A program made the translations under genes and the position numbers. This document shows positions 1 to 51,750 of a stretch of DNA of 51,750 nucleotides, one piece after another. Where the stretch lies: assembly GCA_016187495.1 (NCBI GenBank), contig JACPJP010000018.1, positions 1 through 51,750 on the forward strand. Direction: 5' to 3'. Within the stretch, counting starts at the first letter, position 1. Every line of letters starts with the position of its first letter. A model generated the notes under the pieces. It did no database searches. It was not told the origin of the DNA and saw nothing but the letters and a program-made list of their open reading frames with translations. The stretch comes from Candidatus Woesearchaeota archaeon (GTDB lineage Archaea > Nanobdellota > Nanobdellia > Woesearchaeales > GW2011-AR4).

Positions 1-765
1 TCCTTGCAAATGGGCACTTCCCATAATCTGGGCCAGAACTTTGCGAAAGCATTCGACATTAAATTCATTGGAAAAGATGAGAAAAAATACCTTCCATGGC
101 AAAACTCATGGGGAATTTCAACAAGGTTGATTGGAGCATTGGTTATGGTGCATTCTGATGATAAAGGCCTTGTTTTGCCTCCAAAAATAGCGCCAACGCA
201 GATTGTTATAGTCCCAATTTACAACAGCGAAAACAAGGAAAAGGTGCTAAAAAAGGCTAACGAATTAATTAATAGATTGAATGATTATGAACTAATTTTG
301 GACGACAGGGACGAGTATAAGCCAGGATGGAAGTACAATGAATGGGAACTAAAAGGCATTCCATTAAGAATTGAAATTGGGCCTAAAGACATTGAAAAAA
401 ACCAGGTTGTTTTGGTAAGGAGGGATAGCAACAATAAGGAATTTGTAAAAGTTGCTCAATTAGACAAGAGAGTAAAGGACGCATTGGAAGATATCCAAGA
501 TTCATTATACAAGAAAGCAAAGAAATTCTTGGACTCTAATCTTGCTGAGGCAAAAGACTGGAATGAATTTGTTAAGAATATAAAGAACAAAAAACTTGTC
601 AAAGCCTTTTTCTGCGGAAACGCAAAATGCGAAGAGGAAATCAAGGAAAAAACGGATGGTGTTACCTCAAGATTAATCCCATTCGAGCAGCCTAAAGATA
701 TTGGAAAATGTGTCAAATGCGGAAATGATGGGAAATTTGTTGTTGTTTTTGGGAAAGCATACTAA
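1..765 (+). CDS. proS: Prolyl-tRNA synthetase, archaeal/eukaryotic type, C-terminal part (truncated by window start)
   Basis: QMGTSHNLGQNF and SWGISTRLIGALVMVHSDDKGLVLPP motifs, anticodon-binding WELKGIPLRIEIGP, C-terminal Cys cluster and terminal KAY. Confidence 0.97.
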   Translation, partial: SLQMGTSHNLGQNFAKAFDIKFIGKDEKKYLPWQNSWGISTRLIGALVMVHSDDKGLVLPPKIAPTQIVIVPIYNSENKEKVLKKANELINRLNDYELILDDRDEYKPGWKYNEWELKGIPLRIEIGPKDIEKNQVVLVRRDSNNKEFVKVAQLDKRVKDALEDIQDSLYKKAKKFLDSNLAEAKDWNEFVKNIKNKKLVKAFFCGNAKCEEEIKEKTDGVTSRLIPFEQPKDIGKCVKCGNDGKFVVVFGKAY

Positions 766-809
766 CAGCAATCTTTTTAAAACACCCTCCTTTTCTTTTA
801 TAGCTTATC

Positions 810-979
810 GCCGGAGTAGCTCAGCCTGGTTAGAGCGCTAGAAACGAAAATTTTAGCGATACTCATATATTTGAGTTATGAAGCTTTATGCTGATGATAT
901 ACCTCAAACCGGGTCATCTAGAGTGCTTAATTATATTGAGCATGGATTAAGGTCGTGGTTTCAAGTACCGCCTCCGGCA
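810..979 (+). tRNA. tRNA-Met (elongator, CAT) with three introns: 842-860 (30/31), 868-915 (37/38), 922-949 (43/44)
   Basis: Acceptor GCCGGAG/CTCCGGC+A, D arm GCTC/GAGC, anticodon stem CTAGA/TCTAG, CAT at 864-866, T loop TTCAAGT. Each insert folds into a BHB-like motif. The G1-C2-C3 start fits elongator Met rather than initiator or Ile2. Confidence 0.88.
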
Positions 980-993
980 CTATTCATTTAGAA

Positions 994-1269
994 TTATCTA
1001 AAAAACGTTTCGTCCCTTCTGTCCCGTATATGCTCTAAATAAGCAAATAGCTTGTCATCATATCTTTCAGCATTTTTTGTATTATATTGGTAAAAATTAG
1101 TTTCTCCATGGAAAACTTCAAAACTCTGAACTTTGCCTGTAATCTCTTTTAATCCGCCATAATCTTTTTCTTCCGTTTCAAGAAACACTACAGTATAATA
1201 AACTGTAAATAAAATTAGCGTAATTACCAATAATACCATAAATGCAGTGTTTAACCTTATATCCCCCAT
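994..1269 (-). CDS. Small hypothetical protein with N-terminal membrane anchor
   Basis: 91-aa ORF between two tRNAs with a hydrophobic N-terminal helix and an upstream TTTATAAA box. Confidence 0.65.
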   Translation of the reverse strand: MGDIRLNTAFMVLLVITLILFTVYYTVVFLETEEKDYGGLKEITGKVQSFEVFHGETNFYQYNTKNAERYDDKLFAYLEHIRDRRDETFFR

Positions 1270-1305
1270 AATATAGGGTAATGAATATCAATTTATAAAT
1301 ATTGA

Positions 1306-1427
1306 CGCCACGGCTCGGATTTGAACCGAGAAATCCCGAAGGAAAACGGTTAGCTCAAAAATTCGAGACCGCCGCACTCTTCTGCTTGAACAAAACCTGT
1401 TCAAGTGCCAGATTATGCGACCGTGGC
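1306..1427 (-). tRNA. tRNA-Ser (CGA) with two introns: 1379-1406 (D loop, 20/21) and 1352-1361 (37/38)
   Basis: Minus strand: acceptor GCCACGG/CCGTGGC with G73, anticodon stem GCGGT/ACCGT, CGA at 1365-1363, long variable arm, T arm CTCGG-TTCAAAT-CCGAG; BHB/BHL motifs at both inserts. Confidence 0.9.
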
Positions 1428-1537
1428 GCAAGAATAAGTATATCTTGCAGTTTTAAAAACCTATTGATGGTCAGAGCAGTCTTCCATAATTAATTGAATT
1501 ATTATTAAAAATAAGAATTATATAAAAAAACTAATCA

Positions 1538-1969
1538 TTAACCAATCTTACAACCGGTCAAATCAGCCAGCCTGTCAAAAGTCTGCACGTTTTGGTAATA
1601 AGCCCCATTGATGAGCCATGTAGGGGTTATCTCGACATTAGGGTCCTGGGTAAAGTCCCTGTAATCAATCAACCTCATGGAATTTCCGAACATTGCTTTT
1701 TGGGCAGCAGTGTATTTGCATAAAGGTGCGCCATACACAACAGCTCCTTTTTCCGTCAAACATTTGGCAAAATCGTCTACTGGTCCTGGTTTATTGGAAT
1801 TGGCAAAGCTTACTCCGATGCCAATCCCTGCCAGAATCAATAAAACAGAAACGATAGAAACAAAGGCTATTTTTTTATTAGACATCTTGGTCGCACTCTT
1901 TTCTCTACTAGGCTCTGCTTTTTGATTTTCATGCCTAATTTCCCCTATTTCTTCTTTGCTTAGAGCCAT
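1538..1969 (-). CDS. Membrane-anchored thioredoxin/glutaredoxin-like protein
   Basis: TM helix followed by FAKCLTEKGAVVYGA..C and ITPTWLING (cis-Pro loop), ending LADLTGC; the CxxC site reads CKYT. Confidence 0.7.
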   Translation of the reverse strand: MALSKEEIGEIRHENQKAEPSREKSATKMSNKKIAFVSIVSVLLILAGIGIGVSFANSNKPGPVDDFAKCLTEKGAVVYGAPLCKYTAAQKAMFGNSMRLIDYRDFTQDPNVEITPTWLINGAYYQNVQTFDRLADLTGCKIG

Positions 1970-1975
1970 TTTCCC

Positions 1976-2191
1976 TTATGCAGCTGCGATTGGGTCAGAA
2001 ATCTCTACATTGCTGGGTTCAGGACCTGATACTGCACACCCTCCGCCTACATAGCCCTGCTGCGCACCACCCTGTGCTGGCTGCCCATAAGATGCATATC
2101 CTGTCTGGTAATCATTTCCTCCTTTAGAGCAGCCGATAACCAGTAAAGCTGCCAAAGCCAAAACAACCACCAAAACCAAAGTGCTTCTCAT
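1976..2191 (-). CDS. Small predicted lipoprotein
   Basis: Signal peptide with lipobox-like VIGC and a Gly/Gln-rich body containing GGGC; 6 bp from the next gene. Confidence 0.65.
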   Translation of the reverse strand: MRSTLVLVVVLALAALLVIGCSKGGNDYQTGYASYGQPAQGGAQQGYVGGGCAVSGPEPSNVEISDPIAAA

Positions 2192-2374
2192 TTTAACATC
2201 CTCTCCTGTTTTCTATAATATTGGAGTGAGGGTATTTGCATTACATATAAATATTTTGCTGTAAACGGCAATATGCACTGCAAATGCATTATACTTAACC
2301 TATTCCTTATCACTTAAAACCCGCTTTTTTGACAATATTTAAAAGCCATCGTTGAGTCCCTTTTAGTGTTTACC

Positions 2375-3499
2375 ATGAAAAAAATAATGGTTATAGGGGC
2401 AGGGATTATAGGATTGAGCATTTCTTACTATCTAAAAAAGCATAATTTCGACATTACACTAATAGAAAAAAACAAGGCAGGAATGGAAGCGTCTTACGCA
2501 GCCGCTGGAATGCTTGCAGCCCAATCCGAATTTGATTTTTATGAGGATTTTATGGACTTCTGCATTAAAAGCCGCAATATGTATTTGGATTATTGCAATG
2601 AAATAGAAAAAGCATCTGGAATTAATGTGGAATACCAAAAAAGCGGTATGATCAGGCCTGCATTAAATGAAGATCACGAAAAACATTTGAGAGCAAATCA
2701 CCAATGGCAGAAAAGCAAGGGATTTGAAATAGAATTTCTGTCTGGTAAAGAAATAAGGGAAATTGAGCCAAGTTTGTCAAAAAATATTATTTCTGGCTTA
2801 TATTCAAAAGATGATGGCCAAGTAAACAACAGAAAGCTAATGCAGGCTTTAATCATAGCCAATAAAAAGATAGGCAACAAAATAATCGAGAATACAGAAA
2901 TAAAAGGTCATTTAATAAAAAATAATAGAATCATCGGGGTAAAAACATGCAATGATGAAACTTTTAATGCAGACATTGTTATTAACACTGCTGGATCGTG
3001 GTCTTCTTTAATCTCTAAGGATTTAATACCTAACTTTAATGTTAAGCCTATACTAGGCCAAATGGTTTCCTTGCAGTCAGATAAGCCTTTATTGAATAAG
3101 GTCATTTTCGCATCTATACTTGGCAAAGGAGGCTATATTGTGCCAAGAAGAAATAACGAAATAATATTGGGCTCAACAATGGAAGATGCAGGTTTTGAGA
3201 AAACAGTTACAGAAGAGGGTATAAATTCAATACTGCAAAAATGCAATGAAGTAGTCCCTGAATTAAAAAAATTGAAAATAAAGGAAACATGGTCGGGCTT
3301 TAGGCCATTTGCATCAGACAATCTGCCAATAATAGGAAAAACAAGCATTGAAAATTTAGTCCTTGCAACAGCTCATGGAAGAAATGGAATTCTTTTAGCC
3401 CCAATAACAGCAAAAGCAGTCGAAGAGCTTGTAACGAACGATAAAATAATGCCAGAAATTAAGGATTTTGGGGTTGAGAGGTTTAATAATAAAGCATAA
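2375..3499 (+). CDS. thiO: Glycine oxidase ThiO
   Basis: GAGIIG FAD motif, ASYAAAGML, WSGFRP, HGRNGILLAP; thiE, thiG and thiS nearby. Confidence 0.93.
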   Translation: MKKIMVIGAGIIGLSISYYLKKHNFDITLIEKNKAGMEASYAAAGMLAAQSEFDFYEDFMDFCIKSRNMYLDYCNEIEKASGINVEYQKSGMIRPALNEDHEKHLRANHQWQKSKGFEIEFLSGKEIREIEPSLSKNIISGLYSKDDGQVNNRKLMQALIIANKKIGNKIIENTEIKGHLIKNNRIIGVKTCNDETFNADIVINTAGSWSSLISKDLIPNFNVKPILGQMVSLQSDKPLLNKVIFASILGKGGYIVPRRNNEIILGSTMEDAGFEKTVTEEGINSILQKCNEVVPELKKLKIKETWSGFRPFASDNLPIIGKTSIENLVLATAHGRNGILLAPITAKAVEELVTNDKIMPEIKDFGVERFNNKA

Positions 3500-3505
3500 T
3501 AACAA

Positions 3506-4132
3506 TTAAGATTTCTTAATCTTCTCAACAATCTCCTTAGCAGCCTCTTTAACATTCTCAGCAGCTACAACAGCGCTTATAACCGCGACATTCCTTACAC
3601 CTTGCGCTAAAACTTCATCAATATTACTTTTATTTATTCCCCCAATAGCAATTAATGGCTTACTGACTTTACTTACAATTTCCTTGATTAACCTGGTTCC
3701 AACAGTATAGTCCTTAGCCCTAGTCTTAAAAATCGGCCCTATGGTTATATAATCAACATCTTCCTTATCAGCCTTAATTGCTTGCTCAATGCTATGCGTT
3801 GATAAACCAATAATTAACTTATCCCCACAAATCTTCCTTGCTTCTTTTATTGGCATATCTAATTGTCCTAGATGAACCCCATCGGCTCCAATCTCTAGAG
3901 TAACATCAACGTAATCATTAACGATAAAAAGGACATTATTTTTTCTGCATATTTCTAATAATTTGATGGCTTCTTTCTTAATCTTATTTTTGTCCCACTG
4001 CTTTTCCCTTAATTGGATTATCTCTGCCCCGCCTTTTATTGCTTCTTTAACTACAAATTCATTGCTCCTTCCTTTAGAGATAGCACTTTCTGTTATTACA
4101 TACAGATTATTATCAAAATTAAATCTTTTCAT
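3506..4132 (-). CDS. thiE: Thiamine-phosphate synthase
   Basis: QLREK, VND, ADGVHLGQ, GLSTH, GPIFKT and AIGGI motifs. Confidence 0.96.
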   Translation of the reverse strand: MKRFNFDNNLYVITESAISKGRSNEFVVKEAIKGGAEIIQLREKQWDKNKIKKEAIKLLEICRKNNVLFIVNDYVDVTLEIGADGVHLGQLDMPIKEARKICGDKLIIGLSTHSIEQAIKADKEDVDYITIGPIFKTRAKDYTVGTRLIKEIVSKVSKPLIAIGGINKSNIDEVLAQGVRNVAVISAVVAAENVKEAAKEIVEKIKKS

Positions 4133-4245
4133 ATTAATAGGAATTATTTTGACATTTTTAATTATTATTGTTTGTTTTGTTTGTTGTATTAATAAATATT
4201 ATTTTTGCGACATATTTATTAATGAACTTATTTAGCCTAAATTAT

Positions 4246-5481
4246 ATGGACTTTGAAATAAAAGCTAAATTAAAATCCTCAAGGGCAAGAGCAGGCATAA
4301 TAACGGTACCTCATGGAAAGATACATACGCCTTATTTTATTCCTGTAGCCACATCAGCAACCGTCCGTGCATTAGACCAAGAAGACATGAATTCTTTAGG
4401 CGCAGAAGTATTATTGGCAAACACCTACCATCTTCATTTAAAGCCCGGAGATAAAATAATAAAGAAATTAGGCGGCTTGCATAAATTCATGAACTGGAAC
4501 AGGCCATTGTTTACTGATTCTGGAGGCTTCCAGGCATTCTCCTTAGGGTATGGGATGGAGCACAGCATCAACAAGTTAGGGACAATTTTTCCGGAAAAAA
4601 AGAAAGCAGCGGAAAAGCAGCCGAAAATCGCAGAGATAAATGATGACGGTGTTACATTCAATGACCCTTCGTCAGGAAAATTAGTGCACCTTAATCCTAA
4701 AAAATCAATGCAAATACAGCAAAACCTTGGAGCTGACATAATTTTGGCTTTTGACGAATGCACCTCTCCATTATCCAGCTATGAATATACCAAAAAGGCA
4801 ATGGAACGAACTCATAAATGGGCAAAAGAATCATTGCATCATCATAAAAAATCGTTAATAGCTAGAAAAAATAAATATAAAGATAAATATGGAAATCAAT
4901 CGTTGTATGGCATTGTGCAAGGCGGGGCTTATAAAGATTTGCGCATAAAATCTGCAAAATTTATTTCCTCATTAAATTTTGATGGCATAGCTATTGGCGG
5001 CTCTTTAGGAAAATCAAAAGAAGATATGCACCGCATTTTAAGCTGGGTTATCCAATTATTGCCGGAAAACAAGCCAAGGCATTTGCTGGGCATAGGGGAA
5101 ATAGAAGACATATTTAAGTGCGTGGAAAAGGGCATTGACACTTTTGACTGCGTAATGCCTACAAGGATAGGGAGAAGAGGCTCTTTGTTCATAAGCCCAA
5201 AATCACATGGTAACTTAAAAAACAAGTTCCGCATTAATATAAAAAACTTGAAATACAAATTGGACAGAAAACCGATAGATAAAAACTGCGAGTGTTTAGC
5301 TTGCAGGAAATATTCCAGGGCATATATGAATCACCTTTACAAATCACAGGAATTAGCATATTACAAATTAGCTTCATTGCATAACCTTAATTTTATGCTA
5401 AGATTAATGGAAAAAATAAGAGACTCTATTTGCAAAAGTTATTTTAATGAATTAAAGAACGAGTGGTTAAAGAAGTATTAA
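4246..5481 (+). CDS. tgt: Bacterial-type queuine/preQ1 tRNA-guanine(34) transglycosylase
   Basis: LANTYHL, TDSGGFQ, FDECT, GIVQG, GGSLG, HLLGIG, FDCVMPTR and zinc site CxCxxC..H; no archaeosine-TGT C-terminal PUA extension. Start placed at ATG 4246. Confidence 0.93.
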   Translation: MDFEIKAKLKSSRARAGIITVPHGKIHTPYFIPVATSATVRALDQEDMNSLGAEVLLANTYHLHLKPGDKIIKKLGGLHKFMNWNRPLFTDSGGFQAFSLGYGMEHSINKLGTIFPEKKKAAEKQPKIAEINDDGVTFNDPSSGKLVHLNPKKSMQIQQNLGADIILAFDECTSPLSSYEYTKKAMERTHKWAKESLHHHKKSLIARKNKYKDKYGNQSLYGIVQGGAYKDLRIKSAKFISSLNFDGIAIGGSLGKSKEDMHRILSWVIQLLPENKPRHLLGIGEIEDIFKCVEKGIDTFDCVMPTRIGRRGSLFISPKSHGNLKNKFRINIKNLKYKLDRKPIDKNCECLACRKYSRAYMNHLYKSQELAYYKLASLHNLNFMLRLMEKIRDSICKSYFNELKNEWLKKY

Positions 5482-5497
5482 ATCATTCATTGTTAAA

Positions 5498-6160
5498 CTA
5501 ATCATTGCTGGCATAAATTGGATCTTCTGGCACGAGGTATATCATCCAGAAAGTAAACAGTGTTATTATTGCCTTTACCGCTATATTGGTCAAAAACATC
5601 TGCAGGATTACGGTGCCAGGGACTATTCCTATGAAAGCTATTATCGGAAATAATATGCTGTCAATGGGTATGGAAAAAGAGTTTGATATTATAACTCTTG
5701 TCCATTGCGGCATGTGGCTTCCAATGCCTAAAGTCCAGAACTGGTAAACATAAGTGTCAATTATTTCAGATATCAAGAAAGCTATTACAGAGCCAATTAC
5801 TATCCTTAGCTGTATTCCAAACAAAAACTCCCAAGCCTTTTGGCCCCCGGCAGCAGCCCATGAGGTTTCAGCAGGAAGCATAACTACAAGCTGGAAATAC
5901 AAAGCTGCAATTATATTTATTACCCCAGCAACGTAAATTGTGGTTAAAGCCGCTTTTTTCCCAAGCTGTTTATGGATAAGGTCGCGCCACGTAAAAGTTA
6001 ATGCATATATAAATCCAGCATCCATTATTAATTTCCCAAAATAAGTTACTTTTGTAGCCGCAATATTTGAAGCCAAAGATATGAATATGTAAACCCCGCA
6101 AAGAATTATAGTTGCTTGGGTCTTGCTTATCTTGAAGGTTTCTCTTATTGCTCTTGACAT
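5498..6160 (-). CDS. yhhQ: Queuosine-precursor transporter (YhhQ/DUF165 family)
   Basis: Multi-TM protein with SNIAATK, RIVIGSVIAFLISEIIDTYVY and RVIISN..S..IDS motifs; convergent with tgt. Confidence 0.88.
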   Translation of the reverse strand: MSRAIRETFKISKTQATIILCGVYIFISLASNIAATKVTYFGKLIMDAGFIYALTFTWRDLIHKQLGKKAALTTIYVAGVINIIAALYFQLVVMLPAETSWAAAGGQKAWEFLFGIQLRIVIGSVIAFLISEIIDTYVYQFWTLGIGSHMPQWTRVIISNSFSIPIDSILFPIIAFIGIVPGTVILQMFLTNIAVKAIITLFTFWMIYLVPEDPIYASND

Positions 6161-6275
6161 TTTGCTAATCTGGCAAATTAGGCTAGAAAACCAGTTTTGT
6201 TTATAAATATTTTTGATTAATCAGTAGCTATGCAAATAGCAAGAGATTTCTTATTTATAATAATTTATAGTTTAT

Positions 6276-6291
6276 AGTATAATGTTATACT
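6276..6291. promoter_or_regulatory. Palindromic candidate operator upstream of the CARF-HTH gene
   Basis: AGTATAA-TG-TTATACT inverted repeat about 15 bp upstream of a TTATAAA TATA-like box. Confidence 0.45.
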
Positions 6292-6387
6292 TAATAATAG
6301 AAATTCTTATAAATAAGAATTGTTTCTTTTTCCTATGGAAAATTATATAAATGGGCTTTGCCTTTAAGCGCTGAGGGTGGTAACATT

Positions 6388-6990
6388 ATGGGAAAAAAGG
6401 TATTGATAGCTACATTATACGGCCCTGAGCCCGTAATTTTGGCAACAACAAGGCTTGGACCTGAACGCTTAATTCTTTTGGTTGACAAAGAGCCGAGCAA
6501 GGAGCAAGAAAACAGCCTTAAGCTAATTGAGGATTCTTTGGGCAAGGTAATTGAAGTAAAAGTTATCAAAACTGACGTCTATGACATTGTCAATGTTGCA
6601 ACAAAATGCGTTGAAGTCATAGACTTGCAACCGAAAGACGATATAATTTATGTGAACATAACTTCTGGCAGGAAAACAAAAGCTATTGGATTGTTATTTG
6701 CTACCTACGCAAGGCATGATCGGGTTAAAAAAATAGCCTATAATCCAGAAGAGGACAAGAGCGCTGTTGTTTATCTGCCAAGGTTAAGCTTTAAGCTGAG
6801 CGAAAGCGAGAAGAAGATACTGGAAGTTTTGGATAAGGGCAAATATGAAACCCCTTCGGATATTGCTGGCAAAGTGGATATGTCTACAGCTATGCTCTAC
6901 AGGGCTCTTGATGAATTGAGAGACATGGACCTAATTACGACAGAAGACGGCTATAAATTGACAGATGCCGGAAAGATTGTGAGGCTGTGA
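6388..6990 (+). CDS. Csa3-like CARF domain plus winged-helix transcriptional regulator
   Basis: N-terminal Rossmann-like VLIATL and YVNITSGRK (CARF motif II), C-terminal wHTH ending GYKLTDAGKI; SD-like GAGGGTGG. Confidence 0.85.
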   Translation: MGKKVLIATLYGPEPVILATTRLGPERLILLVDKEPSKEQENSLKLIEDSLGKVIEVKVIKTDVYDIVNVATKCVEVIDLQPKDDIIYVNITSGRKTKAIGLLFATYARHDRVKKIAYNPEEDKSAVVYLPRLSFKLSESEKKILEVLDKGKYETPSDIAGKVDMSTAMLYRALDELRDMDLITTEDGYKLTDAGKIVRL

Positions 6991-6994
6991 AAGA

Positions 6995-7834
6995 ATGGAC
7001 CAAGATAAAGCATTAGTGGTTTTTCAAGGAAAACAAATCAGAAGAACTTGGCACAATAATGAATGGTGGTTTTCAGTAGTGGATATAGTAGGAGTTTTAT
7101 CTGAAAGTGAGGATCCAAGAAATTATTGGAAAGTCCTTAAACATAGATTAAAAGATGAAGGAAGTGAGGTGGTTACAAAATGTAACCAACTGAAATTAGC
7201 TGCTTCTGATGGCAAATATTACGAAACCGACTGCGCGAACACAGAGTCAATATTCAGGATTATCCAATCAGTCCCCTCTCCAAAAGCTGAACCATTTAAA
7301 CAATGGCTCGCGAAGGTAGGCTATGAGCGTGTCCAAGAGATAGAAAACCCGGAACTTGCCCAAAAAAGAATGAAGGAGATTTACAAGGCAAAGGGCTATT
7401 CTGATGACTGGATTGAGAAAAGGGTCAGGGGCATAGCTATAAGGGATGAGCTTACTGATGAATGGAAGAAAAGGGGCGTTGAAACCGATAAAGAGTATGC
7501 AATTCTTACTGCTGAGATTTCAAAAGCCACTTTTGGCCTTACTCCAAGCGAATACCAAAAGCTCAAGGGATTGAAAAAAGAAAACTTAAGGGACCATATG
7601 AATGATTTGGAGCTCATATTTACCATGCTTGGCGAAAGAGTTACAACAGAAATAACCAGGAGCAAAGACTCGCAGGAATTTGATGGATGTGAAAGCTCGG
7701 CAAAAGAAGGCGGAGAAGTCGCAGGAAATGCAAGAAAAGACGCAGAGAAAAGGATTGGAAAATCAATAATAAGCAATAAAAATTATTTAGGGCAGAGTGA
7801 GAAGGAGAAGAGGAAAAGTTTAGAGAAGAAATAG
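6995..7834 (+). CDS. BRO-N domain protein (phage antirepressor-like)
   Basis: IRRTW..EWWFSVVDIV, RNYWKVLKHRL, IIQSVPSPKAEPFKQWLA and NLRDHM motifs. Confidence 0.9.
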   Translation: MDQDKALVVFQGKQIRRTWHNNEWWFSVVDIVGVLSESEDPRNYWKVLKHRLKDEGSEVVTKCNQLKLAASDGKYYETDCANTESIFRIIQSVPSPKAEPFKQWLAKVGYERVQEIENPELAQKRMKEIYKAKGYSDDWIEKRVRGIAIRDELTDEWKKRGVETDKEYAILTAEISKATFGLTPSEYQKLKGLKKENLRDHMNDLELIFTMLGERVTTEITRSKDSQEFDGCESSAKEGGEVAGNARKDAEKRIGKSIISNKNYLGQSEKEKRKSLEKK

Positions 7835-7847
7835 ATAAAATTGTGAA

Positions 7848-8165
7848 ATGAAAATAAACAATAATCCATGTATTAAAGCTTCGATTAAATGGGAAACAGA
7901 ATTTAATAGAAACAATAAACATTTTATTTTAGATGAAGATAAACCATTCATTGATAAAATCAAAAAGAATAACAATCTACATTTAGAATTACTTCCCCAT
8001 CCTTTTTGTGGAGATGTAGAGAATGGTCAGGTATATTTTTTACTTTTAAATCCAGGTGTTGATAGCCCCCCAAAGCTAGATGACACAAACGATAAGTACT
8101 TTTATAGAAAATTCCCAGATTTATTTCGTGAAGAATTAAAAATAATAGAATTGGTATATTTTTAG
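7848..8165 (+). pseudogene. Probably truncated gene with a UDG-superfamily-like N-terminal motif
   Basis: PHPFCGD..VYFLLLNPG resembles the P.PF.G...L.LNPG start of uracil-DNA-glycosylase-like proteins; the ORF ends after 105 aa and is more AT-rich than its neighbours. Confidence 0.4.
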
Positions 8166-8204
8166 GAATTGGTTCCAATAATAAAACAAAAAATAGAAGT
8201 TAAA

Positions 8205-9386
8205 ATGCCCACCACTTACTCCCATTCCCGCTTAAGCTGCTTCGAGCAATGCCCACTAAAATTCAAATTCTCCTATATTGACAAGATAGAAACCGAGATA
8301 GGGGAAACAATAGAGGCTTTCTTAGGCTCAAGAGTCCATGAGGCATTGGAAAAGATGTACAAGGACTTAAAATTCCAAAAACTAAACACATTAAGGGAAT
8401 TACTAGACTTCTTTAATTCCGAGTGGAAGAAGAACTGGAATGACGCAATTGTTATTGTAAGAGGCGAGTATGACCAAGAAAACTACAGGAAAATGGGCGA
8501 GAAATTCTTAATGGATTATTATGAAAAGTACAAGCCCTTCGACCACACAAGGACAATTGCGCTTGAAACTGAAAGGACTGTGGATTTAAATGACAAATAC
8601 AAAATTCATATAAGAATTGACAGGTTAGCTATGAGTGACGACACAACTTATGAAATCCATGACTACAAGACTTCTAATGGGTTGCCAACGCAAGATGACT
8701 TGGACAATGACAGGCAGCTTGCAATTTATGCTTACGGCATAAAAAAGATGTATCCTGACGCTGAAAATGTGAAATTAATCTGGCACTATTTGTCTTTTGA
8801 CAAGGAAATGTCGTCAGAAAGGACACCTGACCAGCTCGAAAGCTTGAAAAAGCAGATTATCGGATTAATTGAGAAAATTGAGGCTGAAAAGGAATTTCCA
8901 GCAAGAGTTTCGTCATTATGCAACTGGTGCGAATTTCAAAAAATATGCCCTGAATGGAAACATAAGTTTAAGACAGAGGAATTAAGCCCTAACGAGTATC
9001 TTAAAGACAATGGTGTGCAATTAGTAAACAAGTTTGCCCAAGCAAAGGATGAGTATGATCATCTGGCAGAAAGGCTGGAAAAAATAAGGGAGGCATTAAT
9101 TGAATATGTAAAAAAGGAAAAGGTAAGCATGGTCTTCGGCTCTGATGTAAAAGCATCCATAAAATCCTATCCAAAACTAAGCTTTCCGAAGAAGTACGAC
9201 CAAAACCAGCAGGAGTTTTTTGAAGCTGTTAAGAAAATTGGATTATGGGATGCTCTAGCTATCGTTGATGTCTATGATCTTTCTAAGATGATAAACAACC
9301 GAGAAATACATCCAGACTTAATTAAATTATTAAGCAAGTTTATCAGTAAAGAGGAACTTTTTAGGGTAAGCATAAGAAAGAAATAA
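8205..9386 (+). CDS. PD-(D/E)XK RecB/AddB/Cas4-like nuclease with C-terminal helical extension
   Basis: YSHSRL..FEQCP, GSRVHEALE, RIDRL, IHDYKT, QLAIY and CNWCEFQKIC (Fe-S staple cysteines). Confidence 0.88.
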   Translation: MPTTYSHSRLSCFEQCPLKFKFSYIDKIETEIGETIEAFLGSRVHEALEKMYKDLKFQKLNTLRELLDFFNSEWKKNWNDAIVIVRGEYDQENYRKMGEKFLMDYYEKYKPFDHTRTIALETERTVDLNDKYKIHIRIDRLAMSDDTTYEIHDYKTSNGLPTQDDLDNDRQLAIYAYGIKKMYPDAENVKLIWHYLSFDKEMSSERTPDQLESLKKQIIGLIEKIEAEKEFPARVSSLCNWCEFQKICPEWKHKFKTEELSPNEYLKDNGVQLVNKFAQAKDEYDHLAERLEKIREALIEYVKKEKVSMVFGSDVKASIKSYPKLSFPKKYDQNQQEFFEAVKKIGLWDALAIVDVYDLSKMINNREIHPDLIKLLSKFISKEELFRVSIRKK

Positions 9387-9400
9387 GAGGCGATAGCACC

Positions 9401-10171
9401 TTATTTTAAAGTCCCTTCTATAGGGCTAGAAGCGCTCGCATACATTTTCTTAGGAATCCTTCCAGACAAAAAAGCATCCCTTCCACTTTCAACCGCAAGT
9501 TTCATTGCCCTTGCCATCCTTACTGGGTCTTTTGCCAAAGCAACTCCCGTATTCAATAAAACCCCGTCTGCACCTAATTCCATAGCTATTGTCGCATCGC
9601 TTGCAGTGCCAACGCCTGCATCTACTATTATAGGGACTTTTGCATTCTCCAAAACTATTCTTATGTTGTTTGGATTTAATATGCCTTGCCCAGAGCCTAT
9701 TGGCGCGCCTAAAGGCATTACTGCTGCAGCCCCAGCCTCTTCAAATTTTTTGCACGCGACAATGTCATCGTTAGTATAAGGCAGTACTGTAAATCCTTCC
9801 TTTACCAGAACTTTTGCAGCCCTAAGGGTTTCCTCATTATCCGGCATTAACGTTTTTTGGTCTCCTATAACTTCTAATTTAACCCATTTTGGCAGTCCAA
9901 TTTCAGCAGCCAGCCTTGCCGTCCTTATAGCTTCTTCCGCAGTATAACATCCTGCAGTATTAGGCAATATTGTCATTTTATTTTTATCAATAAAATTCAA
10001 TAAATTCTCTTTAGGGTTGTCAAAATTAATCCTTCTTATGGCAACAGTAACGACCTCTGCTCCTGAAGCCTCGTGCGCTTTTTTCATTATGCCAAAATCA
10101 GCATATTTGCCTGTGCCGATAATAAGCCTAGAATTGAATTCAAATTTCCCGATTTTTAATTTGTCATCCAT
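9401..10171 (-). CDS. thiG: Thiazole synthase
   Basis: [42 protein letters not shown]. Confidence 0.97.
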
Positions 10172-10369
10172 TCAGCCACCACCAACAACAGTAACGACTT
10201 CAAGCCTATCTTTGTCATTTAATTTTATATTACCGAACTCCTGCCTGTGCACAATGTTTTTATTTAACTCCACTGCAACCACATCTGGATTTAAGTTCAA
10301 TTTGTCCAATAACTCGGAAACATTGTCGCATTCTAATTCCTTTTCCTTGCCATTAATTATTAATTTCAT
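10172..10369 (-). CDS. thiS: Sulfur carrier protein ThiS
   Basis: Ubiquitin-like fold, VAVELN, C-terminal VGGG; directly upstream of thiG. Confidence 0.95.
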   Translation of the reverse strand: MKLIINGKEKELECDNVSELLDKLNLNPDVVAVELNKNIVHRQEFGNIKLNDKDRLEVVTVVGGG

Positions 10370-10445
10370 TTCCACCCCTTAGTGCAGGATAAGCATTGTT
10401 AATTTAAAAAGATTTTTATTGGCAGCATGGCACCTAGAACTAAAA

Positions 10446-11429
10446 ATGAATAATCTGCTGTTAAAGGATAGCATTGAAACTAATAAAAAAATCCGCTTCG
10501 AGCGGGCAATCTTCATTTCCTGGTACTGCTCATTAGGGGACTGCACTTACTGCTATATGTCCACGCAAAAAAACCTTATTTCTAACCCTAGCAAGGCTAA
10601 GCGCTCAATGGCGTCTATACTTGCGGAGGCCTATATCTGCAAAAAATTGGGATGGAAATTAGGAAATCTTGCAGCGGGCTATGGAAGTTACACTCATGAG
10701 AGCATTCTGGAACTGGTAAAAAATGTGCATGGCGTCACAAAAGAAAAATTGTGGTTGAATATCGGGGTATTGCCTGAAAAGACTATTGCAGCATTAGCGC
10801 CATACCTAGAAGGGCTCTATGGGGCTGTGGAAACAACCAATGAAGAGATACACAAAAAAACGGCTCCAAATAAGCCAATAGCTCCGATAGAAAGGATGTA
10901 CAAAATATGCGATAAATACAATTTAAAAAAAGCAATGACATTCATTGTCGGAATGGGAGAAACAATAAAAGATTTTGATTCATTGAATAATTTTATAATA
11001 AAAAATAAAATTGACAAAATTGTATTCTATGCACTGAACCCGATAAAAGGGACTATGTTTGAGCATTCCAATGGGCCGAAAATAGATTATTACCTTGAAT
11101 GGATTAAAAAGACGAGAGAAAACTTTCCAAATATCGATATTGTTGCAGGGCCGTGGGTAAATCGCGTTGGAAGATTGAGCTCGATGCTTAATGCTGGAGC
11201 AAACGCAGTAACAAAGTTCCCGGCAATAAAACTATTTAATACAGCGCATGCAAGAAGCATTGAAGAAGAGATAAACAAGGCGGGATTTGAATTTGAAGGG
11301 ACATTTACAGAAGTTCCTAATCTAGACTTCAATGAGATAGAAAATTCAGATTTAAATGGAGGATTAAAAAAACAAATAATAGCTAAGGTTAAGGAATACC
11401 TTAAAATAATGGATAAACCTAATTTTTGA
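10446..11429 (+). CDS. Radical SAM protein, biotin-synthase-related archaeal family
   Basis: CSLGDCTYC (CX4CX2C), AVET, IVGMGET, ALNPIKGT and AGANAVTKFP. Confidence 0.8.
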   Translation: MNNLLLKDSIETNKKIRFERAIFISWYCSLGDCTYCYMSTQKNLISNPSKAKRSMASILAEAYICKKLGWKLGNLAAGYGSYTHESILELVKNVHGVTKEKLWLNIGVLPEKTIAALAPYLEGLYGAVETTNEEIHKKTAPNKPIAPIERMYKICDKYNLKKAMTFIVGMGETIKDFDSLNNFIIKNKIDKIVFYALNPIKGTMFEHSNGPKIDYYLEWIKKTRENFPNIDIVAGPWVNRVGRLSSMLNAGANAVTKFPAIKLFNTAHARSIEEEINKAGFEFEGTFTEVPNLDFNEIENSDLNGGLKKQIIAKVKEYLKIMDKPNF

Positions 11430-11439
11430 ATCTATACTC

Positions 11440-11472
11440 ACGGACAAAATCTATTGAGCAATAGTTGTCCGT
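11440..11472. other. Stem-loop between convergent genes (possible terminator or processing site)
   Basis: ACGGACAA-AAT-CTATTG-AG-CAATAG-TTGTCCGT. Confidence 0.5.
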
Positions 11473-11646
11473 TCGTAATAAGTAAAAGGCATAATTATTG
11501 CTCAAATTTTTGTGTCTTTTATTATAATCCCTTTATTCATGCCTAAGGTCTATCGCTTTGTTTCTTGACATTAATGATGTTTATCTCATTCGTATCGTAG
11601 TATCGTAATGCATATCACTATAGTTCGTATCTTTGTATTATTCATC

Positions 11647-12861
11647 TCATTCATAACGCAAAGCATCCACTGGCTTTAATCTGGAAGCCCTTATCGCGGG
11701 CATGACTCCGCTTATTGCTCCGACTAAAAAAGCAAACAGCAGGGCACCTGCTATCAAGTAAGGGGAAAATGTAGACTTAAGAAAGGTATTCCCTGTTGTT
11801 GCAACTAAAATTTCCACCAGCTTGCTAAAGCCCATGCCCAAAGCAACACCTATTGCTCCGCCTGCCAGGCCTAATATTCCAGATTCCAGCAAAAATATTT
11901 TTAGTATGTCTGAATTTCTTGCTCCAATTGCCTTCATAACACCAATCTCTTTTGTTCTTTCCAATACAGCCGTATACATCGTGTTTGTAATTCCTATGCC
12001 GCCAACCAGCAAAGAGATAGCAGCTATGCCCACCAGAACAAGCTGCACCGCCAATAAGATGTTTTGGAACGATTCTATGAAGTCTTCAGATGTCTGCACA
12101 ACAAAATCCTCCTTGCCTTCCTCCAAATTCCTGAAATTTCTGAGTTCTTTCTCAACTCTGACAGCAACATTGCTCGGTTTTTCGCTTTTTGCAGCCCTTG
12201 CAAGAATAAAATCAACCCTTTCCTCGACATTGAAAATTTCCCTCATTGCATCTTCTGTAATTACTAAAGTGCGGTCATCTCCGCTATTCCCTATTCTTTC
12301 ATAATGCCCGATTACCTTGAATTCTATGTCGTTGATCTCAATTTTGTCCCCAACTTCGATGTTCGGCTGGAATAGGTCATCCTCAATGAATCCGATGCCG
12401 ACCAAAACCTTGAATTTGTCCCCTTTTCTAACATCCCTTCCGTCCTGCACCTCAAACTGGTTTATCTCATCATATAGCTTCTTGCCTTCATCTGTCGGAA
12501 TGCTAAAAAGCTGATGAAATCTTATTTGTTCGTTAAACTCCACTTTTACATTCTCCATGATAAAGCTTGTTGCTTCTATAACGCCCCTGGTTCTTTCAAC
12601 TACCCATTCATCATTGCTAGTAAGCTCTATTGTTGTTACATCACTTCCTGGAGGCGCAAAGCCTGTTTTGGGCTGTATTATCAGCTTGTCGGTTCCAAAA
12701 GCCTCAAACTGCTCATCAATAAACTGCTGCAAACCCTGACCCAAGCTGACTAAAGCAACAACTGCAGCTATCCCTATAAATATGCCGAGCATGGTAAGCC
12801 AGCTCCTCATCTTTCTTTTCCTGAAATTTTCAAATACATAGCTTATGTAATCCTGCAGCAT
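11647..12861 (-). CDS. MacB/FtsX-like ABC permease, copy 2
   Basis: RSWLTMLGIFIGIAAVV, GGIGITNTM..VLERTKEIG.MKAIGA, PVDALRYE. Confidence 0.93.
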   Translation of the reverse strand: MLQDYISYVFENFRKRKMRSWLTMLGIFIGIAAVVALVSLGQGLQQFIDEQFEAFGTDKLIIQPKTGFAPPGSDVTTIELTSNDEWVVERTRGVIEATSFIMENVKVEFNEQIRFHQLFSIPTDEGKKLYDEINQFEVQDGRDVRKGDKFKVLVGIGFIEDDLFQPNIEVGDKIEINDIEFKVIGHYERIGNSGDDRTLVITEDAMREIFNVEERVDFILARAAKSEKPSNVAVRVEKELRNFRNLEEGKEDFVVQTSEDFIESFQNILLAVQLVLVGIAAISLLVGGIGITNTMYTAVLERTKEIGVMKAIGARNSDILKIFLLESGILGLAGGAIGVALGMGFSKLVEILVATTGNTFLKSTFSPYLIAGALLFAFLVGAISGVMPAIRASRLKPVDALRYE

Positions 12862-12910
12862 TTTATTTCGCAAATCTCAAGGCATACTCACTAACATTCA
12901 TAGCTTTGCA

Positions 12911-14131
12911 TTACTTATAACGCAAAGCATCAACCGGATTTAATTTAGAAGCCTGCAAAGCAGGCATTAAGCCCGAAATAGATCCAACAATGAATGAAAA
13001 CAACAAAGCGCTAATAATCAGCAATGGCGAAAATACAGGCGTTAAAAGTTCGGTTCCTAAGACAGTCTTTCCAACATTCTCCACCAGTTTCCCTAATCCA
13101 AATCCCAAGATAACCCCTATTATGCCTCCAACCATGCCCAGAATTCCGGATTCAATAAAAAACAGCTTGAAGATATCTGAATTTCTTGCACCAATGGATT
13201 TCATAATCCCTATTTCCCTAGTCCTCTCCAAAACAGAGGTATACATCGTGTTTGTAATTCCTATGCCGCCAACCAGCAAAGAGATAGCAGCTATGCCTAC
13301 AATTACAGCCTGCACCGCAAAAAGAACAATCCCAAAAGTCTCAACAATCTGTTGCGGTGTCTGGACCTCAAAATCTTCTTGGCCTTTTTTTAAGCCCCTG
13401 TCTTTTCTGATATTCTTTGCCAGCTCTTCCGCAACCTTGCTTGGGTCTTCCCCCTTCCCAGCTTTTGCAGCTATTAAATCAAATTCGTCCCCTATGTCCA
13501 GAACCTCCCTCATGGCATCTTCCATAATAATAACAATAGAATCGAACTGCGGGTTTCCAGTCTTGCCCATTACTCCGACAACCTCAAAGTCAAAGCCATT
13601 TATCTTTAATTTATCCCCTGCAATAATTTTTTTTGGATATATCTCCTTTTCATTGAGCATATTCCCAACAACAACCCTGAATTGGTCTCCCGGCTTCAGC
13701 ATCCTTCCCTCAGAGACGGAAAATGAAAAGCTTTCCAGGATAAAATCCCCTTCCTCTTTTTTTTCAGGCCAGCTTCCCAGAAACTGGAACTGCGCTTCAT
13801 CCTTGAACTCCACTTGTGCAGACCTAATCAATCTTCCTACCGCTATCTCTATTCCTTTTGTCTTTTCCACAATTTCCTTGTCATGCTCTGTTAGGGATTT
13901 GATGTCAAAGCTTCCTGGCGGTCCAAAACCGGTGTTAGCGTTCTGCACGATAATCCTATCGATACCGACGGAAGCGAACTGGCCTATAATAGCTTGCTCC
14001 AACCCTTCCCCCAAGCTTATCAAAGAAACAACAGCAGCTATGCCAATAAATATTCCAACCATAGTCAGCCAGCTTCTCAGCTTTCTCTGTTTTAAGCCGT
14101 TAAAGGCGTAAAGAAAGTAATCTAATAGCAT
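12911..14131 (-). CDS. MacB/FtsX-like ABC permease, copy 1
   Basis: Same motifs as the neighbouring gene, ending PVDALRYK; paralogous pair. Confidence 0.93.
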   Translation of the reverse strand: MLLDYFLYAFNGLKQRKLRSWLTMVGIFIGIAAVVSLISLGEGLEQAIIGQFASVGIDRIIVQNANTGFGPPGSFDIKSLTEHDKEIVEKTKGIEIAVGRLIRSAQVEFKDEAQFQFLGSWPEKKEEGDFILESFSFSVSEGRMLKPGDQFRVVVGNMLNEKEIYPKKIIAGDKLKINGFDFEVVGVMGKTGNPQFDSIVIIMEDAMREVLDIGDEFDLIAAKAGKGEDPSKVAEELAKNIRKDRGLKKGQEDFEVQTPQQIVETFGIVLFAVQAVIVGIAAISLLVGGIGITNTMYTSVLERTREIGIMKSIGARNSDIFKLFFIESGILGMVGGIIGVILGFGLGKLVENVGKTVLGTELLTPVFSPLLIISALLFSFIVGSISGLMPALQASKLNPVDALRYK

Positions 14132-14247
14132 TTTTTATTAACAAAATTTTCAATTATATATTGTCTTTTAATCTTATTGATGTGGATCTCAAATTAATTT
14201 TAATTTTTTAATTATAAACTTGGTTGCGAACTTATTGTACTTTGGTT

Positions 14248-15522
14248 CTAACCCTTCTTCTTCATGCGCTTTCTATAATAAAATAGACCCCCAATAACTA
14301 TTGCTACTACAATTAGAAATCCTAAAGTACCGTTCTCTTTTTTCAAGCCAAACTTCTTTGCCTCTGACGCGCTGTATAGATTGAGCTTTAGGCTTATCCT
14401 ATCCCTATAGTTATTGTTATTCGCATCTTTATACTCCAGAGTTAATGGAAGCTCTACCTGCTTTTCATTCGTGTTTTCAACAAAAAGGTCAAAGTCAGCA
14501 GTCTCAAAGTCATCTGAATCTATGTTGCCGAGGTAAGCCTCATCGCTTGATACTATTTTATAGCTGCTGCTTTCCCCCAATTTTACATTCATGAACTTAA
14601 TATCTGTTACTCCTTTATTGACGACTTTTACAACTATCTCCCCTGCTTTCCCATGTTCATATACTCCAGACTCGTCTAATGTAACACTTATATCGGGCTT
14701 TGCATTTACAATTACTCCTATTGTTGCATTCTTAATATAGCCCTTGTTCAACTCATCAGAATAGCTTATCCTCAATGGAACCTGATAAACTCCGCTTTCT
14801 GCTTCAGGCTTTGCCAGCAGCTCGAAGCTGAACTCATGCGCTTTCTTAGCATCTATCTGGTAGACGCTCTTTTCATTTGTAGACTTTAATGGAACAAAAG
14901 GCATGCCTCCTAAATCAAGCCGAGCCTTTACGTCCTTAACAAGGGAATCGGCTTCATTAACAACGCCTATTCTCAAAATCCCGCTTGAGCCCGGCTCAAA
15001 AAATTCCTTGTCTATAGAAACAGAATCAACGGAAAGAATTGCATCATAAGTCTGTACATCAATAAAAAACTCCTCAGGTTCAATCCATATACCTTTGTCT
15101 ATCCTATACCTTATTTTTATCTCATTTTCCCCTTCAACGGCATTTTTGTCAACTCTTATCCTATACTTTACTATAACTCCTACATCACCCCTCTGCATAC
15201 TCTGCAATGTTCCTGCACTCCTTAATGCCTCTACTCCAGGATCAAGCGAAAATGGATATTGAGGCAGTATTTCAACTTCCACATTCCTTGCTTCCTCGCT
15301 TCCATTGTTGTCTAGCTTGAACCTAACATCAACATAATTTCCAGGCTCCGCAGGATCAGGCTCCTGGTTAATTAGAGTGACTTCTATTTGAGATGTTCTT
15401 GCAGGCCTTTGTGTAGATTGCGTTGCAGCGTTTAAACCAACTGCAAATAAAATTAGTATGCACAAACTGACAATTATTATCCTATTAATTCTGTTAAACT
15501 TATTCTCCGGATTATTCCCCAT
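14248..15522 (-). CDS. COG1361-like (S-layer-domain) secreted Ig-fold protein with C-terminal TM anchor
   Basis: Signal peptide, QEPDPAEPG and YLGNIDSDD repeats, C-terminal TM with basic tail; typical partner of archaeal MacB-like ABC operons. Confidence 0.8.
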   Translation of the reverse strand: MGNNPENKFNRINRIIIVSLCILILFAVGLNAATQSTQRPARTSQIEVTLINQEPDPAEPGNYVDVRFKLDNNGSEEARNVEVEILPQYPFSLDPGVEALRSAGTLQSMQRGDVGVIVKYRIRVDKNAVEGENEIKIRYRIDKGIWIEPEEFFIDVQTYDAILSVDSVSIDKEFFEPGSSGILRIGVVNEADSLVKDVKARLDLGGMPFVPLKSTNEKSVYQIDAKKAHEFSFELLAKPEAESGVYQVPLRISYSDELNKGYIKNATIGVIVNAKPDISVTLDESGVYEHGKAGEIVVKVVNKGVTDIKFMNVKLGESSSYKIVSSDEAYLGNIDSDDFETADFDLFVENTNEKQVELPLTLEYKDANNNNYRDRISLKLNLYSASEAKKFGLKKENGTLGFLIVVAIVIGGLFYYRKRMKKKG

Positions 15523-15523
15523 C

Positions 15524-16225
15524 TTAACCGCCTATTCTCAATTTTTTGGATTTTACAATTGTACCATCTTTCAAAAATTCGATCCTGTTGGCATGCTTCG
15601 CAATATTCATGTCATGTGTTACTAAGATTATAGTTTTTTTATCTTTTTTATTAAGATTAGTCAAAAAGGATATTACAGTCTCACCTGTTTTTGAATCCAA
15701 GTTTCCTGTTGGCTCGTCTGCTAATACTACCTCAGGATTATTTGCCAAAGCTCTCGCAATTGCCACGCGCTGCTGCTGCCCTCCTGAAAGCTCAGTTGGC
15801 TTATGATTAATCCTATCTCCCAAACCAACCATTTCTAAGATATTTTTTGCTCTTTTAATTCTTTCCTCTTTGCTTACACCTTGGAATACCATGGGCAAAG
15901 CAACATTTTCCAACGCACTTAATGTATTAATCAAATTAAACTGCTGAAAAATAAAACCTATTTTCTTGCCCCTTATTTGCGCTAAATCAGATTCTGAAAG
16001 TTTTGATATATCCCTATTTTCCAGGTAAATCTTGCCCTTTGTTGGCATGTCCAATGCACCCACCATATTTACTGCCGTAGATTTTCCAGAGCCGCTTGGG
16101 CCCATTATAGCTACAAATTCGCCTTCCTTTATAGCTAAATCCAGGCCTCGCAGTGCGTTTACCTTTACATTTCCCATCCTGTAAGTTTTCCATACATCGT
16201 CCAGCTTTATTATTGCATTTTTCAT
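15524..16225 (-). CDS. ABC ATP-binding protein (LolD/MacB family)
   Basis: GPSGSGKS, LSGGQQQRV, ADEPTGNLD, VTHD; ATGA overlap with the upstream gene. Confidence 0.96.
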   Translation of the reverse strand: MKNAIIKLDDVWKTYRMGNVKVNALRGLDLAIKEGEFVAIMGPSGSGKSTAVNMVGALDMPTKGKIYLENRDISKLSESDLAQIRGKKIGFIFQQFNLINTLSALENVALPMVFQGVSKEERIKRAKNILEMVGLGDRINHKPTELSGGQQQRVAIARALANNPEVVLADEPTGNLDSKTGETVISFLTNLNKKDKKTIILVTHDMNIAKHANRIEFLKDGTIVKSKKLRIGG

Positions 16226-16413
16226 CTCAAAATCCACAGGTTTACTCCCTCTTTTTTCAATCTGTTAAGCTTACCGTCCAGCGCAAGCTCCAAAAGATAC
16301 TTTTCAGCAGTGTTCCACGAAACGTCAAAATGCTTTGCAATCTCTGCTGTAGTCACAACTTTGTCCTTTTTGGCGAAATCCAAAATTTTCTTCTCAAAAT
16401 TATGTAATTTCAT
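16222..16413 (-). CDS. Small winged-helix DNA-binding protein heading the ABC operon
   Basis: TTAEIAKHFDVSWNTAEKYLLEL helix-turn-helix; translationally coupled to the ATPase. Confidence 0.8.
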   Translation of the reverse strand: MKLHNFEKKILDFAKKDKVVTTAEIAKHFDVSWNTAEKYLLELALDGKLNRLKKEGVNLWILR

Positions 16414-16420
16414 AAGTAAT

Positions 16421-16468
16421 TACCTATTATCTAACCTATTTTTATACCTATGTGGTTACATATATAAA
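16421..16468 (-). promoter_or_regulatory. TATA box with four 12-bp-phased direct repeats (candidate operator)
   Basis: On the + strand, ACCTAT at 16422, 16434 and 16446 and ACATAT at 16458; TTTATATA on the minus strand at 16461-16468. Confidence 0.55.
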
Positions 16469-16638
16469 AATGTTTTGTATTACTGCAGCAATAAAGAGAT
16501 TTAGATTACTCAAATGCCAATTTATAAGTTATGAATTAAGAATTACTCCGAAAGTTGTAAAAATTAAATTAATGGAATTGTTGAGTGGATCTGGAATGAA
16601 AACAGAATTAAAAGAAAAAAGGATTATTGAGTCTAGGA

Positions 16639-17259
16639 CTAAAACCTGGCCAAAACAGCCCTTATTGGAGAAGCATCATTCTTTATTTTTAACGGCAGCC
16701 CAATAAAGAAATACCTTCCCTGCTTTATTTTTGAAAGCTCTAACCCTTCAATTATTGGAATGCCATTGCCCAGAAGGATTTTATGGGTATCATGCTCCGG
16801 CTGGTCTCTCTCTATGCCCAATGCATTGATTCCAACAGCGTTGACTTTTTTTGATGCTAAAAACTTTGCGCCTGACTCTGCAAGATAAACAAAATTAAAA
16901 TCAAATGTTTTTTTGTATTCGTTCAAGGTTTTTAGCAGGACTATATCCTTTTCTCTTATTTTGGCTTTAACTAGGTCTTTCTTTTCTATTCCGGGGTTTT
17001 TTATTTTGGTTAAATCGACAACAATGCACTCACCTAAAAATCTGTTAAGTGCAACAGCATCAATCTTTTTGCCATCCTGGAGAAAATGAAACGGAGCGTC
17101 AACATGCGTTCCAGTATGAGCATCAATATGCAATCTTGACTCATTTGCATTGCCTCTTTTAAGTGTTGAAGTGACTTCTATCTTAGGCCTTTTGCTATCT
17201 TTGTCTTTCCATGCACCCATACTCTCTGTTATTTTGAGGGAAATATCATTTATTATCAT
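16639..17259 (-). CDS. Cyclase / kynurenine formamidase-like metallohydrolase
   Basis: HTGTHVDAPFH motif, IIEGL, LPLKI..ASPIRAV. Confidence 0.9.
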   Translation of the reverse strand: MIINDISLKITESMGAWKDKDSKRPKIEVTSTLKRGNANESRLHIDAHTGTHVDAPFHFLQDGKKIDAVALNRFLGECIVVDLTKIKNPGIEKKDLVKAKIREKDIVLLKTLNEYKKTFDFNFVYLAESGAKFLASKKVNAVGINALGIERDQPEHDTHKILLGNGIPIIEGLELSKIKQGRYFFIGLPLKIKNDASPIRAVLARF

Positions 17260-17291
17260 TTGTCATGTATTAATATTATAATTATATATTC

Positions 17292-18803
17292 TCATTTTCC
17301 CAGCAACGCAGAGTAGTAGGGCTTTTTGGGCTCGTACCATTTTCTGCCATCTTTTTCAATCAGCTTATCAGCCTCCTGGATTCCCCAAGTTCCAGGATTA
17401 TAATATAAAACTTTCCCGCGCTTCCACCCATTTGATATTTTATCGGCAAGCTCCCATGAATGCTCTACCATATCCCAGCTTGTAAACAGCGTTTGATCTC
17501 CAGATATAACATCATAGAGCAGCTTTTCATAGGCATCTGGCGTATTAGGGCCAAATATACATTCATGGCAGAAATCCATCCTTACATTGTCTATCACCAT
17601 TTTTCTGCCAGGTACTTTTGCAGCAAACTGCAAAGAAATGCCCTCTTCCGGCTGTATCCTTATTATAAGCATGTTGGGCTCTATGCCGCTTGCGCGGCTT
17701 GCATTATTGTTGAATAAAATCTCGGGGTTCTGCTTAAAAACTATACTTATCTCTGCTACCCTTTCTTTCAACCTTTTCCCGGTTCTTAAGTAAAATGGCA
17801 CATTAGCCCATCTCCAGTTATCGATATTCAGCTTTAAGGCAACAAATGTCTCTGTATCGGAATTTTTGGCAACTTTTTCCTCATCTTTGTACGCTTTTAC
17901 CTTTTTATTGTTTACTGTACCTGAAACATACTGGCCTCTAACAGACATCTCATTAACATCTTTTGATGAAAATGTCCTTATTGACCTTAACACTTTTACC
18001 TTTTCTTCCCTTATGTCATCAGCATCTAGCTTTACGCACGGCTCCATTGCAGTCAGAGCAACAAGCTGCATCATATGGTTTTGCACCATGTCTCTCAGAG
18101 CTCCTGCCTTATCATAATAATCCCCTCTTGTCTCTATACCAAGTTCTTCTGCAACGGTTATTTGCACATGGTCTATATACCTCTTGTTCCATATAGAATC
18201 AAAGATGGGGTTGGCAAATCTAAGGACCAGTAAATTCTGCACAAGCTCCTTTCCCAAGTAATGGTCAATCCTATATATCTGATTTTCATTGAAATCCTTT
18301 TTTATTGTTTCATTTAGCTTTTTTGCTGACTCCAAATCATGCCCAAAAGGCTTTTCAAAAACAACTCTTGACCAGCCGCTGCTTTCATTAAGGCCGCTTA
18401 TTCTTAAATTGTCTATTATGGCCCCAAAAAAGCCAGGTGGCGCAGCCAAATAGAATATTTTATTGCACCCTGCATTTTTCGCGCATATTTTTTTAATCAG
18501 GTTTCTAAGCTTATTGTAGCCTTCGGCATCCTGGAATTCGGATTTCTGGTAAAAAATCTTGCTTGCCAGTTTTTTCCAAACATCATAGTTTATGATTAAT
18601 TTTGAAAATTTTTTTGTCGAAGCCAAAGCCTCTTTTCTGAATTGCTCATTGCTTTTCGGCTTTCTTGCAAATGCAACTATCCTTGTATCTTTGTGCAACA
18701 GACTATCTAATTCCAACTTGTACAAGGCAGGCAATAATTTCCTATTTGTTAAATCGCCAGTTGCCCCGAAAATTATAATCACGCATGGCTCGATTGTTTC
18801 CAT
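17292..18803 (-). CDS. zwf: Glucose-6-phosphate 1-dehydrogenase (bacterial/eukaryotic type)
   Basis: GATGDL, EKPFG, RIDHYLGKE, RDMVQNH, PFYLRTGKRL. Confidence 0.97.
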   Translation of the reverse strand: METIEPCVIIIFGATGDLTNRKLLPALYKLELDSLLHKDTRIVAFARKPKSNEQFRKEALASTKKFSKLIINYDVWKKLASKIFYQKSEFQDAEGYNKLRNLIKKICAKNAGCNKIFYLAAPPGFFGAIIDNLRISGLNESSGWSRVVFEKPFGHDLESAKKLNETIKKDFNENQIYRIDHYLGKELVQNLLVLRFANPIFDSIWNKRYIDHVQITVAEELGIETRGDYYDKAGALRDMVQNHMMQLVALTAMEPCVKLDADDIREEKVKVLRSIRTFSSKDVNEMSVRGQYVSGTVNNKKVKAYKDEEKVAKNSDTETFVALKLNIDNWRWANVPFYLRTGKRLKERVAEISIVFKQNPEILFNNNASRASGIEPNMLIIRIQPEEGISLQFAAKVPGRKMVIDNVRMDFCHECIFGPNTPDAYEKLLYDVISGDQTLFTSWDMVEHSWELADKISNGWKRGKVLYYNPGTWGIQEADKLIEKDGRKWYEPKKPYYSALLGK

Positions 18804-18872
18804 TTTTATTGTTTATAATTCAAGCATAAAACCAATTAGTATTTAAATAATATGCCATTACGGCAAAATAGC

Positions 18873-19424
18873 ATGAAAAATGCAATATTATGCTCTGCTT
18901 TTGTTTTATTGCTCGTCTTAGCATCAGCATGCAGTGTAAAGGAAGAGCAAAAGAATCCTGCTGTAGAGTTTGGGAAAAAAATAACCTTTGATTATGCAGC
19001 AGGCTTTGATAATGGAACTTTATTTGATACAACATTTGAGAATGCTGCGAAAGAAGCTGGAATCTATGATCCAAATAGGGTTTACGAGCCTGTTACTGTT
19101 GTTTATGGCAAGGACCCATTATTTCCTGGATTGCAGGAAGCATTGCTCGGTATGAAAGAAGGGGAAATAAAAAATATACGCATACCTCCACAAAAGGCTT
19201 ATGGGGAAAGAATTGAAGGCTCAACAGCCCTAATTCCTAAAGAGGAAATCAGCAATTATAATAGCCTAAAAATTAACGACATTGTAACCATCGCGACTCA
19301 AGATGGCAACAGAATAAATGCCTATGTAAAGGAAATAGGGGAAGAAAATGTCACCCTCGACTTAAACCATCCTTTAGCAGGGCAATTTGTGCAGTTTTCT
19401 GTAATGGTGAGGGGTATTGAATAA
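18873..19424 (+). CDS. FKBP/SlyD-type peptidyl-prolyl isomerase with lipoprotein signal peptide
   Basis: FDTT..A, PGLQEAL, IPPQKAYG, DLNHPLAG; N-terminal hydrophobic signal ending LASAC. Confidence 0.9.
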   Translation: MKNAILCSAFVLLLVLASACSVKEEQKNPAVEFGKKITFDYAAGFDNGTLFDTTFENAAKEAGIYDPNRVYEPVTVVYGKDPLFPGLQEALLGMKEGEIKNIRIPPQKAYGERIEGSTALIPKEEISNYNSLKINDIVTIATQDGNRINAYVKEIGEENVTLDLNHPLAGQFVQFSVMVRGIE

Positions 19425-19661
19425 TTTGTTAATTTTATTATTGATTTAATGCCCTTATTATATGTGATTTAATGACCAGAGCCGAAAGCAGGTAAATAAG
19501 AATTCTTATAGGAGCGGAGTTCTGGCAAACTTCGTCCAAAGAGTCGAGAAAAAAAACTTATGATCAAGCTCGAAGATTTATCCACAAAATGCATAGCGGG
19601 TTTTGGGGCGTACAAAGGAATTCGTAAAGAATATATAGAATCTTACTATTTTGTATTTATA

Positions 19662-20522
19662 ATGAAAATAAAAGGCATTATTTTGGACATTGATGGAGTA
19701 ATAATCGGAGAGAAAATTGGATTTAATTCTCCATCACCACATCCAGAAGTAATATCAGCACTTAAAAAAATTAAGTCAAAAGGAATTTTTGTAAGTTTAT
19801 GCACAGCAAAACCACACTTTGCAATTAAGGATATAATTGAAAGTGCTGGACTAGATAATTTGCATATTACCGATGGAGGTGGGGTTATTATTGATCCGAT
19901 TGACAATGTAATTTTGAAATTAAATATTATTAATTCTAATTCTGCAATAAAAGTAATAGATGCATACTTGAAAAATAATGTTTATACTGAATATTACACA
20001 GTTGATGATTATTTTATTGAAGAAAATCAGGCATCTGAAATAACAAAAACACACACTCATATTTTACAGCGCAAACCTCGAGTAGTAAAATCACTTGCTA
20101 AATCCGCTAGTCAGAATAAAATTACTAAAATCATGCCTATTGCAAAGAATGAAGAAGATAAAAAAAGATTGACTGAATTATTCAAACCATTTGAAAATGA
20201 ATTCGTCTTGAGTTGGGGAATTCATCCAGTTGCATTACCTTTACAATTTGGAATAATTACTGCAAAAGGAATTTCTAAAAAGAATGCATGGGAAGAAATT
20301 ATTAAAAATAAAAATATTTCATTTAATGAAGTATTAGGAATTGGAGATAGCACAAGTGATTGGCAATTTATTCAGTTATGTAAATATGCTGCTGCTATGG
20401 GAAATGCATCAAAAGAATTAAAGGAATTAGTCCAATCAAAAGGTAGAAAATTTTCTTATATTGCTCCAAGTGTTGATGAGAATGGAATTATTGAGGTATT
20501 CAAACACTTCAAGATTGTATAA
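19662..20522 (+). CDS. Cof-type HAD (class IIB) hydrolase
   Basis: DIDG motif I, CTAK motif II, GDSTSD motif IV, AMGNA; likely start ATG 19662; markedly AT-rich codons. Confidence 0.85.
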   Translation: MKIKGIILDIDGVIIGEKIGFNSPSPHPEVISALKKIKSKGIFVSLCTAKPHFAIKDIIESAGLDNLHITDGGGVIIDPIDNVILKLNIINSNSAIKVIDAYLKNNVYTEYYTVDDYFIEENQASEITKTHTHILQRKPRVVKSLAKSASQNKITKIMPIAKNEEDKKRLTELFKPFENEFVLSWGIHPVALPLQFGIITAKGISKKNAWEEIIKNKNISFNEVLGIGDSTSDWQFIQLCKYAAAMGNASKELKELVQSKGRKFSYIAPSVDENGIIEVFKHFKIV

Positions 20523-20546
20523 AACCCCAACCCCTTTTAAATATTT

Positions 20547-22037
20547 TTAAGTTTTTATTGGTTCTATCTCCATTTCCTTTGCAACTTTCCCAACCAAACT
20601 CCTTAGCATATGCCCTGTTACTTCCAAATTATAGAACTTTTTCAGCTCAAGCCTCCCTTTAACCCCTACAATTAAAGGGTAAGTTCCAAACTGCCTGCAG
20701 AATGTCGTATTCCCATCGTAAATTTCCGCGTAGCAATCCTTAAGCACGGTTCCTGAAGGAGCAATCCTTTGCAGCATAGGCCAGTCAATGTTCTGCCTTA
20801 TATCATTCCTCCATTTCCAATAGTATCTTTTATTCTTTTTCAAAAATTTGTCTTTTCCCTCATTAAACAACGATGTACCTTCAAATATAGCAACCTGCCT
20901 TATATTTATCCTTCTTAGCATTAATCCGTCATCGTAAATTTTCTTAAGCCAAAACATATTTTCCTCATGCGTCTTTTTAGTCTCCCACCTTAAGCCAAAA
21001 ATTATGTTTATGCCTGGCAAAAACCTTGGCATTCCATCTTCGCCCCTTTCTGCGCCGTACTTATTCAATATCTTTGTTGCCTCATAGGCAATTTTAGGAG
21101 TGCTGTTTAATGTGTTTTCTTTGCAAACAACCTTGTCAAAACTCTCAACGCCAAAAGCAGCGATATTTCCGCTTGTGCAGTATTTGACTATAGCTTTTGT
21201 TATTTCATGGTTCTTGTCCATAATGACTTTAACCGGGTTTACATTATCCAGATGAAGGACTTTTATGTCCGGGCAATTCTCTCTTATGCCTTTAAGAAGC
21301 TCAATAGCATGCGGAAAAGTATAGAAGCATGTTTGTTTTCCTAATCGGAAATATCTGCAGCCTAATCTATAAAATTCAATAACTTCCCTCAAAACATCCT
21401 CTTTATCGCGAAATTCAACTTTATTTTTTATTGGCTCTGTGCAGAAGCTGCAATGCCCTATATCGCACCCGTGCCCGGTCTCAATTTCAATCATCCTAGT
21501 GTCAGGAATCTGCTTGACTATTTTGGCACCGGCAATTGCATAATCCCTAACTTTATCATATGTAAAGTTAAACATTGAATAATCTATTTTGTCAAATGCT
21601 GCTTTGTCATATTTCTCAAAAAATTTGCCGCCAAAAAGCTGAGTGCCAAAAACAGCTGGCCCTGTAAGGATTTTTTTGCATTTAAGGTCGTTAATCAGAG
21701 GGATTACCTCATGCAAAGTTCCTGGTACAGCAGAAAGATATTTTCCAGGGACATGAACCCCAAGAACAACAATTAAAGTATCAGTTTCTTCCAAAATTTT
21801 TTTAATATTTTTATAATTAATTGTCAAATTGTATGTTGCAATATCTGTTTTTTGAGAGGGTTTTGTATTATTTATTATTGACCTATTTTTATAAAACAGC
21901 CTTAAGTCGTCAATTGTCAAATAATTTACATCCTCATTCAAATAGCCTGCTATATACCTTGGATATGTGCCTAAGTAAGGCGGCACCCCTAATCCTGCTG
22001 GCTCGTCTGTATAACAGTCTAAAATTGTATAAGCCAT
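20547..22037 (-). CDS. Archaeal radical SAM protein (COG1031-like)
   Basis: LDCYTDEPAGLGVPPY, EIETGHGC..CSFCTEP, FRLGKQ, RRINIRQV and RQFGTYP. Confidence 0.85.
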   Translation of the reverse strand: MAYTILDCYTDEPAGLGVPPYLGTYPRYIAGYLNEDVNYLTIDDLRLFYKNRSIINNTKPSQKTDIATYNLTINYKNIKKILEETDTLIVVLGVHVPGKYLSAVPGTLHEVIPLINDLKCKKILTGPAVFGTQLFGGKFFEKYDKAAFDKIDYSMFNFTYDKVRDYAIAGAKIVKQIPDTRMIEIETGHGCDIGHCSFCTEPIKNKVEFRDKEDVLREVIEFYRLGCRYFRLGKQTCFYTFPHAIELLKGIRENCPDIKVLHLDNVNPVKVIMDKNHEITKAIVKYCTSGNIAAFGVESFDKVVCKENTLNSTPKIAYEATKILNKYGAERGEDGMPRFLPGINIIFGLRWETKKTHEENMFWLKKIYDDGLMLRRINIRQVAIFEGTSLFNEGKDKFLKKNKRYYWKWRNDIRQNIDWPMLQRIAPSGTVLKDCYAEIYDGNTTFCRQFGTYPLIVGVKGRLELKKFYNLEVTGHMLRSLVGKVAKEMEIEPIKT

Positions 22038-22094
22038 AGTGTCGAGTACTCATTGTAGCATTAAAAATGTTTTTATTTAGCTCTAGACAATATC

Positions 22095-22538
22095 CTAGAA
22101 AATATAATAGCTGAAAACAGCAGAAATAAACCCAATAATAAGCCCGGATGCAACCTCTATAGGCGTATGCCCCAATGCATATCGAAATCTGTCTATCTTT
22201 ATATTTTCATACTTGACAATTTTTTCTATTGCTTTGCCCTCTTCTCCAACGCTTCTCCTTACACCCATTGAGTCCCTTAAAACAATTAGGGAGAAAGTAA
22301 GAACCACGAAAAACAATGGACTTAATCCCTGCTCAAGGAATATTACTGCCGCAAGAGAGCTTACAAGCGCAGAATGAGTGCTTGGCATTCCACCTGTTAC
22401 AATAAGATGGTTAAAATTGAATGTTTGCTTGTGTTTTGCTGTTATTATGGCTATTTTTAATATTTGTGAAACAGCGCCTGCTATCAGGATGGAAAGGAAA
22501 ATGCTGTTTGCAAATAAATCTGAAGCTATACTAGCCAT
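22095..22538 (-). CDS. Divergent PAP2 (DUF212) membrane phosphatase-like protein
   Basis: TGGMPSTHSA, DSMGVRRSVG, LGHTP.EV. Confidence 0.9.
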   Translation of the reverse strand: MASIASDLFANSIFLSILIAGAVSQILKIAIITAKHKQTFNFNHLIVTGGMPSTHSALVSSLAAVIFLEQGLSPLFFVVLTFSLIVLRDSMGVRRSVGEEGKAIEKIVKYENIKIDRFRYALGHTPIEVASGLIIGFISAVFSYYIF

Positions 22539-22573
22539 AGGAAAAAAACTCGAAGTATTGTTTATAAATATTT

Positions 22574-23626
22574 CTAAACTCCTCCCCAAACTTTTGCAGG
22601 TTTATACAGTTTAGAAGCCATGAAAAGGTACCTCATCATGGAAAAATAGATAATGATGAATGTTGCAATTAAAATTTGTTTATTATATGCAAAGCCCATT
22701 AATATAGAAATTATTGTAATATAGGTCATAGCGACGGATATTCTTGCTATGGGTGTAACGGGAGCTTTTTTCTGCTTCTTGAGGAATATAAGCTTGGAAA
22801 AAAACATAACAACTGCGGGAAAGACCAGTAGCAGTATCCAGAATAATTCTATATATCCCAGGCTGACCAGAAGTATGAACGCCACTATAAACACAGACCA
22901 GTCTGTGAACGAGTCAAACGACTTGCCAAATTCCGTCACCTGCTTCATGACCCTTGACGAGATGCCATCAATCTTGTCCGTTATAGCAATAATAGCAAAT
23001 ATCACCAATGCGTAATTCAGGTTTGAATTCAGCATTAAAACTGCAAATAAAGGCAGTAAGGCAAACCTCATAAATGTAATAAAATTGGGTATATTTAATA
23101 TCTTCTCATTCAGCATATTGCTTATTTTAACTAAATAAACAAGCCCGGAAAATAAAGTTATTATTACTGCCAGCAGCATCAAATGCCAGCTGAATGGAAG
23201 GTTTAGTATAACTGCTATTATAGCTGCTGTCTGGGTTATTGTCTTAAACTTACCCAACTTGTCTGCGGGAACAACGCGCTTCGGCAGTACAATAAATCTT
23301 AAAATTGTTATAACCAATTCCCTTGCTATTATAGTTACTATCATCCATAGCGGTATCCTATCAGCTAAAAAAATCAAGGCTGCGGAAATAAGGAGCTTAT
23401 CGGCTATTGGATCAAGCAGTTCCCCTGATTTTGAGGCTTGTTTTTTCCCCCTGGCAATGTATCCATCAAGAGCATCAGATAAGGATAGGACTGAAAAAAT
23501 AAACGCAGATATATAATCGCTATGGGGAATGTCTGCAAGCAGGAAAAATACAAATACGGGTATAAGGGCAATCCTCATTAGGCTTATCTGGTTCGGTTTT
23601 GAAAATACCCATTTCATTTCCTCCAT
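22574..23626 (-). CDS. Tandem double CDP-alcohol phosphatidyltransferase (PgsA-PgsA fusion)
   Basis: Two PN.I...R starts and two D..DG..AR...G...D...D signatures (DALDGYIAR..G.LLDPIAD and DKIDGISSR..G.SFDSFTD). Confidence 0.88.
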   Translation of the reverse strand: MEEMKWVFSKPNQISLMRIALIPVFVFFLLADIPHSDYISAFIFSVLSLSDALDGYIARGKKQASKSGELLDPIADKLLISAALIFLADRIPLWMIVTIIARELVITILRFIVLPKRVVPADKLGKFKTITQTAAIIAVILNLPFSWHLMLLAVIITLFSGLVYLVKISNMLNEKILNIPNFITFMRFALLPLFAVLMLNSNLNYALVIFAIIAITDKIDGISSRVMKQVTEFGKSFDSFTDWSVFIVAFILLVSLGYIELFWILLLVFPAVVMFFSKLIFLKKQKKAPVTPIARISVAMTYITIISILMGFAYNKQILIATFIIIYFSMMRYLFMASKLYKPAKVWGGV

Positions 23627-23708
23627 AAGAAGTGATAAAATTTATAATGCTTTTATACCTTTCTATATTCAAAATATTTAAAAATAAAGATATAACTCGT
23701 AAAACTAT

Positions 23709-24803
23709 ATGGCAAAAATAAAAATAGCAATAGCTGGAGTTGGAAATTGTGCAAGCACCTTAGTCCAGGGAATGCATTACTACAAGGATAAAGACCCAAA
23801 AGATGCTATAGGGTTGATGCACTGGGACCTTGCAGGCTACAAGCCCTTTGATATGGAAGTTGTAGCTGCTTTCGACATAGACAAAAGAAAAGTAGGCAAG
23901 GATATTTCAGAAGCAATCTTTTCAAAGCCCAATAACACGACAATATTCCAAAAAGCAATTCCAAAATCAAATGTAGAAGTAAAAAAATCCCCAGTTTTAG
24001 ATGGCTATGCATCCCATATGAACGAGTATTCTGAAGACCATAGGTTTGTGGTTTCCGATGAAAAAGAAGCGGATGTAGCAGCCGAATTGAAAAAATCCGG
24101 AGCAGAAATGTTGATAAATTACCTTCCAGTAGGAAGCGAAAAGGCTACAAGGCATATGGCTGAGCAGTGCTTAAGGGCAAATATAGCTTTCATTAACGGA
24201 ATGCCAGTATTTATTGCTTCCGACAATGAATGGGCAAAAAAATTCGAGGAAAAAAAGCTCCCAATAGTTGGAGATGATATTAAATCTGCTTTTGGCGCAA
24301 CCATTGTGCACAGGACACTGGCAAAGCTTTTTGTTGAAAGAGGACTGAAATTGGATAGGACATACCAGATAAATGTTGGCGGAAACACCGATTTTTTAAA
24401 CATGCTTAATATGGAGCGCTTAAAGTCAAAAAAGATCAGCAAAACTCAAAGCGTTCAATCACAGCTTACAGTTCCTTTAGATGCGGAAAACATACACATA
24501 AGCCCCAGCGACTATGTTCCATGGCTTAAAGACCGCAAGCTCGCTTTTATAAGATTAGAGGGAAGGCAGTTTGGCAGCGTGCCTTTGGACATAGAAGTAA
24601 GGTTAAATTGCGAAGACAGCCCGAATTCTGCAGGAAGCATGATGGACGCTATAAGATGCTGTAAGCTGGCTCTGGACAGGAAAATTAGCGGAGCGCTAAC
24701 ATCAATTTCCGCATACACAATGAAGCATCCGCCTCAGCAATTCTCAGACAGCGAGGCAAGGAAGATGGTGGAAGAGTTCATAGCAGGAAAGTGTGGGAGA
24801 TAG
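23709..24803 (+). CDS. ino1: myo-Inositol-1-phosphate synthase
   Basis: GVGNCAS, NYLPVGS, GDDIKS, YQINVGGNTDFLNM, EDSPNSAG, MKHPP. Confidence 0.96.
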   Translation: MAKIKIAIAGVGNCASTLVQGMHYYKDKDPKDAIGLMHWDLAGYKPFDMEVVAAFDIDKRKVGKDISEAIFSKPNNTTIFQKAIPKSNVEVKKSPVLDGYASHMNEYSEDHRFVVSDEKEADVAAELKKSGAEMLINYLPVGSEKATRHMAEQCLRANIAFINGMPVFIASDNEWAKKFEEKKLPIVGDDIKSAFGATIVHRTLAKLFVERGLKLDRTYQINVGGNTDFLNMLNMERLKSKKISKTQSVQSQLTVPLDAENIHISPSDYVPWLKDRKLAFIRLEGRQFGSVPLDIEVRLNCEDSPNSAGSMMDAIRCCKLALDRKISGALTSISAYTMKHPPQQFSDSEARKMVEEFIAGKCGR

Positions 24804-24804
24804 T

Positions 24805-25428
24805 TTATAATTTTTCGCTTTTTTTATTAATAATCTCTTTGGCATAGAATATTCTTTGCACACTGCCTATATATATCATGGCTGCTATTAAATAAAAGAA
24901 AAAAGATATTGTTGAGATTTTAAATTCCAGTATTGTGAAATCTGGCAAAAAAATGCTGATTATAATGGCAATAACTAATAACGACAGCCTGTCAAATCTT
25001 TCTCCAATTGCAGGCCAGTCATGGTTGTCTATCGGAACTACAATTGCAGTCCTTGCCTTTGCATAGCTCACAAGCAAGCTTCCGCTGACAACTAAAAACG
25101 ATTCGATAAAAAATCCAGAAAAGGCGAATCCAAGCAGTATTATTATCTCAACATACCTGTCAATCATTGCATCTAAGTAATTCCCAAATTTTGTGACTTT
25201 GTTAGAAACCCTTGCTAAGCTTCCATCTAAGGCATCCCATATTGACGCAAGCACTACAAAAATAAGCCCAGAAACCATGTCAATATTTGCTATAAAGTAA
25301 GCTGCAAGTGCGGCCCATACCAAAGCTATGGAAGAGAATACATTTGGGTTGATGCCAGTCTTAGCTATTACCAAAGAAGTTCCCTCAAGCTGCTTCTCTA
25401 GTTTTTTTCTTAATTTGCTGCCAAGCAT
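24805..25428 (-). CDS. CDP-alcohol phosphatidyltransferase (archaetidylinositol-phosphate synthase-like)
   Basis: DALDGSLAR..FGNYLDAMIDR, LVSYAKAR, GER.DR; adjacent to ino1. Confidence 0.88.
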   Translation of the reverse strand: MLGSKLRKKLEKQLEGTSLVIAKTGINPNVFSSIALVWAALAAYFIANIDMVSGLIFVVLASIWDALDGSLARVSNKVTKFGNYLDAMIDRYVEIIILLGFAFSGFFIESFLVVSGSLLVSYAKARTAIVVPIDNHDWPAIGERFDRLSLLVIAIIISIFLPDFTILEFKISTISFFFYLIAAMIYIGSVQRIFYAKEIINKKSEKL

Positions 25429-25502
25429 TTTAATAGGATTTATACAATCAATATAAATAACTTTTGCAAAACTATTTAAAACAATATATATTGCTTAGTA
25501 AA

Positions 25503-26141
25503 ATGAAATATGACTTGCACAATCATACGCACTATTCCAAATGCAGCAATCTAAAGCCGGAAATTCTCCTTAAGATCGCAAAAAAGAAGGGGCTGAACGG
25601 AATAGCAGTGACAGATCACAACACAACAAAAGGCGCGCTTGCAGTAAAAAAGCTCAATAAAGACAAGAATTTTGAAGTTATTATTGGAGAAGAAGTTGAT
25701 ACAAATTTTGGAGATGTTCTTACTTATTACCTAAACCATGAAATAAAAACATATGATTTCTTTACCATTGTTGATGAAGTAAAAAAGCAAAACGGCCTTA
25801 TTTCAATACCCCACCCCTTTAGAGTTTCAATAAACTCGAAATTAAGGTTTAAATACCCCATTGAAAAAATAAAAAATAAGATTGATGCGGTAGAATGCTT
25901 TAATGCAAGGATGCTTCCTGGCAATAATGAGAAAGCGCAAAAGCTTGCAAAGAAGCTCAATATACCTGGAACTGGAGGAAGCGATGCCCATTTTAAATTG
26001 GACATAGGGAGGGCTTATACTATATTTAATGATAACTCTACTTTAAGAAAGGCATTGAAACAAAACAAAACCGGATATGAAGGCACGATTATTTTCGGGG
26101 CTTTAAGCGGCTTCAGGAGCTTTTTGAGGAACAGGTTTTAA
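25503..26141 (+). CDS. PHP-domain phosphoesterase
   Basis: DLHNHT, AVTDHN, GEE, PHPF, GGSDAH. Confidence 0.92.
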   Translation: MKYDLHNHTHYSKCSNLKPEILLKIAKKKGLNGIAVTDHNTTKGALAVKKLNKDKNFEVIIGEEVDTNFGDVLTYYLNHEIKTYDFFTIVDEVKKQNGLISIPHPFRVSINSKLRFKYPIEKIKNKIDAVECFNARMLPGNNEKAQKLAKKLNIPGTGGSDAHFKLDIGRAYTIFNDNSTLRKALKQNKTGYEGTIIFGALSGFRSFLRNRF

Positions 26142-26899
26142 TCTTTTTTATGATTTTTAATTTTTTCTTTAATGTTTTCTTCAATTTTTATAATTTTTTC
26201 TTCATATTCCCTTATCTCCCTTATTAAGAACACTTTTAATTGGTGCCTAAATAGGTAGCCCGATATTGCAAGAATAATCAAGACTAACACTATAAAAGTT
26301 GTCTGATTTATTCCTTGTGACAATTTCTGACCAAATAATGCCAGTATAAGCAAGTTTGGCATAAATCCCAAAATTGAGAAAATAACATAATGCTTAAACT
26401 TTATTTGCGTCAATCCTGCAGCAACTGATACTACATCAGGAGGAAATAGAATCAGAATAGATCTTGTAAGGAATATAGATATATCTCCTCTCTTTTTAAA
26501 AAAGATATCAAAATGCTCAAGCTCTTTCTTGTTTATTATCTTACTGAAAAAAGACCTTCCCAGCTTTCTGGCAATGGCGAAGATAATTATAGAGCCTATA
26601 GTCATGCCTATTAGCGAGTATACCGTTCCCCATAGAGCACCAAAAACATAGCCCCCGAACATTGTAAGGATTAAAGTTGGGATGAATGGGATAAAAGCCT
26701 GCACTATATACAGCAAAATAAAAATAAGCGGGGCAAATACCCCAAATCCAGCAATATAGCCCTTTACGGTTTCTGGACTTTTATATAGCAATTTTAATTG
26801 GTCTTGGTAAATAAAGAAAATGGCAATTAAAACCAAAATAAAAATTATGAAGGAGTACACGATTAACCTGTTTTTGAAATTGAGTTTTGGTTTTATCAC
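26138..26899 (-). CDS. TVP38/TMEM64 (DedA/VTT) membrane protein
   Basis: Q..IPFIP, GGYVFG..G, R...FPPDVVSVAAG; start re-assigned to GTG 26899 downstream of a TATA box, which removes the overlap with nadK. Confidence 0.85.
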   Translation of the reverse strand: MIKPKLNFKNRLIVYSFIIFILVLIAIFFIYQDQLKLLYKSPETVKGYIAGFGVFAPLIFILLYIVQAFIPFIPTLILTMFGGYVFGALWGTVYSLIGMTIGSIIIFAIARKLGRSFFSKIINKKELEHFDIFFKKRGDISIFLTRSILILFPPDVVSVAAGLTQIKFKHYVIFSILGFMPNLLILALFGQKLSQGINQTTFIVLVLIILAISGYLFRHQLKVFLIREIREYEEKIIKIEENIKEKIKNHKKD

Positions 26900-26945
26900 A
26901 TTGTATTTGTTGGTTAATCTATTTATATAATTTTCCAACTCAATT

Positions 26946-27737
26946 TTAAAATGACACTGAATGCAGGGGCTTGTTTGACATTCTAACAGTAACCTTTTCT
27001 TTTGCCTTGAATGTATGCTCAACGCTTAAGGAATCCGCTATTAGCATTCCATCCCCTAGCTCAAATTCTACAATTATTTTTTTATCTTTATCCAGTATGC
27101 CATTGACTAATCCGCATTTCGCGCTTATTCTTCCGCAGTAAGGCTCTCTAACTATATATTCGAACTTATCCGAGTTCAAAGGAAGCTGTTTTCCGCCAGC
27201 GCTTTTCATCCATGCATAGCTTCCTGCTGCAGTTGATATTATTATTCCGCTGCTCTTTTGCCTTTCCCTCTGCCCTCTTATGGTAAGGTAATACCTTGCA
27301 GTATGGTACTCTTTTTTAGATGAAATATAGAATTCATTCAAAGCCAGCTCAGGGATTTTTTTATTGTCAAGGTAAGCTTCCAATCTGTTTAATTTTTTAA
27401 TTTTAAAACTGTTATTAATTATTTTATTAAATTTTTTATCAAAATCCTTTTTTGCAGCTGACATAAAAAACCCTTCTTTGGACTTGGGATTAGAATTAAC
27501 TCCTAGGATGGGAGTTGTATCAAAAATAAAGTGCGAAGCCCGCAAAAATGTTCCGTCTCCGCCTACTGCAATGATAAAATCCTTGTTTTGGAATAACTTT
27601 TTGTTCAAACTCTCCCTTTTTGAAATAATATAACTAACATTGTATTTTTTTAATGTTTTTTCAACTACCTGTAATGTTTGTTTCTCTGCAAGGTTTTTCA
27701 GCTTTGTGTAGACTACGAGGGTGTTTTTGATTTTCAT
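26946..27737 (-). CDS. nadK: NAD kinase
   Basis: GGDGTFL, ALNE, SSGIIISTAAGSYAW..SAGG. Confidence 0.92.
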   Translation of the reverse strand: MKIKNTLVVYTKLKNLAEKQTLQVVEKTLKKYNVSYIISKRESLNKKLFQNKDFIIAVGGDGTFLRASHFIFDTTPILGVNSNPKSKEGFFMSAAKKDFDKKFNKIINNSFKIKKLNRLEAYLDNKKIPELALNEFYISSKKEYHTARYYLTIRGQRERQKSSGIIISTAAGSYAWMKSAGGKQLPLNSDKFEYIVREPYCGRISAKCGLVNGILDKDKKIIVEFELGDGMLIADSLSVEHTFKAKEKVTVRMSNKPLHSVSF

Positions 27738-27746
27738 TGTAAAGTC

Positions 27747-30605
27747 TTATTCTACTAAAATAGCCAACTTTCCAGGCATAGCGTTCTTTGCCTTTGCCTC
27801 GTTGCTTTTGTCAGCCTCAATTACTCCTATATTGCAATTAAACTCGTTTTTAATAAAATCTAAAGATTCTTTTATTGCCTTAACTTCATCTTCCCACGCA
27901 AGCCTAATTTGGGGTATTTTCCTGCTGGCTATCATTTTAGGCAAAAATTTTTGTATGTCCTGTCCGTATTTCCTGAATTTTTCATCTGCCATTACCTCTT
28001 TTATTATTTCATTTGGATTCTTTATCTCAATCATCTTGTTTGCTTTTTTAAAAAGCTCATATTTCCATGACGGGCTTATGAATAATTTTATTGCTTTTGG
28101 CTTATTAATCTTAGCAAGCTTTAAAATCTCCTTTATGTCAGCTAAAGTATTTTCTATGAATTCTTCAATATAATCCAGGCTTTCATTTATTGCCTTTAAA
28201 TTTGATTTAGGCCATTGTTCAGCAGAAACAAAACTTCTTTTTCCTATCAAGTGCCAGCATTCCTCGCAGAAATGGGGTGTTACAGGAGCCATTAGCTTAA
28301 TTATAGACTCGGCAAAAAGATTAATAAGCTCCTTGTTTGGGTTATTATTCGTCCTTTTTAAATACCATTTCAAGTTCCTACGCATTTCTATAAATGAGTG
28401 CTGCACTGCAGACTTGAAAAGCATGTTTTCCATAGATTCTGTTGCATTTTTTATTGACTCGTTTATTTTGCTTTCAAACCATTTGTCTATGATTTTTTTG
28501 TCATTCCTTCCTTTATTATAGTTTTCTTTAATGAAATCATGAAGCTCTATAAGCTTTTTCTTTGCAACTTCAAGAAATTCCATTTCGTAGTTTGCATCAT
28601 CTACCCCTTCGCCTGCGTTTGCGGCTGCTAACCTTACAATATCCGCGCCATGCTTCTCGTAAAGCTCCCTCATTGTGAAGAAATTGCCTTTGGACTTTGA
28701 CATCTTCTCATTATTGACCATTATCCTTCCATTAATTACGAATGCCTTTGGCCAGTATTTTTTAGGGAATAAGGCGACATGGTTGAAGATGCAGAATACG
28801 AGGTGGTTTTGCACTAGGTCTTTTGCCGAGTTTCTAAAATCGAATGGATACCAGTATTCAAAATCCCTTCTCATTGTTTCTAGCATCTTTTTTGGTATGC
28901 CTGTGGATTTTTCTACCTCCGCAATATTGCCTTTTCCCAAATAAGCATAATCAAAAAATTCGTCATTAAGTTTATTTATCTTAAATCCGTAATCTCCAGG
29001 ATGCAATAAATATTTTGAAATTGTGCCATAAGCCATCTGTATTGTAGAATCAGACAAAGACTCAATTACCCACTTATCGTCCCATGGCAATTTTGTGCCT
29101 AATCCATATTCCCTTGTGCATGCCCAATGGTCAAGCCAATCTATTACATAATCAAACTGCTTTCTTACGATTTCAGGATAGATTTTCATGCCGTCTAGGC
29201 ATTCATGCGCCAATTTTTTCCATTTAGGATCGTTGTACTCGATAAACCACTGGTCCTCAACCATCTTTACAATGCATTCAGTTAAGCAGCGGCATACGAC
29301 TTTGCCTGTAAGCTCATAAAACATTGCAGCATCTTTTGATTTTAGAATGTCCTTCTTTATGGCATCCTGCGCCTCCGGAACAGTCAATCCAGCATATTTG
29401 CCGCAGTTCTTTTTCATAACGCCTTTCCTAAAAACAATCCTGTTAAGCTCTCCTTTTGCATCTTCCAGCTTCTCTTTATCCTGCGGATATTTTATATTAT
29501 GCTTATTGAGCATCTCCTGCCCTAAGTTTTCACCCATTCCTTCCACATTAATTATGGAAATAGGCTTCAATTTTTCAATAACCCTTGGATCAATATCATA
29601 TTTACTTACAATTTCAGGATGAGACTGTATATGCTGCATTTCTGCCAAGTCAACAGGGTCCTCAAGAGCTGAATAAACAATTCCAGAACCAACTTTTGCA
29701 TCAATAAATCCTGCAGGCACAATATAAAGATCGTAATCAACCAAAGGCCCTTTAGCCCATTTGCCGATAAGCTCCTTTGCCTCGATATTTCTTATAATCT
29801 TGGTCTTTCCATATTGCTGCTCAATTTTTTTTACAGCTTCTTTGCTTACAACCCAATTTTCGTCTTTGATTTTTGCAACAACATACTCTCCATTAGGATC
29901 TATCCATAAATGGGTTTGCCCCCACAATGCATCAGGCCTTGTGGTTCCGGACATTATTATTAAGTCAGAATTCTTTAACCTGAATTTTGCCCAAATGAAG
30001 TCCTTCGGAGTTTCACCTTCTCCTTCAGAGCGGTCATGGTCGCCTACAGGTAAATTATCCTTGGGGCACCAGACAACAGGATGTTTTCCTTTCTTTACAT
30101 ATCCTTTTTCCCTTAGCTTGTTGAACTGCCATCTTATAAAAGAATCATAGCTTGGATTCAAATATGTGGTCCTGAAAGCATACCTTTCGTCAATGGAAAA
30201 CCCCATATTTTTTGCATCCTTTAAAGTTTCTTTGGGAAAATAATCGCACCAGTATTCTGGGTTTCCAAATTTTGACATTTCTTTGTCTGAAATGCCCATC
30301 TTTTTTAGCGTATCAATCTGCGTTGCTTCCTTTTCTTTTACGCGCTGCGCAGCCGCTACTATTGGAGTCCCAGTACAATGAAAACCATATTTTGCCAAAA
30401 CATTAAAGCCCTGCATCCTTTTATACCTTAACACTATCTCAGAAAATGTATATGTAAATAAATGCCCTAAATGAAGAAGTCCACTCATATAAGGATAAAC
30501 AATTGCAACATAGAACTTTTTTCCATTATCTGCTTCAGCTTGGAAAAGCTTGGCTTCATCCCACTTCTTCTGCCATTTCTTCGCTATTTCATTAAAATCA
30601 ACCAT
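27747..30605 (-). CDS. leuS: Leucyl-tRNA synthetase, archaeal type
   Basis: YPYMSG.LHLGH (HIGH), IESLSDSTI, YWYP.D.R.SAKDL, KMSKSKGN, AMPGK.AI. Confidence 0.97.
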   Translation of the reverse strand: MVDFNEIAKKWQKKWDEAKLFQAEADNGKKFYVAIVYPYMSGLLHLGHLFTYTFSEIVLRYKRMQGFNVLAKYGFHCTGTPIVAAAQRVKEKEATQIDTLKKMGISDKEMSKFGNPEYWCDYFPKETLKDAKNMGFSIDERYAFRTTYLNPSYDSFIRWQFNKLREKGYVKKGKHPVVWCPKDNLPVGDHDRSEGEGETPKDFIWAKFRLKNSDLIIMSGTTRPDALWGQTHLWIDPNGEYVVAKIKDENWVVSKEAVKKIEQQYGKTKIIRNIEAKELIGKWAKGPLVDYDLYIVPAGFIDAKVGSGIVYSALEDPVDLAEMQHIQSHPEIVSKYDIDPRVIEKLKPISIINVEGMGENLGQEMLNKHNIKYPQDKEKLEDAKGELNRIVFRKGVMKKNCGKYAGLTVPEAQDAIKKDILKSKDAAMFYELTGKVVCRCLTECIVKMVEDQWFIEYNDPKWKKLAHECLDGMKIYPEIVRKQFDYVIDWLDHWACTREYGLGTKLPWDDKWVIESLSDSTIQMAYGTISKYLLHPGDYGFKINKLNDEFFDYAYLGKGNIAEVEKSTGIPKKMLETMRRDFEYWYPFDFRNSAKDLVQNHLVFCIFNHVALFPKKYWPKAFVINGRIMVNNEKMSKSKGNFFTMRELYEKHGADIVRLAAANAGEGVDDANYEMEFLEVAKKKLIELHDFIKENYNKGRNDKKIIDKWFESKINESIKNATESMENMLFKSAVQHSFIEMRRNLKWYLKRTNNNPNKELINLFAESIIKLMAPVTPHFCEECWHLIGKRSFVSAEQWPKSNLKAINESLDYIEEFIENTLADIKEILKLAKINKPKAIKLFISPSWKYELFKKANKMIEIKNPNEIIKEVMADEKFRKYGQDIQKFLPKMIASRKIPQIRLAWEDEVKAIKESLDFIKNEFNCNIGVIEADKSNEAKAKNAMPGKLAILVE

Positions 30606-30644
30606 AGAACATAAGAAAAAGAATTAATTTAAAATGTTTATGGT

Positions 30645-30842
30645 TTAAAACTTCTTAAACTCTGCTACGGTATCAATTAAGTCAACGTGCCCCAAAAACA
30701 CGGCCCTGCAGCAGTACCTTTCCAGGCCTAATTCATCCAGTGCATTCTTGCGGTCCTCGCCTTTTTCGAGTCTAGCCTTAAAATCTTCCCACAAATGGCC
30801 TATTGGCTTTCCACAGCTCCAACAACGAATTGGTATGATCAT
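30645..30842 (-). CDS. rpoN: RNA polymerase subunit N (Rpo10)
   Basis: MIIPIRCWSCGK and RYCCR. Confidence 0.97.
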   Translation of the reverse strand: MIIPIRCWSCGKPIGHLWEDFKARLEKGEDRKNALDELGLERYCCRAVFLGHVDLIDTVAEFKKF

Positions 30843-30860
30843 TTTTTCACCCTTCCATTT

Positions 30861-31262
30861 TTAACGGTACGACTTCTGAACCTTAGCCCTTGCCTGTCCA
30901 TGACGATTTGGTTTTGCAGGCTCCTTCCTTCTTACATCCGCAACCAAAAGACTCCTGTCATAATTCAAAAAATCCTCTTTTAATTTATCGTTTTTTGAAA
31001 ACTCTACAAGCCCTTTTGCAATCGCTAGTCTTGAGGCGTCTGCCTGGCTTGCAATGCCTCCTCCAATAACATTAACGCTGATATCAACCTTATTGGCCGC
31101 ATCTCCTGCGATAATTAGTGGTTCTTTTATTTTTAATCTATACATCCTTGACCCATAGCAATCCAAAACCATGTTATTTATCTTTACAATTCCATTTCCA
31201 GGTTTTGTTGTTGCTCGTGCAATCGCCCTTTTCCTTTTTCCAGATGTTAATATAGGCTTCAT
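30861..31262 (-). CDS. rps9: 30S ribosomal protein S9 (uS9)
   Basis: GKRKRAIARA, YDRSLLVADVRR, QKSYR. Confidence 0.97.
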   Translation of the reverse strand: MKPILTSGKRKRAIARATTKPGNGIVKINNMVLDCYGSRMYRLKIKEPLIIAGDAANKVDISVNVIGGGIASQADASRLAIAKGLVEFSKNDKLKEDFLNYDRSLLVADVRRKEPAKPNRHGQARAKVQKSYR

Positions 31263-31263
31263 T

Positions 31264-31686
31264 TTATACCTTAGCTCCTATGTGAATACAAACCTCTTTT
31301 ACGGTTACATACTTAAAATTCGGAAGCTTTTCAACATTAGCATCCTTTATAGTGTCCTTTTTTTGGCCTTTAAGGCTGTCAGGAATTCCGATATAACACT
31401 TTATATTCTTAAATGCCTCTCTGCCTCTTCCTTTTTTGTAAGGAAGCATTCCCCTTATTGCCCTTTTAACAAACCTGTCGGGCATCTTGCGGGCAAATGG
31501 CCCTTTTGCTGGAGTGCCTCTGTGCAAAAATTCGTCGTATCTTTCAAAAATGTCATATTTGTCTCCTGTGACAACTGCATTTTCACAATTTACGATGTCT
31601 ACTTTTTCCCCTAGCAAAGCCTTCTTTGCAACAAAAGTACCAAGCCTTCCCAATATTAAGTTGTTTGCGTCAATAATCATTTTCAT
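31264..31686 (-). CDS. rpl13: 50S ribosomal protein L13 (uL13)
   Basis: IDA..LILGRL, KRAIRGMLP. Confidence 0.97.
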   Translation of the reverse strand: MKMIIDANNLILGRLGTFVAKKALLGEKVDIVNCENAVVTGDKYDIFERYDEFLHRGTPAKGPFARKMPDRFVKRAIRGMLPYKKGRGREAFKNIKCYIGIPDSLKGQKKDTIKDANVEKLPNFKYVTVKEVCIHIGAKV

Positions 31687-31746
31687 TATTTTTTGTTTTA
31701 TCTCAACTTGTTTAATATTTTTTATTTATTGAGTCGTTTTAATTGA

Positions 31747-32109
31747 TTAGCCTATTATCCTAATATTTTTGCCATTGGGCTTCTCTTTGCTTAAATCTAG
31801 CAGTGAAACTATTTGCGCTCCGCATTTCTCCAATTTGTCTTTTGCCTGCTCTGAAAACTGGTAAGCGCTTATTGTCAGCTTATGGTTCAGGTCACCAGAG
31901 CCAAGAACTTTGCCTGGGACAACAACAACTTCATTCTCCTTAGTGTGTCTATTAATCCTGGACAGGTTAACAGCTCTCCTCTGCCTTGTAGGTTTCTCTA
32001 AATCTGAAGCAATCCTCTTCCATAGATTAACCTCTTGCTCGTTGCCCCTCTTCTTCAGTTCCCCTATCAAGTCCCTAAGCAAGGGGTTTGTCGGCCCTGT
32101 TCGTTTCAT
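31747..32109 (-). CDS. rpl18e: 50S ribosomal protein L18e
   Basis: TNP.L, VNLSRINR, VVPGKVLGSG. Confidence 0.96.
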   Translation of the reverse strand: MKRTGPTNPLLRDLIGELKKRGNEQEVNLWKRIASDLEKPTRQRRAVNLSRINRHTKENEVVVVPGKVLGSGDLNHKLTISAYQFSEQAKDKLEKCGAQIVSLLDLSKEKPNGKNIRIIG

Positions 32110-32465
32110 TTTTGTACATTGAATTTTTGATTTTATCTTATGCACACAAATATTTGCGTGAATTTAGTTTCTTTCACTTCATATTTCTTTTTTGCAATGA
32201 ACAATATTATCATTAACAGGAAAAATTTCCATCTTCCTGCGTTAATGAAATTTTTGATCTTATATTTTTTTGTACAGCCACATCAGATTATTTTTTGCTT
32301 TTGCCATACAAGCAAGCAAAAAATCCTATTATTATTAATCTTTATTGAATAAATATTATTGTTTGGAAATATGAATTTACTTTTACTTTTTTGTTATCAA
32401 AGCGTTTGTGCAGTTTAATGGATTTTTAGTTTAATGCATTCCCATTCATGTTACATTTATTTTAA

Positions 32466-32549
32466 TGCGGGGGACGTGATTCGAACACGCGTACCCACTA
32501 AGGGACAAGGCCCTCGACCTTGCGCATTTGGCCACTCTGCCACCCCCGC
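32466..32549 (-). tRNA. tRNA-Leu (GAG), intronless
   Basis: GCGGGGG/CCCCCGC+A, anticodon stem CAAGG/CCTTG with loop TCGAGGG, long variable arm, TTCGAAT T loop; lies between rpoD and rpl18e as is common in archaea. Confidence 0.92.
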
Positions 32550-32570
32550 AATAAGCATAAATGCAGGGAT

Positions 32571-33365
32571 TTACTTAAGCGCCTTTACTTTCTCGTTGAA
32601 CTCATCAAAAGTTTCATTGAAAATATCCAAAGCCGCATTCAATATCTCCTTGCAGCTTAGCTGCCCCCATGATTCAATGTAAAATATTATATCATTGTCG
32701 TATTTGACCTTTATCTCATTATTGGAGACATCCTCCAGTATTCCTGCAAGATCGTACTTGAATAAATTATCTTTGATTATCTCAAGCTTGCCATTTTTTA
32801 TCTCAAAAATATTTCCATGCGTTTTTTCCACAACCTCTTCCGGATTTTTTACATTTCCTATTTCTATTACAGGCTTGTGCTTATAATACGCTAGACAAGG
32901 GCTCCATTTTGAATGCTCCTTGCCCCTTCCTAGGACAGCAGTAGCCTCCAGCTCCAGGCTTTGCCCTTTTAGCAATTTGACAATAGGCATTTTTGGGTAT
33001 ACCGGCTTTATAGCGGGGTCTTTGCTTTTAAGTTCGGAAGCATCAACCATTCCAGCGCCTTTTAAGGCTTTAAGCGTAATCTTGACTTGGCATCTTGCGC
33101 ACCCTTCTCCATTGCACTTGCACTTTTCCGGCAGATTATATGATTTCAGATCTGTGCTTAAGGGTATTAAACCAAGCCTGTGAGCAATCATTTCATCATA
33201 AAGTATTGAATTATTTTTTGTAAATTCTACATCCTCAATGGCCATAGTTGGGACTTCATCAACTATTATTCTTCTCAAGGTATTTGCAAAAGCAGGCGTT
33301 ATATCCTTGGCAATAAATGAAAGCTTCCCTTCTTCCTTCTCATTTGACAATACCCTTATCTCCAT
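32571..33365 (-). CDS. rpoD: RNA polymerase subunit D (Rpo3)
   Basis: FANTLRR, DEMIAHRLGLIPL, GKEHSKWSP, IESWGQL. Confidence 0.97.
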   Translation of the reverse strand: MEIRVLSNEKEEGKLSFIAKDITPAFANTLRRIIVDEVPTMAIEDVEFTKNNSILYDEMIAHRLGLIPLSTDLKSYNLPEKCKCNGEGCARCQVKITLKALKGAGMVDASELKSKDPAIKPVYPKMPIVKLLKGQSLELEATAVLGRGKEHSKWSPCLAYYKHKPVIEIGNVKNPEEVVEKTHGNIFEIKNGKLEIIKDNLFKYDLAGILEDVSNNEIKVKYDNDIIFYIESWGQLSCKEILNAALDIFNETFDEFNEKVKALK

Positions 33366-33381
33366 TTTAGCACCTCAAACT

Positions 33382-33777
33382 TTACACCCTTCTGCCTCTT
33401 CTTCCTCCTTTCTTTCTGCAGCCATCATGCGGCAAGGGGGTAACATCTTCTATTAAGCCTATCTTTAGCCCCATTCTTGACAGTGCCCTTATCGCAGCCT
33501 GCGCTCCTGGGCCTGGTCCGGTAGCATCGTTATGGCCGCCTTTGGACCGTATCTTTACATTGATGGAGTTTATCCCTTTTTCTATCGCAACCTCTGCAGC
33601 TCTTTTTGCAGCAATCATTGCAGCTGTAGGGCTTGATTCCATCCTGTCGCTTTTTACAACAACTCCGCCAGAGCATTTGCTTATTGTCTCTGTGCCAGTT
33701 ATGTCTGTTATGTGGATTATAGTATTATTGTATGATGCGTAAATATGCGCAATGCCGCTTCTTTCCTTAAATGCCAT
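33382..33777 (-). CDS. rps11: 30S ribosomal protein S11 (uS11)
   Basis: [31 protein letters not shown]. Confidence 0.98.
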
Positions 33778-33779
33778 TT

Positions 33780-34478
33780 TTATTTGCCCCCTTCTTTTTT
33801 CTTCTGCTTATCTCCTTTGCTAGCATGATCTTTTTTCTCAGTTTTTGCAGCTTTCTCTTCTTTATTGTCATTCTTATCCCCAGATTCTTCTTTCTTTTTT
33901 TCTGCTTTATCAGAGCTTTCTTTCTTCCCTTGCTTCTCTTTTCTCTTGCCAGTCTTCACTTCGCTTATTGCTGATCTTTGAGGATGGTCTGCGTTTGAAA
34001 GCACAGAACCCTGAGAAAATCCAATGTTTGCTTCTTCATCCACTGGAACAAGGTATGATGGCGCTGTAACTGTTTTTTCTCCAAGTGCAATGTGCTCATG
34101 GACAATAAACTGCCTTGCTTGCCTGGCACTTGAAGCCAGGTTTTTCCTGTAAACCAGCGTCTGCAATCTTCTTTCCATTATGTCCTTTAACGACAATGAT
34201 AAGACATCTTCAACCTGCGCTTCTTTGTTTATAATGCCCAAGGAATGAAGTTTCGTCAAAAGTTGTTTTGCTTCCTTTTCAGCTTGCGGTTTTTTTGTTG
34301 CTATAAGGTTTTTAGCCTGTCTTGTGAGGTTCCTAAGGACAGAATTCATTTTCCATAACTCATACTTCCTATTAAGGCCGTATTCCTTGACTAGTTCCTG
34401 CTCTGCCAGAATCCTTTCCTTCTGCCACGGATGTGTAGGCTTTGAAAATTTCTTTCTTTGTTTTTTTGGGCTTCCCAT
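33780..34478 (-). CDS. rps4: 30S ribosomal protein S4 (uS4) with charged C-terminal extension
   Basis: [30 protein letters not shown]. Confidence 0.97.
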
Positions 34479-34480
34479 TT

Positions 34481-35050
34481 TTATACCTTTCCCGGTTTGG
34501 CATCCGCCCTTTTGATAACACCTAATGATACTTTCCCCTTATTTTTCCTGAAATTTGATTTTGTCCTTTGGCCCCTGACAGGCAATCCCATGCCATGCCT
34601 GATCCCACGGTAAGACCTGATCCTTTTCATCCTCTTAACGTCATTTTCTTCTGCAAAGGATAAGTTTCCTGTTATAATGTGATAGTCCTTCCCGTCCTCA
34701 TAGTTTTTTCTTCTGTTGAGCATCCAGCCTGGCGCATTGTATTTTCCTGGATCATTCAAAACTTCATCAATCTTCTTTACCTGGTCATCTTTTAGGTAAC
34801 CTGTCTTTGCATTTTTATCTATTCCGGCAATATTGCAAAGCATGTTGGCAAACATAAAACCAACCCCTTTAATTTTCGTAAGCGCCTGGAAAATTTTTTT
34901 ATTTCCATCTAAGTCAGTATTTGCAATCCTTACAAAATACCTGAAGTCTTTGTCTGCAGGTTGGATGCTAGGCTTACGGGCATCTTCTTTTCTCGCAACT
35001 TGAGATCCAGAAGCCTGCTTTACATTATCTTGTTTTTCATGTTCAGCCAT
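34481..35050 (-). CDS. rps13: 30S ribosomal protein S13 (uS13) with N-terminal extension
   Basis: VRIANTDLDG, IKGVG, YRGIRH..GLPVRGQRT. Confidence 0.97.
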   Translation of the reverse strand: MAEHEKQDNVKQASGSQVARKEDARKPSIQPADKDFRYFVRIANTDLDGNKKIFQALTKIKGVGFMFANMLCNIAGIDKNAKTGYLKDDQVKKIDEVLNDPGKYNAPGWMLNRRKNYEDGKDYHIITGNLSFAEENDVKRMKRIRSYRGIRHGMGLPVRGQRTKSNFRKNKGKVSLGVIKRADAKPGKV

Positions 35051-35071
35051 TTTGAGCAATTGAGTAATAAC

Positions 35072-35144
35072 AGCCGAGAATATAGCACTTAAATCCATAT
35101 ACTCATTATATGAACCCTAAAAGCGCTCTTATCGAACTCGGGCT
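35072..35144 (-). promoter_or_regulatory. Long hairpin in the 5' leader of the rps13 operon
   Basis: On the mRNA strand AGCCCGAG/CTCGGCT, AGCGCTT/AAGTGCT and GGGTTCATATA/TATATGGATTT nest into one stem that starts about 28 nt below TTTATAAA. Confidence 0.55.
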
Positions 35145-35325
35145 TAATTAATAGGAGAGAAAATAAGGCTTATTTATAAAGATTATGATTGTAGGTTCTG
35201 GTGCGTAAGTGGGTGATGGATTAAGCGGTGCGTTAAGGGTGATAAAAGGTTACATATTAAGGGAAATAGATGAACTAATAGTGGCAGTAGAACGAGCTAA
35301 AATAGAAGCCGAAAAACAAGCAAAA

Positions 35326-35568
35326 TCACCTATCAAGAAATTTTATAATCTTTTGGAGTATTGTTTTAATGCTCTTAAGGAAATAAATAATACTATTTTC
35401 AAATATTTTAAGAATGACAAAAATTCCAAGAAACATTAAAGCCCACTTAAATATCCCTGCTATAACAAACAGAATAACCAACAATAGAGATATTCTTTTC
35501 AACCAAATAATTAGAATAAAATAATTAAAGAAAAAATGAAAGATTTTTCTTTTAGGTTTCGAAGTCAT
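35326..35568 (-). CDS. Small hypothetical membrane protein
   Basis: 80-aa hydrophobic ORF; overlaps a competing + strand ORF (35209-35439). Confidence 0.4.
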   Translation of the reverse strand: MTSKPKRKIFHFFFNYFILIIWLKRISLLLVILFVIAGIFKWALMFLGIFVILKIFENSIIYFLKSIKTILQKIIKFLDR

Positions 35569-35720
35569 ATACCTACATTTTATTTATTGTTATTTAATGC
35601 TTTCTCCAATAATTCCATCAATCTACCTCATTCCACCTCAACCCACACTCCAGATTTTAAGACAGTATAATTCCTATCGCCGAATGTTGCATTTTCACTG
35701 CTCAAAAACCAAAAATATAT

Positions 35721-35740
35721 AAGTAAGATATGTTTTACTT
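35721..35740. promoter_or_regulatory. Candidate AbrB-type autoregulatory operator
   Basis: AAGTAAGA-TATG-TTTTACTT imperfect palindrome between an AAATATATAA box and the AGGAGG SD of the antitoxin gene. Confidence 0.45.
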
Positions 35741-35764
35741 TTCCTATAATTAAGGAGGATTAAA

Positions 35765-36025
35765 ATGGAAGTAGAATTAACAAGAATATCGGAAAAGGGC
35801 CAAGTTGTAATACCCAGCTCTCTAAGGAGAGTGATGAAAATAGAAAAGTCAGACCAGTTTCTGGTATTTGGGGAAGGGAATACAATAATACTTAAAAAAG
35901 TTGAAAAACCAGCTTTTAAAAAGTCTTTTGAGCAAATAGCCAATCCTTTACAAAAAGCAGCCAAACAAGTAGGACTAACAAGAAAAGACTTGGAAAATGC
36001 AATTAGGGATGTAAGAAATGCTTAA
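35765..36025 (+). CDS. AbrB/MazE/SpoVT-family antitoxin
   Basis: TRISEKGQVVIP..LR; strong SD; overlaps the start of a PIN gene. Confidence 0.9.
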   Translation: MEVELTRISEKGQVVIPSSLRRVMKIEKSDQFLVFGEGNTIILKKVEKPAFKKSFEQIANPLQKAAKQVGLTRKDLENAIRDVRNA

Positions 36026-36113
36026 ACTTGTTTTAGACACCAATACTTTTGTGTCTGCTTTCTTTTGGAAAGTCGCCCATATCCAAAAAGTTAAGTACCT
36101 GCCCGAAAAGTAG
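36018..36113 (+). pseudogene. Truncated PIN (VapC-like) toxin
   Basis: MLKLVLDTNTFVSAFFW is a PIN N-terminus; similarity is lost after about 18 codons and the frame stops at codon 32. Confidence 0.8.
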
Positions 36114-36214
36114 GGTTTTTGTATAAAAAGTCAAATATCAAAAACTATGTTTATTTTCAATATAAACAATTTATCTGAATAAAGTTTATAAACATAGTCA
36201 AAAATTCCTATATT

Positions 36215-38956
36215 ATGGGCTTAACTAAAGAGGAAGTTAAACATGAAATTTTGAAATTAATTTCTTTATGTAATAAGAAAATAGAAGTTGGCGAAATTGA
36301 ATTTAATGAAGAACAAACTTGCAACGATTTGATAAAACCTCTGTTTAAAGTTTTAGGTTGGGATGTTGATAACCAAGAATATGATGAATTTATTTGTCAA
36401 TCAAAGTTAGGTAGAAAAAGATTAGATTATTTAGTGAAGTGTGATGGGATTTCAAGATTTTTTGTAGAAGCCAAAAAACTTAATAGGGATATTTATAACA
36501 ATGAAGAAGATTACACACAAACATTAAAGTATGGTAGAAGCAATGGACTACCATTTGCTATTTTAACTAATTTTAGGGAATTTTTAATTCTGTATTGTAA
36601 TTTTGATACGTCAAATATTTTTCAAACTATTGTAAGAAAGAGAATAAAATTATTAGATGGATTCAATGATGAGGATTTTGATTTAATTTGGGAATTTAGC
36701 AAAGAAAGGATAAAGAACAAAGACGAAAGATTTAATTTATTAAAAAAGCATATCAATCCAAATGTAGGATTTAGAGAGCCAGTTGATAAAGAATTGACGA
36801 TTTATTTTTGGAAATGGAGAGATAAATTATTAAGGAATGTTAAATCTCATAGAATAAAAAATAACATTACCAATGATACAGATTTTGGATATATCGAAGA
36901 AGAACTTCAAAGATTCATTGATAGATTTATATTTATATGTTATTGTGAAGATAATGAAATTGAAGATGTAAAATTATTACATCTATTAAATCAAAAAAAA
37001 GAAAACCACCCATTTAATCTTTTAGGAGCTATTCATAACTTATTTGGAGACCCTTATAATCGAAGGTATAATAGTGATTTATTTAGAAGTGGACTTTGTG
37101 ATAAATTTTACATTGAAGATGATGTTTTAGGAGATATAATAACTGATTTAAGAAGACCAAAAAATTCAGTTGCTTATGATTTTAGTGTTATACCAATTGA
37201 TGTTTTGGGAACAAGTTATGAAGAGTTTATCGGGCATATTCTAAAAATTGGTAAGGGAGTAACCCAAAAGTTAGATATTGGCAAAAGAAAATCTGAAGGA
37301 ATTTATTATACTCCCCCGCATATTGTTAGTTACATATTAGAAAAAAGTCTTGGTGAATATTTTAAATCACATAAAGATTTTGAAAATCTAAAAGTAATTG
37401 ACCCCACTTGCGGTAGTGGTTCTTTTTTATTGAAAGCTTTTGAAATTCTGGTTGAAGAATACAAAAATATAAATCAAAAAGAAGAGGTAATGTATAATGA
37501 AAAGATTAACCTACTCTTAAATTGTTTATATGGGGTAGATAAAGATGAAAGAGCTTGTGATATTGCCAAATTAAACTTATCTTTAAAGTTGGCTACAAGG
37601 AGAGAAAAAATTCCTGAACTTCATGATAACATCCTAAATTATGATAGCTTAATTGATGATGAATCTATTACTGGAAATAAAGGATTAAAATGGCAATTTT
37701 ATTTTAAAGATTTTTATAATGATAAAGGATTTTTTGATGTAATAGTTGGCAATCCCCCTTATGTTCACCAAAAGGGAGAAAAAGGAAAACCAAAAATCGA
37801 AATGAAGACAAGAGATTATTTTAGAAATAAATATGATTATGTGTATTCTAAAGATGAATCGACAAAAGGCGGAGTAAAATTAAATATGTTTGTCCCATAT
37901 ATTGAACGATTTATAAAATTATTGAGAGAGGATGGTTATTTTGGGTTTATAGTTCATAAGAACTTATTAAGGGTTGAATCGTACAAATTCATAAGAAAAT
38001 TTATTTTGGATAGCTGTGTAATCAAAACAATTGTAGATATGGCTTCAAGTGGTTTTAAGATAACTGGCGAAACAGCAATTTTTATTTTAAAAAAAGAGTC
38101 CAATGAAAAAATTAGAATGAACAATAAGATTGAGGTAATAACTCATATTCCAGACGTAGATATTAAAAATGGAACTAAATCCTTAATTAGCCAAAGTTCA
38201 TTCTATAAAAGTGGTTATATATTTAATATTTACTCAACTCCAGAATTAGAAGAAGTAAAAAATTCTGTGCTAAAATCATCTGAACTTTTGTCTTATTTAG
38301 ATGAGTCCGAAGAACTTAAAATTGTTAGTTTTGGTTTTGGAATTGACAATAAATATATAGTAAACAAAAAAATAGATTCTGATTATAAGCAATGTATAAG
38401 GGGGAGAGATATTGTGAAATTTGGATTAAAACCAGTTAAGAAATTTGTTTATTACAATAAAAGAGTATTGACCAGAATTGGAGATGAACAGGCATTTTTG
38501 AGCAAAGAAAAAATTGTTATGCAGAGAATTGCTGGTAAGATAATAGCAACACTTGACGAGAAGCAAAATTATTGTGAAAACTCAATAAATATGATACTGC
38601 CTACATCTAATGGAATTAATTTAAAGTATCTTTTAGGCATTTTAAATTCAAAGTTAATTGAATTTTATTATAAAAATTTTATAAATAATAGAGACCAAGT
38701 AACTAATAATGTAACTCAAACTTCTTTAGGAAAAATACCAATAAGGATTAACAAACAACATGAAAAACAAGTTATTGAATTAGTTGATAAATTATTATTA
38801 ACACAAGAAGAATTAGTCAAGTTATCAGAAAACGACAAAGAATACCGTAATTTAAGTAAAATTTTTGATAGATATAGCAAGCAGTTAGATGAAGAAATCT
38901 ATGAACTATACGATGTAAAAACATTCAAGGGTATAATAGAAAAGAGTTTGGAGTAA
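36215..38956 (+). CDS. Type IIG restriction-modification enzyme (endonuclease + N6-adenine MTase + specificity domain)
   Basis: N-terminal DY..VEAK..Q..Y..LTNF nuclease, GIYYTP, DPTCGSGSF, GNPPY, TaqI-like C-terminal YLLGILNS..DEEIYELY; very AT-rich. Confidence 0.92.
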   Translation: MGLTKEEVKHEILKLISLCNKKIEVGEIEFNEEQTCNDLIKPLFKVLGWDVDNQEYDEFICQSKLGRKRLDYLVKCDGISRFFVEAKKLNRDIYNNEEDYTQTLKYGRSNGLPFAILTNFREFLILYCNFDTSNIFQTIVRKRIKLLDGFNDEDFDLIWEFSKERIKNKDERFNLLKKHINPNVGFREPVDKELTIYFWKWRDKLLRNVKSHRIKNNITNDTDFGYIEEELQRFIDRFIFICYCEDNEIEDVKLLHLLNQKKENHPFNLLGAIHNLFGDPYNRRYNSDLFRSGLCDKFYIEDDVLGDIITDLRRPKNSVAYDFSVIPIDVLGTSYEEFIGHILKIGKGVTQKLDIGKRKSEGIYYTPPHIVSYILEKSLGEYFKSHKDFENLKVIDPTCGSGSFLLKAFEILVEEYKNINQKEEVMYNEKINLLLNCLYGVDKDERACDIAKLNLSLKLATRREKIPELHDNILNYDSLIDDESITGNKGLKWQFYFKDFYNDKGFFDVIVGNPPYVHQKGEKGKPKIEMKTRDYFRNKYDYVYSKDESTKGGVKLNMFVPYIERFIKLLREDGYFGFIVHKNLLRVESYKFIRKFILDSCVIKTIVDMASSGFKITGETAIFILKKESNEKIRMNNKIEVITHIPDVDIKNGTKSLISQSSFYKSGYIFNIYSTPELEEVKNSVLKSSELLSYLDESEELKIVSFGFGIDNKYIVNKKIDSDYKQCIRGRDIVKFGLKPVKKFVYYNKRVLTRIGDEQAFLSKEKIVMQRIAGKIIATLDEKQNYCENSINMILPTSNGINLKYLLGILNSKLIEFYYKNFINNRDQVTNNVTQTSLGKIPIRINKQHEKQVIELVDKLLLTQEELVKLSENDKEYRNLSKIFDRYSKQLDEEIYELYDVKTFKGIIEKSLE

Positions 38957-39068
38957 TCTGGCTTTGTGTAAGAAGTGGCTTCCGTGTATAAAGTAAGGAT
39001 TCTGTGTAGAAAGTCAAGGGAGTGTGTATAAAGTCGGGCAAAATTAAGACTTATTATACAAAGCAGAT
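38955..39068. mobile_element. MITE-like element with terminal inverted repeats and phased internal repeats
   Basis: Left end AATCTGGCTTTGTGTAAGAAGT; right end (reverse complement) AATCTGCTTTGTATAATAAGTC; internal GTGTA..AAGT copies at 38984, 39004 and 39024. Confidence 0.55.
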
Positions 39069-39123
39069 TGAGGGTGCTGTCTAATCTGCGTGACTTTTAG
39101 CTTTTACTTGTTTGCCTGTCGCT

Positions 39124-39618
39124 TTAGGGGACTTTGGAAAAAAACCAAACAATAATTATTATTATAGCCATACCAAAAATTAATATCCTAATTAACCAAT
39201 TTAATCGAGAGCCTTCTTGAGGATATATCTTAAGAAATTTAGAATAGATTAATACCGATATAGCCAATAGGAATATTATGATGGTTATTAAGAAAATCAT
39301 CGATATTGAATTATAAATTATATCTTTGATAGAAGCATCTTCTTTAATATGAGCAGGTTTCAAATTTTCCATATAAGGTTCAATCTGAATTATAAAAGCC
39401 ATTAGTGCAGTTATTGAAATCACAATAGTTCCCAGCATTAAAACCTCATTAAAATCAGCCTGCCTTCTCTCTAATTTTCTTGTTTCTTGTAAGCTCTCTA
39501 ATTGAACTATATCGACACAAGTATTATGGTTATGGGGAACAATTTTCTTGCAATGAGGGCAAAGCAAGTGATTTTCATCAATCCTTTCAGCTGGCTCGTA
39601 ATTAGCTATTATTAACAC
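39124..39618 (-). CDS. Hypothetical membrane protein with N-terminal CxxC
   Basis: CPHC followed by three hydrophobic segments; start uncertain. Confidence 0.55.
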   Translation of the reverse strand: MLIIANYEPAERIDENHLLCPHCKKIVPHNHNTCVDIVQLESLQETRKLERRQADFNEVLMLGTIVISITALMAFIIQIEPYMENLKPAHIKEDASIKDIIYNSISMIFLITIIIFLLAISVLIYSKFLKIYPQEGSRLNWLIRILIFGMAIIIIIVWFFSKVP

Positions 39619-39676
39619 CTATTTATTTTATTTTGATTATCATTATAAACTTTTCTTCAACAATTCCACCCCATTC

Positions 39677-39931
39677 CTAATAAGCCCTTGACCTTTTCTC
39701 AATATCAGAAATAAATACTAAACTTTCCTCATAATGGACCGTATATTGTATCCTATGATCTCCAACCCTGACTCTGAATATTTTTTCCTTTCGGTTTACT
39801 ACTCTCTTGACATCGGTTGGAAACGGTTCTGCACATAATTTTTCTATTCTTTCAATTATTCTTTTGGCAAGTTGCTCTTCAGCTTTATTGAGAAATTTTT
39901 TAGCATGGGAAGAAAGTTGAATTTCAAACAT
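39677..39931 (-). CDS. relE: RelE/ParE-family toxin
   Basis: AKKFLNK, FRVRVGDHRI.Y, IEKRSRAY; 84 aa. Confidence 0.92.
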   Translation of the reverse strand: MFEIQLSSHAKKFLNKAEEQLAKRIIERIEKLCAEPFPTDVKRVVNRKEKIFRVRVGDHRIQYTVHYEESLVFISDIEKRSRAY

Positions 39932-39932
39932 C

Positions 39933-40136
39933 TTATAATCCTAGCTCTTTTTTAAGTTCAGAAAGCGATGTAGCTTTTCCTTCTTTGAGTTCTTTTAGGC
40001 TCTCTTCAAATCTCCTGCTTTCTTCCGTAGTCATTATTGTATCTGGATCAAACATATGCCTTTTGATGAATGTAACATCCTCCTTAATCCCCTTAAGCTC
40101 ATCATAAATTTTTCGTATTGTGGTTGTTTCTGCCAT
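39933..40136 (-). CDS. Antitoxin partner of RelE
   Basis: 67-aa gene 1 bp upstream of relE with the typical EE...SLKELKEGK..SLSELKKELGL tail. Confidence 0.85.
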   Translation of the reverse strand: MAETTTIRKIYDELKGIKEDVTFIKRHMFDPDTIMTTEESRRFEESLKELKEGKATSLSELKKELGL

Positions 40137-40187
40137 AGGGGAACCAATAGCATATTAGGATATTTAAATCTTATGGAATAATTTAAC

Positions 40188-42080
40188 CTAATAATTCACC
40201 AGAATCTCGACATCTTTCCCGAAAATATTCTTTAAATCCTCAAATATAGGCTCTTTGATAAAAACTTTAGGCGGTATTTCCACTTTTGTCAAAACCTTCT
40301 CAAGTTCCGCCAAAGAGCTTTTTTCCGTCGTTCCTAGGCTTCCGTCTTCCTTGATCTTTGCCTTGCTTATCTCCTTTTCCTCATGGTCTATATCATGTAT
40401 AATGAAAGCAACGTCTCCAAGCAAGATTACTTCCCCATATCTGCTGCCGTGCTTCACTCTTATCTTTGCCCTCTCTAGCTCTCTCCCTCTTTTGCGCTGC
40501 AAATATTCAACTAAAAACTTGATGAATTCATTAGAGTCTTTCTTCACTTTCTCGACCTCAACTCTAGTCAGCTTTTTTTCATCATAATCTTTCTTTGCCT
40601 TTAATATCTCATTCAATATCCTCAAAAATTTTGCTGGAATCTTGCCTTGGCTGATGAGCTCGTCCTCAAACAATTTGACAACTTCCTCATCCTCTACCTT
40701 TTCAACACCTTCCATGCGCAGAACATCCCTTATTATTGTGACAATAGTCTCATAAATCTTGACCATATCATCTTCTTCCTTTATCCTCTCTATTTGCGTA
40801 AACAATCTTTTGATCCTTTTTAGGTACTTATCGCTTTCATCCAGCAGCTCGTCTATTTCTTTTCCACTTACATCCTTTCTTTCGCCATGCTCGATTGCTT
40901 TCCTCAGATCTATTACTCTCTCAAGCGTCTTGACATACTTGTCCTCAAGCATATTCTCCTTCTGCACGAAAATTTCCCTCATTAATGCAGCTGTCTCTTT
41001 CGGAGCAGGGGGAGGAACTCCATGAAGCATCAAAGCAGCCTGCGAAGGCGTCAATATTGCATAATAAATATCTTCCATGCCTATATCTTTAAGCTTTAAT
41101 TCAACCCTCTTTAGCATTTGTTCGCCGGAACCCATAAACATGTCTATTGCCTCAGGACTTGGCTTTATCTTTCCCATCTTCAGCAATTGTTTCCATGCCA
41201 TGAAAATACCCCTGTCATAGAATGGAACTCCATCTCTAAGCAAAGTAAATATTATTGGATTGGCTTCCCTTAAGCTGTCCCAGAAATCCGTCAAAATGTA
41301 AACTTGTATGTTTAGCTTATTCTTTATGCCTGTAAGTTCGCCTGCCTCTATGCCAATTCCTATTATTATTGCCCTTAGCTTGTCTTTCAATTCCGCTCTT
41401 GTCATCTTTTTGACGTCAGTATCGTCAATAACAATCCATACATCGATATCAGAGCTTGGAGTTGCCCTTCCTTGCACTAAACTGCCTGCTAAAACATAGC
41501 TTACAATGTACTTTTCAAACTTCTTTAGAACCATGGTCTTATGTATTTCCGCTATCTTGATTGCGGCTAGCATGCCTCTATCAAATATAGGCGCAGATAA
41601 AGCTATCAGCTGCAATACCTCATATTTGCCGTCATAGCAGTTCTGCCATAACTCTGATAATATCACAACTTGCGGAATTAGATTTTTGTCAATCTCCTTA
41701 GCCGTATTGCTCATTATGACACTAAGCTTGTCTTTTAGCTCAAACTTAGACATCTTCTTGCTGTCGAAATCATCTACAAGAACAAGAACGCTTATTTTGT
41801 CTTTGTCGGCTAGCTGTTGCGTACTATGTTTTTGCAAATCTTGCTGCTGCTCCGCAGCCTTTGGCGGAGGCAATAGAGTAATCCCAACAATATATTTGTC
41901 GAATTTCTCTAGTATTATCTTCTGAAATTTGTCAAGTTTAGTCTTTATGCTCTTTAATTTTTCCTGGACATCTTTTGGCAGCTTTTCAAGACTTTTTTCC
42001 GGCAAAGCTGTATTGCCTTCTTTTACAGCCGCACTTCCAGAATCAGTTTTATCCCCATCTTTATTTCTTTTTTTCGCCAT
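40188..42080 (-). CDS. Tandem minimal-nucleotidyltransferase domains plus HEPN-like helical domains
   Basis: Active-type GS..G.ATPSSDIDV in the second repeat, degenerate first repeat (shared KF.KYIV and VDD.D.KKM...ELKDKL), followed by the helical bundle YYAILTPSQAALM. Confidence 0.75.
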   Translation of the reverse strand: MAKKRNKDGDKTDSGSAAVKEGNTALPEKSLEKLPKDVQEKLKSIKTKLDKFQKIILEKFDKYIVGITLLPPPKAAEQQQDLQKHSTQQLADKDKISVLVLVDDFDSKKMSKFELKDKLSVIMSNTAKEIDKNLIPQVVILSELWQNCYDGKYEVLQLIALSAPIFDRGMLAAIKIAEIHKTMVLKKFEKYIVSYVLAGSLVQGRATPSSDIDVWIVIDDTDVKKMTRAELKDKLRAIIIGIGIEAGELTGIKNKLNIQVYILTDFWDSLREANPIIFTLLRDGVPFYDRGIFMAWKQLLKMGKIKPSPEAIDMFMGSGEQMLKRVELKLKDIGMEDIYYAILTPSQAALMLHGVPPPAPKETAALMREIFVQKENMLEDKYVKTLERVIDLRKAIEHGERKDVSGKEIDELLDESDKYLKRIKRLFTQIERIKEEDDMVKIYETIVTIIRDVLRMEGVEKVEDEEVVKLFEDELISQGKIPAKFLRILNEILKAKKDYDEKKLTRVEVEKVKKDSNEFIKFLVEYLQRKRGRELERAKIRVKHGSRYGEVILLGDVAFIIHDIDHEEKEISKAKIKEDGSLGTTEKSSLAELEKVLTKVEIPPKVFIKEPIFEDLKNIFGKDVEILVNY

Positions 42081-42211
42081 AACTAAAAACTCCGAGTTAT
42101 TTTGTTGTTTATAAAGGTTTTGAAAAAGCTTTGCTGTTTCAAATACCTAGAAAAAATGGTTTTTTCCGCTGCTTTTGATGACCTTCTTACAACATAAAAA
42201 TAAGATACTAT

Positions 42212-42380
42212 TCATCTTCGCGAATGATGTATCTTTTTGGCCCTGATTTTGATGAGCCCTCGTAATTTGTCTCTTCCCAGTTTTAGACATGTCTCTACAG
42301 CTTCTGCTGGTGTCTTTTTGAGACTTTGATGCGGATTGACAAAGTTGTGTATGATGTGCCTCAGATTAAGAAATGCTTTT
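42212..42380 (-). pseudogene. C-terminal relic of a DDE transposase
   Basis: HNFVNPHQSLKKTPAEA...LKLG..KL..LI matches the C-terminus of archaeal DDE/integrase-core transposases; no N-terminal part is present. Confidence 0.65.
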
Positions 42381-42570
42381 AAATAAAAACGCAAAAGTTT
42401 AGTAAATAATATACGCAAGAGAAAGAGGCTTCAGACGTTAGTCTGAATAGTTTCATTTTTAGAAGTTTATTTATAAGCCCTACATTAGATTATTGTGTAA
42501 AGTCGGTTTTATCTTTATACTAATGCAACATATCATACTATTGGAAATTACAATGAGTATATAAAGGCTT

Positions 42571-42618
42571 ACTAATCTAATTTAGCAATAATATACTATT
42601 TTCACTAATCTAATTTAG
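42571..42618. repeat. 15-bp direct repeat pair (candidate operator) upstream of the AAA+ gene
   Basis: ACTAATCTAATTTAG at 42571-42585 and 42604-42618, immediately before a TTTATATA box. Confidence 0.75.
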
Positions 42619-42654
42619 TAACATTTATATATAAGTAATAATATCTATTAGTTA

Positions 42655-44154
42655 ATGAACGAAAAAACAATAATTGACTTTTTATCATTACAAAATAGAT
42701 GGTGGTATAATAAAAATGATTTTCCTTTTGATAAAACATATCAATTTAAGAGAAGTGACTATGGATATATACTACATCAACTCCTCCCAATTAAAGATGC
42801 AATTGTGATTTATGGTCCAAGGGGTGTCGGCAAATCTACCATCTTATATGAACTAATTAGGCATTTATTAGGTTTCCCAAAAGATATCACTAAACACGAC
42901 CAAGAAATAAAAGAATCAAATGAAGGTGGTGTGGATAATAAAAGAATATTATATGTAACTTTTGAAGAATCTTCACTTAGAAATTTAAAGATTCTTGATG
43001 TATTAAAGATTTATAGTAAGTATATCCTAAATGAAGACATATCCCAGCTTGGAAAACAAATCTATGTATTTTTAGATGAAATACAAAATATTGGAGAATG
43101 GGGTGATGAAATAAAGATAATCCAAGACTTAAATTATCCAATAAAATTTATGATTACTGGATCGTCTAGTACAGCTATGGAAAATGAGGCATCTAAAGCT
43201 ACAAGAAGATTAAACTTATATTCTATGCACCCACTTAAATTTTCAGATTTTCTTAGGTACCATTTTTCTGATGTAGCTTTCGATCCTGTGTTAAAAGAAG
43301 CTAGAGCTATAAGGTCAGTGCTTATTGAAGCCTGTAATAAAAATCAACCTCAAAAAATATTAGATTCTTTTTTGCGACTTTACAATAATTTGAAGCCATG
43401 GCAAACCAAAATTGAGATATCTTTTCAAGAATATTTTATTAAAGGGGGGTATCCACAATTACTCGATGAAAAAGACTATTCAAAATGTGCTTCAAGATTA
43501 AGAGAAACTTTTTGGTTAGGATTCCACAAGGATATCGTTTTAGCTAAGGGAATAGGGGACCCAGTAGGCATGCAAGAATTAACGCTTTATATCTCATCAA
43601 TATCTTCTTGTGAAACCAATTATACTTCATTAATGAAAAAAAGTGGAGCTACTACAAACACTGGCATGTTAAAAAAATATTTATACCATCTCGAGAAAAA
43701 TTTTTTAGTTAATATGTCCTTCAAATTTGAAAGAAAACCTTCCAGAAAAAGTTCGTCTTTTAAGATATACCTGCAAGACATTGCCGTAAGAAATATGTTA
43801 CAAGGAATGTTAAACGAACTTCTTTTAAATGACCAAAATCAGTATGGTTTGGCAATGGAAACATTAGTTTTCGACCATTTAGTTAGGCTTTATTTTAAGA
43901 TAAGGCCAGGTATGTTAATGTATTACTGGAAAGATTCTAAAACTAACAAGGAAGTCGATTTTATTTTAAAATTAAATGGAGATTTAATGCCATTTGAAGT
44001 AAAGAAGGCAGATTCCCCTTCCCTTTCTGATGTTATAGGGCTTAGGATGTTTTGTAAAGAAAAATTGCCTGGAATAGTAATATGTGGGAAAAAACTAAGT
44101 TTAGAAGAAAATATCTTGTTTGTACCCCATTGGTTATTCCTTATGATATGTTGA
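42655..44154 (+). CDS. AAA+ ATPase, COG1373/DUF4143 family, with C-terminal PD-(D/E)XK-like domain
   Basis: GPRGVGKS, FLDEIQ, ITGSS, GGYP, KIYLQD, EVDF..PFEVK. Confidence 0.9.
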   Translation: MNEKTIIDFLSLQNRWWYNKNDFPFDKTYQFKRSDYGYILHQLLPIKDAIVIYGPRGVGKSTILYELIRHLLGFPKDITKHDQEIKESNEGGVDNKRILYVTFEESSLRNLKILDVLKIYSKYILNEDISQLGKQIYVFLDEIQNIGEWGDEIKIIQDLNYPIKFMITGSSSTAMENEASKATRRLNLYSMHPLKFSDFLRYHFSDVAFDPVLKEARAIRSVLIEACNKNQPQKILDSFLRLYNNLKPWQTKIEISFQEYFIKGGYPQLLDEKDYSKCASRLRETFWLGFHKDIVLAKGIGDPVGMQELTLYISSISSCETNYTSLMKKSGATTNTGMLKKYLYHLEKNFLVNMSFKFERKPSRKSSSFKIYLQDIAVRNMLQGMLNELLLNDQNQYGLAMETLVFDHLVRLYFKIRPGMLMYYWKDSKTNKEVDFILKLNGDLMPFEVKKADSPSLSDVIGLRMFCKEKLPGIVICGKKLSLEENILFVPHWLFLMIC

Positions 44155-44321
44155 TTAAAAAAGGAATTTAGGTGTATAGCTGACTCAAATTATTATATGA
44201 AACATAGGTTTTTGTGCAAAAAGAGGTTATTGTGCAAAGCCAAAAAAAAACAATTAACTTTAAATATTGACCTATTTTCCCATAAAAATGCCCAATAATA
44301 CTACTTAAAGTAGGAGGGAAG

Positions 44322-45143
44322 ATGGACAAAGCATTAATAGCAGCCACACTGAAGAAAGTAAGGGATAATTCTCCTAAAAAGAACTTCAAGCAGAGCCTTG
44401 ACTTAATTATGAACCTCAAGGGCCTTGACTTAAAGAAGCCCGAGCATCAGGTAAATATATTTGTCACTTTTCAATATGGCACCGGCAAGAATGTTTCTGT
44501 CTGCGCTTTAGTGGAGCCAGATTTAGCATCAAAAGCAAAAGAAGCCTGCGATGAAACAATTACTATCGATCAATTTGAAAGGTTCAAAAGCAAGGCGGAA
44601 GCAAAAAAGCTCGCAAATAAATATGATTTCTTTATTGCTCAATCATCAATAATGCCTAAAGTTGCCACTACATTCGGCCGCTACTTGGGACCGAGAGGCA
44701 AAATGCCAAATCCGAAAATAGGTAGCGTCCTTACCCCTGCTTCTAATATAAAGCAGCTGTGCGACCAGCTTAAAAGGACCGTGCTTTTAGTGACTAAAAA
44801 TGAGCCTACAATAAAGTGCAGAATAGGAAATGAAGACACAAAAGATGACGAGGCAATAGACAACATACTGGCAGTTTACAATAGTGTTGCGCAAAAGCTC
44901 CCCAATGACAAGCAGAACATAAAAAGTGTAATGCTGAAGCTTACAATGGGACATTCATTCGCAATAGGCGCTGAAGAAGAGGTAGAAGTTAAGCCGCAGG
45001 GCAGGGAAAAGGCAAAAGCAAAGGAAAAAGGAGTATTGAAGGAAGAAAAAGCAAAAGCTGCAGAAACTAGCCTTAAAGAAGCTCATGAAACAAACGAAAA
45101 AAGGCAGGAAATAAAGCCAAAATCTAGGAAAAGGGGCAAATGA
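44322..45143 (+). CDS. rpl1: 50S ribosomal protein L1 (uL1)
   Basis: KNFKQSLDLIMNLK, LGPRGKMP, KLTMG. Confidence 0.97.
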   Translation: MDKALIAATLKKVRDNSPKKNFKQSLDLIMNLKGLDLKKPEHQVNIFVTFQYGTGKNVSVCALVEPDLASKAKEACDETITIDQFERFKSKAEAKKLANKYDFFIAQSSIMPKVATTFGRYLGPRGKMPNPKIGSVLTPASNIKQLCDQLKRTVLLVTKNEPTIKCRIGNEDTKDDEAIDNILAVYNSVAQKLPNDKQNIKSVMLKLTMGHSFAIGAEEEVEVKPQGREKAKAKEKGVLKEEKAKAAETSLKEAHETNEKRQEIKPKSRKRGK

Positions 45144-46498
45144 CACCGACAATAACTGCAAAAATCTCCGAATATAAGAAGAATGCTGTGGATGAGATGT
45201 CCAGTTTAATCAGGAAGAGCTCTATTACCGCCTTGGTTGATATGTCCAACATACCTGCCCCGCAACTGCAGGCAATGAGGAAGGAAATGAAAGGCAAAAT
45301 AAGTCTTTACATGACCAAGAAAAGGCTGATGAGGATTGCCCTTGACAGATCAAAGAATGAAAAGAAAAACATAGAGGCTCTCGCAAATTATTTTGAGGGC
45401 ATGCCCGCATTTATTTTCAGCAATGAGGATCCATTCAAATTAAGCAGGCTATTGCAAAAAGGCAAGACAAAGGCTCCTGCAAAACCAGGTCAGACGGCTC
45501 CAAGCGATATTATAATCAGCAAGGGCCCAACGCCATTTGCTCCAGGACCGATAATAAGCGAGTTGAGCAGCGTTGGGTTAAAAGTAGGAGTTGAAGGCGG
45601 AAAGATAGCTATAAAGGAAAATGCCGTTATTGCAAGGAAGGGAGAAAGAATAAAGCCCAAAGTTGCAGAGATTCTTGCAAGGCTTGATATAAGGCCGATG
45701 GACGTCGGCTTAGGAATGGTTGCAGCTTACGAAGACGGCATTATTTATACAAGGGGTGTATTGGAAGTTGACGAAAAGGCATTCAACAACAAGCTTAACA
45801 ATGCAGCAGTGCAGGCATTTAATCTTGCATTTAATATTGCTTATACAACTAAAGGCAACATATACTTGTTAATTGCAAAAGCGTTCAATGACGCAAAGGC
45901 TCTCGGATTAAGCCAGAACATATTTGATGGGGGCATTATTGAGCACATATTAGGCAAAGCAGAAAGGGAAATGCTGAGCCTGAAACATATAGCTAATATC
46001 GAAACTGCTGAGAAACCAAAGGAAAAGGAAGAAGAAATCCTTGAAGAAGAAAAAAGCATAATTGAAGAAGAAGAAAAGCTTGAGAAGGAACCGATTGCGC
46101 CAGTTCCTGAAGAGAGAGAAGTCCAGGAAGCGGTGAAGGAAGAAGAGGAAAAGAAGCTTGAGAATGAAAGGATAGAGAAGGAAAAAGAGCTGGAGGAAGT
46201 GAAAGGCTCCAAGGAACGGCAATCAGAGAATGATGTTGATAAAAAAATCAGTAAGATGGTGGAAAACACAAAAAAATTTGTCGAAGGCAAACAAGAGACA
46301 GCCAGTGATATATTGAATGAAGTAAGCCGACAAGAAAAGAAAGAAAATGCGGAACAGCAAAGAAAAGAGACAAGAATCCCGCCTGCTCACGAACTCAATA
46401 TCCAAAAAGAGAAAAAATCGAAAGAAGATGAAAAAAACCAGAAAGAAGTTGAAGAGCTGACCAAGGAACTTTTGAGAAAAGGCACGCTGAGGAAATAA
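45140..46498 (+). CDS. rpl10: 50S ribosomal protein L10/P0 with long acidic C-terminal extension
   Basis: PAPQLQ.MR, APAKPGQTAP.DI, GPT.F.PGP; located between rpl1 and rpl12. Confidence 0.95.
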   Translation: MTPTITAKISEYKKNAVDEMSSLIRKSSITALVDMSNIPAPQLQAMRKEMKGKISLYMTKKRLMRIALDRSKNEKKNIEALANYFEGMPAFIFSNEDPFKLSRLLQKGKTKAPAKPGQTAPSDIIISKGPTPFAPGPIISELSSVGLKVGVEGGKIAIKENAVIARKGERIKPKVAEILARLDIRPMDVGLGMVAAYEDGIIYTRGVLEVDEKAFNNKLNNAAVQAFNLAFNIAYTTKGNIYLLIAKAFNDAKALGLSQNIFDGGIIEHILGKAEREMLSLKHIANIETAEKPKEKEEEILEEEKSIIEEEEKLEKEPIAPVPEEREVQEAVKEEEEKKLENERIEKEKELEEVKGSKERQSENDVDKKISKMVENTKKFVEGKQETASDILNEVSRQEKKENAEQQRKETRIPPAHELNIQKEKKSKEDEKNQKEVEELTKELLRKGTLRK

Positions 46499-46585
46499 GA
46501 AATAATGAAAGTATAATGATTTAGATGGTATAAAGATAAGAAATTAGTTATAATAAAAAACTAAAATTTAATGGAGGTAAATAAA

Positions 46586-46900
46586 ATGGAATATGTCTAT
46601 AGCGCAATGCTGCTGCACAAAGCAGGGCAGAAAATAGGTGAAGCTAACGTAAAAAAAGTGCTTGAGGCTGCTGGCGTAAAAGCAGACGAAGCAAGGATTA
46701 AGGCTTTAGTAGCTACATTGGAAGGAGTGAATATAGATGAAGCAATAGAGAAAGCTGCAGTGCCAGTTGCTGCTGCGCCAGTTGCATCTGCACAGACAGC
46801 AGGTGAAGGGGCAAAGAAGGAAGACACAAAGAAGAAGGTAGAGGAAGAGAAGAAATCTGAAGAGCAGGCAGCCGCGGGATTGGGCAGCCTGTTCGGCTGA
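46586..46900 (+). CDS. rpl12: 50S ribosomal protein L12/P1
   Basis: [11 protein letters not shown] and [10 protein letters not shown]; SD GGAGGT. Confidence 0.97.
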
Positions 46901-46990
46901 TTTTTTATTTTTTTATTTTGTAATTTTGCTGCCTTATATTCATTAAGCCAATTAAAAATATTTTTATATATGCTAATTCTCCCACAAAAA

Positions 46991-47899
46991 ATGAATCAGG
47001 ATAAGGAACCTAAAAAACCAACAAAAACTGAACTATTTGCAGAATTAGACGAGCTGAAAAGCGATGTCAATTTCCTGAAAAAAGAGATGAATAAAACAAA
47101 TGGCGATAAGGAATCATGGTATTCCAGAAAAGAAGAAATTTCCAGAGGAATAAGAGAAAAGATAAATGCTATAAAGCAAAACCGAGAAAAAAGGGACTCT
47201 TTGACGGGAAAGGTCAGGGAGCTGAAAGAAAAAAGGGCAAAGCTTAATGACGAGTTAAGGAAGAAGGTTTTTGAACTTACGGGATTGAAAAAACAATCTG
47301 CTGATTTAATGAAAAAATCTAAAATAACCTATCCTTCCAAGATAAAAACTGATATAGACTCTATCGAATCTAAACTTGAGACTGAGGTTATGTCTTTTGA
47401 TAAGGAAAAGGAGCTTTCAAAAAAGCTCAAGCTGCTCAAAAAATCACTTGCAGACGCCTCAGGACTTATAAGTGTATTGGACGCAATTAAAAAGCTAAAT
47501 CCAGATGTAGGCAGCGCAAAAAAAGAAAGTAATGCAGTGCATAAAGAAATACAGGATCTGGCAAAAGAAAGCCAGGCGCTGCATGAAACCATAATATCAG
47601 AATCCAAGAATGTTGACGAACTCAAGGCAAAAGAGGAAGGGGCATTTTTAAAATTTGTTGAATTCAAGAAAGTATTCAATGAAAAAAACTCCATGCTCAA
47701 GGATAATCTTAAGAGCATGGACAAAATAAGAGCAGAAATCAGCAAGTTCCAGCTCGAGGAGAATGAGAAAAGAAGGCTGCAGGAAGCAATGCTGATAAAG
47801 AATAAGGAACGGGATATTGAAGATAAGATCAAGAGCGGCAAGAAGCTTACAACAGAGGATTTTCTTGTGTTTCAGGAATCTATTAAGGGAACGAAATAA
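46991..47899 (+). CDS. Archaeal coiled-coil protein (COG1340-like)
   Basis: Heptad-rich sequence with RDSL..KVRELK, ET.V.S..KEKEL and C-terminal GKKLTTED. Confidence 0.75.
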   Translation: MNQDKEPKKPTKTELFAELDELKSDVNFLKKEMNKTNGDKESWYSRKEEISRGIREKINAIKQNREKRDSLTGKVRELKEKRAKLNDELRKKVFELTGLKKQSADLMKKSKITYPSKIKTDIDSIESKLETEVMSFDKEKELSKKLKLLKKSLADASGLISVLDAIKKLNPDVGSAKKESNAVHKEIQDLAKESQALHETIISESKNVDELKAKEEGAFLKFVEFKKVFNEKNSMLKDNLKSMDKIRAEISKFQLEENEKRRLQEAMLIKNKERDIEDKIKSGKKLTTEDFLVFQESIKGTK

Positions 47900-47963
47900 T
47901 CATTTTTTCTTTCTATAAGCTAAACTGAGCGATTTATGCATGCACTAATAGGATTATTAAAGC

Positions 47964-48009
47964 TGTAGTAAATAAGGATTAAAAATGTAGTAAATAAGGA
48001 TTAAAAATG
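47964..48009. repeat. 22-bp perfect tandem duplication
   Basis: TGTAGTAAATAAGGATTAAAAA occurs twice, followed by TG. Confidence 0.9.
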
Positions 48010-48097
48010 GATTATATATGTGGTATATTTGTATTAAGGATTATACCAAGTAGGACTAATATTACAAAATAGGTAATGCAAAGTAAATTAACAAGAA

Positions 48098-48289
48098 CTA
48101 TTCCTTTTTATCCTTCTTTTCCATGTATCCGGTTTTGCCGCAAACCCAACGGTCCTTGTGGTTGGCCATGAAGCATCCTGGGCCTGCTTTATGGGAAAAG
48201 GGGTTTTTCCTTACAGCCTTCCCATCTTTAATCTCGTAAAGCTTCCATATCTGCATAGGCCTTTTCTTAGCTGGTTTTTTCTTTGCCAT
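48098..48289 (-). CDS. rps27ae: 30S ribosomal protein S27ae (eS31), zinc-ligand-depleted variant
   Basis: LYEI..GKAVRKN..GPG.FMA.HKDR..CGK.GY; follows rps24e. Confidence 0.92.
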   Translation of the reverse strand: MAKKKPAKKRPMQIWKLYEIKDGKAVRKNPFSHKAGPGCFMANHKDRWVCGKTGYMEKKDKKE

Positions 48290-48539
48290 TTTATTTTTTG
48301 ATTCTGATTAATTATTTTTATTGATCTGTAATTGCTGCTTCTTAGTATTTAATTTCCTTGTAAGATTTATTTTTATCATTTAAGTTAATATTATTATTGG
48401 CAACTTCGGCATTGGGACAACTTATGATATCATTAATCTCTGTCCCGTACCGACGTTGATGCTATGATTCTTTGTTTTATTGTTAAAAAATTATTTTGTA
48501 TTATTAAAAAATATTCTTATTGGTTTTCTATTATTGGCG

Positions 48540-48857
48540 CTATTCCTTCTTTTCTTCTGCAGTTTTTTGTCCTTTCGACTCTGCTTTGATTTCCTTATGT
48601 TCCTTATGCCTTGGCTCTATAGACTTCATGATCTCTTCATTCTCATAAACATAAGATACATGTTTTGCCTTTCTTACTTTATATCCAGTATGTATGCCCT
48701 TGACAACTATTAATTTCTCGTCTCTGCCCAAGCTTTTTGCCAGTGCATTCCTGATTTCCGATTTTGAAGGCGTAGCTTTGTCAAATGACACCTCTGCCTC
48801 TAGTTTTGTCCTCGAAAGCAGAGGCTCTTCCTTCTTGCTTAAAATCTTGAGATCCAT
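48540..48857 (-). CDS. rps24e: 30S ribosomal protein S24e
   Basis: PLLSR, ATPSKSEIR, LIVVKGIHT.Y, VYEN..IEP. Confidence 0.93.
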   Translation of the reverse strand: MDLKILSKKEEPLLSRTKLEAEVSFDKATPSKSEIRNALAKSLGRDEKLIVVKGIHTGYKVRKAKHVSYVYENEEIMKSIEPRHKEHKEIKAESKGQKTAEEKKE

Positions 48858-48862
48858 GAAAA

Positions 48863-49048
48863 TCACCTTGCCTTTATTGCATACTCTCCCTTAGCAGGTA
48901 TGCCCACTTTATTTGCTATTGTGGATTTGTTTGCATCCAGAATGTGCAGCCTTCCCTGCCAGTTTGTTGAAAATTGATTGCCTTTGCATATTGGACATGC
49001 ATTCCCTTCCACGAAAATCTTGCATTTCTTGCATACTTTTTTCTTCAT
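48863..49048 (-). CDS. spt4: Transcription elongation factor Spt4 (RpoE'')
   Basis: CKKC..CPIC, STNWQG, S.IA..GI...GEYAIK. Confidence 0.95.
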   Translation of the reverse strand: MKKKVCKKCKIFVEGNACPICKGNQFSTNWQGRLHILDANKSTIANKVGIPAKGEYAIKAR

Positions 49049-49059
49049 TATAATCCCCT

Positions 49060-49731
49060 TTATTTCTTCTTAGACTCTTTGCTACTTTCTTTTTTAGATT
49101 CCTTTCCCGCGGAGTGGGTGTCCCCTTGCGGGATACCGAACTTCGTTCGTGTACCGGACTTCGTCCGAACATTATCCTCTCTGCTGCTTTCCGGCTTTGC
49201 CCCTTCTTCCCCTATCCAGTCGATCCTTCCTAATCCAGGCTGCCTCATTGTAAGCCCTAATTTCGGGTTTAAGGGATCTTTAAACGAAACTGCTATTATC
49301 CTTGCTCTGCAAACATCATTTACCTTAAGAGTTTTCTTGCTTTCCCTTCCTGACAAAGCCTTTTCCTTGCTGAAGCTCACAAAATCATCCATTGTTTGGG
49401 ATACATGAATCATCCCGTCTATCGGGCCTAGCGTTATGAAAGCCCCAAAATCAACTATGTCCCTTATTTTTCCAGTGACAACTTCCTGCAATTCGGGCTT
49501 AAAGCTTAAGACGTCAAATACAGTTTCATAGTAAGATGAGCCGTCTCCAGGTATTATAACTCCGTCCCCTATGCTTTTGATTCCTGAAATATCTATGACC
49601 ACTCCCAAGTCTTTCGAAATATAGCCGTCATACTTCTTTTTTACGCTTTTAATGACGGCTTCCTTAGTGTCTAAATTAAAAAGGTTTGGTGTTACCCTGA
49701 TGCGATCTTTGACTTCTATCTTATAGTACAT
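49060..49731 (-). CDS. rpoE1: RNA polymerase subunit E' (Rpo7)
   Basis: IIPGDG, FGAFITLGPIDGMIHVSQ, LTMRQPGLG; C-terminal tail contains a palindromic insert. Confidence 0.97.
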   Translation of the reverse strand: MYYKIEVKDRIRVTPNLFNLDTKEAVIKSVKKKYDGYISKDLGVVIDISGIKSIGDGVIIPGDGSSYYETVFDVLSFKPELQEVVTGKIRDIVDFGAFITLGPIDGMIHVSQTMDDFVSFSKEKALSGRESKKTLKVNDVCRARIIAVSFKDPLNPKLGLTMRQPGLGRIDWIGEEGAKPESSREDNVRTKSGTRTKFGIPQGDTHSAGKESKKESSKESKKK

Positions 49732-49833
49732 TTTCCCCTTAAATTATTAGTCATTTCTATGCCTTTTCTTTCTGTGCAAATAAAACGCTCAAAAATTAGA
49801 GGCCTACTTTCCCTTGCACTGGAGCGGACTTAG

Positions 49834-50256
49834 CTAAAAGCCCTTGTCATTTACTAGAGCAAGAATCTTCTTCTGCCTTAGTATAATAACAGTAGTACCG
49901 TAGTTAATAAGCCTCCTTTTTAAATCTTTGTCTTGCGTAGCGACAACATAATTGCTTTTAGAAGACAGCTCAATTATGGCGTCATCTGCTTTCTTATCCC
50001 CCTCAGTGTTTACTATTGCAATATTTTTAATAGCTATGAGCTTTAGCGCGATCTTTGCAGCATCCCTGCTTTTGCCTTTCTGCTCCCCAACAATCTTCTT
50101 GAGCTCTTCAATTCCCTTGTCAAGAACAAAAATTTTGTATGGGAAATGAATTATCTTATCTATTTGCGTGAATATATCAACTCTAAACTGGTAAGGGATG
50201 AGGAGAAAATTAGTGTCGAGCAGTATTTTCTTATAATTATTTTTTTTCTTGTTCAT
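49834..50256 (-). CDS. Fcf1/Utp24-like PIN-domain protein
   Basis: LDTNFLLIP, ADDAI, VATQDKDLKRR; typical position upstream of rpoE1. Confidence 0.9.
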   Translation of the reverse strand: MNKKKNNYKKILLDTNFLLIPYQFRVDIFTQIDKIIHFPYKIFVLDKGIEELKKIVGEQKGKSRDAAKIALKLIAIKNIAIVNTEGDKKADDAIIELSSKSNYVVATQDKDLKRRLINYGTTVIILRQKKILALVNDKGF

Positions 50257-50454
50257 TTTGTATTATTTTTTACAATTTCTGCAATGGTTGTATTTTTAAT
50301 TTTTCATTAGGTCTATCTTGTTATATTCTTTGTATAAAGGTTATTACTAAATTATTTTATTGGAGCTTTGATTATTTATTATTTGTTAATTTTTATTATA
50401 GCACTACTATTCCAATTATAAAGATTTTTATAATTACCGCATAAACTTGCTGCT

Positions 50455-51591
50455 ATGAAGGGGTTTTTAATTACACATAAAGGCATGGAAGGCATTGCAG
50501 CTATTGAGGTTAAGGAGTTGATAGGCTCTGAATCAAAGATTAATGACGGGTGTATTGTTTTTGACATAAAAAGCTATGAAGATTTGTTTAGGTTATGCTA
50601 TAAATCACAAAGCGCAACAGGAGTCTGCTGCCTTTTATCGGAATTTGAGCATAAGGATATTTTTGACGATTTTGGAGAAAATGTAGTAAAAATAAAATTT
50701 GACGAATGGCTGGGAAAAAATGTGCGGTTTAGGGTAAAGTGCGTAAGAAATTATGAAGATGGTGCTGCACATATAGAAACGGAAAGGAAGCTGGGAGAAA
50801 TAATTATTAATGATATACACAAAAAATACGGCTATAATCAAAGGGTTGAGCTTGAAAAGCCAGAGATTATAGTGATTTTCTTCCTGACAAAAAGAATATG
50901 CTATGTGGGCATAGATTTTGCGGGATTTGACTTAAGCAAAAGGTCATATAAAATACTTCAGCATCCATCTGACATAAAAGGCACAATTGCATATTCCCTA
51001 GTAAGGATTGCGGGCTACGGCAAAAATGAAGCCCTATTAGACGTTTTTTCAGGCTCCGGGACAATACCAATAGAGGCCGCTTTATTCTCCTCAAAATTTC
51101 CGGTAAGATATTTTGACAAGGAAAAATTTATTTTTTTAAAGTTTGAAAAGTTCAAAGAGCTTGATTTTAAGAGGTTATTTGGGAAATTCGACAGGGAAAT
51201 TTCGGACTATAAACCAAGGATATACAATGTCGACTTGTCAATGAAAAACATCAATTATGCAAAAAAGAACAGCAAAATAGCAGGCGTTGACAAGAAAATA
51301 AGATTCAGCAGAATGGACGCGGAATGGCTCGACACCAAATTTGAGAAGGGGAAGATTGATAAAATAGCAACAAAAATGCCGAACAGCAATGGAAATGGGC
51401 TGTACAATGAGTTTTTTTACCAGGCAGAGTTCATTCTTAAAGATAAAGGAAAAATTGTTTTAATAGGAAACAAAGAATTAATAGAAAAGCACTCTTCCAA
51501 ATACAAATTTGAGATTTGCGGTCAAAGGGAGATATTCAGCGGAAAGATGAAATATACTGTTTTTATATTAAACAAACAGGAAGTAAAATAA
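50455..51591 (+). CDS. THUMP-domain RNA methyltransferase (Trm14/RlmL-like)
   Basis: GMEGIAAIEV, DL.KRSY, LDVFSGSGTIPIEAA; motif IV is atypical (TKMP). Confidence 0.8.
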   Translation: MKGFLITHKGMEGIAAIEVKELIGSESKINDGCIVFDIKSYEDLFRLCYKSQSATGVCCLLSEFEHKDIFDDFGENVVKIKFDEWLGKNVRFRVKCVRNYEDGAAHIETERKLGEIIINDIHKKYGYNQRVELEKPEIIVIFFLTKRICYVGIDFAGFDLSKRSYKILQHPSDIKGTIAYSLVRIAGYGKNEALLDVFSGSGTIPIEAALFSSKFPVRYFDKEKFIFLKFEKFKELDFKRLFGKFDREISDYKPRIYNVDLSMKNINYAKKNSKIAGVDKKIRFSRMDAEWLDTKFEKGKIDKIATKMPNSNGNGLYNEFFYQAEFILKDKGKIVLIGNKELIEKHSSKYKFEICGQREIFSGKMKYTVFILNKQEVK

Positions 51592-51608
51592 AACAGTAAA
51601 TAAAATAA

Positions 51609-51750
51609 GAGTCGTGTGTAAGAAATCTACCATTCATTAGGCTCAATGCCCAACTCATAGTAAGCTCTGCCTAGTACGGTAAAATTATATGCACACCACG
51701 TCAATTCGCTTTCCTGCTCTTTTGCAGTATCATTTTTACAAAGGACATAA
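51609..51750 (-). mobile_element. 3' end of a probable IS element: transposase C-terminus (CDS ends at 51627) plus end sequence
   Basis: Minus-strand frame YVLCKNDTAKEQESELTWCAYNFTVLGRAYYELGIEPNEW* resembles DDE transposase C-termini (E....N....ELG); GAGTCGTGTGTAAGAAAT lies next to the stop. Confidence 0.55.

Follow-up and report, generated by a model that had tools for sequence, protein, structure and literature searches.

Transposon Ends and a Miniature Element

The motifs that border a restriction-modification (RM) gene and an ATPase gene in the window (the whole 51,750-nucleotide stretch of archaeal DNA analyzed here) are very probably end repeats bound by the transposases of an IS5/IS903-like family of unit transposons, of which the window contains worn-down ends and a miniature. 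The five stretches named in an earlier note on this DNA were all found where it had placed them, and those at 36114, 39048-39065, and 44207-44241 are transposon-end sequences, as it had proposed. The features concerned are the following.

35765-36025, plus strand: MazE/AbrB-type antitoxin gene (Pfam MazE_antitoxin, E 7.9e-7)
36018-36113, plus strand: PIN toxin gene stub of 31 aa (from the ORF list), ending at the relic repeat
36114-36132, plus strand: relic subterminal-type repeat, R0 (PWM 18.8 bits)
36215-38956, plus strand: type IIG restriction-modification gene, 913 aa, AT-rich (Pfam Eco57I, N6_Mtase, TaqI_C, HSDR_N)
38960-39065, plus strand: miniature transposon, 106 bp, made up of four 19-bp repeats in direct orientation, a spacer of 12 nt, and an inverted terminal repeat
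38960-38977, 38978-38995, 38997-39015, and 39017-39035: its direct repeats R1, R2, R3, and R4
39036-39047 and 39048-39065: its spacer and its inverted terminal repeat R5
42488-42504, plus strand: motif upstream of the AAA+ gene in the earlier note (PWM below 9 bits), unsupported as an element end
42655-44154, plus strand: AAA_14/DUF4143 ATPase gene, a candidate defense gene (Pfam AAA_14 E 3.7e-27, DUF4143 E 6.7e-24)
44207-44241, minus strand: solo end with more than one repeat, belonging to a second lineage ('CACA'), with its terminus at 44241 and its interior formerly to the left
44242-44266, plus strand: upstream edge of the conserved ribosomal L1 promoter, an A-run followed by the TATA box at 44259-44266
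51610-51750, minus strand: end of a different IS, present in at least three copies and breaking the assembly (identical 141 nt end contigs C10, C4, and C30)

The stretch 38960-39065 is a complete 106-bp miniature element of the IS5/IS903-like family, which lacks an ORF and has outermost repeats that are complementary at 14 of 17 positions. Its first seven bases (38960-38966) match the family terminus GGCTTTG and its last seven (39059-39065) do so with one mismatch, the final base being A as against C in the family. It is short and non-coding and bears both termini of an autonomous family, as a MITE does. The element is 87% identical to both ends of an element on contig C7 of the same genome, 84% identical to a miniature in genome G007, and ~80% identical over its full length to the target-site duplication (TSD)-flanked miniatures of genomes G321 and G401. 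Other community contigs have R4, the spacer, and R5 in common with the window and diverge exactly at the terminus (39064/39065), and no empty-site variant was found among the community contigs of five runs. There is no TSD at 38960/39065, and the miniature is not sited at a TATA box. This array, with its four direct repeats and single inverted repeat, is the main feature of this region and was overlooked in the earlier note.

A 19-nt PWM built from nine repeat units was scanned over the whole 778-kb genome, in which the array scored 19.7-24 bits and R0 at 36114 was the top match outside the training units. The latter is one relic repeat of the IS5/IS903-like family at the break of the PIN gene, with identities of 15/19 to R3 and 14/15 to the inverted terminal repeat; the 14/15 match reported between 36118-36132 (TTTGTATAAAAAGTC) and the reverse complement of 39048-39062 was upheld. 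R0 and the array are on the same strand, 2.8 kb apart, and R0 starts directly after the stop of the truncated PIN gene, as had been described. This stub is preceded by the MazE/AbrB gene, and its paralogue on C7 is full length (137 aa, PIN_3), with an alignment that stops where the stub ends.

The same scan gave 45 matches of at least 11 bits (22-43 in 20 shuffles) and 22 of at least 13 bits, nine of them training units (2-20 in shuffles), and the matches at 44207 (11.3 bits) and 51609 (12.1 bits) do not stand out. No dispersal of the motif over the 778-kb genome was found with the PWM, nor was the genome-wide enrichment at accessory-gene borders that the earlier note had expected. The motif at 42488, which it had related to the element ends, is at chance level and has neither a partner nor a second repeat.

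The Solo End at the Ribosomal L1 Promoter

The sequence 44207-44241, formerly taken for left-like and right-like ends fused without cargo, is one transposon end, which has two repeats in the same orientation and abuts the conserved L1 promoter. Its reverse complement reads GGCTTTGCACAATAAC..TTTTTGCACAAAAACC, the terminus GGCTTTG being matched on that strand at 44235-44241, and it matches the ends of full elements of the 'CACA' lineage (loci L102, L141, L147, and L160). It is also the sole site in the genome at which [GA]GCTTTG occurs along with an 8-mer that recurs 17-21 nt away (0.015 such sites expected). The window contains no partner end for it, and there is no TSD at 44241. The adjoining block AAAAAAACAATTAACTTTAAATAT, starting at 44242, is common to five of eight congeners, and the break in conservation at 44241/44242 is exact only to within 3 nt because 'GCC' also stands ahead of the A-run in two of these five. 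The L1 TATA box is 17 nt from the 44241 terminus, a distance that would be 15 nt if the 7-A run of the relatives were present. The AAA_14 gene (PADLOC PDC-S01, E 1.2e-43; GC 27-31%) adjoins the solo end, has no TSD around it, and is probably the remnant of a passenger region after adjacent deletions.

The IS5/IS903-like Cargo Transposon Family

In a blind scan for an exact 9-bp direct repeat together with at least 11 of 14 TIR matches, elements with GGCTTTG ends were identified at 9 of 13 loci and, in genome_contigs, at 34 of 78. Forty transposase-bearing members were delimited in archaea and bacteria, with perfect 9-bp duplications at unrelated sites and with both ends matching GGCTTTG at no more than one mismatch. 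The termini of full members consist of GGCTTTG, a lineage-specific 4-5-nt core, and A.AAGT; one end has three direct ~19-bp repeats, and in the other a spacer of ~12 nt separates the terminal repeat from one to three opposite-direction copies. The family transposase (~410 aa) has an N-terminal SWIM zinc finger (~95 aa) and an IS5-type DDE domain, and by analogy with IS903 it would bind the repeats, pair the two ends, and insert with 9-bp staggered cuts. Tandem ~19-bp repeats beside an inverted pair also look like iterons or like arm and core sites, so that the repeats might be host regulator sites, replication iterons, or tyrosine recombinase arm sites and not mobile-element ends, but the same architecture bounds the 40 transposase-bearing units and 3 miniatures with their perfect 9-bp duplications at unrelated sites, and there is no replication initiator or integrase/recombinase gene nearby (for the integrase, among 20 ORFs at 34.4-51.6 kb). 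This explanation is exceedingly improbable and is refuted for practical purposes by the 9-bp duplications.

Elements of the family range from 1.8 to 11.35 kb and usually carry 1-10 kb of passenger genes, most often restriction-modification genes. A DNA methyltransferase or RM module is among the cargo of 21 of the 40 elements (6/8 in one set and 15/32 in the other), which bears out the earlier suggestion that defense genes travel as passengers, and other cargo includes ThsB_TIR, PemK, SocA_Panacea, and NYN. For example, the element of genome G032 (7270 bp, with a perfect 9-bp duplication and the same core as the window array) carries a type IIG-like methyltransferase, a specificity subunit, the transposase, and a PD-(D/E)XK nuclease. 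Similarly, a 5945-bp element on contig C24 of the window's own genome (G000), also with a perfect 9-bp duplication, encodes a transposase, an N6 methyltransferase, and Methylase_S. Contig C7 has three direct repeats 1.6 kb away from an inverted terminal repeat, and each of the two sides is 87% identical to the array in the window; between them are a MazE-PIN pair paralogous to that of the window and two small ORFs, and there is no TSD. A composite transposon was rejected, since the 40 elements have one transposase gene each and no complete IS copies at their cargo borders.

No SWIM-DDE transposase of the family is encoded in the window. The only one in its genome, which is 67% complete, is that of C24, which is missing most of the zinc finger and goes with a different end core (CCTC), so that no cognate transposase for the ends in the window was identified.

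Miniature Elements and the Insertion Site

Miniatures flanked by perfect 9-bp TSDs occur in G007 (86 bp), G321, and G401 (~106 bp each), the last two having the layout of four direct repeats and one inverted repeat found in the window. Each of these genomes has one match, and the window's genome has one miniature and one 1.7-kb derivative. Searches of G007 and G321 gave no close family transposase and that of G401 only distant ones, all of these genomes being incomplete. Miniatures without a transposase therefore exist and have transposed, as the earlier note had envisaged, since the perfect duplications in other genomes show that non-autonomous copies move.

The insertion point of archaeal members of the family is fixed at 6 nt ahead of a TATA box, as shown statistically: of 28 archaeal elements, 21 have a TATA-like 8-mer whose first base is exactly 15 nt from the TSD start, and other offsets have counts of 0-3. 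Both the G401 miniature and the solo end of the window are located at an L1 promoter. On a rather speculative reading, the miniatures of ~106 bp would be true MITEs that are mobilized in trans, and relics at promoters would enable gene capture. The SWIM-DDE transposases would read promoter-bound or promoter-shaped DNA and place the insertion exactly 6 nt ahead of the TATA box, leftover solo ends and miniatures might serve as ready-made second ends, and a later insertion nearby would mobilize any gene lying between. The family would thus gain RM and other defense modules and spread them across archaeal and bacterial phyla, and the RM gene between R0 and the miniature, like the nested terminal-like copy in the G032 element, would be a snapshot of capture.

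Origin of the Type IIG Gene

The RM gene (PADLOC REase_MTase_IIG, E 1.5e-85) has a GC content of 25-29% vs. 38-43% in the flanking operons, and no TSD was found around it. It is possibly, at somewhat less than even chances, the remnant of a passenger region that was otherwise lost by adjacent deletions. A full-length homologue (28% identity, E 2e-82) is cargo of the 11.35-kb family element L105, which is not alone in carrying type IIG genes of the same architecture. R0, moreover, is the best non-training match in 778 kb, lies 2.8 kb from the array exactly at the PIN truncation, and the G032 element likewise runs from repeats through the RM genes to an array with a nested terminal-like copy. 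The chances are close to even, however, that the miniature was inserted or left beside an RM gene that had arrived independently and was never cargo, with R0 a chance match. None of the ten closest homologues (29-37% identity) is part of a family element or has a family transposase within 8 kb, R0 has no clean GGCTTTG terminus, no TSD, and no adjoining second or third repeat, and matches of its grade arise at 0.235 per shuffled genome, at least one being present in 41 of 200 shuffles (~1 in 5).

The IS at the Contig End

The earlier note had proposed a cassette system, in which IS-like ends bracket defense genes, the transposase of the IS at 51.6 kb shuffles them in trans, and empty fused ends remain. 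The ORF whose stop lies at 51627 is indeed the C-terminus of a genuine DDE transposase, on the minus strand, and the gene at 50455-51591 encodes a THUMP/UPF0020 methyltransferase. Flanks of the 141-nt contig-end sequence diverge before AGTCGTG, and its TIR is AGTYGTGTGTAAGAA. The 40-aa C-terminus is 90% identical to that of a ~1.2-kb IS in G272 with the TIR AGTTGTGTGTAAGAA. This enzyme is a distant homologue of the cargo-transposon transposase, and the IS has a 10-nt core (TGTGTAAGAA) in common with R1; in addition, miniatures without a transposase have moved, and cargo differs widely between elements with near-identical ends, all of which would suit a cassette system. The IS as the driver of the motifs is contradicted by its termini, which are AGTYGTG and not GGCTTTG, and by the 27% identity between the two types of transposase. 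No TSD brackets the RM or AAA_14 gene, the island has no integrase or recombinase, 44207-44241 is one end, the motif is not enriched genome-wide, and the 42488 copy is at chance level. Nothing shows a capture-and-shuffle mechanism, and the cassette explanation is improbable. The IS5/IS903-like transposon reading of the ends is preferred here.

Comparison With Known Systems

IS903 produces a 9-bp target duplication, and the family resembles the IS903 group in having this duplication in 40 elements and 3 miniatures (the window copies and the C7 element being without it), in its DDE_Tnp_1 transposase, and in termini that start with GGCTTTG, as read in a plasmid-borne IS903-type copy with the ends GGCTTTGTTGAATAAATCG. 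The top NCBIfam model for the transposases is NF033579 (IS5 family), and their scores over the whole 289-position profile (G032 134, C24 of G000 126, and G121 128 bits) fall just below its 140-bit cut-off, in contrast to 354 bits for the IS903-type reference copy. The family also differs in its additional SWIM zinc finger of ~95 aa, in having three or four subterminal repeats and ends unlike each other as opposed to one short terminal IR at each end of the IS903-type copy, in having 1-10 kb of passenger genes where a simple IS is ~1 kb, in its fixed position upstream of archaeal TATA boxes, and in its hosts, which are mostly DPANN and other archaea. The IS903-type copy is not known to have subterminal repeats. 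IS903 is prone to adjacent deletions that leave no duplication (PMC11708052), a tendency in which the family is likened to it here.

The miniatures are like MITEs in being non-coding, 86-106 bp long, and equipped with both parental termini, with TSDs of parental length in G007, G321, and G401. They differ in numbering one per genome searched and not tens to hundreds, in their strong internal asymmetry (four direct repeats and one inverted repeat), and, in the window copy, in the lack of a duplication. Integron cassettes are similarly swappable modules of one gene or operon between repeated sites, but the island has no integrase and the boundaries are transposon termini, with TSDs in relatives, and not attC. 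Tn7 makes a 5-bp target duplication, whereas the present family has a 9-bp duplication, a single IS5-type DDE transposase, and much smaller elements. The ORFs of the 40 elements included none for TnsA, TnsB, TnsC, or targeting proteins, and the only transposases among them are of the DDE_Tnp_1 type, with or without SWIM. Tn7-like cargo transposons (Benler et al. 2021; PMC8649781) likewise have several subterminal repeats for transposase binding, ends that differ from each other, insertion at selected sites, and mostly defense cargo.

Passenger-gene DNA transposons were undetected in archaea according to a 2019 survey (PMC6563490), and the terms cargo, passenger, SWIM, and IS903 are absent from the main text of a 2026 archaeal IS census (PMC13343696). 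For DPANN and other archaea, the family would be a simple means of carrying RM and toxin-antitoxin genes with one enzyme, a vehicle shared with several bacterial phyla, and its fixed insertion next to the TATA box offers a testable case of promoter-guided target choice. To this family the window adds non-autonomous miniatures, decay products in the form of solo ends and of adjacent deletions, and a further, independent case at the L1 promoter, the second of its kind.

Gene content of the island

In the window are fossils and a miniature of an apparently undescribed, noteworthy variant of IS903-like transposons, and not the working cassette system that the earlier note had proposed, in which transposon ends mobilised in trans capture and shuffle defence genes; the observation itself was right in part, and that interpretation was right in kind and wrong in several particulars. 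The 51,750-bp contig (C10) belongs to an archaeal genome of 778 kb in 31 contigs (36% GC, estimated 67% complete). Between the ribosomal S13 operon (end 35098, minus strand) and the L1-L10-L12 operon (start 44322) lies an AT-rich island with the following genes and repeats.

Genes of the island, in order, and repeat features of the window
35765-36025, MazE/AbrB gene
36018-36113, PIN stub, 31 aa
36114-36132, relic repeat R0, at the PIN break
36215-38956, type IIG restriction-modification (RM) gene, 913 aa (PADLOC REase_MTase_IIG, E 1.5e-85)
38960-39065, array of four direct repeats (R1-R4), a spacer and one inverted terminal repeat (R5)
after the RM gene, small membrane protein gene
next, ParE-type toxin gene with a small ORF upstream
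next, nucleotidyltransferase-domain protein gene, 630 aa
42655-44154, AAA_14/DUF4143 ATPase gene, last in the island (PADLOC PDC-S01, E 1.2e-43)
44207-44241, solo transposon end beside the ribosomal L1 promoter
51610-51750 (-), contig-end IS, a different element

The description of the cargo as AT-rich and defence-type is fair for the RM and AAA_14 genes, given their GC contents (25-29% and 27-31%, respectively, vs 38-43% in the flanking operons) and the PADLOC calls. The island also contains a 68-aa ORF (42212-42418, -) whose translation, read by eye, ends in a way that resembles the C-terminus of an rve-type integrase/transposase; it has no Pfam match at E≤0.01 and may be a piece of yet another IS.

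The repeat array and its relatives in the genome

All five motif stretches reported earlier are present in the window sequence and the 14/15 inverted match is correct, but the main feature, the array directly 3' of the RM stop codon, had been overlooked. It consists of four direct repeats of ~19 bp (..TGTGTA.AAAGT.), a 12-nt spacer and one inverted copy, and its outermost copies pair as a terminal inverted repeat beginning with GGCTTTG. When the whole genome was scanned with a PWM built from nine repeat units, only three places stood out: the array, a locus on contig C7, and R0, which at 18.8 bits is the top match in the whole genome outside the training set. A match of R0 grade is expected 0.235 times per genome, and R0 owes its credibility to where it lies: precisely at the PIN break, on the strand of the array and 2.8 kb away from it. 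Elsewhere, motif abundance is at shuffle level (22 matches at ≥13 bits, including the nine training units, vs 2-20 in shuffled sequence); the motif at 42488 scores <9 bits, and those at 44207 (11.3 bits) and 51609 (12.1 bits) are unremarkable on this PWM. Detecting ends generically, by GGCTTTG and a repeated 6-mer, proved too noisy and was dropped, with ~30 mostly spurious matches in the genome.

At the C7 locus, the three repeats of the array's left part and the spacer and inverted repeat of its right part recur at 87% identity each, 1.6 kb apart. Between them are two ORFs (183 aa and 63 aa), a MazE gene and a PIN gene of full length. Comparison of the flanks of the C7 and C10 copies revealed no swapped duplications. 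The right end of the C7 element is 63 nt from a tRNA-Ala(TGC) gene (C7:41420-41505; L003 1601-1686), whose 86-nt length suggests that it contains an intron.

Among 40 relatives, an 86-bp version lies between the two copies of a perfect 9-bp direct repeat in G007. The 7270-bp version in G032, which has a perfect 9-bp duplication, codes for a 411-aa transposase (DDE_Tnp_1, N-terminal zinc finger) together with a specificity subunit, a type IIG-like methyltransferase and a PD-(D/E)XK nuclease. Integron attC sites, tyrosine-recombinase arm/core sites, plasmid iterons or archaeal origin boxes, and Tn7/Mu-type elements were dropped once target duplications had been observed. The hairpin-type end of the G032 element (L016, G032:C7, 10885-10964) holds a nested terminal-like copy, AGCTTTGTGTTAGAAT, and so looks like a whole miniature, which bears on the derivation of miniatures and full elements from one another. 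The window's own genome encodes a transposase 57% identical on contig C24; it is part of a 5945-bp unit bounded by a perfect 9-bp duplication. This unit shares the end architecture, has a different core (GCTTTGCCTC..) and carries an N6 methyltransferase and Methylase_S. This transposase (C24:5229-6344; L028 1229-2344; 371 aa), the only one of the family in the genome, lacks most of the N-terminal zinc-finger segment in comparison with the 411-aa enzyme and may therefore be inactive. Small lysine-rich ORFs of one family (..LLKILDEE..KEKAKKKKK..) occur within both the C7 element (C7:40307-40498, -) and the C24 element (C24:10322-10606, +).

An IS903-like family with GGCTTTG termini

At E≤1e-20, homologues of the transposase were found in 29 of the 301 genomes sampled from the order, almost always in a single copy (a count that includes the window's own genome and an unpublished one). 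A blind scan, which required only an exact 9-bp direct repeat and, between its copies, a segment whose 14-nt extremities agree at ≥11 positions, recovered GGCTTTG-ended elements at 9 of 13 loci, and no element at L060, L062, L065 or L067. In a collection-wide search, at least 571 stretches encoded relatives of the transposase, and the 78 loci kept come from archaea (Woese-, Pace-, Aenigm-, Nano- and Micrarchaeota, Methanoperedens, Thermoplasmata and Bathyarchaeota) and from bacterial MAGs (Acidobacteriota, Chloroflexota, Trueperaceae, Verrucomicrobiales and Myxococcota; L101, L133-L171) with termini and 9-bp duplications as in archaea. Both a perfect 9-bp duplication and GGCTTTG (≤1 mismatch) at each end were found at 34 of the 78, with element sizes of 1.8-11.35 kb. 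End architecture is constant across the family: three direct repeats make up one end, and at the other the terminal repeat is followed, after a ~12-nt spacer, by one to three oppositely oriented copies. The core after GGCTTTG depends on the lineage (TGTA, CCTC, CCCG, TAAA or CACA).

IS903 generates a 9-bp target duplication (ISfinder). The best NCBIfam model for the family transposases is NF033579 (IS5 family), which they match over the whole profile from about residue 96 at 126-134 bits, slightly below the cut-off of 140; their closest plasmid matches are annotated IS5-family transposases at 24% identity. One such plasmid IS903-type copy scores 354 bits with this model and has ends reading GGCTTTGTTGAATAAATCG. 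No description of a GGCTTTG cargo-transposon family was found in the literature searched. A 2019 survey states that passenger-carrying DNA transposons were undetected in archaea (PMC6563490), and the words cargo, passenger, SWIM and IS903 are absent from the main text of a 2026 archaeal IS census (PMC13343696).

Cargo

A DNA methyltransferase or RM module is present in six of the first eight transposase-bearing elements, and the remaining two carry an eight-gene glycosyltransferase/radical-SAM cluster and small ORFs only, respectively. A further 32 elements were scanned (140 ORFs), after L133 and L164, with borders rendered ambiguous by nested or tandem copies, had been left out. DNA methyltransferase or RM modules were found in 15 of these 32, of the following types.

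RM cargo types among the 15 elements
Type IIG or IIB-like N6_Mtase/Eco57I, with or without Methylase_S
Type III pair
C5 methylases with Vsr and Eco47II
EcoRI methylase with GmrSD
D12 methylase with PD-(D/E)XK nuclease

Other cargo among the 32 includes ThsB_TIR, PemK, SocA_Panacea (twice), NYN, P63C, DUF559 and cyclodipeptide synthase; five elements carry unnamed ORFs only and four carry little or no cargo. In total, a DNA methyltransferase gene is aboard 21 of 40 elements. The family vehicle is not limited to defence cargo: in the 9.6-kb member at L064 (G224:C12, 1029-10621), defence genes are replaced by eight genes that encode glycosyltransferases, a histidine phosphatase and a radical SAM/SPASM enzyme.

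Target site and miniatures

For the target-site test, 12 elements from records titled as bacteria were set aside and 28 archaeal elements were kept. In 21 of the 28, a TATA-like 8-mer (≥7/8 to TTTAWAWA) on one flank begins at precisely 15 nt from the duplication's first base, which is 6 nt beyond the duplication. Over the 56 flanks, each of the other offsets between 0 and 59 scores 0-3; at offsets 13-17 the 8-mer is found in 23 of the 28. Either element end can face the promoter.

A 116-nt query covering the array, run against 401 genomes of the order, identified full-length counterparts of the window array in G321 and G401 (79-80% identity, four direct repeats and one inverted). In both, the 9-bp duplication is perfect (GCTATCAGT and CTTTTTTTG) and a TATA box occupies offset 15; the G401 copy lies upstream of the ribosomal L1 gene (L190, G401:C35 1420-1500). 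Searches with the G032 transposase detected no family member in G007 or G321 and only distant ones in G401 (34% and 27%), all three genomes being incomplete. The miniature is present once within any single genome. A unit of ~106 bp recurs with conserved layout at different duplicated sites and in different families. Repeated in-place deletion would hardly produce this pattern, which supports the mobility of non-autonomous copies.

The stretch is present in five groundwater runs (two studies), four of which may be where this DNA originates, and contigs of the five were compared over 33000-47000. Contigs of run X1 span the island continuously, and separate pieces from run X5, of the other study, cover parts of it, including the miniature and the solo end, with no differences listed. 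No empty-site joint was detected in contigs of the five runs at 36114, 38960, 39065 or 44241; the joints listed have sides of ≤38 nt at positions elsewhere and probably stem from other organisms at the 90% threshold. Low-depth contigs (X2, X3) and loose ends (X1, X2) have R4-spacer-R5 in common and diverge exactly at 39064/39065, which places the array end in other contexts of the community, with its boundary where the family terminus predicts.

Origin of the type IIG RM gene

The RM gene may be former cargo of a family element, a reading put at somewhat under an even chance. The gene is bracketed by R0 and the array and is foreign in composition; cargo genes of like architecture exist elsewhere (L105, 28% identity over the full length, E 2e-82), and the order in G032 is alike (repeats, RM, and an array with a nested terminal-like copy). 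However, R0 is a lone internal-type repeat without a GGCTTTG terminus, and none of the ten closest RM homologues (29-37% identity) belongs to a family element or has a family transposase at a distance of up to 8 kb; nothing was found in the ±1.5-kb flanks of RM homologues at 11 loci. Adjacent deletions would account for the PIN stub and for the missing duplications: one source reports such deletions for IS903-type elements and a duplication left by 0 of 14 IS150-associated deletions (PMC11708052).

The solo end at the ribosomal L1 promoter

The reverse complement of 44207-44241 reads GGCTTTGCACAATAAC, three bases and TTTTTGCACAAAAACC, and this is the sole site in the genome with [GA]GCTTTG and an 8-mer repeated 17-21 nt on (0.015 expected). 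Because it agrees with the multi-repeat end type seen in complete elements of the CACA lineage (L102, L141, L147 and L160), it represents a single end whose interior formerly extended leftward, on the side of the AAA_14 gene, rather than the fused left and right ends described earlier. No other TTGCACA-type repeat that could be its partner occurs between 35 and 44 kb.

An L1 promoter block (AAAAAAACAATTAACTTTAAATAT) conserved in five of eight congeners begins at window position 44242, although two of those five also have GCC immediately before the A-run. The TATA box is 17 nt from the 44241 terminus, a distance that would shrink to 15 nt if the A-run had the seven residues found in the relatives. 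The L1 promoter has been struck twice independently by the family, by a CACA-type end in the window's genome and by a TGTGTA-type miniature in G401. The eight congeneric L1 loci have neither island nor S13-operon genes upstream, and the 776-aa protein that is their upstream neighbour has only a weak partial match in the window's genome (contig C6, 35% over 98 aa, E 2e-9), so that the start of promoter conservation can be defined and a clean empty site cannot. In G008 (L091), an ORF of the lysine-rich family seen in the C7 and C24 elements lies directly upstream of the L1 promoter, and its coding sequence extends into the promoter A-run.

A second, degenerate CACA-type multi-repeat end is found on contig C30 (approximately 11350-11385; L077 region), 10 nt from a copy of the contig-end IS. 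A 588-aa gene 2 kb from this end has an orthologue two genes from L1 in G007, and C30 and the L1 side of C10 may be former neighbours separated by a transposon-linked rearrangement.

The contig-end IS

An identical stretch of 141 nt terminates contigs C10, C4 and C30 (contig overlap), with flanks that diverge just before AGTCGTGTGTAAGAA. The C-terminus that it encodes (40 aa) is 90% identical to that of a ~1.2-kb IS in G272 with the TIR AGTTGTGTGTAAGAA; an exact-match scan of metagenome_contigs with the contig-end IS gave 0 matches. The contig-end IS has the 10-nt core in common with repeat R1 but differs at the terminus, and the DDE_Tnp_1 transposase of this type is 27% identical to the cargo-transposon enzyme, which leaves no reason to regard the contig-end IS as the driver of the GGCTTTG elements. 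The gene at 50455-51591 encodes a THUMP and UPF0020 (RMKL-like) methyltransferase, probably a tRNA methyltransferase, and no transposase. The multicopy IS is inserted 19 nt beyond the stop codon of this gene.
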